NCBI GenBank assembly: GCA_036004365.1
Contig: DASYRN010000045.1
Location: 7,637-71,636, forward strand
Source of the DNA: Candidatus Binatia bacterium
GTDB lineage: Bacteria > Desulfobacterota > Binatia > UBA9968
DNA length: 64,000 nucleotides
Direction of reading: 5' to 3'
This document shows positions 1 through 64,000 of the stretch, one piece after another. Numbering within the stretch: the first letter of the stretch is position 1; each line of letters starts with the position of its first letter. Made by a program: the position numbers and the translations under genes. The notes under the pieces were generated by a model. It saw only the letters and a program-made list of their open reading frames with translations. It was not told the origin of the DNA and searched no databases.

Positions 1-369
1 CGTAGAGATTACGACGAAGCTTGGAAGTTCCTGGAGCAAAAAGATTACAAGCGAGCCATCGATCGCTTCAAGGGCTTTGTGAAGAAGTATCCGAAGAGCG
101 CCTATGCGGACAATGCCCAGTACTGGATCGGCGAATGTCATTACGCCCTGAGAGAGTTTGACCAGGCGATCCTGGAATTCGACGCTGTCCGGCGCAATTA
201 CCCAAAGGGAGATAAAGTGCCGGCTGCGCTCCTTAAGCAGGGATTTGCCTTCGCTGAGCTGGGAGACAAGGTCGATGCCCGTCTGATTCTCCAGGAATTG
301 ATCAATCGATATCCTCAGTCATCGGAAGCGTCCAAAGCCAAGCAGAAACTCAAGTCTCTGGAATCGTAG
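1..369 (+). CDS. cpoB: Tol-Pal associated protein CpoB/YbgF, C-terminal TPR part (5' end outside window)
   Basis: Frame 1 is open from base 1. TPR-like text KYPKSAYADNAQYWIGECHYALREFDQAILEFDAVRRNYPKGDKVPAALLKQGFAF is typical of the YbgF C-terminus. Confidence 0.7.
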   Translation, partial: RRDYDEAWKFLEQKDYKRAIDRFKGFVKKYPKSAYADNAQYWIGECHYALREFDQAILEFDAVRRNYPKGDKVPAALLKQGFAFAELGDKVDARLILQELINRYPQSSEASKAKQKLKSLES

Positions 370-504
370 CGTAGTCACTGGAATCCCGCACTCTAAAGAC
401 TAACCTTAGCGTTGAATAGCTTTCAGCAGTCAGCCATCCGCAAGACAGATAAGGCCGGAGAACGAAGCTGAATACTGAGTGCTGAAGGTTGTTATCCAAA
501 AATC

Positions 505-1461
505 ATGCAGATTTACCGCCATATCGAGGATCGTGAAGTTTCACTTCGAGATCCCATATTGACGATGGGGAATTTTGACGGCGTTCATCTGGGTCACCAA
601 GCTCTTTTGTCCCGCATCGTTAAGGAAGCCCGAGAGAGGAAGGGCTCGTCTACTGTTCTGACTTTCGAGCCCCATCCCCTGAAGATTCTCGCGCCGAATC
701 GGGCGCCGCGGTTGATTTTGGCGCACAAGGACAAGATGCGCTTGCTCCAATCGCTGGGAATCGATGTCGTCATTATTCAGACGTTCAATTCCGCCTTCGC
801 GAATCTCGAGGCGGAGGAATTTGTCCGACGCTACCTTGTCAATCGGATCAAGGTTCGTAAAATTTGGGTCGGAAAGGATCTGAGGTTTGGCAAAGCGAGA
901 AAGGGCAGAGTGGAGGATTTGATCCGATGGGGAAAAGAGACCGGATTCGAGGTCGGAATCATAGAGCCCATACAGGTTGAAGGTGAGCGGATCAGTAGCA
1001 GCCGCATTAGGGAGCTCCTATTGAAGGGCGAGGTGCATGAGGCCGAAAGATTTCTCGGCCGCTACCATTTCATCTCAGGGAGAGTCGTGCGGGGACACCA
1101 GAGAGGTCGGCAGCTCGGGTTTCCGACTGCGAATATTATGAGCCAGACCGAAGTGCTGCCCGCGGACGGAATCTACGCTACGCTCTTGGAATCCGACGGA
1201 CGCCGTTGGCCGAGCGTCTCTAACATAGGAATCAATCCCACGTTTGGCTCGGGGCCGAGAACCATCGAGAGTTACCTGTTTGAGTTTTCCGGAGATCTCT
1301 ACGGCCAAACCGTGAGGCTGTTCTTTGTGAAGAGGATCCGGGAGGAAAAGAAATTTTCTTCAGCGGAAGTCTTGGTGGAGCAGATGAAGAAGGATGTTGC
1401 GAGCGCGCAGGAGATCCTGAGCCAGCTCCGGCCCCAAGAGGGCGCGGAACTTTCAAGGTAA
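505..1461 (+). CDS. ribF: bifunctional riboflavin kinase / FMN adenylyltransferase
   Basis: 318 aa. N-terminal GNFDGVHLGHQ nucleotidyltransferase motif and C-terminal riboflavin-kinase text GxxLGFPTANI. Confidence 0.9.
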   Translation: MQIYRHIEDREVSLRDPILTMGNFDGVHLGHQALLSRIVKEARERKGSSTVLTFEPHPLKILAPNRAPRLILAHKDKMRLLQSLGIDVVIIQTFNSAFANLEAEEFVRRYLVNRIKVRKIWVGKDLRFGKARKGRVEDLIRWGKETGFEVGIIEPIQVEGERISSSRIRELLLKGEVHEAERFLGRYHFISGRVVRGHQRGRQLGFPTANIMSQTEVLPADGIYATLLESDGRRWPSVSNIGINPTFGSGPRTIESYLFEFSGDLYGQTVRLFFVKRIREEKKFSSAEVLVEQMKKDVASAQEILSQLRPQEGAELSR

Positions 1462-1472
1462 CCTGAGCGCCC

Positions 1473-2447
1473 ATGCAGGTTGCCGTAACCGAGCAGGAAG
1501 ATGCGGGGACGCGCCTGGACCTGTTTTTGGCGCGTCGCAAGCTGGCTGCACCGGAGTGGAGCCGCTCGGCCATCCAGAAAATGATTCAGGAAGGAGCGAT
1601 CCTGCTTAACGGTCTTCGACCTAAGCCCAGCACGCGTCTTAAACTCAACGATCTCGTCGAAATTCGCGGCCTTCCCGTCAAGAACGCGAGGGTGGTGCCC
1701 GAGCCGATTCCTCTAGATGTTCTCTATGAAGATGCGGATTGCATCGCGGTCAACAAGCCGCCCGGCATCGTTGTCCATCCTGCGGCGGGAAAACAAACCG
1801 GGACTTTGGTGAACGCTCTCCTTTATCACTGTCGCGATCTCAAAGGCATCGGAGGAGAGCGGAGGCCCGGGATCGTCCACCGATTGGACAAGGACACTTC
1901 GGGCGTAATGATTGTCGCGAAGCATGCGCGGGCCTTCCATGGATTGGCCTTGCAGTTCAAGGAAAGGCGCATTCTCAAAGAGTATGTCGCGCTGGTGTGG
2001 GGCAAGGTGAAGCCAGAGAAGGGCCATATCCGTCGTCCGATCGGGCGCCACCGCAGGGACCGGAAAAGGATGTCGAGCCTCTACGCCTTGCCGCGGTTGA
2101 GAGAGGCAACGACAGAGTGGCACGTCGAAGAGCGCTTTCGTGTGGGCTCAGCGGTCGACTCATGGGTTACTTGGTTACGCGTTAAACCCTATACGGGACG
2201 AACCCATCAAATCCGAGTGCATTTATCCGATGAGGGATTCCCGATCGTGGGCGATAGGATTTACGGGCAAAAACAAAAGCGGCTCTCGACCTTGGCGCCT
2301 GCTGAGCTGCTGAACTTTCCGCGTCAGGCGCTCCATGCGGAGAGACTTCGATTTGACCACCCAGTGACGGGGAGACCGGTGGAGATTCGCGCTCCGCTCT
2401 TTTCCGATATGGAAGGTCTTCTACAGCGCTTAAGGAAGCCAGAGTGA
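1473..2447 (+). CDS. rluD: RluA-family 23S rRNA pseudouridine synthase (RluD-like) with S4 domain
   Basis: 324 aa. Catalytic HRLDKDTSG motif, KPPGIVVHP and GRTHQIRVH. Confidence 0.85.
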   Translation: MQVAVTEQEDAGTRLDLFLARRKLAAPEWSRSAIQKMIQEGAILLNGLRPKPSTRLKLNDLVEIRGLPVKNARVVPEPIPLDVLYEDADCIAVNKPPGIVVHPAAGKQTGTLVNALLYHCRDLKGIGGERRPGIVHRLDKDTSGVMIVAKHARAFHGLALQFKERRILKEYVALVWGKVKPEKGHIRRPIGRHRRDRKRMSSLYALPRLREATTEWHVEERFRVGSAVDSWVTWLRVKPYTGRTHQIRVHLSDEGFPIVGDRIYGQKQKRLSTLAPAELLNFPRQALHAERLRFDHPVTGRPVEIRAPLFSDMEGLLQRLRKPE

Positions 2448-2473
2448 TCAATCGAAAAACAAAGCGTGGGGGG

Positions 2474-2502
2474 TTGACAAGAGAACGGGTTTTTTTTAGT
2501 AT
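2474..2502 (+). promoter_or_regulatory. candidate sigma70-type promoter for rho (TTGACA-17 nt-TAGTAT), implying a leader of about 280 nt
   Basis: TTGACA at 2474-2479, 17-nt spacer, TAGTAT at 2497-2502. No ORF between it and rho. Confidence 0.3.
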
Positions 2503-2787
2503 AAGTAGAGTAATAATCAAGTCAACGTTCTCTAAGACAAAGCCCACGCGCAAGGTAATCACTCCGACCTAAACTTTAATTTGGATTTCGAACGAACGGT
2601 TTCGTCTGTGTCAAGTTCCCTATTACCTTGAGACGCTCCCCGCGAAAAGATCGACCTGCCTGAGGCAGGTAGCTGCCAATTTGTTTGGTAATCCTTGCGT
2701 GGTGTGAGGACGATTGCAGGCGGATCCTGAAGATGAGAATCGGCTTTCAGGAAATTTATTCTGCGGGATGAAAGGAGAGGTATATCA

Positions 2788-4086
2788 ATGGTACGTGGAA
2801 GGACCAAGGCCGAACCAGAGACTGTAGACGAGAACGGGCTCAATCTTAAGTCTCTTAAAGAAAAAAAGATCAGCGAGCTGGCATTGATTGGAAAGAACTT
2901 CAATATCGAGGGCGCAGCCAATATGCGCAAGCAGGAGCTCATCTTCGCCATATTGCAAGCTCAAACGGAGCAGAACGGGTACATTTACGGTGAGGGCGTG
3001 CTGGAGACGCTTCCTGACGGCTTTGGTTTCCTCAGGGCGCCGGACTATAACTATCTGCCCGGCCCCGACGATATTTACGTCTCTCCCAGCCAGATCCGGC
3101 GCTTCAATCTTCGCACGGGCGACATCATCTCAGGACATATCCGCCCTCCCAAAGAGGGCGAGCGTTACTTCGCCCTGCTCAAGGTGGAGTCCATCAATTA
3201 TGAGGATCCGGAAAAGGCGAGGGAAAAGATCCTCTTCGATAACCTCACTCCTCTTTATCCCAACCAACGGTTCCAGTTGGAATACCTGCCCGACGAATAT
3301 ACGACGCGGGTCGTCGATCTTATGACCCCGATCGGAAAAGGGCAAAGGGGGCTCATCGTCGCGGCCCCGCGCACGGGTAAGACCATGATGCTGCAGGCCA
3401 TCGCTAAGGCCGTGGCCCAGAACCATAAAGAGGTTATTTTGATCGTTCTTCTGATCGACGAGCGGCCAGAAGAGGTTACGGACATGCAGCGGTCTGTGGA
3501 TGGAGAGGTGGTGAGCTCCACGTTTGATGAGCCGGCCACGCGCCACGTGCAAGTCGCCGAGATGGTGATCGAGAAAGCCAAACGCTTAGTGGAGCATGGA
3601 AAGGACGTTGTCATCCTTCTCGATAGCATCACCCGGCTCGCACGGGCGTACAACACGGTTGTGCCGCCCAGCGGCAAGATTTTGTCCGGCGGCGTCGATT
3701 CCAATGCGCTTCACAAGCCGAAGAAATTTTTTGGGGCAGCGCGCAATATCGAGGACGGGGGAAGCCTGACGATTATTGCGACGGCGCTTATCGATACGGG
3801 AAGCCGCATGGACGAGGTGATCTTCGAGGAATTTAAAGGGACCGGTAATATGGAGATTCATCTGGACCGTCGGCTGATGGATAAGAGGGTTTTCCCGGCT
3901 ATTGACATCAACAAGTCGGGCACAAGAAAAGAAGAGCTTTTGATACCCAAGGAAGATTTGAATCGGATCTGGATCCTGCGCAAGGTATTGTCTCAACTCA
4001 GTGTGGTTGAGGCTATGGAATTTTTGCTGGATAAGATTCGTGGGACCAAAAACAACAAGGAATTTCTCGAATCCATGAATCAATAA
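2788..4086 (+). CDS. rho: transcription termination factor Rho
   Basis: 432 aa. Rho N-terminal and RNA-binding text, Walker A PRTGKT, and an RBS GAAAGGAGAGG upstream of the ATG. Confidence 0.95.
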
Positions 4087-4325
4087 ATGCCCCGTTCCCC
4101 CCTTATGACCGCCTTGCACAGGCTGCCGATCTTTGTTACAACCCCTAAATTGCCGAGTTGTTTGTATTGATTTCCAGATGCCCCTATTTTTCTGGCTCTG
4201 CGGGGGTAATCATCCTGGATAGAAAATTTCACACCCTTCCGGATCCCTTTCTAGGGTGCTCAGGTTTACGGGAATAGTTGGGAGTCGATGGAAGGGGAGG
4301 AGACCACAAAGGAGTAAACTTCTTT

Positions 4326-5117
4326 ATGACCGAGATCGCTATGAAGCAGCTCTTGGAAGCGGGCGTCCATTTTGGCCACCAGACGAGCCGCTGGAACCCG
4401 AAGATGAAGCCCTATATTTTCGGCGCGCGCAACGGAATCCATATTATCGACCTGCAGCAGACCGTTGCTATGTTCAAGGACGCCGCTGCCTTCCTTCGCG
4501 ACCTGGCGTCTTCGGGAGGGCATATCCTCTTCGTGGGGACCAAGAAGCAGGCGCAGGAGGCGATCAAGGAGGAGGCGCAAAGGTGCGGCATGTTTTATGT
4601 CCACAACCGTTGGCTAGGAGGAACGCTGACGAATTTTGCAACGATCCGGCAGAGTATTGAGAGGTTGAGAAAAATCGAAGAGATGGAGAATGATCCGAAG
4701 ATTGTCGAGGCCTTGACCAAAAAGGAGCTGCTGGGCCTCAAGCGTGAAAAGGAAAAGCTGGAGCAGTCTCTAGGCGGCATCAAAGGCATGAGGAAACTAC
4801 CCGAAGCGATCTTTGTGGTCGATCCCAAGCAGGAAGAGATCGCGGTTCGGGAGGCCAGGAAGCTCGGGATCCCCGTCGTCGCCGTCGTAGACACGAATTG
4901 TGATCCGGATATGGTCGATTACAAAGTTCCTGGAAATGATGACGCCATCCGGGCGATCCGGCTTTTCTGCGCCGCTTTCGCCGACGCGATTATCGAAGGG
5001 AAGACGATCTACGAGCAGTCCTTGGCCGGCAAGGAGAAGGAGGAGAAGGAATCCTCAGCGGCTCCTCAGGTGCACGAGACGGTCGAAAATTCAGCGGCGG
5101 GAGGGACCGCATTCTGA
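4326..5117 (+). CDS. rpsB: 30S ribosomal protein S2
   Basis: [20 protein letters not shown] prefer the ATG at 4326 (AAGGAG upstream) over the ORF-track start at 4278. Confidence 0.95.
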
Positions 5118-5726
5118 ATGGAAGTCAGCGCTTCTACAGTCAAAGAGTTGCGCGAGAAGACCGGCGCCGGGATGATGGATTGCAAGAAGGCCCTCGCGGA
5201 GTCCGGCGGCGATGTGGAAAAGGCGATCGATTATCTTCGACGCAAAGGGCTCGCGGCAGCGGCGAAGAAGATGAGCCGCGTAGCCGGAGAGGGGCTCGTG
5301 GGCGCCTATGTGCACCCTGGGGGTAAGATCGGCGTCTTGGTGGAGTTGAATTGCGAAACCGACTTTGTGGCTCGCACAGCGGAATTTCAAAACCTGCTCA
5401 AGGATATTGCGATGCAGATTGCCGCCGCCAACCCACGCTACGTGAAGCCGGAAGACGTCCCTCAAGCGGAACTGGAACGCGAGCGGGAGATCTATCGCCG
5501 ACAGGCGCTTGAATCGGGAAAGCCCGAGGAAGTCTTAGATAAAATCGTAGAAGGAAAGCTGGAGCGTTATTATTCCGAGATTTGCCTGCTGGAGCAAGCT
5601 TTTATCAAAGACCCGGATCGCAAAGTAGGAGATTTCATAAAAGACGCGGTGTTTAAGCTCAAGGAAAATATCCAAGTGCGGCGCTTCGCGCGTTACCATC
5701 TCGGGGAAGGCGTCGAAAAGCCTTAG
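5118..5726 (+). CDS. tsf: elongation factor Ts (short form)
   Basis: 202 aa. [19 protein letters not shown]. The ATG directly follows the rpsB stop. Confidence 0.9.
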
Positions 5727-5742
5727 GGTGCTTTAGGCCATT

Positions 5743-5825
5743 GCAAGCGCAAAGTGCAACAGTCAAAATTAAGAACTTTCGATCCTCGTTTTTGCATTTT
5801 TCAATTTGCATTCTTCATTTTGCCT
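5743..5825. repeat. 7-nt-period degenerate repeat arrays (TGCAAxx / xTTTGCA words) in inverted arrangement
   Basis: xCA recurs at 5795, 5802, 5809, 5816 and 5823. The left arm GCAAGCGCAAAGTGCAAC is the approximate reverse complement. Confidence 0.7.
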
Positions 5826-5840
5826 TGACCGCTTCGGTCT

Positions 5841-6566
5841 ATGGGAATGCTCAAGTATAAACGGATCATCCTGAAAGTTACGGGAGAAGTCCTCGCCGGG
5901 GGCGAGAGGTACGGCATCGACAACAATATGCTGAGCTCCTTCGCCCAGGAAATCAAAGAGGTGAAGGAGATGGGGAGCGAGATCGCCCTGGTGATGGGTG
6001 GAGGGAATATCTTTCGCGGCGCGGAGCTGAGCGAGGGAGGGATCGAGCGGGCGACCGCGGATTACATGGGAATGCTGGCCACGGTGATCAACAGCTTGGC
6101 GCTGCAGGATGCGTTGGAGAAAATCGGCGTTCCCACGCGGTGCATGTCTGCGATTGAGATGCGTCAGGTCGCGGAGCCGTATATCCGCCGGCGGGCCACG
6201 CGTCATTTGGAGAAGGGCAGGGTGGTCATTTTTGCCGGAGGCACCGGCAATCCTTATTTCACAACCGACACCACCGCAAGCCTGCGGGCGATGGAAATCG
6301 GAGCCGAGGTGATCCTTAAAGCCACGAAAGTGGAAGGAGTCTATGACGCGGATCCCCTGAAGCACCATAGCGCGAAAAAATACGGTGAGCTGACCTACAT
6401 CGAAGTGCTTAATAAAGAGCTTAAGGTCATGGACTCCACGGCGATCTCTCTTTGCATGGATAATCGGTTGCCCATCGTCGTCTTCAATATTATGGAGAAG
6501 GGGAACATCAAGCGAGTAGTGAGTGGAGAGGAGATCGGGACTCTCGTAAGCGCGGGAAGAAGATGA
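5841..6566 (+). CDS. pyrH: UMP kinase
   Basis: 241 aa. [14 protein letters not shown]...GGGNIFRG. Confidence 0.95.
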
Positions 6567-7120
6567 ACGAGCCCTTTTTTGCCGATCTGCAAAAAGAGAT
6601 GGAGAAGTCGATCGCGGCCTTTCGCAAGGACCTGGCGAAGATTCGAACCGGCCGCGCTTCGACGGCGCTGCTCGAAGGGGTCATGGTCGATTACTACGGG
6701 ACTTCGACTCCACTCAACCAGTTAGCCAACCTGTCCGCTCCCGAGCCGCGCCTGTTGGTCATCCAGCCCTACGATCGCGGGGCCATCGGCAATATCGAGA
6801 AAGCCATTCTTAAGTCTGACCTCGGCCTGACGCCGAATAACGATGGGAAGGTGATCCGGATTCCCATCCCGGAATTGACCGAGGAGAGGCGCAAAGAGCT
6901 GGCCAAACATGTGAAGAAGATCGCCGAAGAATTTCGCGTATCGGTGCGCAATCATCGAAGGCTTGCGGTCGAGAAACTCAAGGAGATGGAGAAGAAAAAA
7001 GAACTCACCGCGGACGACCTTAAACACAGTCAGGACCGAGTCCAGAAAATGACCGACGAATATATCCTCCGGGTCGATAAGGTGCTCAAGGCGAAAGAAG
7101 ACGAGATCATGGAGGTCTGA
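6563..7120 (+). CDS. frr: ribosome recycling factor
   Basis: 185 aa. [25 protein letters not shown] overlap with pyrH. Confidence 0.95.
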
Positions 7121-7157
7121 GCGATCCCACCCTCCCTGCAAAAATCCCGCCTGTAAA

Positions 7158-7934
7158 ATGGATCTGAGGGGCCTAGACAAGAGTCGACTGCCCAAGCATG
7201 TCGCCATTATCATGGATGGTAATGGACGCTGGGCCAAACTCAGAGGCAAAAGCCGTATCGAAGGCCATCGGCGAGGCAAGACTTCAGTTCGGGCCGTCGT
7301 AGAGATGAGCCGAAAATTGGGGATTGCTTACCTTTCTCTCTACGCGTTTTCCATTGAGAACTGGATGCGCCCCAAGGCGGAGGTCCACGCGTTGATGACC
7401 CTGCTCGAGCATTACCTTGTGACCGAGCAGGCAAGGATGAACCGGCTGGGAATCCGTCTCCTTTCTATTGGTAACCGAAAGTGGCTTCCGGCTTCCGTGC
7501 TGAGGACCCTCGATAAAACCGTGAGAGCGACCAGCAAGAATAAAAGGATGACCGTCGTCCTAGCGCTGAGTTACAGCGGCCGCGACGATATTGTGAGAAT
7601 GGTCAAGAGAGTAGCCGCAAAAGTCAAAGATGGAAGCTGCACCCTAGAAGAAATCGATGAACGGATGGTCTCCACTCACGTCGAGACTAGATTCATTCCC
7701 GACCCGGACCTCCTCATCCGGACCAGCGGCGAGATGCGAATCAGCAACTTCTTCCTCTGGCAGATCCCTTATACGGAACTTTACGTCACGCCGACCCTGT
7801 GGCCCGATTTTCGAGAGGCGGAATACCTTCAAGCTCTATTGGAATTTCAGAGGCGCCGCAGGAGATTCGGGCGGACCGACGAGCAGCTGACGCCGTCCGC
7901 TTCGGAGGCCGGTGAAGCCCAAGATCATTCCTAG
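7158..7934 (+). CDS. uppS: undecaprenyl (isoprenyl) diphosphate synthase
   Basis: 258 aa. HVAIIMDGNGRWA and LLIRTSGEMRISNFFLWQ. Confidence 0.9.
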   Translation: MDLRGLDKSRLPKHVAIIMDGNGRWAKLRGKSRIEGHRRGKTSVRAVVEMSRKLGIAYLSLYAFSIENWMRPKAEVHALMTLLEHYLVTEQARMNRLGIRLLSIGNRKWLPASVLRTLDKTVRATSKNKRMTVVLALSYSGRDDIVRMVKRVAAKVKDGSCTLEEIDERMVSTHVETRFIPDPDLLIRTSGEMRISNFFLWQIPYTELYVTPTLWPDFREAEYLQALLEFQRRRRRFGRTDEQLTPSASEAGEAQDHS

Positions 7935-8718
7935 AACGATCACCGCCCTGATCGGAATCCCCGTCCTGATCGCCATCATCAGCTGGGCGCGCCCGTGGCA
8001 GTTCGCCTTGGTGATTTTTCTCCTCACGCTAAAAGCCCTTCATGAATACTTTTCCCTCGTCTTTCCCGAGGACTGGGGGCACCGGGCGTTTGGCATCATC
8101 CTCGGCGCGCTCGTCTCTTGCGGAATAGTAATTCCTGCCTTCCGTGAAGCGAGTCTTGGGCTGGCGGGCTTGGTTGCCGTCATCTTCGCTGTTTATCTTT
8201 TTTCCGGTCCTAATTTGCGTGGCCGGTATCCGCGCCTCGGATGGACGCTTCTCGGAGCGCTCTACGTCGGTTATCTGATCCCGCATTTCAGCCTTCTCTA
8301 CAATTTACCTTCCGGAAGTGATTGGATTTTCTGGCTTCTTTCGGTCATCATGATCGGGGATAGCGCGGCTTATTTCATCGGCTCTTCGTTCGGGAAGAGG
8401 AAGCTTTCTCCGAGAATCAGTCCAGGTAAAACGGTTGAAGGCGCGTGGGCGTCGATGGCGGCAAGCCTTTGCGCGGGCGTTGTCGCAGGAATGTTTTTGC
8501 TGCCGCATTTGGCATGGCAAGAGTTGCTGTTGCTTGCGCTTGTTCTGAACGTCGTAGGGCAGGCAGGCGACCTCTTCGAGTCCTGGATCAAACGAAGCTT
8601 TTCCGTGAAGGACTCCGGGGCTATTCTTCCCGGCCACGGAGGGTTGCTCGATCGCATCGATAGTCTTATATTCCCGGTTGCTTTAACCACCTATTACATT
8701 AAGCTCTTTCACTCATGA
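7912..8718 (+). CDS. cdsA: phosphatidate cytidylyltransferase
   Basis: 268 aa multi-pass membrane protein with C-terminal signature SxxKRxxxxKDSGxxxPGHGGxLDRxDS. GTG start overlaps the uppS end. Confidence 0.85.
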   Translation: MKPKIIPRTITALIGIPVLIAIISWARPWQFALVIFLLTLKALHEYFSLVFPEDWGHRAFGIILGALVSCGIVIPAFREASLGLAGLVAVIFAVYLFSGPNLRGRYPRLGWTLLGALYVGYLIPHFSLLYNLPSGSDWIFWLLSVIMIGDSAAYFIGSSFGKRKLSPRISPGKTVEGAWASMAASLCAGVVAGMFLLPHLAWQELLLLALVLNVVGQAGDLFESWIKRSFSVKDSGAILPGHGGLLDRIDSLIFPVALTTYYIKLFHS

Positions 8719-9869
8719 AGTCCCTTGTCATTCTCGGTTCTACTGGCAGCATCGGGATAAACGCGCTCGATCTGGTGCGTCGTTTCCCTGACAAGTTTAG
8801 AGTGCGAGGCCTCGTCGCCGGCCGGAACCTAAAGCTCCTGGCGGCGCAGGCGCGCGAGTTTTCTCCAGACTGGATAAGTATCCGGGAGCAAGGCGAGGTC
8901 TCGCTCCTGAGTGAGCTTTTGCACAACCGAAAGGTTGAGATCCTATGGGGCGAGCAAGGGGCTATTTCCATTGCTAGGGCCGAGGGCGTTGACGTGGTCT
9001 TGGCGGCTATTGTCGGAGGCGCAGGTTTGGTGCCGACGTTGGAGGCGGTGCGCGCCGGGAAAGAGGTTGCGCTTGCGAATAAAGAAGCTCTGGTCATGGC
9101 GGGGGAAATTTTTGTCGCGGAAGCAAAAAAAAAAGGCGTGAGGCTCTTTCCCGTGGATAGCGAGCACAGCGCAATCTTCCAGTGCCTCCAGGGAAACCGG
9201 CGTGATGAGGTCGATCGAATCATTCTCACAGCCTCCGGCGGCCCTTTTCTCCGCGCTTCGTTGAAGAGTCTCAATCGGGTCAGCGTGAAGCAGGCCCTCA
9301 AACATCCGAATTGGAAAATGGGGCCCAAGATTACGGTCGATTCGGCCACGATGATGAACAAAGGTCTCGAGGTGGTTGAGGCCAGATGGTTATTTGATAT
9401 GATACCCACTCAGGTAGAGGTTGTAATTCATCCCGAGAGCATCATCCATTCCATGGTCCGATACCAGGACGGCTCGATCATCGCGCAATTGGGCATCCCC
9501 GACATGCGCATACCGATCGCCTATGCCCTTTCTTTTCCGCATCGACTCAAGGCGGGACTCAGGTCGCTTGAGTTGACCCGGCTCGGTAAGCTAACTTTTC
9601 TTCCGGTCGAAAAGAGGAGATATCCGGCTCTGGGTTTGGCTTACCGGGCTTTGGCTGTGGGAGGCACGATGCCCGCAGTTCTGAATGCCGCGAACGAGAT
9701 CGCGGTCGGCGCCTTCCTGGACAAACGGATCGGATTCCGGCAGATTCATCGGGTGATCGAGAAGACTATGGAGAGCCACACCACGCTCCGGCCAAAGGAG
9801 GTGGGCGAGATTCTCGAGGTGGATCGCTGGGCGAGGGAGAAAAGCCGGACTCTTGTCGAGAAGATCTAA
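8715..9869 (+). CDS. dxr: 1-deoxy-D-xylulose 5-phosphate reductoisomerase
   Basis: 384 aa. ILGSTGSIG, LANKEALV and NWKMGPKITVDSATMMNKGLE. Confidence 0.95.
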   Translation: MKSLVILGSTGSIGINALDLVRRFPDKFRVRGLVAGRNLKLLAAQAREFSPDWISIREQGEVSLLSELLHNRKVEILWGEQGAISIARAEGVDVVLAAIVGGAGLVPTLEAVRAGKEVALANKEALVMAGEIFVAEAKKKGVRLFPVDSEHSAIFQCLQGNRRDEVDRIILTASGGPFLRASLKSLNRVSVKQALKHPNWKMGPKITVDSATMMNKGLEVVEARWLFDMIPTQVEVVIHPESIIHSMVRYQDGSIIAQLGIPDMRIPIAYALSFPHRLKAGLRSLELTRLGKLTFLPVEKRRYPALGLAYRALAVGGTMPAVLNAANEIAVGAFLDKRIGFRQIHRVIEKTMESHTTLRPKEVGEILEVDRWAREKSRTLVEKI

Positions 9870-9881
9870 AGGAGAAAGCGA

Positions 9882-10952
9882 ATGTTAACCGTTGCTTATG
9901 CCATCGTTTCAGCCCTTATAGGGTTAGGGGTTTTGATCATTATTCACGAGTTGGGCCACTTCCTTGTGGCCAAAAAGCTCGGCGTGGGGGTTTTAACCTT
10001 TTCAGTCGGCTTTGGCCCCAAGCTCTTAAAGCGAAAGATCGGTGAAACCGAATACGCCTTGAGCGCCTTCCCCCTTGGAGGATACGTCAAAATGATTGGA
10101 GAGGATCCGGAGGAAGAGGTTAGCCAGGCGGATATCGAGCGATCTTTTTCCCACCAGGGAGTCGGAAAGCGCGCGGCGATCGTTGCCGCGGGTCCGCTGT
10201 TTAACCTGCTGCTCGCTGTCGTACTCTTCGGCGCCATCTTCATGTTCTACGGGGTCCCGCTCCTGACAACCCGAATCGCCGGCGTTGAGCCGGGTTCTCC
10301 AGCCGCGAAGGCGGGGATACAAAAGGGTGACCGCGTCGTTGCCGTAGACGGCGACGCGATAAGAGAATGGGAGGAGCTTTCGGCTCGGATCAAGCAAAGT
10401 CAGGGCAAACCTTTACAGCTAACGGTTCAAAGAGCGGATCAGGAGATCACCGTCACGGTTCAGCCGACCATGAGAGAGGGAAAAAACATCTTCGGAGAAA
10501 CAATAGACACCTGGGTCATTGGAATCGCCAGCGAGGTCTCGATGGAAAAAAGCAACCCTTTGTTGGCGATCGGAAATGGATTTTACAAGACCGGAGAATA
10601 TTCGGTTCTCACCCTGCTCGGCCTTGTGAAGATGATCAGAGGGGATGTGTCGCCGAAAAATCTCGGCGGTCCTCTTTTGATCGCCCAGATGGCTGGCCAG
10701 CAGGCGCAAGAGGGGCTGGCAAGTTTTTTATTTTTCGTCGCGATACTGAGTGTCAATCTTGGAGTATTGAATCTCCTGCCGATTCCCGTTCTTGACGGCG
10801 GCCATCTGCTTTTTTTCCTGATCGAGTCGCTCTTGGGCCGGCCGGTTGAGGTAAAACATCGGGAGAGGGCGCAGCAGATCGGAATTTTTGTTCTGATCCT
10901 CATCATGGTTTATGCCTTCTATAACGATATCTCCAGGTTATTCGAAGGATAA
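9882..10952 (+). CDS. rseP: RIP metalloprotease RseP (site-2 protease, single PDZ)
   Basis: 356 aa. HELGHF zinc motif in TM1, a PDZ segment, and C-terminal NLLPIPVLDGGH. Confidence 0.9.
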   Translation: MLTVAYAIVSALIGLGVLIIIHELGHFLVAKKLGVGVLTFSVGFGPKLLKRKIGETEYALSAFPLGGYVKMIGEDPEEEVSQADIERSFSHQGVGKRAAIVAAGPLFNLLLAVVLFGAIFMFYGVPLLTTRIAGVEPGSPAAKAGIQKGDRVVAVDGDAIREWEELSARIKQSQGKPLQLTVQRADQEITVTVQPTMREGKNIFGETIDTWVIGIASEVSMEKSNPLLAIGNGFYKTGEYSVLTLLGLVKMIRGDVSPKNLGGPLLIAQMAGQQAQEGLASFLFFVAILSVNLGVLNLLPIPVLDGGHLLFFLIESLLGRPVEVKHRERAQQIGIFVLILIMVYAFYNDISRLFEG

Positions 10953-10960
10953 TCTAGTAA

Positions 10961-11040
10961 GTCAGTTTCGAGTTTTGGATGCTTAATTCTTAGTTGTGTT
11001 AATCCTCAGCAACTCAAAACTTAAAACTCAAAACTAGAAA
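10961..11040. repeat. 7-nt-period degenerate arrays (xxGAGTT / CTCAAAA words) forming an imperfect inverted pair
   Basis: CT at 11013, 11020, 11027 and 11034 (CTCAAAA CTTAAAA CTCAAAA CTAGAAA). The left arm GTCAGTT TCGAGTT TTGGATG CTTAATT CTTAGTT is in opposite polarity. Confidence 0.8.
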
Positions 11041-11043
11041 TTC

Positions 11044-11778
11044 ATGGCGATTCTCGGCATCGACACTTCCACTGCCATCGCCAGCGTGGCCTTGGTGGAA
11101 ATGGGGAAGGTGGTCTGCGAGGAGATTCAGCAAGCTGGAAGTAAAACTAACGGCACGAGTCATGCCAACCATGCGGAGACTCTGTTGCCGTTAATTGATG
11201 GCATTCTCAAAAAGGCCTCTCTCCCCTTATCGGAGCTTTCCGCTATCGCACTCTCGATCGGTCCGGGATCTTTCACCGGTCTTCGGATCGGGTTGAGCAC
11301 CGTGAAAGGGCTCGCCTACGGCTCGAATATCTCGGTCGTTGGCATCTCCACATTGCTTGCGACGGCGGCGCGGGCAAAGGGCTGGGACGGCTTGGCGTGT
11401 CCTTTCCTCGATGCGCGAAAAAAAGAGGTCTATGCCGCGCTGTTCAGAAAGAAGGGTGAGAGCTTGGAGCGCCTGACCGAAGATCTCGTCGCTCCGCACC
11501 GAAAGATAGTCGAACTCGTTCTGTCCCGCGCCAACCAGGAGCGCTGCCTTTTCATCGGAGATGGGACTAAAACCTATGGTGACGTTCTTACCATGGCTCT
11601 CGGGGAAAAGTGTGTTTTGACCCTGGGCGAAGATTATCCCTCGACCGCTTCAGCAGTAGCCCGCTTGGCGGAAGAAAGATTGCGCGGCGAGCCATCCGAC
11701 CCGGTTGGTCCTTTGAGTCCGCTTTACCTTCGTCCTTCGGAGGCTGAGCTTAAACGGTTGAAGCAGGATGCGCAGTAG
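11044..11778 (+). CDS. tsaB: tRNA t6A biosynthesis protein TsaB (YeaZ)
   Basis: 244 aa. ILGIDTSTAIASVAL...GPGSFTGLRIG. Confidence 0.85.
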   Translation: MAILGIDTSTAIASVALVEMGKVVCEEIQQAGSKTNGTSHANHAETLLPLIDGILKKASLPLSELSAIALSIGPGSFTGLRIGLSTVKGLAYGSNISVVGISTLLATAARAKGWDGLACPFLDARKKEVYAALFRKKGESLERLTEDLVAPHRKIVELVLSRANQERCLFIGDGTKTYGDVLTMALGEKCVLTLGEDYPSTASAVARLAEERLRGEPSDPVGPLSPLYLRPSEAELKRLKQDAQ

Positions 11779-11907
11779 CTCGATCGCTCCACTCGGGATT
11801 TGGTCAATTGAAAAAAAATTGTTCTCAGGTCGGTCACGTTGACAAAAAAAAGGGCGTAGGATAAGTTAGCGATTTATGAAATAAAAAAACAAAATGAGGA
11901 GGCTCTC

Positions 11908-12153
11908 ATGGAGCAGCGAGAGGAAGAGCTGATCGTCTCTCTTTTGGACAAGGATGCGGAGCTGAAGAAATATTATGAAGAGCATCAGGAACTAGAGAAA
12001 AAGCTCTCGCTTTATCAGCATAAACCTCATCTGAGCGCGATGGAAGAAGTAGAGAAGAAAAGGCTTCAGAAACTCAAGCTTTTAGGAAAAGACAAAATCA
12101 TGGAAATTTTGGAGAGATACCGGCATGGACGAGCCCAAGGAGAAGCGAAATGA
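11908..12153 (+). CDS. DUF465/YdcH-like small coiled-coil protein
   Basis: 81 aa. HQELEKKL...LQKLKLLGKDKIMEIL. RBS AGGAGG. ATGA overlap with ilvB. Confidence 0.6.
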   Translation: MEQREEELIVSLLDKDAELKKYYEEHQELEKKLSLYQHKPHLSAMEEVEKKRLQKLKLLGKDKIMEILERYRHGRAQGEAK

Positions 12154-13928
12154 AAAAAACCGGCGCTGAGATATTTGTTGAGTCGCTCAAGCAGGAAGGT
12201 GTCAAAGTCGTCTTCGGCATCCCCGGAGGAGTCGTTTTAAAAATCTTTGATGTGTTGCACCAACAAAAGGACGTTGAAGTTATCCTGACCCGGCATGAAC
12301 AGGGTGCCGCCCATATGGCCGAGGGGTATGCGAAGGCGACAGGAAAGGCAGGAGTCGCGCTGGTGACTTCCGGCCCGGGAATGACCAACATCGTGACCGG
12401 TCTGACCGATGCTTTCATGGATTCAGTGCCTCTGGTTGCTTTTACCGGCCAGGTCTCGACTAGCTTGATCGGCAACGACGCCTTTCAGGAAGCGGACAAC
12501 GTGGGGATCAGCCGTCCCTGTACAAAGCACAACGTCTTGGTCAAAGACGTGAATGATCTGGCGCGCACCATCAAAGAAGCGTTTTACATCGCCACGACCG
12601 GGCGGCCCGGACCGGTGTTGGTCGATATTCCAAAAGATGTCAGCACCGAGAAGGCGGAATTCAAGTATCCGGACAAAGTGAGCCTGCGCGGTTACAATCC
12701 GACCTACGAGGGAAACAGATATCAGATTCGGCAGGCAGCCGAAGAGATCATGAACGCCAAGAAGCCGGTGATCTATGTCGGAGGCGGGGCGCTCTTTTCC
12801 GACGCAGCCGATGAGATCCTGGAATTGGCGGACATGACGCAAATTCCGGTCACGATGACGCTTATGGGCTTGGGAAGCTTTCCGGGAACTCACGCGCTTT
12901 CCATGGGAATGCTAGGCATGCACGGCGGTTACTGGACCAACATGGCGATGCATCAGGCCGATTTGCTCATCGCCGTTGGGGCGCGGTTTGATGACCGCGT
13001 CACCGGGAAGCTGTCCGATTTTTGCCCTGAGGCTAAGGTCATCCATATCGATATCGACCCGACTTCGATCAAGAAGAATGTCTTTACCCACATCCCCATC
13101 GTCGGGGATGTGAAGGCGGTGCTGCGGCAGCTCAATATCGTTCTGCGGTCGTTGGACGGCAATCAGGCTGAGCTCAAGGAAAGGCGGCGCCCCTGGCACA
13201 AGCAGATCGAGGAGTGGAAACGGGCCCACCCGCTGCGCTATCACCAGGACACCAAGATCACCAAGCCGCAGTACGTCATCGAGAAGCTCTACGAGATCAC
13301 CCGACACGATGCGATCGTCGCCACGGACGTCGGCCAACATCAGATGTGGGCCGCGCAGTATTTCAAGGGAACCAAGCCGCGGACCTTTCTCACCTCAGGC
13401 GGTCTGGGGACGATGGGATTCGGCTTCCCGGCCGCGCTCGGCGCGCAGAAGGCATACCCGGACAGGCTGGTGCTCTGCATCACGAGCGAGGGCAGCTTCC
13501 AGATGAATCTTCAGGAGCTGGCCACCGCGCAGGAACATAAGCTTCCGGTCAAGATCGTTTTGCTCAATAACGGATTTCACGGGATGGTGCGCCAATGGCA
13601 GGATCTCTTCTACGAAGGCCGTTATGCCGCCAGCTATCTTGGAAAACTCCCGGACTTCGTCAAGCTCGCCGACGCCTATGGCATCCGCGGCCTGCGCGCG
13701 GAGAAACCTTCCGAGGTCGAGTCGGTCATCCGGGAGGGGCTGAAGCACAAAGGCCCTGTGCTGATGGATTTTCAGGTTGACCCGTACGAAAACTGCTACC
13801 CGATGATCCCGGCGGGTGGCGCCCACCATGAGATGGTTCTCGAAGATCCACCCGAACTCAAGACCGCACGAAAGGGCGGAGTAGCAAAAAAGAAGGTTGA
13901 GGAGGGGGAAGGCGTTCTGCCCGCCTAG
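12150..13928 (+). CDS. ilvB: acetolactate synthase large (catalytic) subunit
   Basis: 592 aa. ThDP-enzyme text GIPGGVVLKIFD and GLGTMGFGFPAALGAQ. Confidence 0.95.
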   Translation: MKKTGAEIFVESLKQEGVKVVFGIPGGVVLKIFDVLHQQKDVEVILTRHEQGAAHMAEGYAKATGKAGVALVTSGPGMTNIVTGLTDAFMDSVPLVAFTGQVSTSLIGNDAFQEADNVGISRPCTKHNVLVKDVNDLARTIKEAFYIATTGRPGPVLVDIPKDVSTEKAEFKYPDKVSLRGYNPTYEGNRYQIRQAAEEIMNAKKPVIYVGGGALFSDAADEILELADMTQIPVTMTLMGLGSFPGTHALSMGMLGMHGGYWTNMAMHQADLLIAVGARFDDRVTGKLSDFCPEAKVIHIDIDPTSIKKNVFTHIPIVGDVKAVLRQLNIVLRSLDGNQAELKERRRPWHKQIEEWKRAHPLRYHQDTKITKPQYVIEKLYEITRHDAIVATDVGQHQMWAAQYFKGTKPRTFLTSGGLGTMGFGFPAALGAQKAYPDRLVLCITSEGSFQMNLQELATAQEHKLPVKIVLLNNGFHGMVRQWQDLFYEGRYAASYLGKLPDFVKLADAYGIRGLRAEKPSEVESVIREGLKHKGPVLMDFQVDPYENCYPMIPAGGAHHEMVLEDPPELKTARKGGVAKKKVEEGEGVLPA

Positions 13929-13935
13929 ACTACAA

Positions 13936-13998
13936 GTTTCGGGTTCCGAGTCCCGAGTTTCGAGTCAAACCCGAAACGCGGAGCCAGAAACTCGACAC
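13936..13998. repeat. 7-nt-period degenerate array (GTTTCGG GTTCCGA GTCCCGA GTTTCGA GTCAAAC CCGAAAC ...) containing self-complementary halves
   Basis: GT at 13936, 13943, 13950, 13957 and 13964. xAAAC units end at 13970, 13977, 13991 and 13998. GTTTCGGGTT and AACCCGAAAC are complementary. Confidence 0.8.
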
Positions 13999-14012
13999 TG
14001 ATCTTTGGTTGC

Positions 14013-14531
14013 ATGGAACATATCATTTCGATTCTCGTTGAGAATAAGTTCGGGGTATTGGCTCGCGTCGCGGGCCTGTTCAGCGCACGGGGCTACAACA
14101 TCGAAAGCCTCTCGGTTGCTCCGACGCTCGATCCGACGACTTCCATGATTACGATCGTGACGCAGGGGGAGGATCGGATCATCGAGCAGATCATCAAGCA
14201 GCTCAACAAGGTCATCGAGGTTCTCAAAGTGACCGACCTTACCGAGACGAGTTTTCTCGACCGCGAGACCGCTCTGATCAAGATCAACACCAAACCGGAG
14301 CACCGCGAGGAGGCGATCCGCATCGCGGAGATCTTTCGGGCGAAAATCGTCGACTCCTCGCCTATGACCTACACGATCGAGGTCACCGGCGACGTGGACA
14401 AGGTGGAGGCGCTCATCAATATGCTGCGCCCGCTCGGGATCAAAGAGCTCGTGCGCACAGGGCGCATCGCGATTGCTCGCGAAGGCGCGAAAGTATCCGT
14501 ACGCCGCGAAGCCCAGGCCGTGAAAGCCTGA
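14013..14531 (+). CDS. ilvN: acetolactate synthase small (regulatory) subunit
   Basis: 172 aa. ACT-domain start HIISILVENKFGVLARVAGLFSARGYNIESL. Confidence 0.9.
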   Translation: MEHIISILVENKFGVLARVAGLFSARGYNIESLSVAPTLDPTTSMITIVTQGEDRIIEQIIKQLNKVIEVLKVTDLTETSFLDRETALIKINTKPEHREEAIRIAEIFRAKIVDSSPMTYTIEVTGDVDKVEALINMLRPLGIKELVRTGRIAIAREGAKVSVRREAQAVKA

Positions 14532-14545
14532 AATTTTTTCACCCA

Positions 14546-14585
14546 CTTTCCGTTTTCATCTTTCCGTTTTTATCCTTTATCCGTT
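14546..14585. repeat. 7-nt-period array, pyrimidine-strand version of the GGATGAA family (CTTTCCG TTTTCAT CTTTCCG TTTTTAT CCTTTAT)
   Basis: Read directly. It shares a 12-nt core TTCATCTTTCCG with the reverse complement of 15729-15765. Confidence 0.75.
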
Positions 14586-14623
14586 CTTCTTGCCTTGCCG
14601 TAAAGAATCGGCATACTGGCGGT

Positions 14624-15727
14624 ATGTTGAAGACTAGGATAAGAATTTTTCTCGCGCTTCTTACCGGACTGGTTCTGAGCAGCGTGCCGGCATCATCCGC
14701 GACGACCCAACCGAATGTTGAAGTTGTCGCCGAGGGATTAGAAACTCCCTGGGCGATCGCCTTCGCGCCCGACAGGCGCATCTTCATCACCGAGCGGCCG
14801 GGACGCATCCGGGTGATCAAAGACGGTAAATTGCAGAAAGAGCCGTGGATGGAGATCGAGATCTACGAGGCTGGTGAGGCGGGGCTTATGGGGCTCGCTC
14901 TGGACCCGCAATTTGAGCGCAATCGGTTTGTCTATGTCGCCTATACCCATCGCGACAGCGCCGGTCGGATGAGAAATCACCTGGCGAGGCTGCGGGAGGA
15001 TCAAGGCAAGGGCGTCATGGATAAGGTCTTAGTCGACGGAGCGAGAGGAGCCAGAAATCACGACGGCGCGCGGGTCAAGTTCGGTCCCGATGGGAAACTT
15101 TACTTGACGATGGGCGATGCCCAGGACGCGGACACAGCACAAAACCTATCTTCCTTGAACGGCAAAATACTCAGGATGAACCCGGACGGGACAATTCCCT
15201 CGGATAATCCCTTCAAAAATTCTCCGGTCTATTCTTATGGCCATAGAAACCCGCAGGGACTCGCCTGGCAGCCTGGGACCGGAAGGCTTTACGCGACCGA
15301 GCACGGTCCGAGCGGCTTTCAGGGATGCTGTCGCGATGAGCTGAATTTTATCGAGCCGGGAAAGAATTACGGTTGGCCGGTCATACGCGGCGACCAAACC
15401 CGCGAGGGGATGGTGCCGCCGATTCTCCACAGCGGAACGAACGAGACATGGGCTCCCTGCGGGGCGACCTTTGTGACGCGCGGGCCGTGGGCTGGATCGC
15501 TTGTATTTACCGGCCTGCGCGGACAGACCCTTTACCGCGTGATCTTGGACAAAGACGATCCGCGCAAAGTCGCCGGATTCGAACGGGACTTTGCACGTGA
15601 GTTCGGACGGCTGCGTGACGTAGTCGAGGGACCGGACGGCGCGCTCTATGTTCTCACCAGCAACCGCGACGGCCGCGGCAGCCCGGCGTCGAACGACGAC
15701 CGCGTGTTGCGGCTCACTCTTAAGTAA
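14624..15727 (+). CDS. PQQ-dependent soluble sugar (aldose/sorbosone) dehydrogenase-like beta-propeller, secreted
   Basis: 367 aa with a signal-like N-terminus. PWAIAFAPDRRIFITERPGRIR, GLMGLALDP and YSYGHRNPQGLAW are typical of the YliI/GSDH family. Confidence 0.8.
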   Translation: MLKTRIRIFLALLTGLVLSSVPASSATTQPNVEVVAEGLETPWAIAFAPDRRIFITERPGRIRVIKDGKLQKEPWMEIEIYEAGEAGLMGLALDPQFERNRFVYVAYTHRDSAGRMRNHLARLREDQGKGVMDKVLVDGARGARNHDGARVKFGPDGKLYLTMGDAQDADTAQNLSSLNGKILRMNPDGTIPSDNPFKNSPVYSYGHRNPQGLAWQPGTGRLYATEHGPSGFQGCCRDELNFIEPGKNYGWPVIRGDQTREGMVPPILHSGTNETWAPCGATFVTRGPWAGSLVFTGLRGQTLYRVILDKDDPRKVAGFERDFAREFGRLRDVVEGPDGALYVLTSNRDGRGSPASNDDRVLRLTLK

Positions 15728-15728
15728 C

Positions 15729-15765
15729 AGGATGAAAGCGGAAATCGGAAAGATGAAATGAAAGG
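15729..15765. repeat. 7-nt-period array, purine-strand GGATGAA family (AGGATGA AAGCGGA AATCGGA AAGATGA AATGAAA)
   Basis: Read directly. It is the inverted partner of 14546-14585. Confidence 0.75.
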
Positions 15766-15990
15766 AATTGATTGCCTTGCGCCCTATCGACTCGCGCCTA
15801 TTCCATTTTTTGCTTTGCTAAAAAACTCAAAATCGTAGTAAAATTATCTTGTTTTCTCTACCTTTCCACACAATGCCGTGAAAGCCTTCGCAGAGGTTCA
15901 AGAAGAGACAGATAGGTGAAAGCCGCGTGCGACGTTGCGGCCCGAAATCCTACCTGTCATCAGGCGGGAATCGAAGAGGAGAAAATTTCC

Positions 15991-16611
15991 ATGGAAAGTC
16001 AGGATAAGTCTCCGGCAAAGGTCTATCCAGGTGGTTCAGCGGCTGAAAGTTTCGTTAATAGAGTTTTTGAGATCGTTAAGATAACCATCAAGGAAATTCC
16101 TCCGAGTGATCAGATCAAGCATTCTAACCCGGAGCTTCATGCCCGTGTATTGACAAAAGCAGCTGCTTTGAAGGCCGCCGCAGTATCAGGCACCTTGGCG
16201 CTCCCGCCCGGACCTTGGGGGCTTATGACCGTCTTGCCGGATCTGATCGAAATCTGGCGGCTGCAGGCTCGGCTCGTCTCCGATATAGCGGCCGTGTACG
16301 GAGAGAGAGCCAGCCTGACCCACGAAACATTGCTGTACTGCCTGTTTCGCCACGCCGTGGCTCAAGTCATCAGGGATTTGGTTACGCGCGTGGGCGAGAG
16401 AATCGTGGTCCAACGCGCCTCCTGGCGGCTGAGCCAGAGAATTCTACACAGGGTCGGTATGGAAATTACCCGGCGCGTCACCGGCAGGAGCGTCTCGCGT
16501 CTTCTTCCACTGATCGGAGCTTTAGGCGTCGCCGGGTACGCGTATTACGACACCGCGCAGGTCGGACAAACGGCCATCGAGTTTTTCAGCAGAGAAATTG
16601 AGCTTAAATAA
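15991..16611 (+). CDS. EcsC-like family protein (tentative)
   Basis: The ATG at 15991 is preceded by GAGGAG. Text PPGPWGLMTVLPDLIEIWRLQARLVSDIAAVYG resembles EcsC proteins as I recall them. Confidence 0.5.
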   Translation: MESQDKSPAKVYPGGSAAESFVNRVFEIVKITIKEIPPSDQIKHSNPELHARVLTKAAALKAAAVSGTLALPPGPWGLMTVLPDLIEIWRLQARLVSDIAAVYGERASLTHETLLYCLFRHAVAQVIRDLVTRVGERIVVQRASWRLSQRILHRVGMEITRRVTGRSVSRLLPLIGALGVAGYAYYDTAQVGQTAIEFFSREIELK

Positions 16612-16722
16612 CTAAGCACTTATCACAACTAACGAACACGATCACAAATCACGATCCGCCTTTTGCTCTTTCGATTCTATCCTTTATCCTTCATCCTTTA
16701 TTCTTTTTCTTGGAGGTAACCC

Positions 16723-17166
16723 GTGTATTACTTTGCCTACGGCTCGAACATGAACTGGGCGCAGATGAAGCAACGCTGCTCGTCGGCCAGGTTCGTGTCG
16801 GTGGCATGCCTGAAGGACCGCCGCTTTGCAATCACGCGACGATCGCGCCGGCGCCTGTGCGGGACGGCGGATGTCCTTCCTGAACCCGGCAGCGAGGTCT
16901 TGGGAGTCGTCTACGAGATCGATGATTGTGATCTCGGCCTACTCGATGGCTTCGAAGATGGCTACGGCAGAGAAAAGATGTTCGTGGATCCTATCGGCGA
17001 CGGCGGCCGTCGGCTGGAGGCGTGGGTTTATATCGCTGAGAAAGAAACGTATCCCCCGCTTCCCAACGCGCTCTACAAACGGCTCATCGTCGAGGGCGCG
17101 AGGCACTGGAAGCTGCCGGAAGCGTACATCGATATGCTGGAGAAAATCGAGATAGCAATCGAGTAA
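16723..17166 (+). CDS. gamma-glutamylcyclotransferase (AIG2/GGACT-like) family protein
   Basis: 147 aa. The N-terminal YYFAYGSNMN motif is typical of the family. GTG start with RBS GGAGG. Confidence 0.75.
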   Translation: MYYFAYGSNMNWAQMKQRCSSARFVSVACLKDRRFAITRRSRRRLCGTADVLPEPGSEVLGVVYEIDDCDLGLLDGFEDGYGREKMFVDPIGDGGRRLEAWVYIAEKETYPPLPNALYKRLIVEGARHWKLPEAYIDMLEKIEIAIE

Positions 17167-17257
17167 AGAGTAGCGAGTAACGAGGAAAGAGTTTAGAGTA
17201 GGAGTTCAGTCCTGTTTGTTACCTCATTACTCAATACTTGCTCCTTGCCCCTTTTGT

Positions 17258-17893
17258 TCACCTCGTTCCAGATGCGCGCACCGTGATCTGCGAGGCGGAA
17301 AGCGAACCGTCGGCTTGAGTCCCCTGGATCAACACCTCGGCGCCGGGCTTGAGCCATCCCGCGTCCCCGAGCACCCGCTTCACGACGGGGATATCCGGTG
17401 GCACAAGGACCTTGATCTCTCCATCCTTGTACTTGAGGGTCAGCATCCGTCCTTTCACGTCCTGAACCGCCACGTCTTCTACGGTCTCGACGTTGGCGTT
17501 CGTCATCGTCAATCCGCTTTGCGGCGCCGAACTCAGCGGTTTATGGCCTTCTCCGGTGCCACGTTGGTCCTCCGAGAATATATGCAATCGGGTGGCGCGG
17601 AACGTACCGTCAGCTGCTTTCGCCGCGGTGACCTCCACGTACATACCGGGTGTGATCTCAGAAAACTTGATTGGAACTTCACCGCGGATAATCGTCTTAT
17701 CCGCTGTCTTAACTTGGACGTCTCCGTTGGGGGCGGCGACGATCAATTCTTGGCCTTTAACAGACGTGATTTTCCCTGCGACGCTGACTGCGCCTTCCGC
17801 TGGACCGACTTGAGCTCGGAGGAGTGAAACCCCTAGGCTAAGGAAAATGGTCGGAAACAGCCAAAGAAAAATCGAAAGTGCAACTTTCATCAT
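17258..17893 (-). CDS. secreted hypothetical protein with repeated beta-rich modules
   Basis: Start at ATGATG 17893/17890 after AAGGAGG, with signal peptide MMKVALSIFLWLFPTIFLSLGVSLLRAQ. The opposite-strand ORF 17216-17827 looks non-coding. Confidence 0.55.
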   Translation of the reverse strand: MMKVALSIFLWLFPTIFLSLGVSLLRAQVGPAEGAVSVAGKITSVKGQELIVAAPNGDVQVKTADKTIIRGEVPIKFSEITPGMYVEVTAAKAADGTFRATRLHIFSEDQRGTGEGHKPLSSAPQSGLTMTNANVETVEDVAVQDVKGRMLTLKYKDGEIKVLVPPDIPVVKRVLGDAGWLKPGAEVLIQGTQADGSLSASQITVRASGTR

Positions 17894-18122
17894 GCCCTCC
17901 TTCAAGCAGCCTGCCTTATCCTTCATCCTTTATCTCTTATCTTTTTTTGCCACGAACACGTATCACGAACACGTTTTTTTCCGTTTTCCGCTTTCATCTT
18001 TCATAATTCCACATTCTCCTTGACCGTTCCTATATGTTAGTCGCCGATCCGGCGCAAGGCATGCTTCCTGCTCCCGGTCTGCCTTGACAGTCGCAGGGTT
18101 TTGGCTTAGACCGGCCCGAAGG

Positions 18123-19178
18123 ATGAAAACGCAAAATCGACCGATCAATCTTTTCGAATTTGAGACCGCCGCCAAGGAGCGCCTACCCAAGGAGGAGTAC
18201 GACTATATCGCCGGGGGTGCGACCGATGAGCTCAGTGTGGAGCGGAATCGCCGCGCCTTTGAGTCGTGGGCTTTGCGCCCGAGGGTGCTGAGGAACGTGA
18301 GCAAGCTTGACCTTTCGACCACGGTGCTGGGCACGAAGGTGAGCCTGCCGGTTCTTATCGCACCCTGCGGCGGGCATAAGAAGGCTCATCCCGAGGGAGA
18401 GTTCGCTACTTACCGGGCGGCGTCTGCAGTGGGGACCATCCTGGCGGTCAGCGCCAATGCAAGCACGAATTTCGAAGAATTAGCGACGGCGGCGGCCGGT
18501 CATCTCTGGATGCAGTTCTATCCTTTTCCGCACCGGGAAATGACCAAAACTTGGCTGCGCCGCGCGAAAGAAGCTGGCTATGAGGCGGTCTGTATGACTC
18601 TGGATTCCCAGTGGCCGCCCAAGCGGGAGCGCAATATCCGAAACAACTATAGAAGAAAGCGCGGAGTCAACTTTCCAACACTCGCTCCTGGGGAGGCCTC
18701 GCCCCAGGGCGGATGCGACCCTGCTGCGACTTGGAAGGATTTAGAGTGGATCAAATCGGAGACCGACCTTCCCGTCGTCGCCAAAGGCATCATGACGGGC
18801 GAGGACGTTGAAATGTGCGCGGAGGTTGGAGCCGACGCCGTCATCGTCTCCAACCACGGCGGCCGGCATCTCGATAACACGTTGGCGACGATCGAGGTTC
18901 TCTCCGAAGCCGTCGTCGCCGCTAAGGGGCGCATGGAGATTCTGCTGGATGGGGGTATTCGACGGGGAGCCGACGTCGTGAAGGCGCTGGCATTAGGGGC
19001 CAAGGCGGTTTTTATAGGCCGTCCGTTCTTCTGGGGTCTCGCCGTGGACGGCGAGCGAGGAGTTGTTCGAGTCTTGGAGATTCTCCGTGAGGAGATCGAG
19101 ATCACCATGGCCAAGTGCGGCAGGCCTACCATTGCGAGCATCGATTCCACTGTGGTGGTCAAGGCGCCGAGGTTGTGA
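18123..19178 (+). CDS. FMN-dependent alpha-hydroxy-acid oxidase/dehydrogenase (LldD/glycolate-oxidase family)
   Basis: LFEFETAAKERLPKEEYDYIAGGA and VSNHGGRHLD are hallmarks of the family. I prefer the ATG at 18123. Confidence 0.85.
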   Translation: MKTQNRPINLFEFETAAKERLPKEEYDYIAGGATDELSVERNRRAFESWALRPRVLRNVSKLDLSTTVLGTKVSLPVLIAPCGGHKKAHPEGEFATYRAASAVGTILAVSANASTNFEELATAAAGHLWMQFYPFPHREMTKTWLRRAKEAGYEAVCMTLDSQWPPKRERNIRNNYRRKRGVNFPTLAPGEASPQGGCDPAATWKDLEWIKSETDLPVVAKGIMTGEDVEMCAEVGADAVIVSNHGGRHLDNTLATIEVLSEAVVAAKGRMEILLDGGIRRGADVVKALALGAKAVFIGRPFFWGLAVDGERGVVRVLEILREEIEITMAKCGRPTIASIDSTVVVKAPRL

Positions 19179-19258
19179 AAAAAAGGGCGTTCAATTGGGT
19201 CACGTTTTTCATAGGAGGCCCCGTGACGTGCGCGGTAGAAAGCCGCAAGCGAAGAGGG

Positions 19259-19498
19259 ATGAAGAGCGTATCTTATAAAGGCCACGTCATTGAGCTTGTC
19301 TCGCAAAAGCTTCGGTCCGGAAGATGGATTGCTCGCGCGACAGTGATCATCAATGAAGCGAATACCGTCAAAATGATCCCTATCTTCGGTCGCCGTCGAG
19401 CCAGCTTTGATAACCGGCGGGAGGCCGACGCCTATGCTTTGGAGCTGGCGAGGCTGTGGGTGGAGGGGAGAATCTGGGGAGCGAACGGCCACGGATAG
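19259..19498 (+). CDS. small hypothetical protein
   Basis: 79 aa from the ATG at 19259, preceded by GAAGAGGG. No family recognised. Confidence 0.35.
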   Translation: MKSVSYKGHVIELVSQKLRSGRWIARATVIINEANTVKMIPIFGRRRASFDNRREADAYALELARLWVEGRIWGANGHG

Positions 19499-19524
19499 TG
19501 GAAGTGAGAAAAAGTAAAAGCTCC

Positions 19525-20058
19525 ATGATTCTTCACACCGCACTTACACAATTATCGGCTAATCAGTTCGTAGCCTTGATCTTGGATAACGAAGTGACGG
19601 TTGGCCATTTTGTTACAACTCCACCGCTACCCTGGACCCGTTTGACCCAGCGCAATGGAATCTACCAGGTCGCCAAAGGATATCCGTCTCTTTTGACGAC
19701 CGAGCAAGCCAAGTTCGAGATGAGAAACTGGGATGAGGTTTCGTTGCAGAGAATCATGGGCACGTTGAAAGAGCTGGATGACTCCGTGGATTATGTGCTC
19801 ATCGGAAACAATGCCGGCCAAGGGCTTCCGCTCGCTCAGAGCCTCCCGCAGAACTTAATCGGCAAGCACGCTGCGATCATCTACGGAGAGAGCCTTCCGG
19901 AAATAAAAGAATACGAGAAAACGGGTTATCGAACCTTCTTTCGGAGGAGCAAGGCTGCTTCCCGTCTGCTCGAGCTGACAAAGAGCGCGCGCCGACCTCT
20001 GGCCCTCTTCTTCATCAACACCATCCAACACAACGAGTTCAACTATCACGACCCGTAG
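19525..20058 (+). CDS. hypothetical protein
   Basis: 177 aa from the ATG at 19525. Coding-like composition. No family recognised. Confidence 0.45.
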   Translation: MILHTALTQLSANQFVALILDNEVTVGHFVTTPPLPWTRLTQRNGIYQVAKGYPSLLTTEQAKFEMRNWDEVSLQRIMGTLKELDDSVDYVLIGNNAGQGLPLAQSLPQNLIGKHAAIIYGESLPEIKEYEKTGYRTFFRRSKAASRLLELTKSARRPLALFFINTIQHNEFNYHDP

Positions 20059-20155
20059 TCAGAAAGGATGAGGGCGAAAGGATAAGGGATGAAAGTAAGT
20101 TAAAATCGAAAAGCGTGTCGGTTGTAAAGCTGGGAACGGTAAAGACACGACTAAC

Positions 20156-20794
20156 TCACAGTTTCGGAATCCGCAGGGTCTTACTAATCATGGCCGAACC
20201 GCTCACGAGATAGAGCAAGGAGAACGGGTGCCACTGCAGGGAGCCGATTTCGAAGACACCGAGTGGCAGATCGTCGCCGACGCGATCCATATGGAAGCAG
20301 AAAGCGAGCACAATAACGAGCACTAAACTGGAGGGAATTGGCGTTCCCTCGAAGTACTTTACTTTACCACCAAGGTCGGAAAATTCAGCCGCGGTGATGT
20401 TATACCGCGCTAGGCGGCTGATCCCGCAAACCACAAAGAATAAGAGGATAGGGACGTCTAGGCCACCGCGCATCCCCAATCCATAGGCGAGTGCCGTGGG
20501 TGCCACCCCGAAGCTCACAACATCCGCTAGCGAGTCGAGCTCCCCGCCGAAGCATGAATGCTTGTTGCGCCACCGGGCAACCCTGCCATCGGCCACATCC
20601 AATGCAAGAGCGAGCGGGAACAGCCCGACAGCCAAATAAACGCGCCAGCGGTCGGGCGTCACCAAGTAACTCATGATGGCAAAAATCGCCGCGGTTCCCA
20701 CGGCGCCGTTGCCAAGCGTGAGCAGATCCGCCACGTGATAACTGCGCAGCATGGAGAAGTGGACAGGCTTTTTTGGCGAAATGTCATGGTCCAT
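20156..20794 (-). CDS. pssA: CDP-diacylglycerol--serine O-phosphatidyltransferase (CDP-alcohol phosphatidyltransferase family)
   Basis: 212 aa membrane protein. Motif DVADGRVARWRNKHSCFGGELDSLADVVSFGVAP fits DGx2ARx8Gx3Dx3D. Confidence 0.85.
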   Translation of the reverse strand: MDHDISPKKPVHFSMLRSYHVADLLTLGNGAVGTAAIFAIMSYLVTPDRWRVYLAVGLFPLALALDVADGRVARWRNKHSCFGGELDSLADVVSFGVAPTALAYGLGMRGGLDVPILLFFVVCGISRLARYNITAAEFSDLGGKVKYFEGTPIPSSLVLVIVLAFCFHMDRVGDDLPLGVFEIGSLQWHPFSLLYLVSGSAMISKTLRIPKL

Positions 20795-20929
20795 CCAATG
20801 ATCTCCTCTTGGTCTTTTGTGAATCCATAGGACTACGCCAGAGTCGAGAATTCCCGAAGGGTCGAAATGGACGTGCGCCTGTCTTTTGCTAAGCGGTAGC
20901 TAAGAGGCAGGAGAGAGAACGCGAGGGTA

Positions 20930-21244
20930 TTATTTTGATGCCTTCTCGAGTTCGGTTTCACCGGCAATGTAAAATTCACTCTCGCGAAGTTTGATCTGGT
21001 ACAAGGTTCTGCCTTTTCGATAAACATCATCGGACGCATGGGCGGGGAGTTGGCCCACAAACACACCGTCCTTGACCTCTCCCTTTAACGACGGATCATC
21101 CTTCCATCTGACAATGTCTCCTTTTTTAAAGGAAAAGAGAAAAGAAAAGGTCTCGTCAAGCCGCGGGTCGTCGATTTTTATAAAATCCATAACCGATATT
21201 GTGTGGGGTAAAAATTCCTTTGTCAAAGGGGATTCGCCTAGCAA
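20930..21244 (-). CDS. hypothetical protein (alternative start 21190)
   Basis: 104-aa ORF. No family recognised. Confidence 0.4.
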   Translation of the reverse strand: MLGESPLTKEFLPHTISVMDFIKIDDPRLDETFSFLFSFKKGDIVRWKDDPSLKGEVKDGVFVGQLPAHASDDVYRKGRTLYQIKLRESEFYIAGETELEKASK

Positions 21245-21509
21245 GAACCGCGGAATCAGCCATTAACGATCGCGCTGAATACGGCTGACATTTGTTGAGA
21301 ATTCTTACGCATTGGCCAGAATTGTCATTTTGGACGATCTTCGTTCCATTTAAACCACTATGAGTGCGATTCTTAACTTCACCCAAAAGACCGCAAATCC
21401 TTTAAAAAACCGCGTCTTGTGTTGCTAAGCTAAAGATTGGCATGGATTGTGCTACATCTTTTCCGCTCTTGTGGGGGGTCGAAAGAGTAAAGCAGACCTC
21501 GAAATTTTA

Positions 21510-22118
21510 ATGGAAACAATCATCGCCTGCAAAACGTGCGGCCTGGTGCAGCGCATGGAGGAAGTCCAGTCGGACATAGCGGCGGAGTGTTGTCGCTGTG
21601 GGTCGATCATCGGCAAGCTCAACGTCAACAGCCTCGCACGCACGGCAGCGTTCTCGCTAGCCGCGCTGATTCTTTACGTACCGGCCAATATCTATCCGAT
21701 TCTCCATATGAATTATTACGGCGTGTATTCCGAAAGCACTGTTTGGGACGGCTGCGTGAAACTCTTTCGGGACGGCCAGTGGCTGGTGGCCGTGATCGTT
21801 TTTCTCGCCAGTATTTTGATTCCACTTTTAAAACTGCTCGGGCTTTTCTATTTGGTCGTCAGCGCGAAATTCAAATCCGCGCGTCAGCAGCAGGAACGGA
21901 CTTGGATTTACAAGACCATCGAAGTGATCGGTCCATGGGCAATGCTCGACGTCTTCCTCCTCGCGGTGCTCGTGGCGTTGGTCAAGCTGCAGCAGATCGC
22001 TACCGTCCTCCCTGGTCGGGGGCTCTTGGCGTTCACCGCCATGGTGGTGTTGACTATTTTGGCTTCGGCCAGTTTTGACCCGAGGTTGATTTGGAACGAA
22101 ACGGATGAAGAGTCATGA
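21510..22118 (+). CDS. pqiA: PqiA-like integral membrane protein, single module
   Basis: The N-terminal CxxC...CxxC Zn-ribbon-like text (ACKTCGLV...CCRCGS) followed by TM helices is typical of one PqiA repeat. ATGA overlap with the next gene. Confidence 0.7.
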   Translation: METIIACKTCGLVQRMEEVQSDIAAECCRCGSIIGKLNVNSLARTAAFSLAALILYVPANIYPILHMNYYGVYSESTVWDGCVKLFRDGQWLVAVIVFLASILIPLLKLLGLFYLVVSAKFKSARQQQERTWIYKTIEVIGPWAMLDVFLLAVLVALVKLQQIATVLPGRGLLAFTAMVVLTILASASFDPRLIWNETDEES

Positions 22119-23032
22119 GCGATTTGCAAAAAAATGCTGAAACCACCGAAGAGTTGCCCAAGGCAAAGGTCAAGATAAAGAGATGGAACTTTCCCGTCGT
22201 CTGGATTGTTCCCGTGATTGCCGCCATTGTTACAGGCTATCTTGTTTACGATCGCGTGCAGGAGTTTGGTCCGAAGATCACGATCAGGTTCAAGAACGGC
22301 AGCGGCCTTAAGATCGGCCAAACACCAATTAAGTATCGCGGCGTGCAGATTGGCGAAGTGACGGCGGTTGAATTGAGCGACGACCAGCAGAACGTGCTGG
22401 TGAAGGTACGACTGCGCCGCTCGGCGGCTTCCATTGCCCGGGAAGGAGCGGTTTTCTGGATCGTGCGTCCCGAAATGGGACTTTCAAACATCGCTGCCTT
22501 GGGGACGGTCATTACCGGACCGGAGATTGCGGTATTGCCGGGCACTGGCAAGGACCAAGCAGAATTTGTGGGTCTGGAGAGTTCGCCGGTGGTAGTAGAA
22601 GGTAATGAGCTGAAGATCGTTCTGGTCTCCGGCCGTGCCGGGTCATTGATAGCGAGTTCGCCGGTTTACTATCGGGGCGTCGAGGTAGGCACCATCCAAG
22701 ATATTCAGCTCAACAACGACGCCCGCACGGTGAACATCCACGTGTTCATCAAGCAGCGGTATGCGAACCTGGTCCGGAGCAGCTCGAAGTTTTGGAATGT
22801 AAGTGGCGTGGATGTGAGCATCGGCTTGTTCCGCGGCATGGAAATCAATATGGAATCGCTGAGATCGCTGGCGGTCGGGGGAATCGCCTTTGCCACCCCG
22901 AACGATCCAAAAGGCAAGCCGGCGAAGGACGGGATGGTATTTCCCCTTCACGACAAATCGAATAAGGAATGGTTGGAGTGGGCGCCGAAGATACCGATTC
23001 CACGGGAGAAACAGTTAGAGAAGTCGAGATAA
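22115..23032 (+). CDS. pqiB: MCE/MlaD-domain protein (PqiB-like, about two MCE domains)
   Basis: 305 aa with an N-terminal TM. Repeated MCE text (GLKIGQTPIKYRGVQIGEV ; LIASSPVYYRGVEVGTI). Confidence 0.7.
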   Translation: MSDLQKNAETTEELPKAKVKIKRWNFPVVWIVPVIAAIVTGYLVYDRVQEFGPKITIRFKNGSGLKIGQTPIKYRGVQIGEVTAVELSDDQQNVLVKVRLRRSAASIAREGAVFWIVRPEMGLSNIAALGTVITGPEIAVLPGTGKDQAEFVGLESSPVVVEGNELKIVLVSGRAGSLIASSPVYYRGVEVGTIQDIQLNNDARTVNIHVFIKQRYANLVRSSSKFWNVSGVDVSIGLFRGMEINMESLRSLAVGGIAFATPNDPKGKPAKDGMVFPLHDKSNKEWLEWAPKIPIPREKQLEKSR

Positions 23033-23352
23033 GTTCGATTAGCGGCGGATCTGTGTCCAGCCTGATAGGACCTATTTCCCCTTGCGGTAACACAACACGC
23101 ACCGATTTTTTGCAGTCCTAATTCCTTGCACCTGGGTGAATATTACCCTTCTTGACAGCTTGATCTCTCTCAAATATCGTCAAGCTATCATTCTTCAAGA
23201 TTAGTATTCGGTGGTATGAGTGACGGCCGAATTTTTTTTGCTTTAGGACTGCATCGTAGGTGGTCAGTGGAAATTTCCGCGGATAGAAACGGCCGAAAAC
23301 AAAAAATGAGCAGAACAACGGAATCCACATTGAATTAGTTGAGGAGGTAAAA

Positions 23353-23604
23353 ATGCCACTTTTTATGGACATCCACAGGAAAGCAGACGGAATAACGTCC
23401 CAAGCGCTCGCCGAGGCACACCGTAAGGATCTTGCCGTGCAGGGAAAGCACGGCGTCAAGTTCGTCAACTACTGGTACAATGAAGGCGAGGGCGCGATTT
23501 TTTGTTTGTGCGAAGCTCCAAGTAAAGAGGCGGCTGAAGCGGTACATCGCGAGGCTCACGGTGAGTTAGCAGACGAAATCATCGAGGTTAAAGAGGGGTC
23601 GTAG
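23353..23604 (+). CDS. DUF4242 (SCO4226-like) small protein
   Basis: 83 aa. MPLFMDIH...A..AH..DL..Q.KHGVKFVNYWYNE..G.IFCL.EAPS.EA. Strong RBS GAGGAGG. Confidence 0.7.
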   Translation: MPLFMDIHRKADGITSQALAEAHRKDLAVQGKHGVKFVNYWYNEGEGAIFCLCEAPSKEAAEAVHREAHGELADEIIEVKEGS

Positions 23605-23791
23605 CAAGCTGAGGGAGCCATGAAACGATCCGCAGGTTCTTCGATCACCCACAGAAAAGCGGTCAGCCCTTGAAAACATGAATTCTGCTTTGCTGAGGCT
23701 GCGCTGGCACGAGGCCGGTTGATCGAGTATCCGAGCATCCTGAATCGATTCCGGGTTTCCGAAGCCCTTCCCTGTTTCACCGCCGTTCAAC

Positions 23792-24025
23792 ATGACCCTT
23801 TGCAATCACACAACGCTCGAACTGTTACCTGAAAAGAAAAAAAGAGTGCGGTGCCGGCACTGCCACCTGATCCTAGACGGCGAGGAGCTGGGAGATGGCT
23901 ATTGCCCGGAATGTTTTGAGACGTCCGGCAAGAAGCAATATGACTTCGAGGATATGGAACCCGAAAGGGGAGGGGTCGCCCGCTACAGATGCGAAGAGTG
24001 CGGTGCCATCGTTGAAAGCGCGTAG
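23792..24025 (+). CDS. zinc-ribbon protein (three or four CxxC pairs)
   Basis: 77 aa. CRHC...CPEC...CEEC. Confidence 0.5.
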   Translation: MTLCNHTTLELLPEKKKRVRCRHCHLILDGEELGDGYCPECFETSGKKQYDFEDMEPERGGVARYRCEECGAIVESA

Positions 24026-24133
24026 TAAACTACTTGGCGCTACTGTGCCATTGAGTTTGTCTCGGACAAACTGTGATCAGGAGGACGGGTTCACAGATCA
24101 GTCAGGCAGCAAAAACCGCATGGCGAACAAGGA

Positions 24134-24295
24134 TCAGTAGCTTTCCACCGGTGATTGGGGGCGGATCTCTCCTGTGATCGGATCTTCACCCTCAACAGGT
24201 GGCCCGCCTCGCTTTTTCTCTGCCTTGCGCTGCTGGCGGCGAGCGACCTTTTCTATTTGCTTCTGCCGGCGCGCCATCTCCTTCTGGCGTTTCAT
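24134..24295 (-). CDS. possible 53-aa Lys/Arg-rich protein (below the ORF-track cutoff)
   Basis: Hand translation gives MKRQKEMARRQKQIEKVARRQQRKAEKKRGGPPVEGEDPITGEIRPQSPVESY. It competes with + ORF 24155-24382. Confidence 0.3.
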   Translation of the reverse strand: MKRQKEMARRQKQIEKVARRQQRKAEKKRGGPPVEGEDPITGEIRPQSPVESY

Positions 24296-24383
24296 GTAAG
24301 TTTGATTTCCCATACGGATAGATTAACACATACCAAAGGCAACAGGAACCGCCTCTTCAAAGAAAGCCGCGTTAAAGTATAAA

Positions 24384-24410
24384 GGGGCGTACTGATCTAC
24401 GCCCCTTTTT
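24384..24410. terminator. intrinsic-terminator hairpin (GGGGCGTA-loop-TACGCCCC) flanked by A and T runs, usable from both strands
   Basis: AAAGGGGCGTACTGATCTACGCCCCTTTTT lies immediately downstream of the RRM gene. Confidence 0.6.
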
Positions 24411-24431
24411 GCTTAGATTCTACAAGATAGG

Positions 24432-24746
24432 CTACCAGCGGTCGCGCCTGCCACCTCCACCGCCACCCCTTCTATCCCCACCGAACCCTGACCGCTTCTC
24501 CTGAGGCCGCGCCTCATTGACAGTGAGATTGCGCCCGTCGAACTCGGTTCCGTTCAGAGCCTGGATCGCTTTCTGGGCCTCCGCGCCGGAGCTCATCTCG
24601 ACAAAACCAAAGCCCTTGGACCGGCCGGTGAATTTGTCGGTGATCACCCGGGCGGATTCGACGGTGCCGTGCGCCGAGAATAGTTCCTCGAGCTGCTTGT
24701 CGGTGGTCGCGTAGGACAATCCACCTACGTAGACTTTATTCGTCAT
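24432..24746 (-). CDS. RRM (RNP-1) RNA-binding protein with Gly/Arg-rich tail
   Basis: RNP2 VYVGGL, RNP1 KGFGFVEM and a C-terminal GGDRRGGGGGGRRDRW tail. ATG at 24746 after AAGGAGG. Confidence 0.85.
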   Translation of the reverse strand: MTNKVYVGGLSYATTDKQLEELFSAHGTVESARVITDKFTGRSKGFGFVEMSSGAEAQKAIQALNGTEFDGRNLTVNEARPQEKRSGFGGDRRGGGGGGRRDRW

Positions 24747-25307
24747 GTTCTCCTCCTTTAGAAAAATGTTAGTGTCTTTCACCCTGGAATCTGATTACCG
24801 CGGGAGCAGAACATGGGGTTGGAACCCAGCGCTGGCCGGATTATCCTCCAAGGTAATACTTCGCAAGGAAAGACTCCCCCCGAGCCTTAAACTTTTATCT
24901 GTCTCACTTTCAGAAGGCCCCATACTGAAGTGACTTTAGCTTGTCTTGTTTGCCCTCTCGGTGCAACGGAGCCGGGCGCGTCCTTTATCGTGCAGACGAC
25001 GGCTCGACACGAGCCCAAGTCACTATCATTCTAGGGTCGTCCGACGCAAGAGGTAGGCGGCGCGCAAGAAAACGTTGGAACAGAATGCGCAAAGAGGCCA
25101 AGAGCTTTTTGAGCGATATAAAGGGGTGTAGGAAGCCTCCGATAGTGCCTATTAATGTCGTGTTAATGGAAGGGGAGGTTGGGTCCTCCAGGAACCAAGC
25201 ATGCTTTATGAAACGCGATCGTATCCTTTCGATGGTGGTCTCTGGGTCCGACCAGCACCTAAGGCGCATCGACTCCGGAAGAATTATTTTAACCAACCGG
25301 CGACCGT

Positions 25308-25321
25308 TTGAGAATTCTCAA
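25308..25321. repeat. 14-bp perfect palindrome TTGAGAATTCTCAA, copy 1
   Basis: Read directly. Shared flanks are CG-TTT on the left and GA(A)G(G)TCAAAA on the right. Confidence 0.9.
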
Positions 25322-25613
25322 GAAGGTCAAAATGAACAAACGCGTCAAAGATGACGTTTTTGCAATTGCGAGAGTACGAAAATGTGGTTTGAAGCCTGTC
25401 TAGCGGATCTTCTTTTATAAACGCAGTGGATGTCTGTCAAGTAGGAAAAAGGAAAAAAGGGGAGGATTTCCGAAATATCCAAAAAGCCGCGATCGTGGTC
25501 GTGAAATGTGATCAGGCAGCAGGCCGCGTTGGCGGAATAGCAAGGCAACCGATTTAATCGAGGTTTAAAAAAAAAGCTTGACAGCCCGCGCGACCGCGAT
25601 ATACCTAGGTCCC

Positions 25614-25901
25614 ATGACCGGCATGGAACTCATAAAGCTCAGAAAGCGACTGTCTATGACGCAAACCAGTCTCGCCCGCGCCGTCGGAATGAAGAGAAAA
25701 TCGGTCATTCTCATGGAGCGGGGAGAGGAGCCCATCTTAAGGACCACCGAGCTGTCGGTGAGGCTGCTGCTGCTGAAGAAGCAAGCTGCGAGGTTCGTAT
25801 TGCGGATAAAAGGGAGAAGACGCTATAGGCCCCGGCCGCGGCAAAACGGAGCTTCACTGTCAGAAATCTTGTCGCATCTTTCTACAGATAGACGGGAATA
25901 A
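25614..25901 (+). CDS. XRE-family helix-turn-helix protein
   Basis: LIKLRKRLSMTQTSLARAVGMKRKSVILMERGEEP. TTGACA at 25578 and TATACC at 25600 sit directly upstream, so the transcript may be leaderless. Confidence 0.65.
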   Translation: MTGMELIKLRKRLSMTQTSLARAVGMKRKSVILMERGEEPILRTTELSVRLLLLKKQAARFVLRIKGRRRYRPRPRQNGASLSEILSHLSTDRRE

Positions 25902-25989
25902 TCCTGACTGGCTTGAGGAGAAAAAAAAGAGACAGGCCATTTTTTCGTTGAAAACGGAAAGCTGACAACGGAAAAAGCTGCCAGCGTTT

Positions 25990-26229
25990 TCATTCCTTTC
26001 GGGCCTTTTCTCCACTTTCCCGTATTCTCTTACCGGCCTCTTTCATTGCCTCGCCGGCTTTTTCCATCGCTTGACCCGTTTGTTCCTTGGCCTTCTCCAT
26101 TGCTTGATCGACAGCCTTGCCCGTTTTTTCCATAGCACCTTTATCGTCTTCGGATTTTGAGCAGGAGCCCAAGGCAAGCGCAGACAGTCCGACGAGCAAT
26201 GCCAGGCACACGTTTTTGATCAGCTTCAT
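25990..26229 (-). CDS. small lipoprotein with AMEKxG(K/E)A repeats
   Basis: Signal peptide plus lipobox MKLIKNVCLALLVGLSALALGSC. RBS GGAGGG. Repeated KAVDQAMEKAKEQTGQAMEKAGEAMKEAGK. Confidence 0.55.
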   Translation of the reverse strand: MKLIKNVCLALLVGLSALALGSCSKSEDDKGAMEKTGKAVDQAMEKAKEQTGQAMEKAGEAMKEAGKRIRESGEKARKE

Positions 26230-26384
26230 TTGTCGGTTACCCTCCTCGTCCAAGTCTTAGTCTAATCCCTATAATAAAAACTCTTGGCACACAAGAAAGG
26301 TTTCTTGACAATCTGGAAGGTTGCGGAATGGGTTGGTTCTCTTAATGTCACAGGGGTTAAAATCCCGTCGGGATGCCACTGGCA

Positions 26385-26666
26385 TCAGTCGGATGCCTTT
26401 GGTTTCGGCGGCCCCGGATATCGGGTAGCAGCCTGGTTTGAAAAGCCATCTAATGCGGCGAGTTGACGCGCGAGGTCGAAGATGGTGTTCTCGATGGCCA
26501 TCCTGGAGGCCTCAATCTCATCGAGCGTTGATCGCGCTATCCCTACCGCTTCCACGAGCTTTACTCCCTCGGGCCGCCTTGCCAGTATCGTGAGACGGTA
26601 ATCGGCCTGGAAAACGCGCCAGTTGAGATAGACGCTTCGCACCTCAGCCTGTAGGTCTGAGGACAT
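26385..26666 (-). CDS. hypothetical protein, possibly the 3' part of a degraded gene
   Basis: 93-aa ORF. The reading frame stays open upstream of the ATG and neighbouring frames carry related-looking text (see findings). Confidence 0.35.
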   Translation of the reverse strand: MSSDLQAEVRSVYLNWRVFQADYRLTILARRPEGVKLVEAVGIARSTLDEIEASRMAIENTIFDLARQLAALDGFSNQAATRYPGPPKPKASD

Positions 26667-27091
26667 ATACCGGATCGAAACGGGAGCAGCGGGATCGTCC
26701 TCCAGGACGTAGAAAAGCGCCCGGCCGACGTGGTACTCCCCCCACTTAACTCCGGAGTATCGACACTTCCCACAGCTCGGCGAGAGCCGGATCGACCTGC
26801 ACCTTTACCCTTCGCTCTGGCGGAAGCTGGTAGCGCTGGTCGAAGAGGACCGTTTGGCCTCAGGCGCCAAGCCCGAGCGAAAGGAAAAACAAAGTGAAAA
26901 GGGAGGTCTTGCTCATGAGACGATCTGCAATTTCTTAGCATCTCTCCTAAAAGAGTAAAAGCCCCCGCAAGATAAAGGATGAAGGATAAGGGAAAGATGC
27001 TCATAAGACAGCGGACTTTCGGGGCCGTTCAAAGAATTTTGCTGGTGGCCACATCGAAGCTGTGCTATGTTGGTATGAAATTTTGAGAGCG

Positions 27092-27793
27092 ATGCGAAAG
27101 ACAGGTTTTGCTGCGCGAGATTTTCTCTTCTCGTGCCGATTGATTGTTTTCTGCTTATTTTCTCTATCTTGCTCTATACCCCCGAAGATTCCCACAGTTG
27201 CCGATGAGCGGCTCGAGGCCATGGTTAGAAATGAGGCCTCCGAGATCATAGAAGTGACCCCGGATAAAGAGGAGCTTTCTCGGTATCAGATTTTTCTGTC
27301 AGCCTTTCCCCGGAAGGATATATTAGGAGTGAGTGTCGGGAACCGTCGTATTTATATCAGTTATGAGCTGGTACAACTCGCGTTCAACAGTCCCCGCTAT
27401 CGTTGGCTGCTGAGGCAGACCTTGGCCCACGAGATTGCGCATGAAATAGCGGGGCATGCGAAAGATAGGCGAGTTGTCTCCTACAGTCCTTTTACGTTCG
27501 GCCGCGGCGTGACAGGCGGAGATATCGGCCTTCCGTCGAGCGTGCGATTCCATCATTATTCGGCGGAAAAAGAACTGGAGGCGGATTTAAACGGAATGAA
27601 GTACTGGAGAAAGCTTCAGTGGGACTGCCGGATCTGGGTGCGCATCTTGAGGCAATATTTTCAGATCAACTACACGGGCGATATTTTTCATCCGACAGAC
27701 GAGCGCCTAAGACAAGCATTGAGCGTGTGCCTTCCAGAGTCAGATCCGGAGCGGATCGCTATAGAGAAGAGACTCGAGGCAGTGAGGAGGTAG
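27092..27793 (+). CDS. M48-like zinc metalloprotease (HExxH) with N-terminal membrane/signal segment
   Basis: LAHEIAHEIAGH motif and a downstream E (EKELEAD). Confidence 0.6.
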   Translation: MRKTGFAARDFLFSCRLIVFCLFSLSCSIPPKIPTVADERLEAMVRNEASEIIEVTPDKEELSRYQIFLSAFPRKDILGVSVGNRRIYISYELVQLAFNSPRYRWLLRQTLAHEIAHEIAGHAKDRRVVSYSPFTFGRGVTGGDIGLPSSVRFHHYSAEKELEADLNGMKYWRKLQWDCRIWVRILRQYFQINYTGDIFHPTDERLRQALSVCLPESDPERIAIEKRLEAVRR

Positions 27794-27952
27794 GCAGGCC
27801 GATCTAAGAAAGGTACAAAGGCCCGTGCTCGTGATCGTGAAACGTCATCGTGACTAAAGACAAGGATGAAGTATAAGGGATGGAAGCAGAAAAAGAAGTG
27901 GACGTGATCGCGACTCGTGTGCGTGGAAACTTAGCAGACGCCTTGTGTGAGA

Positions 27953-28348
27953 TTATTGCTCTAAATCGGAAGCTCTCACCCAGCCGACAGCACCCGTCGA
28001 ACTCTTAACCATATACCACAGTCCGCTGCTACCAGCCGCCTTAGCCATTACTGTAAGCGTGTCTCCTCGCTCCAGTTTAGCGACGAGCGGTGAATACTCG
28101 TCCTGGCGGGCGTAGAGATGGACCTCGCTCTGCTTGACCGCGAGGAGAGCGGAGACCGGCGCCTGTGATCCTGCCGGAGCGTTGACGGAGTGTCTGTTTG
28201 CAGCAGGACTCCTCGTGTTTACCCCACGGCGGCTCTCCTTTAGAGCTCCGGTTTGTTTTCCGTATTCGAAGATGGCTTGAGCATCGCTTCTCTCGGCCAT
28301 AACCATGAAGAGCATGGGCACCCAAACCACGGCTAGCACGTGCTTCAT
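27953..28348 (-). CDS. secreted bacterial SH3-domain protein
   Basis: Signal peptide MKHVLAVVWVPMLFMVMAERSDAQA. C-terminal SH3b-like text LYARQDEYSPLVAKLERGDTLTV...WYMVKSSTGAVGWV. Confidence 0.65.
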   Translation of the reverse strand: MKHVLAVVWVPMLFMVMAERSDAQAIFEYGKQTGALKESRRGVNTRSPAANRHSVNAPAGSQAPVSALLAVKQSEVHLYARQDEYSPLVAKLERGDTLTVMAKAAGSSGLWYMVKSSTGAVGWVRASDLEQ

Positions 28349-28409
28349 AGCCTCCCAATTATAGTCGCGAGAGAAGGTCGCCGCAATTCAGTGAGCGGCA
28401 CGGACAAGA

Positions 28410-28480
28410 GATGAGGGATGAATGATAAAAGATAACGGATGAAGGATCGAAGCGGAAAGAGGAAAAGAGAAAGAGAAAAA
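28410..28480. repeat. ten consecutive degenerate heptads (GATGAGG GATGAAT GATAAAA GATAACG GATGAAG GATCGAA GCGGAAA GAGGAAA ...)
   Basis: GAT at 28410, 28417, 28424, 28431, 28438 and 28445. G continues at 28452, 28459 and 28473. Confidence 0.9.
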
Positions 28481-28625
28481 AGACCTGATCGGATTCGTGC
28501 TCGTCATCGTAAAGGAACAGCCTTGACACGTTTTCGGCCTTCGAATAGGTTAGTTTTGGCCAAGTCGTTGATCCTCAAGAGACGTGCACGTGTTCGAGAT
28601 TCGTGTTCGTGTAAACTTGCACGTT

Positions 28626-28639
28626 TTGAGAATTCTCAA
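28626..28639. repeat. 14-bp perfect palindrome TTGAGAATTCTCAA, copy 2
   Basis: Read directly. Confidence 0.9.
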
Positions 28640-28870
28640 AGCTTCGAAAAGCGCCACGATCGTCTTCGTGGAACGTGATCGTGAACAAGAACTGATGCTG
28701 TTATCACTTTTACGATTGCGCAAGTGCGCAAATGAGAAAATGTCCCAAGGCGCGAGCCTTGAGGTATGAGGACAAAAGGTGAGGATGATTCAGGAGGAAC
28801 GATAGCGGAACAAGGGAAAACGGCGGGGAGAAGAGGCTGGAGAGACCGGATAATTTTTTCTACGAGGAAG

Positions 28871-29686
28871 ATGGCGGCAACAAACCGCACCCGGAGAATT
28901 AAGGGAGTGGTTCGGGTCTGCGGGCTGTTCTTCCTGTACGATCTACTTGCTGTTTCCCCCGGTTTTTCCTGGCATGACAAAGGCCATCGCGTTGTGGCGA
29001 TCATCGCCCAGGCGAATCTCACCCCGGAGGCCAAAAAACGGATTCAGGAGATAGTACCTTCAGGCACCACTCTCGCCGACGCAGCCGTCTGGCCGGACTA
29101 CGAAGGGAGAAAAGTGGGAGATTTGGATCCGCTCCACTACGTCAGTATTTCCGACGGCGCCAACGGCTACGATCAAGCGCGTGACTGTCCGGAGAAAAAC
29201 TGTATGGTTGAAGCACTCAAGTGGTTTTCATCGAACATCGCCGACGAGAATGCCCCGACCGTCATGAGACGAATCGCTCTGCGGTATGTCGCGCATCTGG
29301 TCGGTGACCTGCACCAGCCGCTGCATGCGGGCAGGGCAACGGATCGAGGCGGCACGGATATCACGGTGACGTATAGAAGACAGACGACCAACCTGCACTT
29401 CTTTTGGGATAAAGACTTAGTGGAGATGGAAGAAGGAAACGCAGAGGAGGTAGCTGAGCGGCTTGGGGCGAGCCTTACTGAAGAGGAACGTCTTAAATGG
29501 CGGGCGGGCGACCCGAAACAATGGACTGATGAGTCGCTCGTGCTTGCAAGATCCTATGCGTACCCTATAGGGGGATCCTTTGAGCTTTCTGACGACTACG
29601 TAGAAAGGGCCCGACCGATTGTGCGAGTAAGGCTTGTTCAGGCTGGGATAAGATTAGCATGGTTGCTGAACATGGCTTTCAAATAG
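28871..29686 (+). CDS. S1/P1-family zinc nuclease, secreted
   Basis: W-H-x-x-GH after the signal segment, WPDYEGR, LHYVSI, CPEKNCMVEAL, ALRYVAHLVGDLHQPLH and GGTDITV...NLHFFWD match fungal P1 / plant S1 landmarks from memory. ATG at 28871 after GAGGAAG. Confidence 0.85.
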   Translation: MAATNRTRRIKGVVRVCGLFFLYDLLAVSPGFSWHDKGHRVVAIIAQANLTPEAKKRIQEIVPSGTTLADAAVWPDYEGRKVGDLDPLHYVSISDGANGYDQARDCPEKNCMVEALKWFSSNIADENAPTVMRRIALRYVAHLVGDLHQPLHAGRATDRGGTDITVTYRRQTTNLHFFWDKDLVEMEEGNAEEVAERLGASLTEEERLKWRAGDPKQWTDESLVLARSYAYPIGGSFELSDDYVERARPIVRVRLVQAGIRLAWLLNMAFK

Positions 29687-29693
29687 GATTGTT

Positions 29694-30071
29694 ATGAAAC
29701 CGCACCTTGTGTCAGGGCTAGGGCTCTTGCTAGGGGTTCTTGCCGCAAAGAGCGCACCCGCCGCGATGTATTGCGGCGACACACTGATAGACAAAGGGAT
29801 GACGAAGCTGGACGTCATCTCAAAGTGTGGCCAGCCTGATTTACGGGAAGTGACCTCGCTAGTTTTCCAGGTAAGGGAGGTCTGGCACTATAACTGCGGC
29901 GAGGGCAGGCTGAACAGGAGCCTTGTCTTTGAGGGCGAGACGCTTGTATCGGTCCAGGAAAGCAAAGTTACGGCAGCGGCCCGGAGAAGTGCAAATAAAA
30001 CGGAACTAATAGCAAGGAAGCACGAGGCAGCGATACGCTTCATTCCCGGCCGGGATCGAGCTCAATGCTGA
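29694..30071 (+). CDS. DUF2845-like secreted protein
   Basis: Signal peptide, then C..TLIDKGMTKLDVISKCGQPD...EVWHYNCGEGRLNRSLVFEGETLVSV. Confidence 0.65.
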   Translation: MKPHLVSGLGLLLGVLAAKSAPAAMYCGDTLIDKGMTKLDVISKCGQPDLREVTSLVFQVREVWHYNCGEGRLNRSLVFEGETLVSVQESKVTAAARRSANKTELIARKHEAAIRFIPGRDRAQC

Positions 30072-30321
30072 TGAGCTCGTAGCGTTCCGAAGAATACTCT
30101 CCCCGTTGTCTCAGGCTTTCTCGACGTTGGCGGTCGAGCACGGCGTGGTCCTGGTGTATCCGCTGCTGTTGTTCGTCCTGCCTCTGTTCTCGAACCTGGA
30201 GAAGTTCACCGACGGGAGCACCAGCCCCTCGCTCAAGGCTACTACAACCGATAGGAGTCATTAGAAGAGTTACCGCAATCAACTCTATAGAGAGGTTCTT
30301 CGCGTAACCAAACCGAATCAT
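30040..30321 (-). CDS. putative small lipoprotein, Gln/Arg-rich
   Basis: LLMTPIGC lipobox-like N-terminus. Overlaps the 3' end of the DUF2845 ORF by about 30 nt. Confidence 0.4.
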   Translation of the reverse strand: MIRFGYAKNLSIELIAVTLLMTPIGCSSLERGAGAPVGELLQVREQRQDEQQQRIHQDHAVLDRQRRESLRQRGEYSSERYELISIELDPGRE

Positions 30322-30676
30322 AATCCTCCTCCTCGAGATTTTGGTGCAAGGGCTTTTGCCCGAGACAGCTGACGCGATGCAAGCGATATACCAAGGGCCA
30401 GAATAATTAAACCGTGGATTGTTAAAGGGATTGGAAGTTCGGCTCTTCTGACACGGTCCCTAATTGTTATGGAAAGGCCTAAATTGTACCGTCAAGTAAC
30501 TTGATCGTTGTCTAAGAGGAATGGGATCCTCGTCTTGATCTTGGATTCTTGAGCCAGGTCACCCGGTCTGCCATGTGTATCTTGGCGATCCAAGAAAGGG
30601 ACGAGGCAAGAGGTGATAGGCGATAGTTTTTAGTCGCTCTCGCAACTATTGTATATTATAACATGGCTCTCGCGTT

Positions 30677-30690
30677 TTGAGAATTCAAAA
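30677..30690. repeat. half-degenerate copy of the palindrome (TTGAGAATTCAAAA), copy 3
   Basis: Read directly. The left flank CGCGTTT is conserved. Confidence 0.7.
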
Positions 30691-30746
30691 ATGTAAAAAC
30701 GAGTTAATGATGGAATCTTGCCCTATACGATTGTAACATTGGATAG

Positions 30747-30893
30747 GACCGAATTGCCGGCTTGATGACTTCCTATGGATACGCGAATATTCTCCACGCC
30801 GGTTTCTGCGCCTTGGAGCTTCTTGAATGGGAAGTCGATCAGGTTTTGGGCGTTGGGCCTTTCACGTCCGCCGAATTGCGCGCCGATCGTTAG
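30747..30893 (+). pseudogene. 3' remnant of a YciI-family gene (paralogue of 35809-36117)
   Basis: 30798-30893 aligns with 36022-36117 with 12 mismatches in 96 nt (hand count), including a 30-nt identical run. Translation ..IAGLMTSYGYANILHAGFCALELLEWEVDQVLGVGPFTSAELRADR*. An in-frame TAG at 30744 cuts off the rest. Confidence 0.7.
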
Positions 30894-30941
30894 CAGTTGG
30901 AGATTCACATCTTCGGCGGAAGATTTGAGAAGGAGGTATCC

Positions 30942-31031
30942 ATGTTGGCCATTCTTCCCCCGCTGATAATGATTCTTCTCGTAGCTCTTATTTTCTATCT
31001 TGCCTGGTGGGACGCTAACAGACGTAAGTAG
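30942..31031 (+). CDS. possible 29-aa hydrophobic peptide MLAILPPLIMILLVALIFYLAWWDANRRK
   Basis: Strong SD GAAGGAGG 6 nt before the ATG. One TM helix plus a basic tail. Below the ORF-track size cutoff. Confidence 0.45.
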   Translation: MLAILPPLIMILLVALIFYLAWWDANRRK

Positions 31032-31155
31032 AAGTAAAAAGGCGTTGGGACAGCCATTGTGCGTCGGGCAATTCAATCGGAGCTAACGTTGAGGACGCAA
31101 AGCAGCACAAAGTGGCCGAGTTTATCACCGAAGGTAAGACAAGAAAGGAGAATCT

Positions 31156-31605
31156 ATGCCGAGAGTGACTTCGTTGGGTCATGTAGGCCTTTACGTGGGC
31201 GACATTGAGCGTTCCAAGGCATTTTATCGGGATATCCTTGGCCTGAAGGTGAGCGACGAGAGTCCCAACAGGGGCGCAGTATTCATGACGGCCAAAGACC
31301 GGCTGGAAGAGCACCACGAGCTCCTGCTCATGCCGGGCCGAGAGGATGGCAAAGTCGTCCAGCAAGTTTCTTTCCGCTGTGCCAGCCTCGCCGATATCAA
31401 AGACTTTTACCGAGTTTTTTTGCAGAACAAAATCCCCATCAACCGCATCGTAAGCCACGGCAATGCTATAGGGATCTATTTTCAAGATCCCGACGGAAAC
31501 CAGATCGAAGTTTACTGGCCCACCGGCATCGACTGGCCCCAGCCCTTTGGGAAGCCGGTCGACCTGGCCGTAACCGACGAGGAGATCCTTGCGCAGCTGA
31601 CGTAG
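31156..31605 (+). CDS. VOC (glyoxalase/bleomycin-resistance/extradiol dioxygenase) family protein
   Basis: 149 aa. LGHVGLYVGDIERSKAFYRDILGLKV. Confidence 0.8.
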   Translation: MPRVTSLGHVGLYVGDIERSKAFYRDILGLKVSDESPNRGAVFMTAKDRLEEHHELLLMPGREDGKVVQQVSFRCASLADIKDFYRVFLQNKIPINRIVSHGNAIGIYFQDPDGNQIEVYWPTGIDWPQPFGKPVDLAVTDEEILAQLT

Positions 31606-31636
31606 CCTGTAAGGCGGGCCTTAAAAAGTAAAAGCA

Positions 31637-32164
31637 ATGTCGAAACGACTGATTTTCCTCCCATGGATGTTGTCTCTACTTCTGCTACCGGCCTGCATCC
31701 ATGGCCTAACGATGCACTCCATGGACGGAGAGACCTTAAGCGGAAAGTATCGTTTCGCGCGCGAAGGCAAAGGATTGATCAAGGTCATCCGATCCGATGG
31801 CGAGGTCTTGACGGGCCATTTTGTGACGGTTGGGCCGAAGGCTTTTGTCGAGAGTTTCAAGAAGGCTTTCGGCAGCGGATCTATCGTTGTCTTCGGTCCC
31901 GATGCCTCCGCTTACGGAAATGCCTTCGGAGGCACCTTTGCAAGTGCGCACGGGACTGCAGGGGCTGCCTATGGCGAGACGTTCAATACCGGCTCCGGTC
32001 AATCCACAACCGTGGTGACCGGGCCGCGTTTTTACTGGACGGCATTCCTTCAGGGCAGTGGAGGAACAACGATGGCATGTTTTTTCATCGGCTCCTCGTA
32101 TACGGGTCACGGATTTGGAAGATGTAAGAGCAACATGGGGAAGGAGTATAGTGTAGAGTTTTAA
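31637..32164 (+). CDS. putative lipoprotein, Gly-rich
   Basis: MSKRLIFLPWMLSLLLLPAC lipobox. Confidence 0.55.
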   Translation: MSKRLIFLPWMLSLLLLPACIHGLTMHSMDGETLSGKYRFAREGKGLIKVIRSDGEVLTGHFVTVGPKAFVESFKKAFGSGSIVVFGPDASAYGNAFGGTFASAHGTAGAAYGETFNTGSGQSTTVVTGPRFYWTAFLQGSGGTTMACFFIGSSYTGHGFGRCKSNMGKEYSVEF

Positions 32165-32523
32165 GATCTCTAGTCTTTTTTCAGAGGTCAAAATAAATAG
32201 TAGATGAGCGTGCTCGATCCTGCCATTGTCTCACGTTTGCGTGATTGCGACGAAGAAACAGTGGCCTGTCGGCCCGGATATCTGAGCGGTCGGGGACGGA
32301 TACTCCTCCTGCGTTGTCTCTAACCGAATTTCCGGAGAGTTGTTCATAATTGTCATATTGGACGGTTTCGGTCCACTTACCACGAGCCCTTATTCGACTT
32401 GTGAGCGGGAAATCCTTTTTAAAAACCACATATTGTATTGATAGGCCAAAATAAGGGCCTTTGGCATGAATTATGAATCTTATCCACTATATAGGCCCAT
32501 CTATCTTAAGAGAGCGATCCCTT

Positions 32524-33954
32524 ATGCGAGACGTCGCAATAGCAACCGAGGCAGCATCACTTTCCAAGGAATGTCCTGGATGTGGCGCTCTCCTGGAACT
32601 GACTCTCGAGGCGTGCTGGAAATGCGGCGGAAAAGTCGAACCGGATATTCCCACAGCGCCGTACGAAGAGAAACGACCCTTCAAGCCCTATCTAGACAGA
32701 AGCGCCGACCTTGGAAGAGAGGTCTACGAACGGCTTATCCAAGCCTTTTCAGAAGTGAATCCCCGCGAAAGACCCTGGTGTGGCATAGGGGTTAAAGCTG
32801 ACCTTCTCGCGGTATCACCAAGATCCGTGACAGTCGCGGTGATAAAGGAGCTGAGCGGGGTCAAGAAAGGCCTCGTTCATGTCTCGCAGAATTGGCGGGA
32901 ACCTTGGCAGGTAGAAACCGTCGATAGGGAGAAACATCAGATACGAAGCAATCCTTGCGAGCAGGCGGAGCGGGCGATCAGCGCTGTCAAAAGTAGTCTC
33001 AAGTCTTTTCTCAAGGCCAATGAGCAGGCTGTATTCCCGCGCATAAAGTGTTTAATCGTTTTCCCCGATGGATACGACTTTGAAGGGCCAAAGGATTTTT
33101 CCATGCTCGACCACGACGGGGTGATCACGCTGAGTCTACTAAACTTTCGTGATTTACCGGATGCGATATTACGACCGACGGACCACGAAGGACTGGATTC
33201 CCGGCAGTACAGGAAATGGATTGAAGAACTTCTAAGGAGCAACGATGAGTCCACCCTCGGGACATGGCTTGATCCGGCCTTCGATAAGCCGGAGCCGGAG
33301 CCGCCCAAGAGACAGCTCTGGCGGTTACGTTATCCGCGCCGCCGAAAAGTGCCGGCAAAGGAAGAGGAACTCTCTTGGTCAAATAGTCCGCGAAAGAGAT
33401 CGGTCCAGGCGAAATTGAAGGGGACTCGACTCAAATTTACCGTGACGGTTATCACGGGTATGCTCGTTGGAATGGTCGGATGGCAAATGTATAGTGTTGG
33501 GGAACATACCGCGCCGCCTCCACGCGCGGAAACTACCCCTGAAGTCACTCAAGCGGTGCCACCCCAAGATGTCCCGTTGTCAACGGAACTCGAGAAGGAG
33601 GAGATATTGCCTCCGCCGCAGCCAGTAGAATCCCGCGAACCGCAGGCGCCTATAGCGCCGAAAGAGGATCAACCCATCAAAGGCGCGAATAAATCTGAGG
33701 TCACCCGCACTCAGGCTCCTGGCGATTTAGAGCTCAAGCGGCAGAAGGTGGAACTCAAGATCCATGATGCTATTCTCCGTCGCGCGATCACCGGTGTGAC
33801 GGTTTACTTCGCCGGGGACACGGCTTACCTCCGCGGCCAGGTCGAGACCGAAAACCAAAAATCTGCTGCCGAAAAGGCCGCGAGGAGCGTCCCGGGGGTT
33901 AAGGAAATCCGCAATTCAATTGAGGTCAATCCCCCATCCCCTGCGGATGGCTAG
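32524..33954 (+). CDS. Zn-ribbon / NERD-like / TM / Pro-rich linker / BON domain fusion protein
   Basis: CPGCG..CWKCGG. NERD-like text ADLLAVSPRSVTVAVIKELSG....W.....NPCEQAERAISAVKSSL. TM LKFTVTVITGMLVGMVGWQMY. C-terminal BON text VTVYFAGDTAYLRGQVETENQKSAAEKAARSVPGVKEIRNSIEV. Confidence 0.65.
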   Translation: MRDVAIATEAASLSKECPGCGALLELTLEACWKCGGKVEPDIPTAPYEEKRPFKPYLDRSADLGREVYERLIQAFSEVNPRERPWCGIGVKADLLAVSPRSVTVAVIKELSGVKKGLVHVSQNWREPWQVETVDREKHQIRSNPCEQAERAISAVKSSLKSFLKANEQAVFPRIKCLIVFPDGYDFEGPKDFSMLDHDGVITLSLLNFRDLPDAILRPTDHEGLDSRQYRKWIEELLRSNDESTLGTWLDPAFDKPEPEPPKRQLWRLRYPRRRKVPAKEEELSWSNSPRKRSVQAKLKGTRLKFTVTVITGMLVGMVGWQMYSVGEHTAPPPRAETTPEVTQAVPPQDVPLSTELEKEEILPPPQPVESREPQAPIAPKEDQPIKGANKSEVTRTQAPGDLELKRQKVELKIHDAILRRAITGVTVYFAGDTAYLRGQVETENQKSAAEKAARSVPGVKEIRNSIEVNPPSPADG

Positions 33955-34030
33955 CCTGATGACGGCCAGATAACACTTCGCTTTTCCTTCAGATCAAAGT
34001 AAAGAGCAGCGAGCGTCCGCTGACTGTCCC

Positions 34031-34486
34031 TCAAGTTTGATTACTAATGAACTGAAATATCTTTGCAGCGGCGTCAGCGCCGGTCGTCGTTGTCGTGTCG
34101 ATTCTTATAGTCGGATTGTTCGGCGGCTCCATTCGATGGAACATGATGTGGAGTGCTTTTTCGGATATATTCGGCTGCCGTTCTCGATTGCGCCGAAGAG
34201 CGACCTCTAAGGGGCAATCAAGAAAAACGGTTACAACTCTCTCCGCTTGTGCCCGCGCTTTGACCTGGCACCGCCATTCCTTTTTGTAAAACGTGGCGTC
34301 AAAAATTAGGAAATCCGTTCTCCTCCGATCGGGCGCCAGCGCATTGAAAAACTTCCGGTAGACCGGCGGTCTTAGCCTGTCGGAACTCAAGATCTGAACG
34401 CTGCCTAATTCAGCGAGGCGCTCGGCCAGCTTTTCTGCTATCGTACTCTTACCCGATCCGGGAATGCCGCAAAAGAGAATAATCAA
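34031..34486 (-). CDS. P-loop kinase, KTI12/PSTK-like (AAA_33-type)
   Basis: Walker A ILFCGIPGSGKST. The later text LIFDATFYKKEWRCQV...FLDCPLEVALRRNRERQPNISEKALHIMFHRMEPP resembles archaeal O-phosphoseryl-tRNA kinase / KTI12 as I recall them. Confidence 0.7.
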   Translation of the reverse strand: MIILFCGIPGSGKSTIAEKLAERLAELGSVQILSSDRLRPPVYRKFFNALAPDRRRTDFLIFDATFYKKEWRCQVKARAQAERVVTVFLDCPLEVALRRNRERQPNISEKALHIMFHRMEPPNNPTIRIDTTTTTGADAAAKIFQFISNQT

Positions 34487-34514
34487 TAAGATATGTTCGT
34501 GACGCCGCGCTGGG

Positions 34515-34772
34515 CTATCGGCGGGGTCGGGCGAGCCTCATCGCTTGCTCAATGGTGGGAATGATCTCGGGGCAACATTGCCTGGCGATTTCGAGAATGA
34601 TGCGCGCTTGGTTCTGGTCACAGGGGATCGTGTAGCCTTTAAAAAATACGCCCTCAAACGAATGATCAATTCGCGTGGCCTTGGCAATGGCCTCATAGGC
34701 GGGAGACTCAACGGGAATTCGACTCCGCAGTCGGTCAAAGTGTGGAGGAGCGACCTTAATGAATATCTCCAT
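34515..34772 (-). CDS. hypothetical protein
   Basis: 85-aa ORF between the kinase and phosphatase genes on the same strand. Confidence 0.4.
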   Translation of the reverse strand: MEIFIKVAPPHFDRLRSRIPVESPAYEAIAKATRIDHSFEGVFFKGYTIPCDQNQARIILEIARQCCPEIIPTIEQAMRLARPRR

Positions 34773-34894
34773 GGCGCCACCTCACCAAAAATACGTTAGG
34801 ATGCTCAATTCAACCTACCAAATAGGGCCGTTATTTCAATGCGGGTCCGTCAACCTTCACCGGTCGAGTTTCCCAAAACCCGCTCGTCAAGGCA

Positions 34895-35350
34895 TCACAC
34901 TCTAGTAGCAAAACGGATCGCATCGATATTAGGTAAGCAAGAGCGGCATTGGGTGACGTGTGCGACGGCGGCGTCCAAATCCCAGCCGCAGCACCAAGAG
35001 AGATACGCGACCGCGACCGTAGGAGATCGGCCAGCGCCGGCGGAGCAATGGAGATAGACTGTATGGCCAGACTCCATGAGCTCGTTTAGCGCGGACACGC
35101 ACGCCGGGAGCTTGTCTTGCAGATCGACTGGGTCCAAGTCGCGCACTGGGACACGACAAGGGTGAATGCGGCAGATTTGGTAGTGGGTTGCCAGCGAATT
35201 CCAATCCAGGCTAAAGTGCTGCATGTCCTCGTCGGTTTGTAGATTGAGCACAGCCGAAATGGCGGCATCGCGCTTTAATATCTCGATGTCACCAGCGCTT
35301 CCTGGGTAGGAACCGACAAAGAGTTTGGAAAGAATCTGATGGTAATCCAT
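34895..35350 (-). CDS. dual-specificity (Cys-based) phosphatase, DSP domain only
   Basis: Active site HCSAGAGRSPT (HCx5R[ST]). Flanking text NLQTDEDMQHF, VRDLDPVDL..KLPA and RSCLPNIDAIRFAT resembles plant SEX4/LSF glucan-phosphatase DSP domains from memory. Confidence 0.8.
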   Translation of the reverse strand: MDYHQILSKLFVGSYPGSAGDIEILKRDAAISAVLNLQTDEDMQHFSLDWNSLATHYQICRIHPCRVPVRDLDPVDLQDKLPACVSALNELMESGHTVYLHCSAGAGRSPTVAVAYLSWCCGWDLDAAVAHVTQCRSCLPNIDAIRFATRV

Positions 35351-35444
35351 AGCTTGGGTAGGTCGTAAGGAGTGAGGCGTAAACAGGAGAACCCCTTGCA
35401 CGTTTTACGTTTCACTAGCCATGACTATCATCCTGACGTTACGG

Positions 35445-35666
35445 TCACGGACTCTCTTTGACGGCGAGAAGTGAGGCCAGCGGGCACAACACTTTGTATT
35501 CGGCTTTGCCTGTTTTTTCTTTCCAGCTGGCGGCGCCTGGAGCTCCGTCAATGAATTCGTAAGCATCCACGCCGAATGTGCTTTTACCGTCAATCAGCAG
35601 GACTTCGTGCCATCCGTCGGCAAGCAGCACATAACGCACTTTCTCTACATTGAGCTTCAGAGCCAT
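35445..35666 (-). CDS. hypothetical protein
   Basis: 73-aa ORF, first gene of the same-strand run 35666->34031. Confidence 0.4.
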   Translation of the reverse strand: MALKLNVEKVRYVLLADGWHEVLLIDGKSTFGVDAYEFIDGAPGAASWKEKTGKAEYKVLCPLASLLAVKESP

Positions 35667-35808
35667 GTTTTGCCTCCTTTCCTCAGGATCCGAACGTTGC
35701 GTTCGAGGTTCCTTGTCGTGATATTTTATCAGGATTCAAGGCTCGCTCCAGGGGTAGGCCCGCTAAGGGGTAAAGGATGCAATAAACTATAAAAGCTAGG
35801 AGGACAGC

Positions 35809-36117
35809 ATGTGGTATCTGATCCATCGTAAGCCCATACGACCGCGTGAGGAATGGACCGTGAGTCTCGACGAGCATCTTGTCTGGATGAAACAGCAGCA
35901 CGAGGCCGGCCGGATCCTTTTTTCCGGCCCGACCCGGGATCGCACGTTGGGGATTTACGCGATACGCGCCGGCTCCAGGGAAGAAGCCGAGCGGATCGCC
36001 GGCAGCGATCCTTACACGAAGGCCGGTTTCTGCGCTTTCGAGCTTTTTGAGTGGGAGGTGCACCAAGTTTTGGGCGTCGGGCCTTTCACGTCCGCCGAAT
36101 TGCGCGCCCATCGCTAG
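35809..36117 (+). CDS. YciI-family protein
   Basis: 102 aa. RiLfSGPt....G.yaIRAgSrEEAerIAgsDPy. Confidence 0.8.
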   Translation: MWYLIHRKPIRPREEWTVSLDEHLVWMKQQHEAGRILFSGPTRDRTLGIYAIRAGSREEAERIAGSDPYTKAGFCAFELFEWEVHQVLGVGPFTSAELRAHR

Positions 36118-36153
36118 CGGTCTACAAGGAGCTCAGAAGAGCACTTTCACCGT

Positions 36154-36167
36154 TTGAGAATTCTCAA
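36154..36167. repeat. 14-bp perfect palindrome TTGAGAATTCTCAA, copy 4
   Basis: Read directly. Lies between the convergent YciI and pdaD stops. Confidence 0.9.
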
Positions 36168-36200
36168 GAGTCAAAAGGATTTGGGAACAAGAAAAGGACT

Positions 36201-36950
36201 TTAAGAAGGGTTCTTTCTTGTGGGAGGAACGATTCTAGCCTGTTCGATGGCGGGTTTGGCCGCTTCCTTATGAGGGCGAGCTAGCTGGTCTGGAGCGTCG
36301 GTCGTTTTAGGCTGACCTTCTATTGTTTGTCTTAGAATTTCCTCTTGCAGCGAACCTTTATTGTTCCCAGCTACGGGCTTTCCCGTCTCAATGTCGTCAT
36401 TGATGAAAACTGCGGCTGCAAAGACAGTCGTCCAGAGCCCATCTTTATTGCCAACGGCAGACTGAGTGATATTGGTAGTACGGACGATCTTGCCGGACAT
36501 CTTGAAAAGTTGCTCGCGCTCGTCCCAATCCAATTCAGGATCAAATTCAATCCCCAGGGTAGTCGCGAGCATGCTGGCGGCGAGGTCTTCCGCATATTCT
36601 CCCGCTCGTTCATCGGTTTCTCCAAACGAATGATGCTCGGAAAGATAACCGTGCATGGAAGAATCCGCGGGGATCGCCAAGCCGATAGAAGCTGCGATGA
36701 GACGATTTGGCTCGTTGTTACTTTCTCGATCATAAACGGCAAATACAATCTCTCCGGGCCGTAAGAGCTTTAATCCTTCCTCCTTGGAGATAATCTTGCA
36801 GGCTGGGGGATAGATGCTGGAGACGAGAACCAAATTGCAGTGGGCCAAGCCGGCAACCCGCAGCGCCATCTCAAAGGAGGCCAACCGTTCCTTATGAACG
36901 CCGACTCCTTTGGTGAAAAAAACTTTCTTAGGAACCATATGTGGCTGCAT
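36201..36950 (-). CDS. pdaD: pyruvoyl-dependent arginine decarboxylase with about 70-aa C-terminal extension
   Basis: [44 protein letters not shown] carries the Ser-Ser self-cleavage site. Start is 36950 or 36938. Confidence 0.85.
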
Positions 36951-37076
36951 TTTAACATGACGAAAATGAGCTGACAAGAAAATTTCTTATCCTGAGATTA
37001 TTTTTATTGACATTCGCTTGCTCATGATCTAGAGGCTTAACAAGATCACCAAAACAAGTTGGAGGAGGTATCCACG

Positions 37077-37346
37077 ATGACCAAGGCTGACCTCATCAAT
37101 GTAGTGGCCAGGGCGGCAAGGATGAGCAAGAGAGGAGCGGAAGACGCCATCAATGCAACCTTTGATGCTCTGACCAAAGGCATCAAGAAGGACAAACGGT
37201 TTCAGGTGCCGGCGTTCGGCACCTTCTCGGTCAGGGCACGGAAGGCAAGGCCGGGAAGGAATCCTCGGACGGGCGAGGCCATCACTATCAAGGCGAGTCG
37301 AACGGTGGGTTTCAAGCCGGCACCCAGGCTAAAGAAGGGCCTCTAG
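37077..37346 (+). CDS. hup: HU-family DNA-binding protein
   Basis: MTKADLI...FGTFSVRARKARPGRNPRTGEAITIKASRTVGFKPA. RBS GGAGGAGG. Confidence 0.9.
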   Translation: MTKADLINVVARAARMSKRGAEDAINATFDALTKGIKKDKRFQVPAFGTFSVRARKARPGRNPRTGEAITIKASRTVGFKPAPRLKKGL

Positions 37347-37376
37347 AAGTCTGAGCTGATCCCGACAGGTTAGTTG

Positions 37377-37670
37377 CTATCCTTGGCGCCTGCGTGCTGA
37401 GCCCGCCATTGCACGGACACGCTTTTCATCGTTGTTACGAGCCTCGGCGCTCGCTTTCAACGACCCTATAAAGGGCTCCAGCACGGCAGTCTCTTTGCGT
37501 CTCCGCCCGGTCCGTCTAAGCCATGAATCTTCCCGGAAAAGTTCGGGGCTATCATAGCCGCGAACCACGGGCTTTTCCGGCACCTTTAGGTCTGGCTTTG
37601 GATCTGGGCAGAGATGCGGGAAGAGTTTTCCTATCGCATTTCTGTACCAGCCAATAAAGACTTCATACAT
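37377..37670 (-). CDS. hypothetical protein with RGYDSPELFRED motif
   Basis: 97-aa ORF. A frameshifted paralogue lies at 39935-40229. Confidence 0.4.
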   Translation of the reverse strand: MYEVFIGWYRNAIGKLFPHLCPDPKPDLKVPEKPVVRGYDSPELFREDSWLRRTGRRRKETAVLEPFIGSLKASAEARNNDEKRVRAMAGSARRRQG

Positions 37671-38225
37671 GGCTCACGCAATCGTTACGATGCAGGCAAG
37701 TTCCAGCGCTAATAGACACCCAATTGCTATGTTGCCTACAATCGTCAATGGCTCTCCCATCCTACTGCAACGAAGCGAACCGGAAATTGTGCATCGATCG
37801 CACCGATGATCTTCGGGAACCGCGTCTTGTGTTTCGCGGTTCGCCGCTTTGACGGTCCGTGGCAAGAATCAAAGCCAAGGCGATGGCTTTCATGCAGCGC
37901 GGCAAGGAGTTAAAAAGACAAGTAATAAATGACAATCCGGTGCCGCTCTGATTGATCAGGTGGTAGGCACGGTCGACATTTGTCGTCACTTGCGAACGCT
38001 TATTGTACAGTCCATCATGCTTCGCGAACCTGAAACGACTGCGAGCGGTGCGGGAGCGGTGGCAGAGGGTCAACTGCCGCGTAGTGGGGAATGCAAAGGC
38101 TCAGTACCCGAGATTCCTTGAATGCGGCGAAGGCGGCCTGGCAGCAGGGGATCTGGGCATCGAAGTGGGTAACTTCGCTTGATCCTTATGACCAAGAGCC
38201 TGATGGGCGGGCGAAAACATTGGGT

Positions 38226-38648
38226 CTACGGCGTGGTCCAAACGATCGTTCCGTCTTTGCCGTAAAATTCCACCCCCGGGGTGTTGTTAGATCGTATTCC
38301 CAGTGCGATGCCCGTCTTTCCGTCCTGGCCGTCCAGTCTCAACGCCGGGTTACGACTAACCCCCATGCCCAAGGTGACACCGGCCTTTCCGTTCTTATCT
38401 CTTATCTCCAGGCCCATGTTCCCATTGGGGATGGCTCCGAGCACGGCGCTCACCGAGCCCGAACTGTCGCGCACGACGAACCTTTCAGCCTCGATGACCT
38501 TACCGACGTTGCCGGGTTCGGCCTGTCCCATGACCACCAATGCGACCGCCCCGAAGAGCGCCAAGGCGCCTATGCGTTTGATCCGCCGGTTTTCCTTTTC
38601 CAGGCGCTCCAGCCGTCTCAGCATCTGATCCATGCTAGGCTCGTTCAT
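38226..38648 (-). CDS. membrane-anchored protein with coiled-coil N-terminus and about four xDxxGKxxxxLG beta repeats
   Basis: MDQMLRRLERLEKENRRIKRIGALALFGAVALVVMGQA. Repeats RDSSGSVSAVLG / RDKNGKAGVTLG / DGQDGKTGIALG / YGKDGTIVW. Confidence 0.5.
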   Translation of the reverse strand: MNEPSMDQMLRRLERLEKENRRIKRIGALALFGAVALVVMGQAEPGNVGKVIEAERFVVRDSSGSVSAVLGAIPNGNMGLEIRDKNGKAGVTLGMGVSRNPALRLDGQDGKTGIALGIRSNNTPGVEFYGKDGTIVWTTP

Positions 38649-38913
38649 TATTCTCTCCTTTCTTACCGGGTGGTGTTTCAAGCTTACTCCCGTAGCCGCT
38701 TTAAACCAACTGGATTGGCCTCTAACAAAAAGGGCCGGGGCGGCTCTATCCTAACACTCCCGCGATCTCGGGGACAATTTAAAACTTCGGTGATCCTTTT
38801 GTGCGCACTCCTGCTGATTCTCTAGCCTTTGGCCCCTGGTGAATCTGCTTTTTGAGTGCGCTTCGAAAAGCGGCGCTCGACTGGTATAATAGTCATTCGA
38901 GAGGCAGAATTTT

Positions 38914-39543
38914 ATGAAGATGGCACTGTCGCGCGACTTTGGTATTTCCATTTTGATCGCCACGCTTGCTCTCACTGGCTGTTCCACCACTCAGATGATT
39001 GTCAGTGAATGGAGCAATCCCCGCTACGTCTCACCTTCGTTCAAGAGGATCATGGTGGGCGGTGTCGGCGAAGAAACCAGCATCCGGCGTAACTTCGAAG
39101 ACGAGTTCGTCGCTCAGCTCAGGGCAGCCGGCGTCGCGGCGTTGCCGAGCTACCGATATATGCCTGAGGATGAGAAGATTGACGAAAGCAAACTCAAACA
39201 AGCGGCACAAAGGGCCGGCACCGATGGCGCCATCCTCGCCCGTTCGGTAAGCGTCGAACAGAAAACGGAGTATGGCCCGAGCTATTACCCGCTTGCCGGC
39301 TTCGGCATCTTTGGTCGGAACGTCGGCGCCTCATGGTCGGGGCCTTACGGTGCACCAAGCGTCTCCCGCTACAACGTGTATACCTCGGAGACCACTCTGT
39401 ACGACGTCACCAAGAACGAGGTGGTCTGGACCGGCACCATCAAGACCACCGAGCCGGACAATATTAACACCGCGATCAAGGACTATGTCGGAACGGTCAT
39501 AAAAGCGCTCAACGAGAAGAATCTTCTCGGAGTTAAGAAATGA
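38914..39543 (+). CDS. lipoprotein (possibly DUF4136-like)
   Basis: Lipobox LALTGC. 209 aa. Confidence 0.55.
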   Translation: MKMALSRDFGISILIATLALTGCSTTQMIVSEWSNPRYVSPSFKRIMVGGVGEETSIRRNFEDEFVAQLRAAGVAALPSYRYMPEDEKIDESKLKQAAQRAGTDGAILARSVSVEQKTEYGPSYYPLAGFGIFGRNVGASWSGPYGAPSVSRYNVYTSETTLYDVTKNEVVWTGTIKTTEPDNINTAIKDYVGTVIKALNEKNLLGVKK

Positions 39544-39571
39544 GGGCCGGGTGGGACGGAAGGAAACAACC

Positions 39572-39883
39572 CTACGGAGCATGACTGAAATCCAGCCCGC
39601 CGATGTGTTGAACGGTATGGCCACAATGACCACGCAGTAACGCAAAGATCTGGCTGCAGAACGAGGTGTCATCAAATAAAAGACATCCCATATATGCGGC
39701 TCGTTCGTATTCAACGATTAAATAGCACCTGTTGGACGGTTGGAGTGTAGACAACATCACATCCTGCAGGATGCCGACCTCGCCTTTTGGGTGTTTGTTT
39801 TCTTCCCCACCTATCCAAGTCCAGGTCGGAGGCCAGTTGGGAAGACCTTGGTGAGACATGAGGGGATGATCTCGCAGCTTCAT
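39572..39883 (-). CDS. hypothetical protein
   Basis: MKLRDHPLMSHQGLPNWPPTWTW... I prefer the start at 39883. Confidence 0.45.
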   Translation of the reverse strand: MKLRDHPLMSHQGLPNWPPTWTWIGGEENKHPKGEVGILQDVMLSTLQPSNRCYLIVEYERAAYMGCLLFDDTSFCSQIFALLRGHCGHTVQHIGGLDFSHAP

Positions 39884-39934
39884 GGTTGGTTCTAAATCTG
39901 TGGTCGATAAATGATTCATTTATCTAGATCTTCG

Positions 39935-40229
39935 TTACGCGGATCCGGGATCGTTGTCATCGTCGGTTGATGGTTTTCTAGAACGGACGTTGAATTGGAT
40001 CTTGGATAGTTCCGAGTCCAGCCACCGCATCCTTTTGAGAGTATCCTCTCGGAAAAGCTGTGGACTGTCGTAGCCGCGGTACACTTCACACCTCTGGGTT
40101 GTGACTCCAGGTAAACGGAAAGCTTACACAATGAATCCGGCGTAGCTTGTCGGGCAACCCTATCAATGCGCAATGGCTGTGCCAGACCAGAAGATTCGTA
40201 TTATCGAATAGTTGTAAAAGTTCAGCCAT
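39935..40229 (-). pseudogene. frameshifted paralogue of 37377-37670
   Basis: ATG at 40229 opens a 47-codon frame ending ..SHNPEV*. A shifted frame continues (C)EVYRGYDSPQLFREDTLKRMRWLDSELSK..., matching VVRGYDSPELFREDSWLRR of the intact copy. Confidence 0.4.
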
Positions 40230-40444
40230 GACGAGATGGGTAAAAAGGTAAGAGCTGGGAAGAAATTACGCGATAAGTAAGAGTAGAGACTGCAAATTAT
40301 AGCTGGAGGATTGCTCCTTTGGGCGTTTCCTCTAACGTGGGCTTTTCACGTTTCGACTATTTTCGAAATGTCGAAACGATGAGCGGCGCTTGTTCGGACA
40401 AGCGATTGACTCATTTGATGCGGCTGTGATAGCGCTCGAAAGCC

Positions 40445-41518
40445 ATGTCAGGCGAAAGTTTCCGTGGCGAGATCGGACTCCACTTTCCGTTGCATGTCCT
40501 TAACCGCTACTCTCTCCCCGAGCTGATCCGCCTTGCGGAACGCGCTGTGGAGGCACTTCGACAGTTCGGCTTCACGCAGATCTGGACCAACGATAATCTA
40601 GAGTATCGAAGCGTTTTGGCGAGCTCCGCTGCACTCGTGGCGCGGGTTCCGGTCAAGCTCGGAACGGCCGTCACCGTTCCCTATTTTCGCAACCCCATCG
40701 ATCTGGCCGCGGCGTTCGTCACTCTCTCCGAACTCACAAACGGGCAGGAAATCTCGCTTGGCCTGGGACCCGGCTCGAGGTCGATCCTGACCCATCAAGT
40801 CGATCGTGTGAAGCCGCTGATCATCATGGCCGAGTTGGCGACGGCTCTGCGGAAGCTCTTCGATGGAAAGGCAATCGGGCGCAATGAAATTCCGAATTTG
40901 GCTTCCTATTTTCACTTGAACGCGGAAAGTTACACTTTGCGCTTCAAGGCCCAGTCGCCGATCCGGCTTTACTATGGTCCAAGCCTGCTCAAGCCCGCGG
41001 TCTTAAATCTAATCGGATGCCACTTCGATGGGGTCATCCTGCAAACTCTGTATAGCGGGGCGGATATGGAGGCTACGCTCTCGAGTCTGAAACGTGCCCG
41101 CGCACAGTCCGCTCTAAGGGAGCCGCTAGCTAAAATCATGCTTATCAACGCGTCCGTTTCTCGCGACGGACGGGCGGCGAGAGAGCACGCCAAGCGCTTC
41201 GTGTCCCACATCATCGCCGGATGGCCGGACGACACCCTCCAAAGGAAAGGCATTGACCCAGCCTCCGTTCAGTCGGTGCGCCGAGCCTACGCTCAGAACC
41301 GCGGAGTGGATTATGCGGCGTCGCTGACTCCGGAGGAAGCGGTGGACCGTCTGGTCGTCGCTGGCACGCCGGAGCAGTGCATCGAACGGATCTCCGAACT
41401 CTTTTCCACCGGCGCGAAGCACGAATTCGGGCAGATCTTTATCGGCGTGCCACTTGGACCCGATGTCGGTGAAGTGATCGATATCTGGGCTAAAGAGATC
41501 CTGCCGGCTCTTTCGTAA
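40445..41518 (+). CDS. LLM-class (luciferase-like) flavin/F420-dependent oxidoreductase
   Basis: 357 aa. TIM-barrel LLM-type text (FTQIWTNDNLEY...LGTAVTVPYFRNP...GLGPG). Confidence 0.75.
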   Translation: MSGESFRGEIGLHFPLHVLNRYSLPELIRLAERAVEALRQFGFTQIWTNDNLEYRSVLASSAALVARVPVKLGTAVTVPYFRNPIDLAAAFVTLSELTNGQEISLGLGPGSRSILTHQVDRVKPLIIMAELATALRKLFDGKAIGRNEIPNLASYFHLNAESYTLRFKAQSPIRLYYGPSLLKPAVLNLIGCHFDGVILQTLYSGADMEATLSSLKRARAQSALREPLAKIMLINASVSRDGRAAREHAKRFVSHIIAGWPDDTLQRKGIDPASVQSVRRAYAQNRGVDYAASLTPEEAVDRLVVAGTPEQCIERISELFSTGAKHEFGQIFIGVPLGPDVGEVIDIWAKEILPALS

Positions 41519-41648
41519 TCCGAAAGATGTGGGCGAATTCAGATCTCCGCCTTGCCACACTCAGGCAGATGCGCGGTGAACTGTCTACCCCCGAAACCTG
41601 ACTTCTGAAACGCTGCGCCAAAACGGGAATGTAGAAGACTCGATGCGC

Positions 41649-42311
41649 TCAGTGGCCGGGGCTCTCCAAGACGGCGAGCGCGGCCTGGCAGCAGAGGATG
41701 TCCTGCTCGGCTCGGCTACCGCCGGCTACGCCGATGGCGCCGACGATCGCCGCGCCGTCAACGATCGCAATGCCTCCACCCGCCGGCATGATGCGACCGC
41801 GGTGCGAGATGACGAGGCTGCGAAACCAGGGGCGGCGCGCTTGGGGCGCCAACTCGGCGGTGGCCAGGTGAAAGGCGGCGGCCGTGTAGGCCTTATTGAA
41901 GGCGAGCTCTGCAGTCCTGGGCTCGGCTTGGTCCATCCGTCCGACGGCGATAGGAGTGCCAGCTTCATCTACGACCACGGCCGTCACCGCGATCCCCGCT
42001 CTTTCCGCGTAGGCGTGCGCTCGATGCACCATCTCCCATGCCTTGTCCACCGGAACCGGCCCAACTGCTGCTTTGTTCTTACGGAAGAAGCTGGCATTGA
42101 CCTCGATGGAGGCCTCATGCTCGGCGGGGAGCTTGGAATCGAGGAAGATCGCGTCCACCGGGCAGACGATCTCACACTGCTCGCACTCGATGCACACTTC
42201 GGGATCAACGTAGTGTTGTGGAGCCCCCGGGAGGGTATGAATGCAGGCGACCGGGCAGACGTCGACGCACGCCCCATCATTTGTACACAGCGAGGTGATA
42301 ATGTACGTCAC
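41649..42311 (-). CDS. ferredoxin (7Fe-type Cys pattern) fused to GlcG/HbpS-like (DUF336) domain
   Basis: C9-x5-C15-x3-C19-P and C40-x2-C43-x2-C46-x3-C50-P. The C-terminal half (ITAVVVDEAGTPIAVGRMD...FNKAYTAAAF...GGIAIVDGAAIVGAIGVAGG) is paralogous to 44593-44991. Confidence 0.8.
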   Translation of the reverse strand: MTYIITSLCTNDGACVDVCPVACIHTLPGAPQHYVDPEVCIECEQCEIVCPVDAIFLDSKLPAEHEASIEVNASFFRKNKAAVGPVPVDKAWEMVHRAHAYAERAGIAVTAVVVDEAGTPIAVGRMDQAEPRTAELAFNKAYTAAAFHLATAELAPQARRPWFRSLVISHRGRIMPAGGGIAIVDGAAIVGAIGVAGGSRAEQDILCCQAALAVLESPGH

Positions 42312-42351
42312 GGAAATCCCTTCTACTAGGTAGCTTCAGAACTCCTCTGAA

Positions 42352-42441
42352 CGTCATGCCAGCCGAGCCCGCGACAGCGGGCGAGAGCCGGAATCCAGGC
42401 AAATATAAGAAGTGCTGGATTTCCGCTTCCGCGGAAATGAC
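42352..42441. repeat. REP/MITE-like palindromic element (CGTCAT...CCGGAATCCAG / CTGGATTTCCG...ATGACG)
   Basis: Terminal CGTCAT/ATGACG, inner CCGGAATCCAG vs CTGGATTTCCG, and an internal hairpin GCCCGC-GACA-GCGGGC. One frame translates to LDFRFRGNDE, a string I recall from dispersed repeats of many bacteria. Confidence 0.55.
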
Positions 42442-42485
42442 GAACCCCGAGGGTCGATTCTTTGGCTGATTTCACACATAGGTGC

Positions 42486-43082
42486 CTATCCATCCGCCCT
42501 CAGCGGCAAATCGGTGCGAATGACGTTCGTCACATGGACGCGGGTCCCATATTTGGGAGTCACTAGCCTCCCGTTAGGGTTGAGAGTACCCAGCCCCGCC
42601 GCCGCGGCGAGCCGCTCGGCATTGGGATCCGGCGCTGCCGTGGCGCGAAAGCCAAGCTCTCTGATCCACGCGCTGAGAACGAAAGTGACGAACAGCCCGT
42701 TCTGCACCGGCACCTGGCCGCCGATGCCCGGGGCCTCTCGCGGGTCATAATCGGCTCGAACCGCACAGATGACGGCGAAGGGATACTGCTCGTCTTTCGA
42801 ATCCAATCTGGCGATACCCACCAGATCGGTGCCCAGGTAGCGGGCCAGCTCCTTGACATGGTTGGACGTGATCTCGGGCGTGTGGATGTCCGCTTTGGTC
42901 GGGAAGACGTTACCCTCGGGCGCACTGCGGATCAGCTCCGTCACCGAATTGGCCAGATCTTCCGGAGGCGTGTTGATGAAAAAATCCCAGTATGGGTCGC
43001 CTGCCCTGAGCCTGGTCGAAGGGTCGTGCTGGGAGCGTGTCTTCGGCCACGGGATTTTTAGCGGGCCCAGTCTGAGGGTCAC
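42486..43082 (-). CDS. RdhA/QueG-superfamily core-only paralogue (no Fe-S domain)
   Basis: The GTG at 43082 shares its G with the TAG stop of the upstream gene. KELARYLGTDLVGIARL...GLGTLNPNGRLVTPKYGTRVHVTNVIRTDLPL parallels KAVARYMGADVVAIAR...GVGELGRNGLIINEKFGARIHMPDPIMTDLPL of the 433-aa protein, and it ends just where that protein's Cys motifs begin. Confidence 0.6.
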   Translation of the reverse strand: MTLRLGPLKIPWPKTRSQHDPSTRLRAGDPYWDFFINTPPEDLANSVTELIRSAPEGNVFPTKADIHTPEITSNHVKELARYLGTDLVGIARLDSKDEQYPFAVICAVRADYDPREAPGIGGQVPVQNGLFVTFVLSAWIRELGFRATAAPDPNAERLAAAAGLGTLNPNGRLVTPKYGTRVHVTNVIRTDLPLRADG

Positions 43083-44383
43083 TAAACGTCCCGCTTGACG
43101 AATCGGTTGGTATTCTCTTTCAGCGGAGCATAGTAGCCGATATCTCCCGCCACCTTTCCCGAGTTCGCCTCGTGCGCCGCGGTGCAACCGGCAACGGTAC
43201 ACGCGTGCTCTCCGGGCTTGATGCCGGAGTCATACCCAAGCCAGCGCACCCGCTTCTGACTCACCACGCCCCAGAAGCGATCATCGATCGCCTTCAGCGC
43301 GTGCACGAGCGCCGGTCGCGCGGGGATAGGGCAGGTGCGCAGAGCCCAGACCGTAAGGCTGCGCCACCAAACGTTGGGTTTGGTGAACGGGCAAACGGTG
43401 GCGCAGGTCAGGCAGCTCATCCAGTGGTCGTGGGTGTACGGCCGCAGCTTATAGCAGGTCAGCCAGTTGATCTTGTACTTCTCGACGCCGTTGAAGACCA
43501 CCTTATCGCCGAAGGGGATGCTGTTGGTGGGACAGTTGACAGCGCATTTGCGGCAAATCTTGCAGAAGTCCTCGACGCCTATGTCGACGGGTTGGTCCGG
43601 CACCAGCGGGAGGTCGGTCATGATGGGATCGGGCATGTGGATGCGGGCACCGAACTTCTCGTTGATGATGAGTCCGTTTCGGCCCAGTTCGCCCACGCCG
43701 GCGGCCAGCCCGGCGGCCTGAGGGTTCGCCACGCCCCGTAGAGCGGTGTAACCCAGCTCCTTGACGTAGCCCTCCAGGGCCTTGAGGATCATGACACCTT
43801 TCATTTGAGAGACGTGGTAGGCCGCATCGCCGACGTGATGGCGGTGCGCCTGAAGCTTATCGTGGTCCCATGCGGTCGTCGTGACGATGATGTAGGGGAA
43901 CTTCCGCACCAGCTCCTCGGGAGTGCTTTGTTGGTACGCGTCCTCTGCCGTGCCGTCTTGCACGTAGCGGTTGCCAGCGTACATGAAGGATGGATGCGCC
44001 CTGGCGATGGCGACGACGTCAGCGCCCATATAACGGGCGACGGCCTTGATGTGGCGCGTCATCGCCGCGGGATCCGTCACTGGCACCTGCTTCGAGTTGA
44101 CCTTGCCCTTGCTGGCTTGGTTAATCACCGTGGTCAGGAAATGTCTGCGATCGGCGAAATGGTTCGGGGCCGACACCCGGGTAAGTGGATCTTTGGAGAT
44201 CGTGTTGCGGTACCAGTTGAAAAGGGCCTTCCCCAGCTCACCGCGCTGGTTTTTGGGATGCGGCGACTGGTTCATATCGACATTAGCGACAGGCCCCACG
44301 ACACGGGCTGACCGGCCGAGGTTGGGTACGGGCGGGATATCCAAGCCTCTTTGATTAACCTTGTCTAGCGTTGCGTTCCCCAT
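43082..44383 (-). CDS. reductive dehalogenase / epoxyqueuosine reductase superfamily protein, cytoplasmic type (no Tat signal)
   Basis: 433 aa. Fe-S motifs CKICRKCAVNCP and C-x14-CLTCATVCP in the C-terminal third, and an N-terminal core with the GADVVAIA motif. No RRxFxK and no RdhB-like gene nearby. Confidence 0.65.
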   Translation of the reverse strand: MGNATLDKVNQRGLDIPPVPNLGRSARVVGPVANVDMNQSPHPKNQRGELGKALFNWYRNTISKDPLTRVSAPNHFADRRHFLTTVINQASKGKVNSKQVPVTDPAAMTRHIKAVARYMGADVVAIARAHPSFMYAGNRYVQDGTAEDAYQQSTPEELVRKFPYIIVTTTAWDHDKLQAHRHHVGDAAYHVSQMKGVMILKALEGYVKELGYTALRGVANPQAAGLAAGVGELGRNGLIINEKFGARIHMPDPIMTDLPLVPDQPVDIGVEDFCKICRKCAVNCPTNSIPFGDKVVFNGVEKYKINWLTCYKLRPYTHDHWMSCLTCATVCPFTKPNVWWRSLTVWALRTCPIPARPALVHALKAIDDRFWGVVSQKRVRWLGYDSGIKPGEHACTVAGCTAAHEANSGKVAGDIGYYAPLKENTNRFVKRDV

Positions 44384-44592
44384 GGCGAATTTTCCCTTCT
44401 TTTAGAAAGGATGAAGTATGAAATCGGAAGGATGAAGTGACAATGGCGCATTGACAGATGTTTTTTTATCCCTTAGCCTTCATCCTTTAGTTCTCCTGTA
44501 TGTTTGCCACGAAAACCGACTCTGATGCAACTCCTTATATGTCATATGTCCCGTGCGCCTAGAGGGAGCCGGCGTCTGACGTGCATCCCATC

Positions 44593-44991
44593 TCAGGCAT
44601 AGGAGGCGAGAGCGGCTTCAGCGCAGCGCTGGTCCTGCTCTTCAGTACCACCCGCTACGGCGATGGCGCCCACAACATTGCCGCCCTCCACGATGGGCAA
44701 TGCGCCTGCACCGGGCATGATTCGACCGTTGCTGGAGACGACCAGGCTTTGAAACCATGTCTGCCCGGCAACTCCCGCCAACTCCTTGGTAGGCTGCTGG
44801 AAACTCGCTGCCGTGTAGGCTTTGTTGAGAGCAATTTCCACCGTAATGGGACGAGCACGGTCCATACGGCCTAGCGCGATCATACGGCCACTGTGGTCAA
44901 CGACCACAGCGGTGACTGCGATATCCAACTGCGTGGCCTCAAGGTGGGCGGTTCGCACCATCTGAATCGCTTTTTCTCCGGGGATAGCCAT
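44593..44991 (-). CDS. GlcG/HbpS-like (DUF336) protein
   Basis: 132 aa. VTAVVVDHSGRMIALGRMD...ALNKAYTAASF...GALPIVEGGNVVGAIAVAGG. Confidence 0.8.
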   Translation of the reverse strand: MAIPGEKAIQMVRTAHLEATQLDIAVTAVVVDHSGRMIALGRMDRARPITVEIALNKAYTAASFQQPTKELAGVAGQTWFQSLVVSSNGRIMPGAGALPIVEGGNVVGAIAVAGGTEEQDQRCAEAALASYA

Positions 44992-45175
44992 CGTCGTTCG
45001 CGGTCCTCCTTGTCGTCGAAGTGGCGCCTAGTGTAACAGGTAATGCTAACCAACAGTCAAGCACTTACAGGCTGTTGAAAGCGCCGCGAGTCAGTGGTTC
45101 CCACAAGAGGGTAAATCCAAGCAAGGAGCGCGTACTAAGGGATGAAGGATGAAATGCCTAATCAGTTCATTGCCT

Positions 45176-46579
45176 TTAAGGTTTATCGTTCGGGACGAGG
45201 AGTCGGGCGAGCTTCCCGGCGTCTTCGAGCCTGTCTAGACTTTCAATCGTATCTTGGAGTTCGTCGATACGGGACGGCGAAAGGACTCGCGAGGCAAGCA
45301 GGCGAAATTTTTCGCTGACCTCGACGCGTGTCATGGGATGCTTATCACTTCCCTTGGCGTGAAGCACTTTGGCCCCGTAGCTCTTCCCGTCTCTCGTCTC
45401 GACCTCTAGAATCACGCCGTGGCGCCCTTCGTCTCCTAGGGCCTCGAGCTCGGTATCTTCAACCACCTCGATCTTTTTCGTCGTATTCAGGACGTCAGCC
45501 CTGTTTATGGATTTCTCCGTCACCTGATCGACGAAGAAGTCCCGGTCGTGGAGCAACACCGCAACACAATAAAGAAGATTCATTTGCGCCGTGGTCAGGC
45601 TGTTCGGCACATAAGGCCAACCGACATGAAGCTTGGTGGCGCGGGTTGTGCGGATGGTGATTTTTTCCGCGTTCTCCGCGCTTACGTCGGGGTGCTCACG
45701 GAGAATTTTCTTGAGCGCATCGATCGAAGTGTGATTGCTGCCGCAGCAAGGATAAGGTTTGAAGCCGACGTTCAGGGCCTCGAACCGTTCGCCAAGATCT
45801 CGCGTCAGGTGGGATAGGTTGGGATTGTCGCAGAAGGTCGAGCAGAAGCCTCCATAAGGCGCTTCGAGAATATCCTCGATTCCGGTAAATCCCTTAGCGG
45901 CGAGCAGTGCTCCGTACACACCTGCCTGTGATGCCCTACCAGGGTGCATGCGCTTTACCATCGAAGCTTGTTGGGCAGCCATAAGGCCCGCGGCCTGAGT
46001 GCCAGCGATTCCCAAGGCGTGGAGTGTCTCTGACGGATCAAGTCCAAGCATTTTTGCCGCCGCGGCTCCAGCAGCGAAGGTTCCTGAGGTGGCCGTAGGG
46101 TGGAAGCCCCGGCGCAACTGGGAAGCGCCCCCTGTCATGGCCACGCGGCAGCCTGCCTCATAACCAGCGATTACAGCCGTAAGGAATCTCTTGCCGTCTG
46201 TCGCGCCGTCGTAGCGTACCAGGGCATCTGCCGCAGGTATCGCTTCGGCGCCCGGGTGGATGACGCCGACGCGGTGAAGATCGTCCATTTCAAAGCTGTG
46301 GATCAAGGTACCATTGGCCAACGGCGCGCTCGTGCTGGGAACCTCTGCGCCATCGCCCCAGAGAAGAGCCCCTTTGCCCGCGCCTAGCTCCTTTGCAAAG
46401 CCTGTGATGATTTTTCCCCAAGGAAGGGTCGAGCCGAAAAGGGCGCATCCGAGAGAATCGAGTAGGCAGAGCTTGACGTGTGAGATGACCTCTCCGGGAA
46501 TATCACTGTACGAAAGCGACGATACAAACTGCGCGAGAGCGCGGGTGGGCGAGGTCTCTGGGCTTTGACTCGTTAACAT
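45176..46579 (-). CDS. MmgE/PrpD family protein (2-methylcitrate dehydratase-like)
   Basis: 467 aa. LLDSLGCALFGS...AEAIPAADAL...HPTATSGTFAAGAAAAKMLGL. Confidence 0.85.
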   Translation of the reverse strand: MLTSQSPETSPTRALAQFVSSLSYSDIPGEVISHVKLCLLDSLGCALFGSTLPWGKIITGFAKELGAGKGALLWGDGAEVPSTSAPLANGTLIHSFEMDDLHRVGVIHPGAEAIPAADALVRYDGATDGKRFLTAVIAGYEAGCRVAMTGGASQLRRGFHPTATSGTFAAGAAAAKMLGLDPSETLHALGIAGTQAAGLMAAQQASMVKRMHPGRASQAGVYGALLAAKGFTGIEDILEAPYGGFCSTFCDNPNLSHLTRDLGERFEALNVGFKPYPCCGSNHTSIDALKKILREHPDVSAENAEKITIRTTRATKLHVGWPYVPNSLTTAQMNLLYCVAVLLHDRDFFVDQVTEKSINRADVLNTTKKIEVVEDTELEALGDEGRHGVILEVETRDGKSYGAKVLHAKGSDKHPMTRVEVSEKFRLLASRVLSPSRIDELQDTIESLDRLEDAGKLARLLVPNDKP

Positions 46580-46664
46580 GAGGTTCGATCAACCGGATAG
46601 ATTTTGCCCATCCTCTTATTGTATACGTGGTTCTGTCAAGGCCCAGGAACACGAGGGAGGAAAA

Positions 46665-47735
46665 ATGCGCCTGCAAAAGTGGTCTCTGGTTGGGGTGATC
46701 CTGGCGATCTTCGCTTCTCCCCATCGCAGCTATGCACAGTCGGCCGGAGAGATCCTCAAGCGCTACGAAGGGCTGAGCCCAAAGCAGCGCCAGGAAAAGC
46801 TCGTTGAGGGCGCGCGGAAGGAAGCAGCAGTCGTGATTTACAGTTTTACCGCAGTCGACCAGCTCACGCCATTACTTGAAGAATTCTACAAGAAATACCC
46901 GTTTGTTAAACCAGAGCACTACAGGGCCAACGCCTCAGGCGTTTTTAATAAGTTTATCACCGAGGCGCGCGCCGGCCGGACCCTGGCCGATGTGCTCGAT
47001 ATCTCGGCGGGCGAAGCCTATACCCTACGCCAGATGGGACTCGTCGATCCTTATTCTTCTCCCTTTAGAGAAGGGATTCCAAAAGATTTTCTGGACGAGC
47101 GAGGGTATTGGGCCGCGCATTACCACTTCGTAGTCGCCTTGGGCGCTAATACCAGAGCCATCAGCGCCTCGGAGGCACCGAGAAGCTACGGAGAGCTACT
47201 CAACCCGAAATGGAAAGGGCGCTTCTCGCTGGATCCCGCTGATCAAGATCTTTTTGGTGCGCTGCTGATGTATTGGGGGAAAGAGAAGACGCTTGACTAT
47301 TTTAAAAATCTCGCAAAACTCGAACCCCGGATGGTCACCGGCCACACGCAACAAGCCAATCTCGTTGGGTCGGGCGAGATTCACATGGCTCCGTGGCTTT
47401 ACGGCTATCGTCCGCTTCAATTAAAGGACGAGGGAGCTCCGGTTGAGGTCTTTCTCTTTGATCCTGTTCTCACCAACCCCGCTTATCTTTTGCTGGCGAA
47501 GAATTCTCCTCACGCTCACGCGGCCGCGCTCCTGATCGATTGGGCTCTTTCCGCTGACGGAGGGATGAAGTTTTTTGCCGAGAAATTCGGTCGAACGCCT
47601 ACTCGGCCGGGACTCAAGGAGAGGTTTCCACAACTTCGGGTGGAGAAATACCTCGTCGTCAAACCCGAAGTCGTCGGGCCAAACTTCAAAGAGTTCACCA
47701 AGGTCTATAACGAGATTTTTGCGATTGGTAAGTAG
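46665..47735 (+). CDS. periplasmic solute-binding protein (SBP family 1, iron(III)/polyamine-like)
   Basis: ATG at 46665 after GAGGGAGG, with a signal peptide. Paralogous to 50047-51171 (KKYPFVKPEHYRA.. vs KKYPFVKVMVWRS..). Confidence 0.75.
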   Translation: MRLQKWSLVGVILAIFASPHRSYAQSAGEILKRYEGLSPKQRQEKLVEGARKEAAVVIYSFTAVDQLTPLLEEFYKKYPFVKPEHYRANASGVFNKFITEARAGRTLADVLDISAGEAYTLRQMGLVDPYSSPFREGIPKDFLDERGYWAAHYHFVVALGANTRAISASEAPRSYGELLNPKWKGRFSLDPADQDLFGALLMYWGKEKTLDYFKNLAKLEPRMVTGHTQQANLVGSGEIHMAPWLYGYRPLQLKDEGAPVEVFLFDPVLTNPAYLLLAKNSPHAHAAALLIDWALSADGGMKFFAEKFGRTPTRPGLKERFPQLRVEKYLVVKPEVVGPNFKEFTKVYNEIFAIGK

Positions 47736-47741
47736 GGAGGT

Positions 47742-48677
47742 TTATTTTTTCCCGCGAAAACGGAACAGTTCGACGAGCTTTCGCCGAACCACCTCCTCGC
47801 CGCCCGGCAGGATGTCAAACTTTGTTGTGTTATCCATCTTTTGCATTATTTTCCGGCCTTCGTCATCTTGATGCATCGAAAGCAAGGTCTCCTGAAGACG
47901 CTTGGCCACCTCCGGATGCAAACCCCTGCGAATAGAAACGAGATGGCGTGGAACCGTCTCCGTTTCGGCCAGGATAGCGATCTCGGCCCTTGCTTTCTCG
48001 TCAAGCGTGGCGTAGTCGTCATCGCTAAACGCACCAGCCATCACCTTCTTTGAGAGAAGGAGGTCAGCGATATTTTTGTGTGTAGAGGCAAAGATGTAGC
48101 CAATCTCCTTAGGAGAAACCTTGGCTTCGAGCCCGGGTTTTTCGGTAAGTCTGAATCCCTTCCTTAGAAGGAAGACCTTTGGCAAAAGATAGGCTGAAGT
48201 AGACCCGGGATCCTCGAAGGCGATGATCTTACCCTGTAGGTCTTCAAGCCGGGCTATGCCGCTCTCTTTGCTCGTGGCAAGGATGCCTCGATATTCGCCC
48301 TTCCCCCCCTTCCAACGCCTGAGCAACAATCTCGCGGACCCTTGCCTGTTGATGAGATAGGTCGGATAGGGGCTTTCCATATAAAAATCAACCCGCTTCT
48401 CCTCAAGCAGCTTTGCGAGTTGTAGCGCTGTCGGAGCCACAACAACCGTTCCTTTGATCTCGGAAGTGGAGGAGAGTTTTCGCGCGACATAACCCACAAA
48501 ATCGCGGAAATGCTCCTCGATCTCCTTCTGATGTATTTGAGAGACGAGTCCTAAAGAGATCGTTTTAACTGTGCCGGTCTCCGGCGCCTGTCCGGCAGCT
48601 TCAAGCTCAGGGGTTAGGAGAGAAACAAGAGCGGCAACGGCAAATATGAGGGAGGCATGATGTGTGTGTCTCTTCAT
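47742..48677 (-). CDS. PhnD-like (phosphonate/phosphite-type) solute-binding protein
   Basis: 311 aa with a signal peptide. ISLGLVSQ....EEHFRDFVGYVARKL resembles PhnD-type SBPs. Confidence 0.65.
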   Translation of the reverse strand: MKRHTHHASLIFAVAALVSLLTPELEAAGQAPETGTVKTISLGLVSQIHQKEIEEHFRDFVGYVARKLSSTSEIKGTVVVAPTALQLAKLLEEKRVDFYMESPYPTYLINRQGSARLLLRRWKGGKGEYRGILATSKESGIARLEDLQGKIIAFEDPGSTSAYLLPKVFLLRKGFRLTEKPGLEAKVSPKEIGYIFASTHKNIADLLLSKKVMAGAFSDDDYATLDEKARAEIAILAETETVPRHLVSIRRGLHPEVAKRLQETLLSMHQDDEGRKIMQKMDNTTKFDILPGGEEVVRRKLVELFRFRGKK

Positions 48678-48965
48678 GACGACCTGTCACAGCCGGGAAT
48701 TTGCCGCGGGAGAACCCGAGAGCAATGGCGAACGACAAAGCCCACGCTACGTATATATAAACGAGGCAAACTTGGCAAGAATGAAAACAGATTCGGAAGC
48801 ACCTGGTGTCGCAAATCCTCGCCAAACGCCGAAACGACTCCGGGGAGGCCGGCTGTTTCACACCGGTGTATGAGGTCAGTGGACAGGCACGGAGAGGTTG
48901 TAATATAAGCAGTCTTGTCGTGGCTGCCGGGCGATTGCGGCGACACCAAAATCGGAGGTGAGATC

Positions 48966-50027
48966 ATGTGGTACAAAGCGAAGGCGCTCGATTTATTCGG
49001 AGTGGCGTTGGGATTCGGCTGCTTAGTGATTTTTCCCAAAGACGCTTTCTCTCAGGCCGGCTACTACCAGGGGAAGACCATCACGATTGTTCGGGGCGGG
49101 GAACCGGGGGGCTCAGGGGATATGCAGGCCAGGGCGTTGATACCGTTCCTCAAAAAACATATTCCCGGGAATCCGAATATTATCGTGGAGAACATGCCCG
49201 GCGCCGCCGGGATGAAAGCGGTCAACCATATTTATACGGCGAAGCCCGATGGGCTCACGATCACCGCCGTCGGCTCCGGCCTCGCCGCAGGCCCGATCCT
49301 CGGCTTGCCGGGAGTAAAATACGACATCGATAAGCTGATTTATCTGGGGTCGACGGAGCATGGCGATCCCTATGTCTTTTTAAGCCGGAAAGAAGCCGGT
49401 TTCGACAGTCTGGAAAAGCTGCGTGCTGCGTCGGGGATCAGGCTCGGTGCGCAAACCGTGGGCCACGCGGTTTATATTAGCGGGCGTATCTTCGCGCATC
49501 TTCTGGGTCTCAAGGATCCCAAGGTCGTTGTCGGCTTTGGAGGACCAGAGCTCGACATCGCTTTGGCCCGAGGCGAGGTTGACGCCAGAGCGAACAGCGC
49601 GGATACGGTGGTGCGCAGAAACGCCGATGCGCTGGAAAAAGGTCAGTTCAACATTCACGCCACCATCACGATTCCAAAAGGGAAGTTTCACCCGCGCTTC
49701 GCGAACGTCCCCGATGTGGAGACGCTTGCTAAAAACGACAAAGAGCGCCAACTGGTAAATCTGTTCCGCGCGTTTCTCTATCCGCGTTGGCCTTACGTGC
49801 TGCCGCCAGGCACCCCCGCGGAAATCGTCAAGGTCCTGCGCGAAGGGATGGTCAAGGCCTTTAAGGACCCGGGTTTTCACCAGGAATTTAAAAAACTCAT
49901 GGCGAGCGATCCATCCCCTCTCACCGGAGAAGAGGTGGAGACATCCATTAGAGAGCTGCCGCGCGATCCCGAGGTCATTGGACTATATAAAAAGATGGCC
50001 GAGCATGGACCGCTGCCGCCGCGCTAG
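48966..50027 (+). CDS. Bug/TctC-family tripartite tricarboxylate transporter solute-binding protein
   Basis: YYQGKTITIVRGGEPGGSGDMQARALIPFLKKHIPGNPNIIVENMPGAAGMKAVNHIY. ATG at 48966 after GGAGG. Confidence 0.8.
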   Translation: MWYKAKALDLFGVALGFGCLVIFPKDAFSQAGYYQGKTITIVRGGEPGGSGDMQARALIPFLKKHIPGNPNIIVENMPGAAGMKAVNHIYTAKPDGLTITAVGSGLAAGPILGLPGVKYDIDKLIYLGSTEHGDPYVFLSRKEAGFDSLEKLRAASGIRLGAQTVGHAVYISGRIFAHLLGLKDPKVVVGFGGPELDIALARGEVDARANSADTVVRRNADALEKGQFNIHATITIPKGKFHPRFANVPDVETLAKNDKERQLVNLFRAFLYPRWPYVLPPGTPAEIVKVLREGMVKAFKDPGFHQEFKKLMASDPSPLTGEEVETSIRELPRDPEVIGLYKKMAEHGPLPPR

Positions 50028-50046
50028 GGTGGGCATTTCCTTTCAT

Positions 50047-51171
50047 CTATCTCCTGCTGATGAAGAGCTGCCGCATTAGAGCTTCCCACTCAGCAAATCT
50101 CTTCTCATACTCTTCGAGAGAGTATTTGGCCTCGAGGTAGGTTTTCTTGAATTTCGTCTCCAACGAGCCGATGTCGCTCCGCGGCGAGTTCAGGCCGCCT
50201 TTCATCGCAACTTGCTGTCCCTCTCTTGAATGGATGTAGTCAAGGAAAAGAAGCGCAGCATGGGGATGGGGAACCTTGTTGAGCAACCCGGACTTGCCGA
50301 CGCTCGCAATCACCGGCTCTAAAGGACGCCACTCGACGGGAGCTCCCTTCTGCCTGGCCGTGGTGATATTGGAGTCGAAGATTGTGGGAGAAAGCGGCAC
50401 CTCGCCAGAGGCCACGAGACCTGCCAGCGCCGCTCCCGACATGTTTTGGACGTTCACCTGCTGTTGGCTCATCTTTTCGAGAAACTCGCGGCCCATCCCC
50501 TCCAGCAGATTTCCCACCCACTGGACCCCCGTAGTCGTGCCGGCAATGGACATTTTTCCCTTCCATTTGGGATCGAGGAGATCTTTCAGGCTCCGAGGCG
50601 CCTCGGCCGGCGGCACGAGCTTGGTGTTGAATCCCAGACTGATATAGATCTCTCGATTCGCCCAATAAACAACGCCGTTTTTTCCTTTCGTCTTCACTTC
50701 GTCGCCATAAAAAGCCATCTCAGGCGAATAGTGTTCTTGGAGCATGTCGTTTTTATGCAACAGCGCCATGTATTCAGGGCTCGTCTCCAAGACGTCGGCG
50801 ATGAGGCGGCCTGAGGCATATTCCTCTGTGACACGCTTGAGCAATTCCTTAGAGTCGCTGCGCCATACCATGACCTTAACGAACGGGTATTTCTTTTCGA
50901 ATGCCTGGGGCAACGCGCTCGCCATCCACGTGTTCGATGTGTAAAACGTCACTTGTCCTTCTTTCTTGGCCCCTTCGATCAAGAGCGGCTCCCTGTCGCG
51001 GCCTTGATAAAGGGCGATCTCGGCAAGCGCTTTGGGCTTACTGGCGGTCGCTGCAAGGCCTGGGGTTGGCAGCGACAGGAACCCGGCCGTCAGCAGAGAG
51101 CCTGCCACTATGAAAAAGCGCGAAGATTGGAAGCGGGCAAACCGGCAAAGCATAAGAAAGCATCCTCCCAC
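50047..51171 (-). CDS. periplasmic solute-binding protein (SBP family 1), paralogue of 46665-47735
   Basis: 374 aa with a signal-like N-terminus (start may be 51153). Confidence 0.75.
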   Translation of the reverse strand: MGGCFLMLCRFARFQSSRFFIVAGSLLTAGFLSLPTPGLAATASKPKALAEIALYQGRDREPLLIEGAKKEGQVTFYTSNTWMASALPQAFEKKYPFVKVMVWRSDSKELLKRVTEEYASGRLIADVLETSPEYMALLHKNDMLQEHYSPEMAFYGDEVKTKGKNGVVYWANREIYISLGFNTKLVPPAEAPRSLKDLLDPKWKGKMSIAGTTTGVQWVGNLLEGMGREFLEKMSQQQVNVQNMSGAALAGLVASGEVPLSPTIFDSNITTARQKGAPVEWRPLEPVIASVGKSGLLNKVPHPHAALLFLDYIHSREGQQVAMKGGLNSPRSDIGSLETKFKKTYLEAKYSLEEYEKRFAEWEALMRQLFISRR

Positions 51172-51197
51172 TATTTTGTACTTTAGAGGCTATGAAT

Positions 51198-51845
51198 CTA
51201 AAATTTCTTCCACGGGTTGATCCCCAACTCTACATGCTTTCGGTATAACATGGCTACATAGATAAAATCGAAAATGAATATGGACACATAAAGAAAGTTC
51301 AGAAGAACCGAGGCGGGAAAGCGAAGAAAAAACAGTATCGACGGCAATAAAGTTCCGAGCATCTTAAATAAGGCTATATAAATCGACTGGCCACTCACGT
51401 CTCTCCGATTCAGCAGCATCGATATAAACAAAACAGACATCATAAGATTTTGCCCGAAGGCTGCGTACTTGCCGTCCCAGTCTTTGAACTCATAGGTTAT
51501 GGCCAGGATGGCGCCAAAACTTAGGATTAGCGTTACAAGGAAAGTAAGATAGAAAAAGCGCGCCGGCAGTATTTGATTCAAGGCCTTCCCTCCGAAGCGG
51601 AGAGTTTGAAAGACGATGATCGTATCAAAGGCAAACCAAGCGATATTGATATAATTCTGAGGAGGCTCGTGCGGGTGCATGAAGGAAAATATAAATTCCC
51701 AGGAGATATTCGCCGATAGAGCCGCTACCGGCATCCCATAAGTCTTGTCCTGGAATCCCACTCGGAGGATCAAGATATAGGCCAAGGTCCAGAAGACTCC
51801 CGATCCGATCTGCAAGCTCAAGCTTATCTCAGGAGGAACCGCCAT
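51198..51845 (-). CDS. multi-pass membrane protein resembling PaxB/Pyr4-type transmembrane terpene cyclases (tentative)
   Basis: 215 aa with about 6-7 TM helices. FWTLAYILILRVGFQDKTYGMPVAALSANISWEFIFSF resembles W..NY......F.DETYGM....L..NI.WE of fungal PaxB as I recall it. Confidence 0.5.
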   Translation of the reverse strand: MAVPPEISLSLQIGSGVFWTLAYILILRVGFQDKTYGMPVAALSANISWEFIFSFMHPHEPPQNYINIAWFAFDTIIVFQTLRFGGKALNQILPARFFYLTFLVTLILSFGAILAITYEFKDWDGKYAAFGQNLMMSVLFISMLLNRRDVSGQSIYIALFKMLGTLLPSILFFLRFPASVLLNFLYVSIFIFDFIYVAMLYRKHVELGINPWKKF

Positions 51846-52091
51846 AACATACCGCTTTTGCGGATGCTAACTTACTCTCCCCGTTTTTAGCAATGACGGC
51901 CAGCATGAAAGGTAGAGCGTTGGTATCCGTAAGCCGCTTCATCTAAGTCATTTCGACATTTCGGGAATTCTCGAAGCATGGAAGCGTGGCAGAAGCTCCC
52001 GCTGGAATTGAATGTGCGGGCGGCAGCGGCGGGTGTCGTCAACTATGTCGGTGCAAAACGATGGCGAAGATGAGAGAATGCGCCGGGAACG

Positions 52092-53183
52092 ATGCGCATC
52101 GTCGTGCATGTCGATATGGACGCGTTCTACGCCGCCGTGGAGGAGCGGTACAATCCTCAATTGCGCGGCCTTCCTGTGGTCGTAGGAGCCGACCCTAAAG
52201 AAGGAAGAGGACGAGGCGTGGTGACGACGGCCAACTACACGGCGCGCAGGTTCGGCATCCACTCGGCCCTGCCGATCTCACGCGCGTGGCGGCTTGCAGA
52301 AGCCGCTCGGAAGCGAGGCGAGCCCGCAGCGGTCTTCATCCGGACGAACTTCCAGCTGTATGGGGAGGTTTCGGCCCGCATCATGCAGATTCTCGAAAGC
52401 CGGGCCGATTCTTTTGAAGAGGCGAGCATCGATGAGGCCTATCTCGAAATCTCATCGCTTGGGAGCTTTGAGGTCGCAGTAGGGCACATGAGTGCGTTAA
52501 AGACCGAGATCCGGGACAAGGAGGAGCTTAGCTGCTCCGTCGGCATCGGTCCAAACAAGCTTATCGCCAAAATTGCCTCGGGCCACAACAAGCCTGACGG
52601 CCTCACCGTTGTGAGGCCGGAGCAGGTCCAGGAGTTCCTCGATCCTCTCCCTATCCGCGTGATTCCCGGCATCGGGCCCAAGGGCGAGGCCTTCCTCCAC
52701 GAGCAAAAGATTCAGACCGTAAAAGAGCTGCGGGAAATTCCCGGCTCAAAGCTCATGGACTGGTTTGGAAAATGGGGTCATAGTCTTTTTGAAAAGGCTC
52801 GGGGCGTCGATGACTCACCGGTTTCAAACGAGTGGACGAGAAAGTCGGCGGGCGAGCAGGAAACATTCGATCAGGACACCCGAAGCCTTTCTTTTGTTAC
52901 CGAGCGGCTTTATGCGATCGCCGAGCGGGTCATCGGCAAACTCAGGGAAAAAGAGTTCGCCGGTTTCCGCACTGTCACCTTGACGGTGCGCTTTTCCGGT
53001 TTTGAAACTAAGAACCGTTCCCGCAGCTTCAAGAATGGAATCGTGCTCGACAACGATGGAGTGGCGCTCCAACTCCTCAAGCAGGAGACCCTAAAACTCG
53101 TACTTCCTTTTTTCGACTCGCGGGAAAACCCGCGGGGAAAGGCGATCCGGCTCATCGGCCTCCGCCTGGAAAAACTTTTCTGA
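52092..53183 (+). CDS. dinB: DNA polymerase IV
   Basis: 363 aa. IVVHVDMDAFYAAVEERYNPQLRGLPVVVG and SIDEAYLE. Confidence 0.9.
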   Translation: MRIVVHVDMDAFYAAVEERYNPQLRGLPVVVGADPKEGRGRGVVTTANYTARRFGIHSALPISRAWRLAEAARKRGEPAAVFIRTNFQLYGEVSARIMQILESRADSFEEASIDEAYLEISSLGSFEVAVGHMSALKTEIRDKEELSCSVGIGPNKLIAKIASGHNKPDGLTVVRPEQVQEFLDPLPIRVIPGIGPKGEAFLHEQKIQTVKELREIPGSKLMDWFGKWGHSLFEKARGVDDSPVSNEWTRKSAGEQETFDQDTRSLSFVTERLYAIAERVIGKLREKEFAGFRTVTLTVRFSGFETKNRSRSFKNGIVLDNDGVALQLLKQETLKLVLPFFDSRENPRGKAIRLIGLRLEKLF

Positions 53184-53504
53184 GATGATCCTCCACGTTT
53201 CATCGATTCAACTTTAGCCGCTGCGATGGATAGTACATTTTAGGCCTTTGCCGGCTAAGAATTGCGGCCCTATCGTCCCACAAGTCTCTTCAAATTTCCT
53301 GAAGAATTAACGGCTTAGTTACCTGCTGGCCGTGGTATATGCCTTGCATAATGGTAAACAGTAAGAGCCCTCGACAGCGACGGAACCAGGTCGAACAGGA
53401 TCACCAACATCGAGAGACGGAAGGCTAAGATGGCAATAGCAGCATTAAGACCATTCATCGGAAGTTTACCGGCATCGGTATCGAAGTGTGATGAAGGAGG
53501 CACC

Positions 53505-54440
53505 GTGAAAGGAAGAGGAAGATATTTGGCTGTCGTTCATTCAGTCCATCTAAGCTGTCTTGCTTTTGCGAGCTTCTTCGCATTAGTTCCAGTTTTAGCT
53601 TCCCAGGCTCAGATGGATCCGATTCCAACGGAGGAAAACCGCATGCGAGAGCTGGTTGATGACCTAAAAGATCTCATCCAGAAGGCGGACGGAGACGACA
53701 GATCAGAGCCTGGGTTGCTTCGGCAGCTCCGCGACCTCGTGGGCCGTTACGATTGGCCGTGGAGAGTGTTGCTCTTACGCGAGGATTTTCGCGATGGCGA
53801 TTATACTTACGATCCGCCATGGATCGTGAACCACGGGGAGTTCCGGGTCGTGAACGGATCCGGACTTAAAACTGTCTTTCACCCAGTACGCCAAGGCCGT
53901 TATTTAGCGGACACGAAAGGCGAAAATCCCGTGGACGTTTTGGACGAAATTTTTGGCCGCGTGAGAGAACGGGAAGAAAAAGATGATCTTCAGAGAACTT
54001 CACCATCCGCAGCCGAAATCTACACTCAGCTCGATATCAGTAACGCTTTTGCCGTGAAGGTTCAGCTTAAGCTTAGCGGATACCACGACCGGAACAATCG
54101 ACTTGAATTGGGTCCCTATCTGACTGATGAGCGCAACTCGGGATATCGGCTTGCCTATGAGTCTGGAAACGGGCCGTCTATAAGCTTGTTGCGAGTTGCG
54201 CCGGGCAGTTCGGCGGTCATTGAGATATGGGATCGAGGAGTCGACGTGGAAGACGGGAACCCGCACATCATTGAGTGGCGCCGCCGAGCTGACGGTGAAA
54301 TGGTAGTGTTTTTGGATGCCAAAGAAATCATCCGGGCCATGGACCGCGCCCCAATAGATTGGTTTGATGGCTTTAGTATTATCAATAAGGGCGGCGATTA
54401 CGAATTGACGGAAATCTCTATCTTTGGAGCCTACCGGTAA
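53505..54440 (+). CDS. secreted hypothetical protein (jelly-roll/LamG-like C-terminal half?)
   Basis: GTG at 53505 after GGAGG, with signal segment LSCLAFASFFALVPVLASQAQ. Confidence 0.5.
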   Translation: MKGRGRYLAVVHSVHLSCLAFASFFALVPVLASQAQMDPIPTEENRMRELVDDLKDLIQKADGDDRSEPGLLRQLRDLVGRYDWPWRVLLLREDFRDGDYTYDPPWIVNHGEFRVVNGSGLKTVFHPVRQGRYLADTKGENPVDVLDEIFGRVREREEKDDLQRTSPSAAEIYTQLDISNAFAVKVQLKLSGYHDRNNRLELGPYLTDERNSGYRLAYESGNGPSISLLRVAPGSSAVIEIWDRGVDVEDGNPHIIEWRRRADGEMVVFLDAKEIIRAMDRAPIDWFDGFSIINKGGDYELTEISIFGAYR

Positions 54441-54584
54441 AACAAGTCATTCTACGTCGCTGCTGCGAGATATTCTTTGTTGATACTTCTTCTTTCCAGA
54501 CACTTTTCCTCTCCAGGATTGTAAAGATATTCAGGCTGGACCAAGGCGCACGGCGGACTCTGCTGTCCAGAGTTTTCGATGGTG

Positions 54585-55511
54585 TCAGGAGCGCCAAAGG
54601 TTGCGGAACCGGACAGCCACCACTTGGTCGTAGGGCACCGGGCCGGGCAGCAGGCCGGCGGATTGGGCGAATCGGTTGAGCCCAGCGATGGCCTCTTCGG
54701 AGATGACGGGATCGTAGAAGGGCAAGTCCCGGTCGACGATCGGTGCAATTAGCTCCGCAGCCTCCGGAGGAAAGCGGCGCCGCCCCACCTCTGCGGCCTG
54801 CGCTGGTTCTGCCCGGAGGGCTCGTTGAGTTTTCACGATGGCTCGGACAGCTGCCGCGGCGCGCTCCGGGTCCCGCGCGATCAGCGTCTCAGTCGTGGCG
54901 AGCGCAGCAAACGTGAAGTGGCGGACTTCGGCTGGGTCATCGCCGCGCCGCACATCGAGGAGGATCTTGCCCACACCCCGCCGGACCGCGGCCTCGCTAC
55001 CCATCGCGTTGGCCCAGAAGCCATCGATCTGGCCCGCCTCCAGAGCGCGGGCCGCGAACACGCCAAAGGAGACATCGCGCGCCCGGGAGCCCGGCAGCTC
55101 CACGATCTGCAGCTCTAGGTCCGGATCGATTCCGGCATCGATCAGCATCTGTCGTAGCGCCAGGTCGGGTCCCTCCGCCGCCGTGAGCCGAAGCCCCTTC
55201 AACGCCCGAATGTCGCCGCGCTTTGCGGGGAGATCGGCACGGACGACGAGAAGCCAGGGGGTCCCTTGGGAGAGGGCCACGATCAGCTTCGCCCCTTGCC
55301 AGCGGGGAAACGCCGTCAAGAGGTCATGCACCGAACCGGCGACCATGGCATCTGCGGCGCCGTCCCGCAGCGCTTTAGTCGCCCCAAGCATGGGGAAGAG
55401 TTCCACATGGGCATCCAGACCCTCGGCACTGTAGAAGCCTAGCTCCTCAGCGGCGAGCGCGGGGAAACAGGTATTGCTGACGAGGTCGACCGCTGCGATG
55501 CGCATGTGCAC
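54585..55511 (-). CDS. NMT1/SsuA-like substrate-binding-fold protein without obvious signal peptide
   Basis: 308 aa. Locally higher GC. Text ...LRLTAAEGPDLALRQMLIDAGIDPD.. resembles nitrate/sulfonate/bicarbonate-type SBPs. Confidence 0.6.
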   Translation of the reverse strand: MHMRIAAVDLVSNTCFPALAAEELGFYSAEGLDAHVELFPMLGATKALRDGAADAMVAGSVHDLLTAFPRWQGAKLIVALSQGTPWLLVVRADLPAKRGDIRALKGLRLTAAEGPDLALRQMLIDAGIDPDLELQIVELPGSRARDVSFGVFAARALEAGQIDGFWANAMGSEAAVRRGVGKILLDVRRGDDPAEVRHFTFAALATTETLIARDPERAAAAVRAIVKTQRALRAEPAQAAEVGRRRFPPEAAELIAPIVDRDLPFYDPVISEEAIAGLNRFAQSAGLLPGPVPYDQVVAVRFRNLWRS

Positions 55512-55547
55512 GGCACCACTACTCCTGAACTTCTTTGTTCGTAAGAT

Positions 55548-55946
55548 TTACCTCGCCGGCGCGTAAAGCTGCAGCAGGTTGCCTTCGGTGTCGAAGAAGT
55601 AAAAACCGCTGGCCCCGCCCCGATCGACCCGCTCCCTGGCATGGAGCTTTACGCCCCACTCCTTTATTTTCTGGGCCGCCAGCTCAAAATCTTCCCGCTC
55701 GATCTCGAAGGCCTGGTGCGTCGCGCCATCCTCTTCAATGGCATTTTTCTTGGCAAGATGCGGCCGCTCAAAAAGAACGATGAGATCGTCACCGGATCTG
55801 AGCTCGGTGCGCGCCAGGATTTTTCCCATGTCGTCCTTTCCGGTTTTGGATACCTTCATTCCAAGGACTTCGGTGTAGAACTTCACTGCCCGGTCCATAT
55901 CATCGACCGGTATCCCCATGTGATGAATTCCTTTGGTTCTGATCAT
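55548..55946 (-). CDS. VOC (glyoxalase) family protein
   Basis: 132 aa. IHHMGIPVDDMDRAVKFYTEVLGMKV. Confidence 0.8.
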   Translation of the reverse strand: MIRTKGIHHMGIPVDDMDRAVKFYTEVLGMKVSKTGKDDMGKILARTELRSGDDLIVLFERPHLAKKNAIEEDGATHQAFEIEREDFELAAQKIKEWGVKLHARERVDRGGASGFYFFDTEGNLLQLYAPAR

Positions 55947-56368
55947 CCCTAACCTCCTTTGAGCGCCTTTGGCCGGTCAGCGGATTTCGAGGATAACGCA
56001 TGCGCCGAAATATCTCACGATGCGCATCAGTGTTTTTTTCGTAAGTGCCAGGACTTCCAATGTTAGCTTCTAATAGCCGAGACTGAAGTATCACACGATG
56101 GTTTTGCGATCAACCGTTACGCTCCGTCACAATGTATTTCCGCGGCCTTGAGAATCCAGAGCAGCCGTAACGTAGACTGGTTCTCTTCTCTTAGGTGGTG
56201 GCTAACCATCCAATAGAGTGTATGCAAAAGCCTGCATTACACCTTAATATTTGGCAGTATAATCTGCAGTTCGCGCCTCTCGAAATCCTCAGATCGCATG
56301 TAACTCGGTATCAAAAAGAAAGATTCAATTCTGGCATGTAATTTGTTTCTCCCCCGGATGGTCCGCCC

Positions 56369-57199
56369 ATGAAGCCTGCTAGACTCACCCTTGTTGGCGT
56401 AACCGGACTTATCCTCCTTTGCGCTACGGTGCTCGCCGGAGCCCAAACTAGGAATAAACAAGCAAAAACTAGCTACGGCAGCTCGCCGCGGCTCGGATCC
56501 TCGGAGAAGACCCTTTTAGAGAAGCGAAAAGAACTCATCGAAAGAAAGAAGGCCTCAAGGGACGGTCTGGGAAATCTCCTCCAGGTCTATGAAAAAAAAT
56601 TGGAGCGCCAGTCCGCCGATTATGAGACGAAGAAGGAATTGTATCAGAGCGACTTGATTTCAAAGGCGGAACTTGAGGAGAGCAGGCGCGCTATGACTCA
56701 TACTCGCCTCGAGATCCAACAAGTCCAGCAATGGATCGCGGAAGATGATGTCGCGCTCTTACTGTCAGAGCTCGCGGCGCAGGGAAAGCTGGAGCGCCTT
56801 CCCTTAGGAGGGTACCATGAAACCGCGACCTTCATTCGCTACAACGGCGCCGCGGATTGGTCGCTCGCCAATACAGGAAAGATCAAAGAGTTCTTCTTGA
56901 AGCGGTTTGGCCGGCCGCTCCCTGTAAGCGCCATGGGCCAGTCCTCGACTCACGACGACATGGGCTTTGATCATCGAGATGCCATTGATGTCGCGGTGCG
57001 TCCAGATAGCGAAGAAGGGCGTGGGCTCATGGCATACTTGCGGAAGGCCGGCATCCCATTCATCGCTTTTCGGAACAAGGTGCGCGGCATGGCCACGGGA
57101 GCGCATATTCACATAGGTAGGCCGTCGCTGAGAATTGCGCAGGTGAAGCAGGGGTTGACGCACCCGGCCTTGCTACAGAAAGCCGGAGACGAGAGCTGA
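56369..57199 (+). CDS. secreted protein with coiled-coil region and C-terminal possible LAS-type metallopeptidase-like motif
   Basis: Signal peptide MKPARLTLVGVTGLILLCATVLAGA. DHRDAIDV ... GAHIHIG resembles H-x(n)-D / H-x-H zinc ligands (weak). Confidence 0.45.
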   Translation: MKPARLTLVGVTGLILLCATVLAGAQTRNKQAKTSYGSSPRLGSSEKTLLEKRKELIERKKASRDGLGNLLQVYEKKLERQSADYETKKELYQSDLISKAELEESRRAMTHTRLEIQQVQQWIAEDDVALLLSELAAQGKLERLPLGGYHETATFIRYNGAADWSLANTGKIKEFFLKRFGRPLPVSAMGQSSTHDDMGFDHRDAIDVAVRPDSEEGRGLMAYLRKAGIPFIAFRNKVRGMATGAHIHIGRPSLRIAQVKQGLTHPALLQKAGDES

Positions 57200-57697
57200 C
57201 CCATTTTCTATAGGCACCCCTTTCATCGGTCGTCTGCGTTCTCTCTCGAGTGATCTGGCAAGCAACAAATCCTCTTGACACGTATCCCGCGCGTTTACTA
57301 TATCCGGTAGTAGCAATAGAGCATATTTTTCTCACGCGAGATCATCACCAATCACGACGTGTAAGACCCTCGGAGGCACGGAAAGGCGTTCTCGTAGTGA
57401 GAAGCATCTGCAGGAAGTTTGCTTGCGTATGACCATGAGCTTGCGCATCCGCTTTAACGAAAACAAGCTCAAACAGAGCCTGTATCAAACGGAAGATGAC
57501 TTTGTCCCTGAGGTTAGCGGCGCGGGCTGGCCGAAGAATACTTGGTTCCAAGAACGTTTACGCCATGTCAGAGAACAGCAACGAAAGAAAATGGGAGAAC
57601 CTGATTTTGTGTATGAATGCCCGTTGGGCACCATTACACTTCGGCACTCGAATGGCGGGGATTAAGAAAGGGGAATAGTATGGCCGATGTCCCGGCT

Positions 57698-58636
57698 TTA
57701 GACCATGGGGAGCACTTCCTGTGCCAACCAGTCCAATCGTTTTAAAGTCTCTGCCGGACCAGGACTCCGGACATCGAAAATAAGGCAATTCACTCCAGCC
57801 TTTTGATAGTCTCTCACGTCGGATGCGACCTGCCCCGCGCTGCCGATGAATCTTCTTCGTCGCCCCGCCTGAGCTTCGACTTCCCGATCAAACAACGAGG
57901 CTTTGAAAGCTACGCGGATTTCGCTCGGATTCCTGCCTGCCGCTTGAGCGTACTCAGCGAGTGTTTCCAACTTTCTTTCAAGATCTGCCGGTTCCAGAGG
58001 TACGGTCGGCACGCCTCCTATGGGATGCCATCCATCCCCTAACTCAGCGGCGCGGCGCAGAGCCCGGTTGCTATGCCCTCCGATCCAAATCGGAATGTGA
58101 GGCTTTTGCGCTGGCTTCGGTAGAAATGCCAAGTCGGAAAACTTGCAATAAGTGCCCTTAAAGGTGGGATTCTCCTTTGTCCAGAGCTCCTTAAAAGCTT
58201 TAATGTATTCGTCCGTAACACGGCCACGATCCTCAAACGGAGGAGCTCCAACAAGCAGGAATTCTTCTTTCATCCATCCGACTCCCAATCCCAGAATCAC
58301 TCGGCCGCCTGAAAGGAAGTCCAGGGTTGAAAGCATCTTGGCGACAACGACAGGAGGGCGATAAGGGGCAATCATGACGCTGGCGACGAAGGAGATGCGC
58401 TGAGTGGCGCTGGCAAGAAACGCCATGACCGTCATTTGATCGAGATGATGACCTTTTCCGGGATACTTCTTGTCTACAGTATAAGGATAAGGGGAAGCGA
58501 TGTTTCTCGGGATGACGATGTGATCAGCGACGGTTACACAGAAAAAATCCAATTCCTCCGCGCGCTTAACGAAATGGATCAGATCTTCGGGTTTTACTCG
58601 GGGGTCGGACACAGCTAGGTGAAGCCCATAGTCCAT
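57698..58636 (-). CDS. LLM-class F420-dependent oxidoreductase
   Basis: 312 aa. VADHIVIP......LDQMTVMAFLASAT.RI.F..SVMI.PYRPP...AK.L.TLD.LSGGR..LG.GVGW fits the LLM family. Confidence 0.8.
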   Translation of the reverse strand: MDYGLHLAVSDPRVKPEDLIHFVKRAEELDFFCVTVADHIVIPRNIASPYPYTVDKKYPGKGHHLDQMTVMAFLASATQRISFVASVMIAPYRPPVVVAKMLSTLDFLSGGRVILGLGVGWMKEEFLLVGAPPFEDRGRVTDEYIKAFKELWTKENPTFKGTYCKFSDLAFLPKPAQKPHIPIWIGGHSNRALRRAAELGDGWHPIGGVPTVPLEPADLERKLETLAEYAQAAGRNPSEIRVAFKASLFDREVEAQAGRRRRFIGSAGQVASDVRDYQKAGVNCLIFDVRSPGPAETLKRLDWLAQEVLPMV

Positions 58637-58893
58637 CAGAAGCCTGAACCCATCTTTTCCGCAGATCGGTTGGCGGAAGAAGAGAACGTTTTCTTAGTTT
58701 CGCTATTGTCAAAACATGAAAGCTTGGACATGCATATTCCAATCATGCTCCGCGTTGTTGAGAAGCAGATCGAGGAATCCATTCTTCCACGCCCGCCACA
58801 GCTCGGAAGGACAGAGCCGTTAGGGACTATGCCACAGTGCGAAAGCTTTATGTGCGGGGAGAAGCCCAGTTGGAGAGACGCGTTCGCAAGTAC

Positions 58894-59349
58894 TTAAATG
58901 ATTCTGGCACGTCCTTTATCCCGCTGTTTGTACATGCGGACGCTGAGATCGTAGAGACCCGAGGCGCGGAGCTCTTCCTTTTTGCGCTCACGCATGCCCG
59001 TTTGGTACTCGACGCTAAGCAACGATATAGCGCCGGAGGGGACTTGCCTGGAGAGCCTTACGAACCGACCCTCTTTGCGATCGATATACTGACCGATTGC
59101 GCGCAGGGCTTGGGACAGCGTCGACAAATCAGGCGTTCTGGATGGGTCGCTCCGTTTGGCCCGGCCTTGGCGCTCCAGACGCCCTATATCTTCCGGGGTA
59201 TACCGCAGCTCGAGCGGTTCTGGCGATGCCGCAGTCTGAACGAGATAGTCTTTGCCTTCGCTCTTGATGTCGAAGTACTTTAGATTAAGCTCCTCCAGAT
59301 CCTGGCCGATAGCGCGGAGGACTTGAGCGTACCGAGGACTCTCAATCAC
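58894..59349 (-). CDS. hypothetical protein with internal duplication
   Basis: YAQVLRAIGQDLEE.. and LSQALRAIGQYIDR.. mark two repeats. Confidence 0.5.
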   Translation of the reverse strand: MIESPRYAQVLRAIGQDLEELNLKYFDIKSEGKDYLVQTAASPEPLELRYTPEDIGRLERQGRAKRSDPSRTPDLSTLSQALRAIGQYIDRKEGRFVRLSRQVPSGAISLLSVEYQTGMRERKKEELRASGLYDLSVRMYKQRDKGRARII

Positions 59350-59545
59350 AGCAATTTACTCCTATCTCTCCCGCGATAGCACGTCAATAGGGTAAACAGC
59401 CGCGTGGTTTGGTACTCTGAACTAGGCAGCCGGTTCATATGAGTCGCCAGGGCAATAGTCGATGAGGTTCCGCCCGAGTCAATGTTTCTTCTAACTATCT
59501 AGCGTTGTCAGTCTCTTCTGTTATGATTTAATAAAAGAAGGAGTC

Positions 59546-59710
59546 ATGGCAACTGAAAAGCAAAGACGAGCAGCAGGAAAAAACATCAAAAGAGCTGCCC
59601 GGGCAATAAAGCGAAAACAGACTCTTAAGAAACTCCCGAAAAAGACCCGCGTTGCTCTTGGTAAACAAGCAGCGAAGGTCGCCAGGGCGCGCCGACGACG
59701 GGCCCGCTAA
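59546..59710 (+). CDS. 54-aa Lys/Arg-rich protein (below the ORF-track cutoff)
   Basis: Strong SD AAGAAGGAG 5 nt before the ATG. Translation MATEKQRRAAGKNIKRAARAIKRKQTLKKLPKKTRVALGKQAAKVARARRRRAR. Confidence 0.45.
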   Translation: MATEKQRRAAGKNIKRAARAIKRKQTLKKLPKKTRVALGKQAAKVARARRRRAR

Positions 59711-59732
59711 AGGGTTTTTCTTCCATGCCCGA

Positions 59733-60362
59733 TCATTCTCGCATGAACGCTTGGAGGAGGAAGTGCGTCGGCAAGTAGACACAGACCGGAACGAAGGCTA
59801 ACAACAACGCCAAGTAAAGTCTCGGAGCGATCTTCTGTTGCGGCTGACCACCCAGGCCGAACACCCAATTGATATTCTCGGAAGGTTCGGTGAAGAAAAA
59901 GCAGACGAGCGAAACCGCCCAAAAGAAAATCGTCTGCGCGATCCAGGCACGCCGGTCGTATCCGAGGCGGTAGACGAGCCAAACGAGAAAGAACGGAAGC
60001 ACAAGATGAAATAGGGATAGCCCCCGCAGAAACAGCGGCTTGTCCGACTCGAACATGTACTCGGCAATTCCAATGAAACGGATACCGGTCGTCAACCGTG
60101 CCAAGAAGTCGACAATCCATACCAGCTCCAGTAAGGAGACCGAAATCGCCTGCATGCTGGCCAGCAGTCGGTTTTCCAGCCACAGCGCCAGCAGTCCGAG
60201 GAGCAGTGCCAGGTCGGAAAACCATAGGAAATTGGCGGGACCGTAGTGGCGCCAGTACGTTGGAATCAGAACACAGACAAAAACTGTGTAGAGAAGTTTC
60301 ACCGGGAGGGAAATCCCTCGGCTCGAAAGAAGCCATTGAACGGTTTCCCGCCAATCAACCAT
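59733..60362 (-). CDS. multi-pass membrane protein, unknown family
   Basis: About 6 hydrophobic helices. I prefer the start at 60362 (MVDWRET). Confidence 0.5.
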   Translation of the reverse strand: MVDWRETVQWLLSSRGISLPVKLLYTVFVCVLIPTYWRHYGPANFLWFSDLALLLGLLALWLENRLLASMQAISVSLLELVWIVDFLARLTTGIRFIGIAEYMFESDKPLFLRGLSLFHLVLPFFLVWLVYRLGYDRRAWIAQTIFFWAVSLVCFFFTEPSENINWVFGLGGQPQQKIAPRLYLALLLAFVPVCVYLPTHFLLQAFMRE

Positions 60363-60423
60363 TGCGGTTATTCCATGCCGATTCGGGCGAAAGGTCGCCG
60401 GAAAACCGACACCGAACACTTGC

Positions 60424-61914
60424 TCAGGAAAAGCTCGGCAACTTAAGAATTCTTCCTCGCTCTATTTCTTCATTCAAACCGACCTGATTCAAGATAGCCA
60501 AGTCTTCGGCGGTCATGTCGCGAGGTAAGTCGCGGGGAATTAACGCCTTGAAGGGCGCCGAGCGGGTCACGGGCTGTAAACGAATCCGGACCGGCTGCCG
60601 ATTTAGGATCTCACGATTGTCGATCTCTCCGAATCCGCGCATCGGTTGCAGAAATAGGTTTCTGAAACGATCAAACGCCTGCGGCGCAGTGTAAGCGACG
60701 AACTGGTAGACGCCCCCCCGATACTCTATGAAGTAAGTAAGCAGTCTCACGATCTGCCCGTTCTGAGTTTGAGCGTCTGCGACGGCTGCAAAAGCCGGCA
60801 ACCCGTCGGAGCGGGCCGGGCCGCTCTCAAGAACCCTCAAGCCCGGCTGAGATAGGAATTTCGAAGCCACCGCCCGCGCGGATTTCTCTCCGCTGCCGGT
60901 AAATCCAATCATGGCGCGCTGCTGATTGTCTACCATAATGACCTGCGTGGGCTGGTTGACGACTCTGAAACCTTGGGGCACGGGGAAGCGGAAGCGCAGC
61001 TCTGGGTGATAGAAAACGCTCCGCTCGACAAAGCCTTGCCGCGGATCTTCACCCAGTATGATCCCGTCGATCGCTTTATAGTAGGCTCCGCGATCCGCTT
61101 CTCTGACAGCTGTTTTTGCGCGCCAACCGGCCGCCAGCTCTTTAACGCGCGTCAGTCGGTCGCCGGGGTCAGGATGCGTCGAAAGGAAGTTGGGTAACCC
61201 TTGCCCTTCTTTCTCGGTTATTCGCGAAAGCGCACGAAAGAAGCCCACCACGTCCTCCGCCTGATAGCCGGCCAGCGAACTGTATTCGACACTGAGTCGA
61301 TCAGCATCCAATTCATCTTCACGGCTATAGCGCAGGAAGATCATTTGCGCTGCCATGCTGCCAAGGTTCAGCATCTGTTCCGCAGGCAGCCCCAGGACTT
61401 GCTGGCCGAGAATCGCACCGCCGAGAAGGAGACCTTGACCCAGCTGTTGCTGCCAGGCGCGTCGCGCTGCGTGGCGCGCGGCAATGTGGCCGATCTCGTG
61501 ACCTAACACGGCCGCGAGTTGGTCCTCGCTGTTTAAGTGAGCGAGCAATCCTCGAGTGACGTAGATATAGCCTCCCGGAAGAGCCATGGCATTGACGGTC
61601 GGACTATCGAGTACGCGGAACGTGATCGGTGTATTGCGAATTTCCTGATCCATTTCAGGACGTCGAAGATGGCTTTTTGCCAGTACCCGCTGTCCTACCT
61701 CCTGCACGTACCGTTCCAGTTTTGGATCCTCGTAAATACCAAAGAGTGTCGCAATCTCTTTGTTGGCCTGCTTACCTATCTCAAGCTCCTTTTCCCAGCT
61801 AAAGCCGACAAAGCGTTTCTCTCCTGTCGCCGGGATGATCCCCCTCGTGCAAGCCCAGGCTAGCGCCGCGCTTAAAGGCACGATGAAGAGCCACGCTTTG
61901 AAACGTGACCGCAT
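60424..61914 (-). CDS. M48-family zinc metalloprotease (BepA/YfgC-like N-terminal half) with C-terminal extension
   Basis: 496 aa with a signal/lipobox-like N-terminus. HEIGHIAARH plus a downstream E...DxxG region. Confidence 0.85.
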   Translation of the reverse strand: MRSRFKAWLFIVPLSAALAWACTRGIIPATGEKRFVGFSWEKELEIGKQANKEIATLFGIYEDPKLERYVQEVGQRVLAKSHLRRPEMDQEIRNTPITFRVLDSPTVNAMALPGGYIYVTRGLLAHLNSEDQLAAVLGHEIGHIAARHAARRAWQQQLGQGLLLGGAILGQQVLGLPAEQMLNLGSMAAQMIFLRYSREDELDADRLSVEYSSLAGYQAEDVVGFFRALSRITEKEGQGLPNFLSTHPDPGDRLTRVKELAAGWRAKTAVREADRGAYYKAIDGIILGEDPRQGFVERSVFYHPELRFRFPVPQGFRVVNQPTQVIMVDNQQRAMIGFTGSGEKSARAVASKFLSQPGLRVLESGPARSDGLPAFAAVADAQTQNGQIVRLLTYFIEYRGGVYQFVAYTAPQAFDRFRNLFLQPMRGFGEIDNREILNRQPVRIRLQPVTRSAPFKALIPRDLPRDMTAEDLAILNQVGLNEEIERGRILKLPSFS

Positions 61915-61939
61915 TACCCCTCCGATCGACAGCCAGAAA

Positions 61940-62677
61940 CTATTTTTCTCGCCATACTCTCAGCCCATCCAGCCTTGTTTCCGCATGTCCCAGGCCGCCT
62001 GTATAGTTGGCGTAGACCCCGATATAGCCTGAGCCGATGCGTTCGAGCCGGAAGGGACCCCCAGGGAGCAGGATAGAGTCCCAGTAAACTTCCGCTTCGT
62101 CATTCTTGACTTCAATAGCCACACGGTGCCAACCGCTCTGCGCCGGTCGGCCCCCGGGTAGCTCAGCAGACTTCCACTGGACCAGGTGGATCGGGAAATT
62201 ATTCGAGTCTTTACCTACGTAGGCGAGGCTTAAGAAAGAATCTTTGGCAAAATGGGTCGCCAGTCGATAGAATCGGTTAGCCGCCGGCTCGACTCTGAAC
62301 GCGATGCCGTTAAGTGGCCCTTTCTCTTCGTTGACGAGCTGGACGTAGAGCCACGCTTCCAGATAGAAATCAGAAATCGCCCGGGTGTTTGCATAGGAGA
62401 GGGCGGCGAACCCGCCGACGCTCTTATTGTCCAAAACGCCGACTCCAGGGTCACCTTCGGGTGACGTGGGATCGATGGCCCCTCTAAGATTGTCGTGATT
62501 GAAGTGAGGATGCGGAACCCATTCGAGCTGGGGCTTTCCCCCTGTAAAACTGTCACTGATTAGCAGTTCACCGGCTCGCTCCATGGCGATAACATGAGAG
62601 GTCGGCGGGAAATTCAAAGCCGCGAGAAGCGGTAAGCCGATTGAAGCAAGTCGCCACACTGAGATCAAGGCTCCCAC
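61940..62677 (-). CDS. secreted hypothetical protein (concanavalin/LamG-like fold suspected)
   Basis: Signal segment. GWHRVAIEVKNDEAEVYWD is typical of jelly-roll lectin-like domains. Confidence 0.45.
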   Translation of the reverse strand: MGALISVWRLASIGLPLLAALNFPPTSHVIAMERAGELLISDSFTGGKPQLEWVPHPHFNHDNLRGAIDPTSPEGDPGVGVLDNKSVGGFAALSYANTRAISDFYLEAWLYVQLVNEEKGPLNGIAFRVEPAANRFYRLATHFAKDSFLSLAYVGKDSNNFPIHLVQWKSAELPGGRPAQSGWHRVAIEVKNDEAEVYWDSILLPGGPFRLERIGSGYIGVYANYTGGLGHAETRLDGLRVWREK

Positions 62678-62725
62678 TCCGAAAGTCGAAAAGCAAAACT
62701 ATTTGCCGAGACTAGGAAAGTCTTA

Positions 62726-63103
62726 CTAGGATTTCTCTTGCTCCTCTTGAATTAACTTAAGGGTTTTCTTACGTAGTTCAACATCATCCTTCACGCTATT
62801 GAATATCCTGACATAAGCTTCACGGGTGAGCCCTTGATCTTCGACAGCCTTTTCCATTTTCACTGTCGCTTCCCGCTGAATATTCTGCAGTTGTTCCGGG
62901 TCCCGGGCGTTTCGCAGAGAGGGTTCATAGGCTAATCTTATTTTGTCGACTTCTACGTACGCCTTAGCAAACGCTTTGAGATCCTGGTCACTAACATTAG
63001 CCTTCTCCTGTAGCTCTTGCGCTAGGATTAGGGAACTGAATCCTAGTCCAATCAGGCTGACAGCCAGGGATAGCATGAAAGTATTTCTCAATGATTTTTG
63101 CAT
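62726..63103 (-). CDS. DUF4168-like secreted protein
   Basis: ATG at 63103 after GAGGAGG. VSDQDLKAFAKAYVEVDKI...EDQGLTREAYVRIFNSVKDD. Confidence 0.6.
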   Translation of the reverse strand: MQKSLRNTFMLSLAVSLIGLGFSSLILAQELQEKANVSDQDLKAFAKAYVEVDKIRLAYEPSLRNARDPEQLQNIQREATVKMEKAVEDQGLTREAYVRIFNSVKDDVELRKKTLKLIQEEQEKS

Positions 63104-63204
63104 TCTATAACCTCCTCTTGTATGCAGCGGTTGGAACCCATTTGAAGCCAACTGCGCGGCCTTGAATTTTATTTCTCTGTGAGGCGATCTCGTCTTGTTC
63201 GATG

Positions 63205-63639
63205 TTACTCGGAGTCGCCCGGCTGGACGTCCAGAATCTTAACGTCGAATGTCAAGGTTTTCCCCGCTAGAGGATGATTGAGGTCCAAAACTACGCTCTC
63301 CTCTTTGATCTCATGGACACGAAAAGCAACGTCTTCTCCGTGCGGACCGCGAACACGAAGCATGGTCCCGGTTTTCAAACCTTCAGCGGGAATATGCTTT
63401 CTGGGTACTTCCTTGAAACCTTCAGGATCCACAGGCCCGTACGCGTCTTTCGGCCCGAGGCGAATATTCTTCTTCTCGCTTATCCCCATTACCGAAAGCG
63501 CCTTCTCTAAGGCGGGGATAATTTCCTCTTCGCCGTGAGTATAAGTTACGGGCGCCTCTCCTTTGTTCGATTCAATGACTGCGCCGCTTTCATCGGATAG
63601 AGTATACTCGAAACTCACGACAGAGTCCTTTTTGATCAT
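63205..63639 (-). CDS. FKBP-type peptidyl-prolyl cis-trans isomerase (SlyD-like, with insert-in-flap)
   Basis: 144 aa. VVSFEYTL.DESG.VIES......VTYTHGEEEIIPALEKAL and LNHPLAGKTLTFDVKILDV. Confidence 0.9.
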   Translation of the reverse strand: MIKKDSVVSFEYTLSDESGAVIESNKGEAPVTYTHGEEEIIPALEKALSVMGISEKKNIRLGPKDAYGPVDPEGFKEVPRKHIPAEGLKTGTMLRVRGPHGEDVAFRVHEIKEESVVLDLNHPLAGKTLTFDVKILDVQPGDSE

Positions 63640-64000
63640 GTGTTTCTCCTTGGATATTTGCTCAGTGAGCCAATCTGTGGATTGATGAGGACGGCCGTAA
63701 ACAGTTTGGGGGTAGTACTATCTAATCCTCGCTTGAGAAACTTGCTTAAAATTGCGACGCAAATTTAATACCATCCCGTACGTCATTGATTTCATTGGAT
63801 ACCAATGTTTCTGAGTTGGATCTCTGACTGCAATTCCCTACATTTGTTGTTCGGCTTCGACGTTGATCTACTTCCATCTTTCTAGAACGTCACAGTTGAT
63901 CGCCAAACTATCGTGTGATAGTTCGATATCGGCTGTAAATTCCTGGAAGGACCATGAAAAGATTCTCTTTGTCAGAATAATGATCATTGAACGGAGTGTC

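What the first reader, a model, noticed from the sequence alone, without database searches (positions are those of the whole stretch)
28349..28870. A 520-bp non-coding spacer built almost entirely from degenerate repeats with a strict 7-nt period
Seen directly: GAT recurs at 28410, 28417, 28424, 28431, 28438 and 28445, and G continues at 28452, 28459 and 28473. That gives 10 heptads of the GGATGAA/GGATAAG type. Downstream the same 7-nt register continues with a second word family: ACGTGTT CGAGATT CGTGTTC GTGTAAA ... GATCGTC TTCGTGG AACGTGA TCGTGAA. The 14-bp palindrome TTGAGAATTCTCAA (28626) and a 16-bp palindrome TTGCGCA-AG-TGCGCAA (28717-28732) are embedded in it. No convincing ORF exists on either strand. 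The spacer separates the divergent SH3 and S1/P1-nuclease genes. The 7-nt period fits neither codon structure nor the DNA helical repeat. Units this short and degenerate are not CRISPR or classical REP. I know of no described element class that matches.
Basis: seen in the sequence. Interest (0 to 1): 0.7.

Follow-up and report, generated by a model that had tools for sequence, protein, structure and literature searches.

The report
Degenerate heptamer repeat arrays in spacers
An 86-base stretch of this spacer is a real but decayed tandem array of 7-base units, one of many such arrays in the non-coding DNA of this uncultured Binatia bacterium; it is a new example of the known, still unexplained excess of 7-base repeats between bacterial genes, not a new kind of element.

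Summary
GAT recurs exactly every 7 nt at 28410-28445. Lag-7 self-similarity in 28400-28480 is 0.61 (z 4.3). This periodic part covers only 28399-28484, about 16% of the 522-nt spacer. The "second word family" (CGTG words) is spaced 6/7/13 nt and keeps no constant register. The rest of the spacer is aperiodic.

The wider idea holds. Across the 64-kb window, a lag-k detector finds 7 arrays at lag 7 and none at lags 3-6, 8-11 or 13 (0.08 expected). These lie 90% by bases in non-coding DNA; all 10 at a looser threshold are non-coding. The source is a Candidatus Binatia genome. Relatives carry the same kind of arrays, sharing several of the word families. Many arrays form inverted pairs that fold as long imperfect hairpins filling spacers between genes. 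At the same gene junction, different lineages have different words or no spacer.

The only indel among same-population contigs is a 6-nt unit deletion inside one array. This fits the known class of intergenic heptanucleotide simple-sequence repeats, most simply made by slippage. Examples are Mrazek's long SSRs, cyanobacterial heptanucleotide repeats (STRR), Xanthomonas GGGAATC, Beggiatoaceae TAACTGA and the Geobacter metallireducens paired sites. Function is unproven.

The parts
28399..28484 (.). The heptamer array of the finding. It has about 12 units with consensus GATRARR on the + strand (YYTYATC on the SH3 sense strand). GAT is phased at 28410-28445, there is a 21-nt higher-order repeat, and the array decays into a 30-nt pure purine run (28454-28483).
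   Evidence: (D3). The array is unstructured as RNA (z +0.87).
28358..28386 (-). Weak sigma70-like promoter for the SH3 gene, read by eye: -35 TTGCGG, 17-nt spacer, -10 TATAAT. The array lies 12 nt upstream of the -35.
   Evidence: Sequence. The consensus scan did not call it (the -35 matches only 3 of 6), so this is inference only.
28490..28510 (+). Short CGTG-type repeat (GATTCGTGCTCGTCATCG) abutting the array.
   Evidence: (D1).
28583..28612 (+). CGTG-family repeat with mixed 6/7-nt spacing (CGTGCA CGTGTT CGAGATT CGTGTT CGTG). It is 92% identical over 24 nt to 17951-17974.
   Evidence: (period 6).
28626..28639 (.). Perfect palindrome TTGAGAATTCTCAA (TTGA-N6-TCAA), a dispersed motif. It may be a CRP/FNR-type operator.
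   Evidence: exact copies at 25308, 28626 and 36154, with 11 hits against 3.4 expected. The regulator assignment is from memory only.
28655..28690 (+). Second CGTG-family patch (CACGATCGTCTTCGTGGAACGTGATCGTGAAC).
   Evidence: (D2, I1).
28706..28763 (-). Two adjacent hairpins. The 28763-28744 stem is followed by a U-rich run on the minus strand and so looks like a terminator. The second hairpin contains the TTGCGCAAGTGCGCAA palindrome.
   Evidence: terminator-like site; minus strand -25.8 kcal/mol, z -4.67.
28770..28850 (+). Purine-rich, aperiodic leader before the nuclease start. It shares short direct matches with the left array.
   Evidence: D4, D5; no period.
27953..28348 (-). SH3-like gene (131 aa).
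   Evidence: SH3_3, E 1.6e-5, below the Pfam cut-off. Called as a gene in three public assemblies.
28862..29686 (+). S1/P1 nuclease gene. The likely start is ATG 28862 with a signal-peptide-like N-terminus; public gene calls use ATG 28766.
27820..27925 (.). Sister composite downstream of the SH3 gene: CGTG repeats, an AAGGATG AAGTATA AGGGATG array, then CGTG repeats.
17906..18021 (.). Closest sister spacer: TCATCCT-type array, CACGAACACGTATCACGAACACG, then TTTTCCG/TTTCATC array, lying between divergent genes. It shares 24-nt matches (92%) with both parts of the finding.
16620..16715 (+). CACGA-type words followed by a (TATCCTT)4 array that ends 10 nt before an SD and GTG start.
14534..14596 (+). 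Unpaired pyrimidine heptamer array between ilvN and the next gene.
5741..5830 (+). Inverted pair of arrays, (TGCAANN)n and (NNTTGCA)n, filling the tsf-pyrH spacer. The same word family occupies the orthologous spacer of L175 and L176.
10953..11046 (+). Inverted pair, (GAGTTTN)n and (AACTCAA)n, forming a hairpin that fills the rseP-tsaB spacer.
   Evidence: (z -3.3).
13929..13995 (+). (GTTTCGA)n array with an inverted partner in the ilvB-ilvN spacer. It carries the only indel seen within the population (deletion of 13945-13950 in L090).
17155..17257 (.). Inverted pair, (GAGTNNN)n and (CTCANNN)n, between convergent genes.
   Evidence: (z -2.3).
44400..44500 (-). Inverted pair of the AGGATGA/TCATCCT family between two minus-strand genes.

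Best explanation
The 86-nt block at 28399-28484 is a decayed heptanucleotide simple-sequence repeat with unit GATRARR. It is one member of a lineage-wide population of short 7-nt (sometimes 6-nt) tandem arrays that make up a large share of the variable spacer DNA in this Candidatus Binatia genome and its relatives.

Inferred mechanism:
1. Arrays are born and resized by replication slippage or unequal duplication of 7-, 14- and 21-nt blocks.
2. They survive only between genes, because a 7-nt indel breaks a reading frame.
3. They blur by point substitution.
4. Where an array sits in a palindrome, template switching between the arms (quasi-palindrome correction) or selection keeps the two arms complementary. 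This gives long imperfect hairpins that fill spacers between genes.

In this spacer the array is unpaired and unstructured. It presents a T/C-rich, G-poor tract on the SH3 sense strand, just upstream of a weak predicted SH3 promoter. Any function, such as upstream promoter DNA or an unstructured pyrimidine leader, is secondary and unproven.

The other four fifths of the spacer look like ordinary regulatory DNA: 6/7-nt CGTG repeats, a dispersed TTGA-N6-TCAA palindrome, two hairpins and a purine-rich leader.

Shown: the periodicity, its restriction to non-coding DNA, its presence across the lineage, turnover at orthologous sites, and one unit-sized indel. Inferred: slippage as the generator, template switching, and any function.
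For: - Lag 7 stands out. With a threshold of at least 20 of 28 matches, there are 7 arrays at lag 7 and none at lags 3-6, 8-11 or 13. Shuffles give 0.08. Of the array bases, 90% are non-coding. At 18 of 28 there are 10 arrays, all non-coding.
- TRF gives 15 of 31 rows with period 7, 14 or 21, including all three rows scoring above 50.
- Pooled non-coding DNA has lag-7 z 4.0; coding DNA has z -6.3.
- Higher-order 14- and 21-nt repeats occur inside arrays (D3), as block duplication would produce.
- Seven distinct Binatia relatives (7.9-21.8 kb each, 131 kb) have 5 lag-7 arrays and none at lags 4-6, 8 or 10-12.
- Spacer length at orthologous junctions tracks the presence of arrays. The ilvB-ilvN spacer is 9-12 nt without arrays (L177 has an array-free 62-nt spacer) and 76-102 nt with arrays of three different word families. 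The tsf-pyrH spacer ranges from 10 to 155 nt. At rseP-tsaB the genes overlap in two relatives (L091, L175); in five genomes the spacer is 82-491 nt.
- Among same-population contigs (99.8-100% identical), the only indel falls inside an array. It removes one 6-nt unit at 13945-13950.
- In 1.76 Mb from 158 unrelated loci, lag-7 arrays (25) outnumber lags 5, 8, 10 and 11 (2, 3, 6, 6). This reproduces the general heptamer excess reported in the literature (literature).
Against: - The same words recur at non-orthologous sites and in different genomes. AGGATGAAGGATAA gives 28 hits against 5.4 expected. GAGT-N3 x3 is about 50 times more frequent in Binatia loci than in controls. Pure random slippage would not obviously do this.
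- Mismatches concentrate at 2-3 of the 7 positions, leaving 3-5-nt cores (observed 103 against 68.5 +/- 7.8, p < 0.001). This fits constraint or protein recognition, although duplication of variant units can also produce it.
- Hairpin pairing at the rseP-tsaB junction survives a change of word family, with 5 pairs changed on both sides. That suggests selection on structure.
- The finding's own array is identical in three assemblies, so hypervariability is not shown for it.
- Units that are 75% alike are poor slippage substrates today.
Confidence: 0.58

Rival explanations
1. The arrays are heptad operators on double-stranded DNA. Each array would be a row of 7-bp sites bound cooperatively by a DNA-binding protein. 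Candidates are a ribbon-helix-helix repressor of the omega type, which binds direct or inverted heptads, or the IHF/HU-type 'global regulators' proposed for Geobacter metallireducens. On this reading the array would control the divergent SH3 and nuclease promoters.
For: - Cores of 3-5 nt are conserved while the other positions vary.
- Both direct and inverted arrangements occur.
- Word families are shared between genomes at non-orthologous sites.
- This array lies just upstream of a putative -35, as does the one before the GSDH-like gene (reading).
- The Geobacter precedent has 3-5 tandem 7-9-nt units in pairs on opposite strands.
Against: - At least six unrelated word families occur within 64 kb, so many different proteins would be needed.
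- At one junction the site is absent or replaced by another family.
- Several arrays fill spacers inside operons, where no promoter is expected.
- No candidate binding protein was identified.
- The omega-type heptad WATCACW is not present as an array.
Confidence: 0.14
2. The array acts at the RNA level. It would be transcribed as a C/U-rich, G-poor, unstructured tract. Such a tract could be a Rho loading (rut-like) site or attenuator, or a landing pad for ribosomal protein S1 or a cold-shock protein, as proposed for the TAACTGA repeats. The hairpin-type arrays would act as 3'-end or intercistronic stabiliser or terminator structures.
For: - In all three unambiguous co-directional spacers (14534-14596, 16667-16715, 45139-45152), the pyrimidine strand is the sense strand.
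- It is also the sense strand for the SH3 gene.
- The composition is C 24-33%, G 6-9%, U about 50%, with 27 YC dimers in 86 nt.
- No secondary structure is predicted (z +0.87).
- Hairpin-type arrays start at stop codons, and some end in T-rich tails.
- Downstream genes often lack a Shine-Dalgarno sequence, as in the Beggiatoaceae case.
Against: - The sample is tiny.
- At least two family members are in the opposite or an ambiguous orientation (17906-17952, 20062-20095).
- Hairpins are no more stable on the sense strand than on the antisense strand (mean -25.9 kcal/mol for both; 5 of 12 favour sense). So there is no G-U signature of selection on RNA.
- Nothing in Rho, S1 or Csp binding explains a 7-nt period.
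- If the weak promoter read at 28358-28386 is real, the array is upstream of the transcription start and is not transcribed.
Confidence: 0.14
3. The arrays are remnants or ends of small non-autonomous mobile elements (MITE- or REP-like) that insert between genes. The arrays would be subterminal transposase-binding repeats.
For: - Presence or absence varies at exact gene junctions, with different families at the same junction.
- Near-identical 22-24-mers are dispersed through the window.
- Inverted pairing resembles terminal inverted repeats.
Against: - Similarity between copies does not extend beyond the repeat words themselves.
- No target-site duplications or conserved termini were seen.
- The relative order of the two shared segments is reversed between this spacer and 17906-18021.
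- No transposase was linked to the arrays.
- The one observed mutation is a unit deletion, not an insertion or excision.
Confidence: 0.08
4. The purine-pyrimidine tract matters through non-B DNA. It could form H-DNA (triplex) or otherwise unusual DNA in the divergent promoter region, and the 7-nt period would be incidental.
For: There is a 30-nt pure purine run at 28454-28483 with an 8+8 mirror repeat. Intrastrand triplex motifs are reported as abundant in prokaryotes (PMC4666352, listed but not read).
Against: - The mirror symmetry is short.
- The GAT-phased part contains T on the purine strand.
- Most sister arrays (GAGTTTC, TGCAAAA, ATCAGC) are not purine-pyrimidine tracts.
Confidence: 0.04

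Closest known systems
Long simple-sequence repeats with 7-nt units in prokaryotes (Mrazek, Guo and Shah 2007, as summarised in PMC4679880 and PMC4692102)
   Same: Both are head-to-tail 7-nt units, strongly favoured over neighbouring unit lengths, concentrated between genes, scattered across phyla and proposed to arise by polymerase slippage. My control set reproduces the heptamer excess.
   Different: These arrays are short (3-12 units) and degenerate (about 75% matches, TRF score 30-54). They come in many word families per genome, and many are in inverted pairs. The lineage (Binatia) has not been described for this feature.
Geobacter metallireducens multicopy intergenic sites made of 3-5 tandem 7-9-nt repeats, mostly in pairs on opposite strands (Aklujkar et al. 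2009, PMC2700814)
   Same: The architecture is the same as in the sister arrays here: short tandem arrays of 7-nt units in inverted pairs at a variable distance. They sit inside conserved operons (proB-proA there; ilvB-ilvN, tsf-pyrH and rseP-tsaB here). A related species carries a different sequence at the same junction.
   Different: The consensus words differ (GGACCGG, MTYCTGA, GTTGCTYN). The Geobacter copies were found by BLAST, which suggests tighter conservation. The finding's own array is unpaired. The proposed IHF/HU binding is untested in both cases.
Cyanobacterial heptanucleotide repeats (STRR), Nostoc GGGGAYT and Xanthomonas GGGAATC repeats (PMC4692102)
   Same: They are intergenic heptamer arrays, 'perfect or heterogeneous (GGGANTN)n', with extensive variation between close species and occasional convergent inverted pairs.
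   Different: Those are G-tract repeats able to form G-quadruplexes, and they are often long and perfect. None of those words occurs here. The array here is GAT-phased and A/G-rich without G-runs.
TAACTGA direct repeats of marine Beggiatoaceae (MacGregor 2015, PMC4679880)
   Same: Sets of 2-6 heptamers lie immediately upstream of start codons, and the downstream genes often lack a Shine-Dalgarno sequence. RNA-binding proteins (S1, Csp, CsrA) are proposed as readers.
   Different: That system uses a single exact word in one orientation. Here there are many degenerate words and mixed orientations, and TAACTGA is absent.
(GATAGRA)n satellites of Chloroflexus aurantiacus (Subirana and Messeguer 2019, PMC6749651)
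   Same: It is a dispersed, species-specific heptamer family that is purine-rich and begins with GAT, close to the GATRARR unit here.
   Different: The word is different in detail: there are no hits with up to 1 mismatch and 4 hits at 2 mismatches. The phylum is different. Nothing is known of its function either.

Membership tests
Heptanucleotide long simple-sequence repeat (SSR) | Head-to-tail copies of a 7-nt unit, longer than chance allows in that genome | tested here: met
   Lag-7 match fraction is 0.61 (z 4.3, family-wise p 0.004). There are 7 lag-7 arrays against 0.08 in shuffles. TRF reports period 7 with 6.0 copies.
Heptanucleotide long simple-sequence repeat (SSR) | Located in non-coding DNA | tested here: met
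   All 10 arrays at the looser threshold are non-coding. Coding DNA is depleted at lag 7.
Heptanucleotide long simple-sequence repeat (SSR) | High identity between units (perfect or near-perfect repeat) | tested here: not met
   The array has 75% matches and a TRF score of 35, below the usual 50. It is a decayed array rather than a live microsatellite.
Heptanucleotide long simple-sequence repeat (SSR) | Copy-number change by whole units between strains | tested here: inconclusive
   The finding's array is identical in 3 assemblies. A sister array lost one 6-nt unit in L090, the only indel across the aligned same-population contigs (six contigs, 3.7-18.8 kb each).
Cyanobacterial heptanucleotide repeats (STRR) / Nostoc GGGGAYT / Xanthomonas GGGAATC | The specific unit words (STRR words recalled from memory; GGGGAYT; GGGAATC) | tested here: not met
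   No tandem dimers of these words with up to 1 mismatch, apart from a single GGGGAYT hit.
TAACTGA repeats (Beggiatoaceae) | Exact TAACTGA units in direct repeat upstream of start codons | tested here: not met
   No hits even with 2 mismatches.
Geobacter metallireducens paired tandem-repeat sites | 3-5 tandem units of 7-9 nt | tested here: met
Geobacter metallireducens paired tandem-repeat sites | Sites occur as pairs on opposite strands at a variable distance | tested here: not met
   The finding's array has no inverted partner and does not fold. This feature is met by the sister arrays at 5741-5830, 10953-11046, 13929-13995, 17155-17257 and 44400-44500.
Geobacter metallireducens paired tandem-repeat sites | Consensus words GGACCGG, MTYCTGA, GTTGCTYN or TCTCCGTS | tested here: not met
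   (GGACCGG and MTYCTGA were tested; the octamer and nonamer words were not).
REP/BIME elements | 35-40-nt imperfect palindrome with a conserved 5' GTAG, many near-identical copies, and an associated RAYT transposase | tested here: not met
   The array is not palindromic. Copies share only the repeat words. RAYT was not searched for.
CRISPR array | Repeats of 23-50 nt separated by unique spacers of similar length | tested here: not met
   The units are 7 nt and contiguous.
Omega-type heptad operator (ribbon-helix-helix repressor sites) | Contiguous WATCACW heptads in direct or inverted orientation next to promoters, and a cognate ribbon-helix-helix protein | tested here: not met
   There is no WATCACW array: only 1 dimer at 1 mismatch, and it lies elsewhere. 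The protein partner was not tested. The family definition is from memory.
Any Rfam RNA family | Score at or above the family's gathering threshold | tested here: not met
   There are no hits in the whole window. The only hit in E-value mode is sR19 at 19 bits against a threshold of 45.
Rho utilisation (rut) site | An unstructured C-rich, G-poor RNA tract of roughly 60-80 nt or more, upstream of a Rho-dependent release site | tested here: inconclusive
   Composition on the minus strand fits (C 33%, G 8%, 86 nt, no fold). Whether it is transcribed and whether Rho acts on it cannot be tested here.

The most novel reading that the evidence does not exclude
The arrays are not passive slippage debris. 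They would be a lineage-wide cis-element system, possibly spanning several phyla. In this reading a small set of recurring heptad words (GGATGAN, GAGTTTN, CGTGNTN, TGCAAAA, ATCAGCN) is read by unknown heptad-binding proteins, or is actively laid down by an unknown insertion or templating mechanism that repeatedly recolonises the same gene junctions with new words. This would explain why the same words recur in Binatia, Verrucomicrobiota, Bacteroidota and Gemmatimonadota loci, and why hairpin pairing survives word replacement.
Probability: 0.12. Interest if true: 0.75.

Novelty: new member of a known kind. Interest (0 to 1): 0.38.

Why it matters
Heptamer repeats have been known in cyanobacteria since the early literature, and a 2007 survey found them to be the commonest long simple-sequence repeat in prokaryotes. 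Nobody knows why the unit is 7 nt or whether the arrays do anything.

This Binatia lineage offers a useful comparative series:
- the same conserved operon junctions are empty, or filled with arrays of different words, in relatives whose IlvB proteins are 86-93% identical;
- arrays often form hairpins whose two arms change together;
- one unit-sized indel is caught within a population.

That allows the birth, turnover and possible selection of such arrays to be studied by comparative and population metagenomics.

For annotation, the practical lesson is that these spacers are not novel genes or RNA families.

Tried and rejected
- **Rfam.** At gathering thresholds over the whole window and in E-value mode on the spacer, nothing credible was found.
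- **Coding potential.** Spacer ORFs have no Pfam hit, and none passed the codon-usage cut-off of my gene call.
- **Orthologous spacer.** The genome-contig scan with the nuclease found only relatives at 42% identity or less. It consumed that cap and served only as a negative control. The metagenome scan found one 72% orthologue (L095) with a different upstream neighbour and no array. So the SH3-nuclease spacer cannot be aligned across species.
- **Exact look-up of the nuclease.** The look-up from ATG 28862 failed because public gene calls start at 28766.
- **Polymorphism in the finding's array.** Three independent assemblies are identical in the spacer.
- **Sense-versus-antisense folding asymmetry**, as a test for selection on RNA: no difference.
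- **Hairpin potential of the finding's array, of 17900-18030 and of the CGTG zone:** none.
- **MITE reading.** A blastn-short search of the spacer against the window found only word-level matches.
- **Named heptamer words from other taxa:** absent.
- **Mrazek 2007.** The paper itself is not held in the library, so it is cited through two papers that summarise it.
- **Positional-heterogeneity test.** It is significant but not decisive, because duplication of variant units gives the same pattern as constraint.
Full report
**1. What is at the coordinates**

The spacer 28349-28870 lies between a minus-strand SH3-like gene and a plus-strand S1/P1 nuclease. The SH3-like gene is at 27953-28348 (Pfam SH3_3, E 1.6e-5, below the curated cut-off). 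The nuclease has E 6.8e-60 and most likely starts at ATG 28862.

Reading the sequence confirms GAT at 28410, 28417, 28424, 28431, 28438 and 28445, and G at 28452, 28459 and 28473. Tandem Repeats Finder reports 28410-28452 as period 7 with 6.0 copies, 75% matches and score 35. It reports 28450-28479 as period 7 with score 30. Both fall below the usual threshold of 50.

Against dinucleotide-preserving shuffles, 28400-28480 has a lag-7 match fraction of 0.61 (z 4.3). Harmonics appear at lag 14 (z 4.1) and lag 21 (z 3.6), and the family-wise p is 0.004. A 21-nt higher-order repeat is visible: GACAAGAGATGAGGGATGAAT against GATAAAAGATAACGGATGAAG, 76% identical.

**2. What is not there**

The claim of a strict 7-nt period over the whole 520 nt fails.

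- In 28481-28760, lag 7 is at chance (z 0.3) and lag 6 is the enriched lag (z 3.7). 28760-28870 has no periodicity.
- TRF calls 28589-28612 period 6, unit CGTGTT.
- The CGTG words fall in registers 2,5,4,3,2,5,5,4 modulo 7 relative to 28410. Cutting that stretch into 7-mers therefore does not reveal a repeat register.
- The lag-7 tract is 28399-28484, which is 86 of 522 nt.

Both palindromes exist. TTGAGAATTCTCAA is at 28626-28639. TTGCGCA-AG-TGCGCAA is at 28716-28731, one base off the stated coordinates.

Other checks on the spacer:

- I found no evidence for coding.
- No Rfam family matches.
- The spacer is base-for-base identical in three independent public assemblies. It is therefore not an assembly artefact, and the array is not visibly polymorphic in that small sample.

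**3. The spacer is one case of a genome-wide habit**

Sliding 80-nt windows over all 64 kb show that the strongest self-similarities at any lag from 2 to 15 are almost all at lag 7, and they lie between genes.

A simple detector (at least 20 of 28 matches at lag k) finds:

| Lag | Arrays |
|---|---|
| 7 | 7 |
| 3-6, 8-11, 13 | 0 |
| 12 | 1 (coding) |
| Block shuffles, lag 7 | 0.08 |

Of the bases in the lag-7 arrays, 90% are non-coding. At 18 of 28 there are 10 lag-7 arrays, all non-coding.

TRF run on the whole window gives 15 of 31 rows with period 7, 14 or 21, including all three rows that score above 50.

Pooling all 16.5 kb that my crude gene call leaves non-coding gives lag-7 z 4.0, or z 3.2 without this spacer. 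Coding DNA shows the usual period 3 and is depleted at lag 7 (z -6.3).

**4. Word families and two architectures**

The arrays use several words:

- GATRARR / TCATCCT
- GAGTTTN / AACTCAA
- GAGTNNN
- TGCAAAA
- TTTTCCG
- the 6/7-nt CGTGNTN / CACGAAC family

The family of the finding is dispersed. AGGATGAAGGATAA with up to 3 mismatches gives 28 hits against 5.4 expected. Exact 14-mers occur at 16684, 17916 and 26976.

The closest sister spacer is 17906-18021. It shares 24-nt matches (92%) with both the heptamer array and the CGTG block of the finding, but in the opposite relative order.

There are two architectures.

- *Inverted pairs that fold into long imperfect hairpins, with short helices interrupted about every 7 nt.* Examples are 5741-5830, 10953-11046 (z -3.3), 13929-13995, 17155-17257 (z -2.3) and 44400-44500.
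- *Unpaired purine-pyrimidine arrays that do not fold.* The finding belongs here (z +0.87).

**5. Organism and relatives**

The window carries rho, rpsB-tsf-pyrH-frr, dxr, rseP, tsaB and ilvBN. Its IlvB is 100% identical to a protein annotated as from a Candidatus Binatia MAG.

Loci from relatives with 86-93% IlvB identity keep the gene order. In 131 kb from seven distinct relatives, the strict detector again finds only lag-7 arrays (5) among lags 4-8 and 10-12. Several of the window's word families recur there: GAGTTTN, TGCAAAA, CACGAAC and, as a perfect 17-bp inverted repeat in L082, AAGGATGAAGGATAAAA. L082 and L084 add a further family, ATCAGCN.

Orthologous junctions are revealing:

| Junction | State in different genomes |
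|---|---|
| ilvB-ilvN | 9-12 nt in four relatives; 62 nt with a GC-rich hairpin in L177; 84 nt in the window (GTTTCGA words); 102 nt in L084 (ACGAGTA words); 76 nt in L175 (TTCGTG / CACGAG words, hairpin -40 kcal/mol) |
| tsf-pyrH | 10-155 nt; the TGCAAAA inverted pair is shared by the window, L175 and L176 |
| rseP-tsaB | Genes overlap in L091 and L175; the spacer is 491 nt in L081; a hairpin of GAGTTTT words in the window and L176, and of ATCAGC words in L082 and L084 |

At the rseP-tsaB junction the consensus fold keeps 15 pairs, and 5 of them changed on both sides between the two word families.

So the periodicity and often the hairpin persist, while the words and even the spacer itself turn over.

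**6. Evidence on origin**

Contigs from the same population (99.8-100% identical) differ from the window at seven positions and one indel. The indel is a 6-nt unit deletion (13945-13950) inside the ilvB-ilvN array. This is direct, though single, evidence that arrays change by units.

Higher-order 14- and 21-nt periods inside arrays fit block duplication.

In 1.76 Mb of 158 unrelated control loci, lag-7 arrays (25) far outnumber lags 5, 8, 10 and 11 (2, 3, 6, 6). Some of these are degenerate inverted pairs with similar words. Examples are (GAGTTTC)n in a Verrucomicrobiota MAG, (GGATGAT/GGGTGAT)n in Epilithonimonas bovis and (GGCGAGG)n inverted pairs in a Gemmatimonadota MAG.

The strict-threshold density is about 109 arrays per Mb in the window, 38 per Mb in Binatia relatives and 14 per Mb in controls.

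**7. Comparison with what is known**

- Two papers summarise Mrazek et al. 2007. Heptanucleotide units are the most abundant long simple-sequence repeats in most prokaryotic genomes. The proposed cause is polymerase slippage over a footprint of about 7 nt.
- Described cases include Calothrix/Nostoc heptanucleotide repeats and Xanthomonas GGGAATC repeats. The Xanthomonas repeats are perfect or heterogeneous, sometimes form convergent inverted pairs, and are highly variable between close species.
- TAACTGA repeats sit immediately upstream of start codons in Beggiatoaceae.
- (GATAGRA)n satellites occur in Chloroflexus.
- Closest in architecture are the Geobacter metallireducens sites. They have 3-5 tandem 7-9-nt repeats in pairs on opposite strands and sit inside operons such as proBA. 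G. sulfurreducens has a different sequence at the same place.

None of the published words occurs here. The finding is therefore a new member, in a new lineage and with new words, of a known but poorly understood class.

**8. How it most likely works**

My best reading (confidence about 0.58) has four parts.

1. Arrays are generated by slippage or unequal duplication of 7-nt blocks and their multiples.
2. They are tolerated only between genes.
3. They decay by substitution.
4. In palindromic contexts they are kept complementary, either by template switching between the arms or by selection for a hairpin.

In this spacer the array is an unstructured tract (T 51%, C 33%, G 8%) on the SH3 sense strand. 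It lies 12 nt upstream of a weak promoter that I read by eye: TTGCGG, 17 nt, TATAAT at 28386-28358. The consensus scan did not call this promoter. Any role for the array, as upstream promoter DNA or as a pyrimidine leader or Rho loading site, is inference.

Three observations argue against pure neutrality:

- The same words recur across genomes.
- Mismatches concentrate at 2-3 of the 7 positions. Duplication of variant units could also cause this.
- Hairpin pairing is kept through a word change.

These observations keep three rivals alive: heptad-binding proteins on DNA (0.14), RNA-level roles (0.14) and small mobile elements (0.08). RNA-specific selection is not supported by a sense-versus-antisense comparison of fold energies (mean -25.9 kcal/mol for both; 5 of 12 favour sense).

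**9. The rest of the spacer**

- CGTG-type 6/7-nt repeats flank the palindrome TTGAGAATTCTCAA. That palindrome recurs exactly at 25308 and 36154, with near copies at 21295 and 30677 (11 hits against 3.4 expected). Its TTGA-N6-TCAA form recalls CRP/FNR-type boxes. That is a lead from memory, not a test.
- Positions 28706-28763 form two neat hairpins on the minus strand (z -4.67). The first is followed by a U-rich run.
- Positions 28770-28850 are a purine-rich, aperiodic leader before the nuclease start.
- The only nuclease orthologue with sequence upstream of the gene (72% identity) has a different upstream neighbour and no array. The spacer is therefore specific to this lineage.

**10. Verdict**

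The strict register and the "almost entirely" claims are wrong.

The feature belongs to a known class whose cause and function remain open. Interest is moderate. Its value lies in the comparative series at conserved Binatia operon junctions, which could make the question of why the unit is 7 nt, and whether the arrays do anything, tractable.

Noticed in passing
window 25308-25321, 28626-28639, 36154-36167; near copies at 21295-21308 and 30677-30690: The perfect 14-nt palindrome TTGAGAATTCTCAA occurs three times exactly, with shared flanks (CCGTTTGAGAATTCTCAAGA at two of the three sites). With up to 3 mismatches there are 11 hits against 3.4 expected. The TTGA-N6-TCAA form suggests an operator for a CRP/FNR-type regulator; that assignment is from memory and untested.
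   Followed up: partly
window 30798-30897 and 36022-36121: A 100-nt dispersed direct repeat, 87% identical, lies in regions of low coding density. Each copy is within about 30-120 nt of a copy or near copy of the palindrome above.
   Followed up: no
window 23033-27950: About 5 kb has unusually low coding density. It contains only short ORFs, and the three tested there (24941-25354, 26561-27004, 27062-27793) have no Pfam hit. Several heptamer and CGTG arrays lie here (26969-26995, 27820-27925). My crude gene call puts the whole window at only 74% coding.
   Followed up: no
window 28706-28763, minus strand: Two adjacent stable hairpins (-25.8 kcal/mol, z -4.67). The first (28763-28744) is followed by a U-rich run, like an intrinsic terminator. 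No annotated minus-strand gene lies upstream, so this could be an antisense or leader transcript end.
   Followed up: partly
window 13945-13950 compared with L090: The only indel among same-population contigs is a 6-nt deletion (TCCGAG) that removes one repeat unit of the ilvB-ilvN array.
   Followed up: yes
window 14590-14624 and 28348-28386: Weak sigma70-like promoters read by eye (TTGCCT-16-CATACT and TTGCGG-17-TATAAT) would place transcription starts at, or 3 nt before, the ATG of the GSDH-like and SH3 genes. These may be leaderless or near-leaderless mRNAs. In both cases a pyrimidine heptamer array lies just upstream of the -35.
   Followed up: no
L048 8867-8968 and 16836-18199 (Epilithonimonas bovis); L037 670-814 (Gemmatimonadota MAG); L022 4978-5029 (Verrucomicrobiota MAG); L075 833-920 (Chitinophagaceae MAG): Unrelated control loci carry the same kind of degenerate heptamer arrays. 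Some are inverted pairs, and some use words close to the Binatia ones: (GGATGAT/GGGTGAT)n, (GAGTTTC)n, (GGCGAGG)n. In L048 five arrays recur about every 320 nt.
   Followed up: partly
window 2448-2787 and the orthologous regions of L081, L082 and L084: The 340-nt leader upstream of rho keeps its length and several conserved blocks across Binatia relatives. This is consistent with a structured autoregulatory leader.
   Followed up: no
L082 13489-13552: A perfect 17-bp inverted repeat, AAGGATGAAGGATAAAA / TTTTATCCTTCATCCTT, made of the finding's own word family. It overlaps the stop codon of the upstream gene in a relative with 90% IlvB identity.
   Followed up: partly
window 43082-44383, minus strand: The gene matches the reductive dehalogenase subfamily model (TIGR02486, E 7.6e-43, below the curated cut-off). 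The AGGATGA/TCATCCT hairpin at 44400-44500 lies immediately upstream of it.
   Followed up: no

Follow-up and report, generated by a model that had tools for sequence, protein, structure and literature searches.

The window analysed here is a 64,000-nucleotide stretch of DNA from a Candidatus Binatia bacterium (all coordinates below refer to its forward strand). A coding sequence at 32524..33954, stop codon included, was delineated from the open reading frame, profile matches and homologues, and encodes a protein of 476 residues, referred to below as the NERD-BON protein. The open reading frame called at this place begins further upstream (32473..33954). Two ATGs precede position 32524, one out of frame at 32466 and one in frame at 32473, and both lie within a conserved sigma54-like promoter element described below. 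ATG 32473 was therefore ruled out as the start codon. Taking into account also the Shine-Dalgarno-like sequence AAGAGAG at 32508-32514, ATG 32524, from which the original prediction had begun the gene, is the better choice. Several database entries for this family carry wrong start codons, and one of them translates the promoter.

The fusion encoded by this gene is real. From the N- to the C-terminus, the protein consists of a C4 zinc ribbon, a divergent NERD-type restriction-endonuclease fold, a basic stretch, a single transmembrane (TM) helix, a Pro/acidic spacer and a BON domain; Pfam matches, the TM segment and alignments of homologues all agreed with the domain order that had been proposed. 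The zinc ribbon (residues 17-34; 32572..32625), predicted to be cytoplasmic, follows the pattern CPGC-x10-CWKC, with the cysteines arranged as C17-P-G-C20 and C31-W-K-C34. These Cys residues are kept in 22-29 of the 25-32 homologues aligned per position, and the ribbon is present in 12/12 distinct upstream reading frames inspected. One distant branch, P0057/P0060, does not have it. When Pfam zinc-ribbon profiles were run on the 476-residue protein, all matches fell under the cutoff (DZR, E=0.013). The ribbon is followed by the NERD-type core (residues ~57-181; 32692..33066) and by a C-terminal subdomain particular to the family (residues ~182-254; 33067..33285), which also belongs to the cytoplasmic module and was recognized by its invariant alignment columns. 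The motifs of this subdomain, FPDGYxFEGPK, RxW and DDSxxGTWLDPAFD, are kept in the distant branch too, and a Pfam search found no model over these residues.

A highly basic juxtamembrane stretch (residues 263-302; 33310..33429; net charge +11) leads into the TM helix (residues 303-323; 33430..33492), the one hydrophobic segment in the Kyte-Doolittle profile. The maximum over 19 residues is 1.36, against a family median of 1.74, and W320 within the helix is invariant in the family. Ten Lys/Arg residues are found in the 30 residues preceding the helix and one after it (family median, 6 versus 3). By the positive-inside rule, this bias suggests a single-pass protein with its N-terminus in the cytoplasm and its BON domain in the periplasm. 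The single helix had been foreseen correctly, and the orientation that came with it is supported as a prediction. The spacer (residues 324-398; 33493..33717), delimited by composition, pLDDT and family lengths and predicted to be periplasmic, contains 16 Pro and 11 Glu among 77 residues and is disordered (pLDDT below 50). Its length had been given as roughly 90 residues; we measured 75-78 in the window protein, while the family median is 89, with most members at 84-95. Across the family the length of the spacer is kept and its sequence is not. The protein ends in a helix and the BON domain (residues 399-470; 33718..33933), also predicted to be periplasmic. Profile PF04972 matched residues 412-470 with E=3.6e-11 (43.6 bits, gathering cutoff 27) and matched 28/28 family members, which confirmed the proposed BON domain.

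Many anti-sigma factors share a layout of this kind, with a cytoplasmic Zn-binding N-terminus, a single TM helix, a Pro-rich spacer and a periplasmic sensor domain. By this resemblance, the protein could be an anti-sigma-like factor or a substrate of regulated proteolysis, whose zinc module keeps a regulator bound until the BON domain senses an envelope signal and cleavage follows. We regard this as very improbable, as no sigma-factor gene is adjacent at any locus examined, no zf-HC2/RskA-type profile matches, and the cytoplasmic module is a 200-residue restriction-endonuclease fold rather than an anti-sigma domain.

The NERD-type core was then considered in terms of catalysis. PF08378 matched residues 92-181 with E=8e-5. 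With 23.6 bits where the gathering score is 22.1, the NERD assignment made originally is upheld, though marginally, and the match is partial (profile positions 39-111 of 111). In the family, 14 of 28 members matched the profile at E<=0.01, the best at 3.5e-6. A profile of the domain found nothing meaningful among the sequences of solved structures (best E=0.3). The structural neighbours of the cytoplasmic domain are mostly defence or restriction nucleases, and the module has the PD-(D/E)xK restriction-endonuclease-like fold. ZwsA, a proven NERD nuclease, needs E535, D567, E580 and K582 (bioRxiv 10.64898/2026.04.06.716636). We set the catalytic register by the D-(13)-E-x-K spacing of ZwsA (D567, E580, K582), which places D93, V106 and K108 at the degenerate site of the window protein. 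The Glu of the ExK motif is thus replaced by Val while the Lys is retained. It had been proposed that the ExK motif is missing; the Glu is indeed absent, but the register used at that time was two residues off, and K108 is in place.

Among 46 homologues, position 93 is Asp in 18 and Gly in 28. Position 106 is occupied by Val (13), Asp (24), Ala (7), Glu (1) or Lys (1), and position 108 by Lys (24), Arg (14) or other residues (8), being Ile, Val or Phe in the distant branch. The full D...(D/E)xK set, in the form D..DxK/R, occurs in only 4/46. In contrast to these variable positions, the rest of the domain is strongly conserved: R83, R125, K175, D182, K190, R230, D250 and D254 show a conservation of 98% or higher in homologues, C86 and E149 one of about 96-98%, and E109 is nearly invariant in the family. 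The E...D...ExK set proven in ZwsA is not conserved in the NERD-BON family. As no consistent catalytic set is present, the fold is most likely a binding module, for nucleic acid or for a protein, that has no cutting activity, and the proposal that the cytoplasmic nuclease-like module is probably inactive gains support. Catalytic residues of PD-(D/E)xK enzymes are known to migrate within the fold. Taking into account this migration, the presence of D93, K108 and E109, and a second subclade that carries E91/D106/(K or R)108, some members may have residual nuclease activity.

Searches with the whole protein found ~50 clusters in 5.8 billion, and a profile of the cytoplasmic domain matched only 20 of 1.84 billion representatives. 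A pattern scan of GTDB confirmed 5 of 185,579 species (Binatia, 'Deltaproteobacteria' and Syntrophobacteraceae MAGs). The family occurs only in a narrow set of uncultured bacteria from soil and sediment and is uncharacterised; the only existing names are 'BON domain-containing protein' and 'BON domain/Nuclease-related domain'. About 50 full-length homologues share 40-91% identity with the window protein, and the architecture is kept even in distant members, down to relatives at E about 1e-9. Chance can be excluded as the origin of the architecture, because 98 positions reach a conservation of 90% or more among these homologues, with 97 of them retained in the window protein. With both the NERD and the BON profile matching, and with an architecture that is uncommon and carries no functional annotation, the description of the protein as an unusual fusion stands.

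Compared with its closest relative, the gene as a whole has a dN/dS of 0.53, while most neighbouring genes are at 0.16-0.30. The elevated value is mainly due to the spacer (0.9), the BON domain being at 0.26, and conserved positions of the coding sequence are under purifying selection. Together with a deletion in the -12 promoter element described below, this value had hinted at gene decay in this lineage. Decay was ruled out for the coding part, taking into account the 97 of 98 conserved positions that are kept, the omega of 0.26 in BON and the location of most of the excess in the linker.

We also examined the genes around the NERD-BON gene. The convergent kinase frame lies 76 nt away, not 77 bp as first counted, and the kinase/phosphatase genes are not co-transcribed with the NERD-BON gene. 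The P-loop kinase and DSP phosphatase neighbours are kept only in L004, the locus of a 91%-identical relative, and are absent at L001/L002/L009, L003, L005-L008, L010 and L011. The suggestion that the gene forms a functional unit with this operon was therefore rejected. An all-against-all comparison of neighbouring reading frames found no gene conserved across independent loci; the NERD-BON gene stands alone. A multi-GAF protein, considered as a possible regulator, is encoded near it at three loci and is truncated in all three.

A defence context had also been suggested. When PADLOC models were searched at E<=1, neither the NERD-BON protein nor two of three neighbours gave a match, and the kinase neighbour gave weak P-loop matches only (E >= 6e-4). 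The neighbourhoods of the family loci examined carry metabolic, transport and housekeeping genes, with no defence genes seen, leaving the defence reading unsupported. These results bear on the possibility that the protein is an active membrane-anchored nuclease, an anti-phage or DNA/RNA-processing effector triggered when the BON domain senses an envelope perturbation. The structural neighbours, the D93, K108 and E109 of the window protein, the full residue set in a few homologues and the existence of true defence nucleases among NERD domains, such as ZwsA, all speak for it. On the other hand, the catalytic positions are precisely the variable ones, Lys108 gives way to hydrophobic residues in the distant branch, PADLOC and the neighbourhoods offer nothing, and the family is clade-restricted with partial synteny rather than patchy and mobile. 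We consider such a nuclease quite improbable. For annotation, this means that the label 'NERD' should not be equated here with 'nuclease' or 'defence'.

Upstream of the gene lies a conserved cassette of ~180 bp (32324..32501), a candidate enhancer with a sigma54-type promoter. It consists of conserved blocks separated by variable spacers and is present at every family locus for which upstream DNA was available. An nhmmer profile of the cassette detected the NERD-BON copy with E=2e-29, this copy itself being among the source sequences of the profile. Within the cassette lies an imperfect palindrome, ATTGTC-N6-GACGGT (32349..32366), that reads ATTGTC-N6-GACAAT in relatives and is a candidate site for an activator (enhancer-binding protein); a search with the pattern AATTGT-N6-GGAM found it nowhere but at the expected place. 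The stretch from this palindrome to the -24 element contains the A/T block TTTTTAAAAAC (32416..32426), whose AAAA core is conserved in all cassette copies and which, judging from the usual layout of sigma54 promoters, may be a DNA-bending site of the IHF type. The sigma54-like -24/-12 element itself, TGGCATGAATTATGAA (32462..32477), was recognized by alignment with relatives. The -24/-12 pattern has three further occurrences in the window, where 0.09 would be expected.

The cassette resembles enhancer-dependent sigma54 promoters in its palindrome, placed about 100 nt ahead of the -24 element, in its A/T block and in the sequence TGGCAY-N5-GTGCT, found in relatives and in a second copy ahead of pqiAB, compared with the consensus TGGCAC-N5-TTGCW. 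It differs in that conservation extends over the full 180 bp, to a degree unusual for binding sites alone, and in that the NERD-BON copy in the window has no C at -12. This copy keeps the GG at -24, whereas a 3-nt deletion, which alignments show to be common to the window and L004, has turned the 'GC' at -12 into 'GA'. The -24 GG and -12 GC with consensus spacing occur at 10/12 loci scanned, in three copies of the cassette detected subsequently and in the window's copy ahead of pqiAB. With these features the cassette may depend on sigma54; for the NERD-BON copies of the window and L004 it is uncertain because of the lost -12 C. A signature-motif search of the 64-kb window detected neither a sigma54 gene nor an enhancer-binding protein. 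The idea that the cassette is a leader RNA was also tried. Rfam gave no match on the upstream region, and the idea was rejected because RNAalifold on 13 copies found neither structure nor covariation.

The second copy of the cassette (21296..21480) contains an intact TGGCATGGATTGTGCT at 21438-21453 and was detected by nhmmer with E=2e-43, again as one of the source sequences of the profile. It shares 79% identity with the cassette ahead of the NERD-BON gene at L005 and recurs in three independently made assemblies of a close relative (95%). Behind it lies a lipid-transport operon (21510..23032) of pqiA (21510-22118) and an MCE/pqiB-like gene (22115-23032), identified with Pfam (PqiA, E=3.3e-54; MlaD, E=1.8e-28). 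The cassette is not a general feature of pqiAB, since five loci with PqiA identities of 75-83% are without it and its presence was confirmed only for the 95% relative. The NERD-BON gene and pqiAB would be co-regulated in this lineage. In a metagenome scan with a strict cassette pattern, only 3 of the 35 matches were true copies, the rest being chance; 3/3 true copies lie upstream of family members, and the scan found no further members of the regulon.

On balance, we lean towards the view that the NERD-BON protein works without catalysis, as a tether or sensor across the envelope, and belongs to a regulon for envelope and lipid homeostasis; it would be an envelope factor and not a defence nuclease. 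It would be a single-pass inner-membrane protein spanning the cell envelope, with its cytoplasmic zinc ribbon and non-cutting NERD fold holding a cytoplasmic partner, either nucleic acid or protein. The Pro/acidic spacer, of a conserved length of about 75-95 residues, would be long enough to cross the periplasm if extended. By analogy with DolP, the BON end may then bind envelope phospholipid, probably in the inner leaflet of the outer membrane. The sigma54 enhancer-type cassette would drive the NERD-BON gene and, in this lineage, pqiAB as well.

A more specific version of the tether or sensor is a membrane-tethered one-component transcription regulator with a ToxR/CadC-like logic, in which the ribbon and the inactivated nuclease fold bind specific DNA while BON senses the state of the membrane or its lipids. 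We find this unlikely: there is no recognizable DNA-binding motif or profile, no target sites emerged, the C-terminal cytoplasmic subdomain is acidic (pI 4.6), and the P0057/P0060 branch does without the ribbon. It is somewhat less likely still that the family forms a class of its own among one-component signal transducers, one that acts across the envelope. Here BON would report on the lipids of the outer membrane or periplasm. The TM helix and a spacer of calibrated length would couple it to a repurposed, non-cutting nuclease fold and zinc ribbon that bind DNA or RNA directly, within a sigma54 regulon shared with MCE lipid transport.

If the tether or sensor reading is true, the protein would be a compact case in which a nuclease fold, physically coupled to a lipid-binding domain in the periplasm, has been recruited to a non-catalytic task at the membrane. 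From the cassette one would expect a sigma54 activator and a small regulon, with pqiAB among its members at least in this lineage; a heterologous host would make this testable although Binatia are uncultured.

To our knowledge, only one membrane-anchored degenerate NERD protein has been studied, SmdA of Staphylococcus aureus, and its mechanism is unknown. SmdA is monocistronic, localizes to the septum and acts in cell division and envelope morphology, and its function depends on conserved non-catalytic residues of the NERD domain and on membrane attachment (PMC9040797). Compared by published description, SmdA and the NERD-BON protein both have a single TM helix and a cytoplasmic NERD-like domain in which several canonical residues are missing, and both are encoded by monocistronic genes. 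Unlike the NERD-BON protein, SmdA is a Firmicutes protein with an N-terminal TM helix and almost no extracellular part, and has neither zinc ribbon nor BON domain. The likeness raises the possibility of a cell-division or morphogenesis factor whose NERD domain contacts the division or cell-wall machinery while BON targets the septal envelope. The BON proteins DolP and BonA are described as localizing to the divisome, and at one locus, L006, a SPOR-domain gene lies upstream of the NERD-BON gene. However, the orientation is opposite to that of SmdA, the loci compared have no dcw or division genes conserved around the NERD-BON gene, and the link to sigma54 and pqiAB favours stress or lipid homeostasis over housekeeping division. 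A role in division therefore seems rather doubtful, and the tether or sensor remains our preferred reading.

The roles of BON domains are poorly understood. The NERD-BON protein shares with DolP (YraP), OsmY and BonA the BON domain, an expected periplasmic location and the theme of envelope homeostasis, and NCBIfam reports weak similarity of its BON part to the BON segments of OsmY and ArfA. The BON of DolP is described as binding phospholipid (PMC7806268). DolP, OsmY and BonA carry one or two BON domains, lack a cytoplasmic part and are either soluble or lipoproteins, whereas the NERD-BON protein has an inner-membrane anchor, a long spacer and a large cytoplasmic module. With ZwsA it shares the Pfam family (at a borderline score here), the PD-(D/E)xK fold and the D-(13)-x-x-K spacing; it differs in having Val for the Glu of ExK, in catalytic positions that vary freely within the family, in its membrane anchor and in the lack of a defence context.

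ExeA/GspA-type proteins combine a cytoplasmic AAA ATPase, a TM helix and a periplasmic envelope-binding domain. P0051 is an ExeA-like-BON protein whose BON domain is 45% identical to that of the window protein, and it shows that the TM-linker-BON module is reused with another cytoplasmic domain. The cytoplasmic module of P0051 and the ExeA/GspA-type proteins is an ATPase and not a nuclease fold, but their design is the same as in the NERD-BON protein: one TM helix and a spacer join the module in the cytoplasm to a periplasmic domain that binds, or in the NERD-BON protein is predicted to bind, a layer of the envelope.

The original prediction placed the start of the NERD-BON gene at the ATG at 32524, and we also preferred this codon, which yields a protein of 476 aa (32524-33954, + strand). 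The ORF listing of the window gives 32473..33954 (+). The two ATGs further upstream, one out of frame (32466) and one in frame (32473), both lie within a conserved promoter-like element, and an AAGAGAG run precedes the ATG at 32524 at a spacing that fits a ribosome-binding site. The public entry of one homolog, P0004, begins with MNCESYPLY..., which appears to be the translated conserved promoter/leader, a gene-calling error. Another homolog, P0033 (L006, 7659-8001), was called too short, so that the zinc ribbon encoded in its DNA was left out. Directly upstream of the NERD-BON gene is a 175-aa ORF (31637-32164, +) that has a signal of the lipoprotein type (…LLLLPAC) and matches no Pfam family. 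It is common to the loci L004 and L005 (there 3.5 kb from the gene) and missing from the other loci.

The predicted domain make-up was borne out in substance. Pfam recognized BON at residues 412-470 (E=3.6e-11, 43.6 bits against a cutoff of 27) and NERD at residues 92-181 (E=8e-5, 23.6 bits against 22.1), the latter over profile positions 39-111 only. Zinc-ribbon profiles of Pfam scored under their cutoffs, and the only NCBIfam matches were weak ones, to BON segments of OsmY and ArfA. The single transmembrane (TM) helix corresponds to one hydrophobic segment, residues 303-323. With 10 Lys/Arg in the preceding 30 residues and 1 in the following 30, an N-in/C-out orientation is indicated. The 77 residues after the segment contain 16 Pro and 11 Glu. 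Three details had to be amended: the linker measured 75-78 rather than about 90 aa, the gap to the convergent ORF was 76 nt and not 77 bp, and the register assigned to the lost ExK, the last part of the PD-(D/E)xK catalytic motif, was two residues off when ZwsA spacing is the reference.

ZwsA, a proven NERD nuclease, uses E535, D567, E580 and K582 (bioRxiv 10.64898/2026.04.06.716636). Its D-(13)-E-x-K spacing identifies D93, V106 and K108 as the equivalents in the window protein, with Val in place of the acidic residue of ExK. Among 46 homologs, position 93 is D in 18 and G in 28, position 106 is V in 13, D in 24, A in 7, and E and K in one each, and position 108 is K in 24, R in 14 and other residues in eight. 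The full D..DxK/R set occurs in only four. Members of the distant branch have I, V or F at position 108. On the other hand, R83, R125, K175, D182, K190, R230, D250 and D254 of the same domain are at least 98% conserved in the homolog alignment, C86 and E149 are conserved at approximately 96-98%, and P84, W85, W128, P144, F180-P181-D182, R230, W232, T247 and L249 are invariant superfamily-wide. Selection thus preserves the fold and further surfaces of the domain rather than the classical active site. The site covaries: one subclade has K91/D93/V106 and another has E91/G93/D106, and E109 is nearly constant. In the PD-(D/E)xK superfamily, catalytic residues are known to migrate, and some members may therefore have nuclease activity. 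PADLOC profiles gave no match to the NERD-BON protein, and the neighbourhoods of the family loci contained no defence genes. We consider it very unlikely that the protein is an active membrane nuclease or defence effector.

In a full-length AF2 model, confidence was limited to the cytoplasmic core and BON, while a model of the domain alone (residues 45-262, 32 sequences) reached a pTM of 0.75, with core pLDDT values of 80-92. The core of the restriction endonuclease-like (RE) fold has a basic pI of 9.2, the family-specific subdomain C-terminal to it an acidic one of 4.6, and the juxtamembrane stretch carries a charge of +11. A membrane-bound DNA-binding regulator resembling ToxR is the likeliest of the rival readings, and we regard it as unlikely.

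We next compared the coding sequence with that of L004, the locus of a 91%-identical relative. The dN/dS of the NERD-BON gene was 0.53, and among the 12 syntenic neighbours ten lay at 0.16-0.30, HU at 0 and a DUF2845 ORF, aligned in part, at 0.63. The excess arises mainly in the spacer between TM helix and BON (0.9) and in stretches that differ at very few sites; for BON the value was 0.26. In the other 49 homologs, 98 positions are conserved to 90% or more, and the window protein retains 97 of these, the sole change being I to M. The coding sequence is intact and constrained, which speaks against its decay in this lineage. dS was very uneven along the gene (window 32524-33954 against L004 4395-5825), 0.028 in the cytoplasmic part and 0.246 in BON, a difference that a recombination mosaic, or just the low number of changes, could explain.

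Across 53 family members, the hydrophobic segment had a median Kyte-Doolittle value of 1.74, with 6 Lys/Arg before it and 3 after. For the spacer that follows, the median length is 89 aa, with most members at 84-95 aa; its sequence is weakly conserved, with 12% Pro and 16% acidic residues. Retention of length without retention of sequence fits a spacer that bridges a set distance; approximately 90 extended residues, at roughly 0.3 nm per residue, would span a distance on the scale of the periplasm. A protein outside the family, P0051 (567 aa, ENA metagenome), joins an ExeA/GspA-like AAA_22 ATPase, via a TM helix and a linker, to a BON that is 45% identical to that of the window protein. The design of cytoplasmic module, TM helix, spacer and BON is thus modular and is combined with different cytoplasmic domains. 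An anti-sigma-like substrate of proteolysis is the least likely of the rival readings and seems highly improbable.

A search of 5.8 billion clusters provided about 50 full-length homologs (40-91% identity), all from metagenomes or MAGs, whose fullest database names are 'BON domain-containing protein' (Candidatus Binatia, 'Deltaproteobacteria') or 'BON domain/Nuclease-related domain'. An exhaustive search of 1.84 billion representatives with a profile restricted to the cytoplasmic domain (alignment A2) gave only 20 proteins at E<=0.001, and no ordinary NERD protein was among them. The distant matches (E ~1e-32 to 1e-9) keep the order of cytoplasmic module, TM helix, long Pro-rich spacer and BON, usually with the zinc ribbon at the front and once with an SH3 domain in the spacer. 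A pattern scan of GTDB, with one genome for each of 185,579 species, identified five genomes with a confirmed relative, from Binatia, 'Deltaproteobacteria' and Syntrophobacteraceae MAGs. The shared order and the sparse matches indicate that the fusion is old, strictly maintained and restricted to a small group of uncultured bacteria. Our literature search found no paper naming both 'NERD domain' and 'BON domain', and a nuclease partner is absent from a review of BON-protein architectures.

Concerning genomic context, the original prediction had suggested a link with the convergent kinase/phosphatase operon. Its strand carries, within 34031-35401 (-), a P-loop kinase of small size (AAA_33/KTI12/PSTK-like, 151 aa), an 85-aa ORF that matches no family and a phosphatase of dual specificity (DSPc, 168 aa). 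These three genes accompany the NERD-BON gene in L004 only; they are missing from the loci of P0008, P0037, P0006, P0033 and P0043 and from those of the GTDB genomes. When neighbouring ORFs of 13 loci were compared all against all, the only clusters common to at least four were the NERD-BON gene and overlapping shadow ORFs, the neighbourhoods holding transporters, amidohydrolases, glyoxalases, methyltransferases and similar genes. The adjacency is residual synteny between close relatives, and the NERD-BON gene stands alone. In three loci of the more distant clade, a very large multi-GAF protein (also DUF3369) lies 0.5-7 kb downstream of the family member (L003 16589-17479, L007 14396-17404, L010 4940-6148), each interrupted by a contig end.

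The noncoding DNA upstream of the gene can be aligned even between loci that encode proteins of just 40-60% identity. This cassette consists of four blocks, separated by spacers that differ in length and sequence: TTGGCCAGAATTGTCAt.TTGGACAATCTTCG, containing the palindrome ATTGTC-N6-GACAAT; TTTAAAAAC; CTTGT.TTGCTAGGCCAAAA; and TGGCAY-N5-GTGCTGAA, which fits the sigma54 consensus TGGCAC-N5-TTGCW. Ten of the first 12 loci contain the pattern TGGCAYN5KTGCK a single time and in the corresponding position; the three cassette copies found later (L025, L026, L039) have it as well. A leader RNA was considered and rejected: Rfam gave no match to the upstream region, and RNAalifold on 13 copies returned six trivial pairs (-4.2 kcal/mol) with no compensatory change. 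The conservation thus lies in the DNA itself, and the blocks are arranged as in an enhancer-dependent sigma54 promoter. Within the cassette (L008 and the window copies), CCACTAT/ATAGTGG recurs three times, and in L008 (154-169 / 288-303) a 16-nt inverted half-site copy of the palindrome lies directly downstream of the -12 element, suggesting that putative regulator sites flank the promoter. In the sigma54-like element of the window (32462-32477) and of L004 (4336-4351), a 3-nt deletion turns the -12 GC into GA; all other copies retain GTGC.

When the window was searched with a cassette profile (nhmmer) to which both of its copies had contributed, exactly two cassettes were found, one before the NERD-BON gene (32324-32501) and one at 21296-21480 (+). 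The latter, with an intact sigma54-type TGGCATGGATTGTGCT, precedes a pqiA/MCE-PqiB-like operon (21510-23032, +; pqiA E=3.3e-54, MCE/PqiB-like E=1.8e-28), so that in the lineage of the window the cassette has also been placed before a lipid-transport operon, implying co-regulation there. This copy is 79% identical to the cassette that L005, from another organism, carries before its family member, and only 61% to the NERD-BON copy of the window; three independent assemblies of a close relative contain it too, at 95% identity. Five pqiAB loci whose PqiA is 75-83% identical lack it, although one of these has its own perfect sigma54 consensus. A metagenome collection scanned with a strict cassette pattern gave 35 matches including three true copies, all before family members, and the cassette thus belongs to the NERD-BON family. 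Elsewhere in the window, TGGCAYN5KTGCK matched three times (21438, 40169, 57711) against 0.09 expected by chance, suggesting that the organism uses sigma54 promoters widely; two matches lack the rest of the cassette (40169-40184, TGGCACAGCCATTGCG, and 57711-57726, TGGCACAGGAAGTGCT; - strand).

Each part of the protein belongs to a known kind. Together they form an undescribed architecture that is very rare, strictly conserved and accompanied by a defined regulatory element. The family occurs in a narrow range of uncultured bacteria, and its function remains a proposal. The best-supported reading is a non-catalytic trans-envelope protein, in which BON would sit in the periplasm on a length-calibrated spacer and the repurposed nuclease fold with its zinc ribbon in the cytoplasm, expressed from an enhancer-type promoter that in this lineage would be shared with pqiAB. 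By analogy with DolP and SmdA, it would act as a tether or sensor coupling the state of the envelope or its lipids to a cytoplasmic partner. In this general form we regard the proposal as probable on balance, and any particular partner as much less so. A division factor of the SmdA type is distinctly unlikely; like the ToxR-like regulator, it would refine the trans-envelope reading, not contradict it. In DolP, BON binds phospholipid (PMC7806268). With SmdA, which acts in division and envelope morphology (PMC9040797), our protein shares a membrane anchor and a degenerate NERD domain.

Follow-up and report, generated by a model that had tools for sequence, protein, structure and literature searches.

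A putative LSF2-like phosphatase and a PSTK/KTI12-like kinase are neighbors in a Binatia bacterium and probably do not form a conserved system

Four genes lie in a row on the minus strand of the 64-kb stretch of DNA that we analyzed (the window), which comes from a soil bacterium that has not been cultured (Candidatus Binatia). They encode a small protein (ORF73), a dual-specificity phosphatase (DSP), a second small protein (ORF85), and a P-loop kinase, and the run is flanked on both sides by genes on the opposite strand:

35809-36117, plus strand: YCII gene, opposite-strand flank of the four-gene run
35666-35445, minus strand: ORF73, member of an uncharacterized small-protein family
35350-34895, minus strand: DSP (phosphatase, 151 amino acids), Pfam DSPc, GenBank HEV8341690.1
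34773-34894, minus strand: DSP-ORF85 spacer (122 nt), where the alignment to the closest contig (L001) breaks
34772-34515, minus strand: ORF85, small conserved alpha/beta protein, partial upstream partner of the kinase
34486-34031, minus strand: kinase (151 amino acids), TTG start, Pfam AAA_33 and KTI12
32473-33954, plus strand: NERD-BON gene, opposite-strand flank of the four-gene run

A preliminary description of this DNA read the run as a tightly spaced operon in which the kinase and the phosphatase could form a phosphorylation/dephosphorylation system. The four same-strand ORFs do lie where it placed them, and the motifs that it quoted are present (HCSAGAGRSPT, GIPGSGKST, LNLQTDEDMQHF, and RNRERQPNISEKALHIMFHRMEPP). 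Because homologs exist for each of the four ORFs, these are real genes and not chance ORFs: we found 403 matches for the kinase (about 90 of them close family), 238 for the DSP, 40 for ORF85, and 97 cluster representatives for ORF73 (E <= 1e-3). ORF73 is also preceded by a strong Shine-Dalgarno sequence (AAGGAGG, 6 nt before the ATG). For the DSP, a GTG at 35401 is a possible alternative start upstream; the family members and the GenBank protein begin with MDY. "Tightly spaced" is only partly apt, as the gaps along the run are 94, 122, and 28 nt. No terminator-like site is predicted between the four genes, and there is one 3' of the kinase (34022-34007). The label "operon" is an interpretation rather than an observation.

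No structured RNA, riboswitch, or tRNA was found in the intergenic gaps or elsewhere in the 64-kb window, which also lacks glycogen genes and genes of the Sec pathway. An ORF-poor stretch at 23-27 kb of the window is merely a cluster of small genes. We rejected an anti-phage defense system as an explanation for the run: P-loop-level matches to the kinase were all that PADLOC returned for the four genes.

The DSP matches Pfam DSPc with 54.6 bits, and its GenBank entry (HEV8341690.1) bears the name "dual specificity protein phosphatase family protein". A profile of its bacterial family scored 148 bits on LSF2 (4kyq), 128 bits on LSF1, 126 bits on SEX4, and 93 bits on laforin, versus at most 58 bits on ordinary DUSPs. 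On the strength of this gap in profile scores, on which the placement rests, we assign the protein to the glucan-phosphatase clade (LSF2/SEX4/LSF1/laforin) as a predicted stand-alone, cysteine-based dual-specificity phosphatase. Aligned over 150 amino acids with one gap, it shows 39% identity to the DSP domain of LSF2 from Arabidopsis. Judged from sequence, the bacterial family is a sister group of, or closely related to, the glucan phosphatases of plants and animals and is nearest to LSF2. A Pfam search found no carbohydrate-binding module (CBM) in the DSP. Thus, the preliminary description was correct that the phosphatase is SEX4/LSF-like and lacks a CBM. We ruled out a PTPMT1-type phosphatidylglycerophosphate (lipid) phosphatase, as is known from Rhodopirellula (PMC3576122): the profile scored 47 bits on PTPMT1 versus 148 bits on LSF2, and the DSP has neither a transmembrane segment nor a basic CX5R loop.

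The bacterial family is represented by 86 stretches in the species-representative genomes of GTDB, from Acidobacteriota, Planctomycetota, Gammaproteobacteria, Binatia, and others. Its CBM-less, LSF2-like members, which are 37-68% identical to the DSP in the window, lie on long bacterial contigs from several phyla. Minimal LSF2-type phosphatases are a rare yet phylogenetically broad family in bacteria. Our literature search found no published description of bacterial SEX4/LSF2-like phosphatases, and they appear to be undescribed so far. The preliminary description had considered both enzyme families to be unusual in bacteria, which fits the phosphatase but not the kinase, as a 2008 study by Sherrer and colleagues (PMC2275090) had already pointed to DxTN kinases without a known function in bacteria.

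The catalytic machinery of the DSP is predicted to be intact, with Cys102 as the nucleophile, Arg108, and His101 in the loop H101-C102-SAGAG-R108, and Asp71 as the general acid. Across 78 bacterial members, the cysteine and the arginine are invariant (78/78 each), the histidine is present in 76/78, and the aspartate is present in 71/78 (and is glutamate in the other 7). The PTP loop of glucan phosphatases has the signature C-zeta-A-G-psi-G-R, where zeta is hydrophilic and psi is aliphatic. The loop of the DSP (CSAGAGR) fits this signature. In the family (n = 78), the cysteine is followed by T, N, or S, then A (68), G (78), V/I/A/M (66), G (46) or N (18), and then R.

Among the characterized enzymes, LSF2 (Arabidopsis LIKE SEX FOUR2; PDB 4KYQ/4KYR) is a phosphoglucan phosphatase that, like the DSP, has no CBM. 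The two proteins belong to the same DSP fold family and share the motifs LNLQxDxD, RxPxxDFD, HCSAGxGRxP, and R-x-C-x-P-N. In place of a CBM, LSF2 relies on an aromatic channel (Y83/Y85/Y135/W136/F162), surface binding sites, and a C-terminal (CT) motif (PMC5779698). The DSP has neither a CBM nor this full set of features. The bacterial proteins begin at Met91 of LSF2, so Tyr83 and Tyr85 of the channel are missing; the positions of Y135 and W136 are variable in the family and are His and Phe in the DSP; and the position of F162 is Phe in 67/78 bacterial members but Leu in the DSP. Most bacterial members do share with LSF2 a small residue at the position of G230. In contrast to LSF2, the bacterial proteins lack the CT motif, the surface binding sites, and a transit peptide, and the DSP ends about 40 residues short of the C-terminus of LSF2. 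SEX4, LSF1, and laforin belong to the same clade, but the DSP is a single domain of 151 amino acids, with no CBM48, CBM20, PDZ-like, or other extra domain. Relative to SEX4, Phe46 of the DSP is at the position of Phe140, and the position of Phe235 is a hydrophobic Leu139.

From its homology, the most likely substrate of the DSP would be a phosphorylated carbohydrate, such as a phospho-alpha-glucan, glycogen, or another phospho-glycan. The genomic context gives no backing for a glucan substrate: there are no glycogen or starch genes near the DSP (80 loci examined by clustering of neighbors and 2 long contigs by Pfam). Nor did clustering of the 80 loci reveal any neighbors that are common across phyla; synteny is specific to clades, such as an ABC transporter and SfsA in Gammaproteobacteria. 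In one planctomycete, the neighbors of the DSP include PAS histidine kinases as well as a SpoIIE phosphatase. These neighborhoods, along with the missing CBM, CT motif, and LSF2 surface sites and the variability of the aromatic-channel positions, leave some room for the idea that the DSP acts on proteins (phosphotyrosine, phosphoserine, or phosphothreonine) or on lipids and has only its ancestry in common with the plant enzymes. We consider this possible but not the better bet, because the family profile is far nearer to LSF2, SEX4, LSF1, and laforin than to the protein or lipid phosphatases, because the loop (C-T/S/N-A-G-V/I/A/M-G-R) does not have the basic residues seen in PTPMT1, a lipid phosphatase (PMC3576122), and because the F162 and G230 positions mostly retain the LSF2-like residues.

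The kinase is predicted to be a minimal P-loop kinase that resembles the N-terminal (DxTN-family) domain of PSTK and KTI12. It matches Pfam KTI12 (PF08433) with 50.2 bits (cutoff 22), in the N-terminal half only (positions 3-143 of 271), and its score against AAA_33 is slightly higher (56.3 bits). In a profile search of PDB, PSTK scored 62 bits, APS kinase 52 bits, and Kti12 22 bits. The AlphaFold2 model of the kinase (pLDDT 93.5) also matched PSTK in a Foldseek search (E = 3.9e-10, 26% identity). By sequence profile and by predicted fold, then, PSTK is its best solved relative, in agreement with the preliminary description. For neither enzyme were the best matches generic.

The kinase motifs of the N-terminal domain of PSTK are GxP(G/A)xGK(S/T), Asp41, and RNxxR (PMC2275090). 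When aligned to PSTK from M. jannaschii, the kinase contains all of them, as G7-IPGSGK-S14, D36, and R99-N-R-E-R103. It differs from PSTK in that DxTN is replaced by DATF, and its family has marks of its own, namely the motif DATFYKKEWR and two invariant cysteines (Cys6 and Cys91). The match spans residues 5-170 of the 260 residues of PSTK, and the kinase ends at residue 151, so the C-terminal tRNA-binding domain, which is found only in PSTK and Kti12, is missing. This C-terminal domain is the main tRNA-binding site of PSTK and Kti12, and that of Kti12 is not functional in trans (PMC6511879). The scores for the NCBIfam models of PSTK (49.2 bits for TIGR03574, cutoff 290.5; 52.4 bits for TIGR03575, cutoff 382.35) are about one-sixth of the cutoffs and do not reach the equivalog level. 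Bacteria synthesize selenocysteine by way of SelA and are not known to require PSTK. Where PSTK is found, it co-occurs with SepSecS (PMC2275090).

In size and in its single-domain architecture, the kinase is similar to APS kinase (CysC), to gluconate kinase, and to the bacterial DxTN kinases. APS kinases superpose on its model as well as PSTK does (TM 0.78-0.83 from Foldseek), and JGI annotates most members of the family as "adenylylsulfate kinase-like enzyme". But the kinase scores just 41 bits against the NCBIfam model apsK, versus a cutoff of 139, and there are no sulfate-assimilation genes nearby. Across the kinase family, ORF85, NMT1-type binding proteins, and a divergent Amidohydro_2 gene recur as neighbors, and together they form no coherent pathway. 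Most likely, the kinase would use the gamma-phosphate of ATP to phosphorylate a hydroxyl group of a small molecule or of a nucleic-acid end.

Besides the window, ORF85 is adjacent to the kinase in 9 loci. Its invariant residues are Cys51, Cys67, and Pro68, and it has no similarity to the C-terminal domain of PSTK or Kti12. ORF85 also occurs without the kinase (loci L165-L169), and the kinase lacks ORF85 in most loci of its family (L003, L085-L089, and L103-L120). In relatives whose ORF85 is 80-83% identical, both enzymes are already missing from the neighborhood. ORF85 is thus a partial partner of the kinase alone, and of just part of the kinase family. ORF73 is an unrelated small protein that belongs to a widespread family of its own, separate from both enzymes. 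This family shares the motif VLLADGWH..V...STF..DAYEF...CPLTSILAV, had no Pfam match in any of 26 members, and, among 160 DSP and kinase loci, occurs in L001 and L002 only. These distributions do not bear out the suggestion that the two small proteins are adaptors for both enzymes.

The adjacency of ORF85 and the kinase could also bring to mind a toxin-antitoxin pair of the epsilon/zeta type, in which a small antitoxin is encoded upstream of a P-loop kinase toxin. The 85-amino-acid ORF does lie 28 nt upstream of the kinase, the adjacency recurs in the 9 other loci, and the kinase scores 25.5 bits against Pfam Zeta_toxin (cutoff 22.3). That match covers the P-loop only (residues 2-40), just as the PADLOC matches do, and zeta toxins are about twice as large as the 151-amino-acid kinase. 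Its top relatives are PSTK and APS kinase rather than zeta or PezT, and obligate pairing fails, as the kinase and ORF85 are each found alone in many loci. We consider a toxin-antitoxin pair to be highly improbable.

The pairing of the kinase with the phosphatase is not conserved. We examined 80 DSP loci, which come from Acidobacteriota, Planctomycetota, Gammaproteobacteria, Binatia, and Desulfobacterota-type MAGs, and in none of them is the kinase, ORF85, or ORF73 near the DSP (73/80 extend at least 1.5 kb downstream, and 45/80 extend 5 kb or more in both directions). Conversely, the DSP is not near the kinase in any of 37 kinase-family loci, 24 of which have at least 1 kb upstream (many metagenomic contigs with the kinase are short). 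Profile searches (E < 0.01) did not find more distant kinases in the DSP loci or more distant DSPs in the kinase loci either. In another Binatia MAG (DASTOD01), the kinase is on contig 23 and the DSP is on contig 413. The four-gene order is restricted to contigs with a protein identity of 88-97%, and at that level of identity these contigs cannot show selection for linkage. The near-identical contigs come from the JGI samples 3300050235 and 3300051200. Even in the closest of them (L001), there are about 325 additional nt between the DSP and ORF85, which encode a 59-amino-acid lipoprotein. The alignment of the window to L001 breaks in the DSP-ORF85 spacer: the upstream block is 93% identical, the downstream block is 86% identical, and within the spacer only the 75 nt next to ORF85 are retained (83% identical). 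The spacer is thus the boundary of two blocks with different histories. Because the kinase and the DSP are neighbors in one lineage only, they are not a conserved system.

We think it probable that the four genes are independent units whose juxtaposition is specific to this lineage. One unit would be the stand-alone DSP, which by homology would act on a phosphorylated carbohydrate; another would be ORF85 with the kinase, which has the ATP-site motifs of PSTK/KTI12 without the tRNA-binding domain; and ORF73 would be a third, unrelated gene of its own family. This reading builds on the observations above: the genes are real, their family relationships and conserved motifs can be traced, and conserved linkage is missing. 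From these we infer the probable substrates and that the units would be transcribed independently and without functional coupling. The common strand and the lack of a predicted terminator between the genes run counter to this, and co-transcription in the Binatia host is possible. A recently formed operon may also work without being conserved. And because both enzyme families occur in Binatia genomes, gene order alone leaves room for cooperation in trans.

The proposal that the run is a single operon, in which a glycan or the end of a tRNA or RNA would be cycled between phosphorylated and dephosphorylated states with ORF73 and ORF85 as adaptors, draws on the same-strand arrangement between opposite-strand flanks and on the lack of an internal terminator-like site. 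Also, both enzymes look catalytically competent, and relatives of both families use non-protein substrates. Nevertheless, the pairing is missing from every informative relative, whether approached from the DSP or from the kinase, and the two are unlinked in the second Binatia MAG; the nearest relative has an extra gene between the DSP and ORF85; and ORF73 is never with either enzyme elsewhere. A tRNA substrate has the additional problem that the kinase lacks the main tRNA-binding domain, which ORF85 does not resemble and which in Kti12 is inactive when supplied in trans (PMC6511879). We consider such a cycle to be very unlikely. The juxtaposition of independent units explains the distribution of these genes better, and the proposed system is not supported by a pairing that is confined to near-identical contigs.

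This locus thus gives no reason to pursue a new phosphorylation cycle on tRNA or glycans. The kinase is a compact and well-modeled addition to the DxTN kinases of unknown function that have long been known from bacteria. The DSP family has broader implications. Glucan phosphatases were reported to be absent from bacteria (PMC2714694; echoed in PMC13011383), and this conclusion rested on a search for a DSP and a CBM within one protein. That the bacterial DSPs are genuine minimal phosphatases of glucans, or of other glycans, is a tentative idea that we think is rather doubtful as yet. If it is true, it would run against the published absence, some bacteria would reversibly phosphorylate glycogen or another polysaccharide, and the SEX4/LSF lineage of plants would be related to bacterial enzymes or would even have arisen in bacteria. 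The family therefore bears on two questions: whether bacterial storage glucans are phosphorylated, and where the starch phosphatases of plants came from.

A preliminary description proposed that four consecutive same-strand ORFs form an operon, in which a P-loop kinase and a dual-specificity phosphatase (DSP) act in a cycle on a non-protein substrate, with two small proteins (ORF73 and ORF85) as adaptors. The four ORFs and the peptide motifs quoted for them are indeed present, and their products exactly match the GenBank proteins HEV8341688-91 (from a Candidatus Binatia MAG).

The four-gene run and the genes that bound it
35666-35445, minus strand: ORF73 (ORF; GenBank, hypothetical)
35350-34895, minus strand: phosphatase, DSP (ORF; GenBank, "dual specificity protein phosphatase family protein")
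34772-34515, minus strand: ORF85 (ORF; GenBank, hypothetical)
34486-34031, minus strand: kinase (ORF with a TTG start; GenBank, "AAA family ATPase")
35809-36117, plus strand (opposite): YCII gene, bounding the run
32473-33954, plus strand (opposite): NERD-BON protein gene, bounding the run

Each of the four ORFs has homologues and is therefore a genuine gene, not an ORF arising by chance. An alternative start for the DSP is a GTG at 35401; the start at MDY is favored by family members and by the GenBank protein. The gaps between the ORFs are 94, 122, and 28 nt. Good Shine-Dalgarno sites precede ORF73 and ORF85 but neither the DSP nor the kinase, and the sole terminator-like hairpin on the minus strand of the run follows the kinase (34022-34007).

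We examined 80 DSP loci from GTDB genomes and 80 kinase-pattern loci from metagenomes; 37 of the latter (counting L003) contain true members of the kinase family (at least 40% identity). Every locus was searched for all four proteins and for flanking genes. The DSP and the kinase occurred together only in L001 and L002, two contigs that are syntenic with the window's whole neighborhood (HU, arginine decarboxylase, YCII, NERD-BON, and glyoxalase), with proteins at 88-97% identity to those of the window. The kinase, ORF85, and ORF73 were found in none of the 80 DSP loci (73 extend 1.5 kb or more downstream, and 45 cover 5 kb or more on each side), and the DSP and ORF73 were found in none of the kinase loci other than L001/L002 (24 with at least 1 kb upstream). 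HMM searches (E < 0.01) of the DSP loci for a distant kinase, and of the kinase loci for a distant DSP, found neither. In a further Binatia MAG, DASTOD01, the kinase (63% identity) and the DSP (65%) are on separate contigs, and the kinase adjoins NUDIX and glyoxalase genes. At intermediate divergence, ORF85 homologues of 80-83% identity have neither enzyme nearby. The pairing is absent from every genome that is distant enough to be informative, an outcome that the preliminary description itself had listed as counting against its model, and the claimed functional unit is unsupported. The sole recurrent association is between ORF85 and the kinase: ORF85 lies immediately upstream of the kinase in 9 loci besides this one, and 2 further loci have the two genes about 4 kb apart. 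ORF85 is also found without the kinase, and most kinase-family loci lack ORF85.

The DNA alignment of the window with L001 breaks exactly within the DSP-ORF85 spacer, with 93% identity upstream of the break and 86% downstream. This spacer is 449 nt in L001 (5315-5763) versus 122 nt in the window (34773-34894), and the roughly 325 extra nt encode a predicted 59-aa lipoprotein with the lipobox LTFSGC (sequence MNKFRSLICAILALSVFLTFSGC...). Conservation within the spacer is limited to the 75 nt directly upstream of ORF85, which could represent a promoter region belonging to ORF85. That the four genes are a young functional operon seems very improbable to us. Most likely, they are a lineage-specific juxtaposition of three units, which would be a stand-alone LSF2-type DSP, a pair formed by ORF85 and a PSTK-N-domain-like kinase, and ORF73 as an unrelated small protein.

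The ORF85 family has two invariant cysteines (C51 and C67). Members are found repeatedly close to genes for BON-domain and CBS-domain proteins (L165, L169, and two JGI contigs). One contig has genes for a glycogen debranching enzyme (GDE_N/GDE_C) and an alpha-amylase-family protein at a distance of about 1.6 kb from the ORF85 homologue. The ORF73 family consists of uncharacterized proteins of 70-100 aa (97 cluster representatives, P0300-P0396) that share the motif VLLADGWH..V...STF..DAYEF...CPLTSILAV and match no Pfam model. One relative of 2365 aa (P0304) is matched in 8 separate stretches, so this motif might exist in repeat form as well.

The kinase had been likened to PSTK and KTI12. Its sequence bears out the resemblance: it matches Pfam's AAA_33 (56 bits) and KTI12 (50 bits, profile positions 3-143 of 271), both above cutoffs, and shares the PSTK active-site motifs set out by Sherrer et al. 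(PMC2275090), with GIPGSGKS for GxP(G/A)xGK(S/T), D36 for Asp41, and RNRER for RNxxR. The DxTN motif reads DATF. A profile of the kinase family (A1) matches residues 5-170 of the 260 in M. jannaschii PSTK at 62 bits, APS kinases at 52 bits, and Kti12 of solved structure at only 22 bits. In a Foldseek search with the confident AF2 model (pLDDT 93.5), PSTK came first (E 3.9e-10, 26% identity, TM 0.75), although the fit to APS kinases is just as good (TM 0.78-0.83); gluconate kinase comes next. Scores against the NCBIfam PSTK equivalogs are 49-52 bits (cutoffs 290-382). Unlike PSTK and Kti12, the kinase lacks the C-terminal three-helix domain. This domain is the main tRNA-binding site of both proteins, and Kti12 requires it as part of one polypeptide (PMC6511879). 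The window's kinase is thus PSTK/KTI12-like in sequence but is not itself a PSTK or a KTI12. "Bacterial kinases of unknown function" had been noted in this family by Sherrer et al. (PMC2275090). Two cysteines are invariant in A1, C6 directly before the P-loop and C91 just past strand 4; they may be neighbors in space and form a redox or metal site.

A distant subclade of kinase relatives from sediment and hot-spring metagenomes (L103, L105-L108, and L110-L113; 40-44% identity) keeps its own conserved neighborhood, unrelated to the Binatia context. It includes a 183-aa NYN/LabA-like protein and a 557-aa AMP-dependent-ligase-like protein (both recognized by eye only), as well as a small lipoprotein.

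The 64-kb window is otherwise ordinary chromosome (ribF, rho, rpsB, tsf, pyrH, uppS, dxr, and rseP, then mixed accessory genes); searches of it turned up neither glycogen nor Sec genes, and tRNAs and Rfam matches were likewise absent.

Other features of the window
36201-36977, minus strand: pyruvoyl-dependent arginine decarboxylase (PvlArgDC, 203 bits)
51198-51845, minus strand: 215-aa Pyr4-TMTC protein (Pfam Pyr4-TMTC, 104 bits)
24432-24782, minus strand: RRM-type glycine-rich RNA-binding protein, in the 23000-27100 cluster
23792-24025, plus strand: zinc-ribbon protein, in the same cluster
25990-26253, minus strand: small Lys/Ala/Glu-rich lipoprotein, in the same cluster

The decarboxylase extends about 65 residues at its C-terminus past the family models (161-165 residues). 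The NERD-BON protein (493 aa; 59% identical in L169) is made up of an N-terminal zinc-ribbon-like CxxC pair, a NERD domain, a segment predicted to lie in the membrane, a linker rich in Pro and Glu, and BON at the C-terminus. Pyr4-like transmembrane terpene cyclases are best known in fungal meroterpenoid pathways; the match here is in a Binatia genome. The 23000-27100 cluster consists of small genes without long ORFs, and a look for repeats and RNAs there gave nothing noteworthy.

The DSP matches Pfam's DSPc at 54.6 bits. We ran a profile of 22 family members (A2) against all PDB sequences, and the top match was Arabidopsis LSF2 (148 bits, E 2e-42), followed by other glucan phosphatases (LSF1, 128 bits; SEX4, 126; laforin, 93); the best non-glucan DSP was VHR/DUSP3 (58 bits), and PTPMT1 scored 47. 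Across 150 residues, with one single-residue gap, the window's DSP and the DSP domain of LSF2 share 39% identity. In contrast to SEX4 and laforin, the bacterial DSPs have no carbohydrate-binding module (CBM). Together with the A2 scores, this upholds the earlier assignment to a SEX4/LSF-type domain without a CBM.

We transferred LSF2 numbering to the bacterial alignment (landmark residues from PMC5779698 and PMC12892837); the register is valid because Y135, W136, D161, F162, C193, and G230 match the expected LSF2 letters. Among 78 bacterial members, the catalytic Cys and Arg are invariant, the catalytic-loop His is kept in 76, and Asp serves as the general acid in 71, with Glu in the other 7. 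The loop consensus is C-[T/N/S]-A-G-[V/I/A/M]-[G/N]-R, and the R-motif has its Cys in 75 of 78 and its Pro in 77. The F162 position is Phe in 67 members (the window's DSP deviates, with Leu72), and the G230 position is Ser or Ala in most. Compared to LSF2, the bacterial proteins start at Met91 and stop about 40 residues short of the C-terminus, so that Tyr83/Tyr85, the CT motif, and the sites for surface binding are all missing from them.

The family occurs in 86 stretches of GTDB species-representative genomes: Acidobacteriota, Planctomycetota, Binatia, Gammaproteobacteria (Arenicellales and Acidiferrobacterales), Desulfobacterota-type MAGs, and one Nitrospiraceae MAG. Because these bacterial contigs are up to 5.98 Mb long, eukaryotic contamination is excluded. 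Clustering of DSP neighbors gave no partner common across phyla and no glycogen genes. The only recurrent context is in Arenicellales and related Gammaproteobacteria, where the DSP lies in a conserved block (17-25 loci, including L046, L048, L053, L063, L068, L071-L073, L077, and L078) in which it is followed by an ABC transporter ATPase and an ABC-2 permease (about 0.6-1.4 kb downstream) and then by an SfsA-like gene (about 2.2 kb). The arrangement probably reflects synteny within the clade.

In our literature searches, no paper turned up that describes SEX4/LSF2-like enzymes of bacteria. The published view that bacteria have no glucan phosphatases comes from a survey that required a DSP and a CBM within one protein (PMC2714694), and a 2025 paper again states that laforin is missing from bacteria (PMC13011383). 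What merits attention in the four-gene finding is the phosphatase family. Judging from its sequences, this bacterial family is related to the plant glucan phosphatases, is minimal in form, and has its catalytic residues intact. Because the CBM, the CT motif, and the surface sites are missing and there is no glucan-gene context, we hold it only tentatively, and as the less probable case, that the substrate would be the phosphorylated carbohydrate to which homology points.
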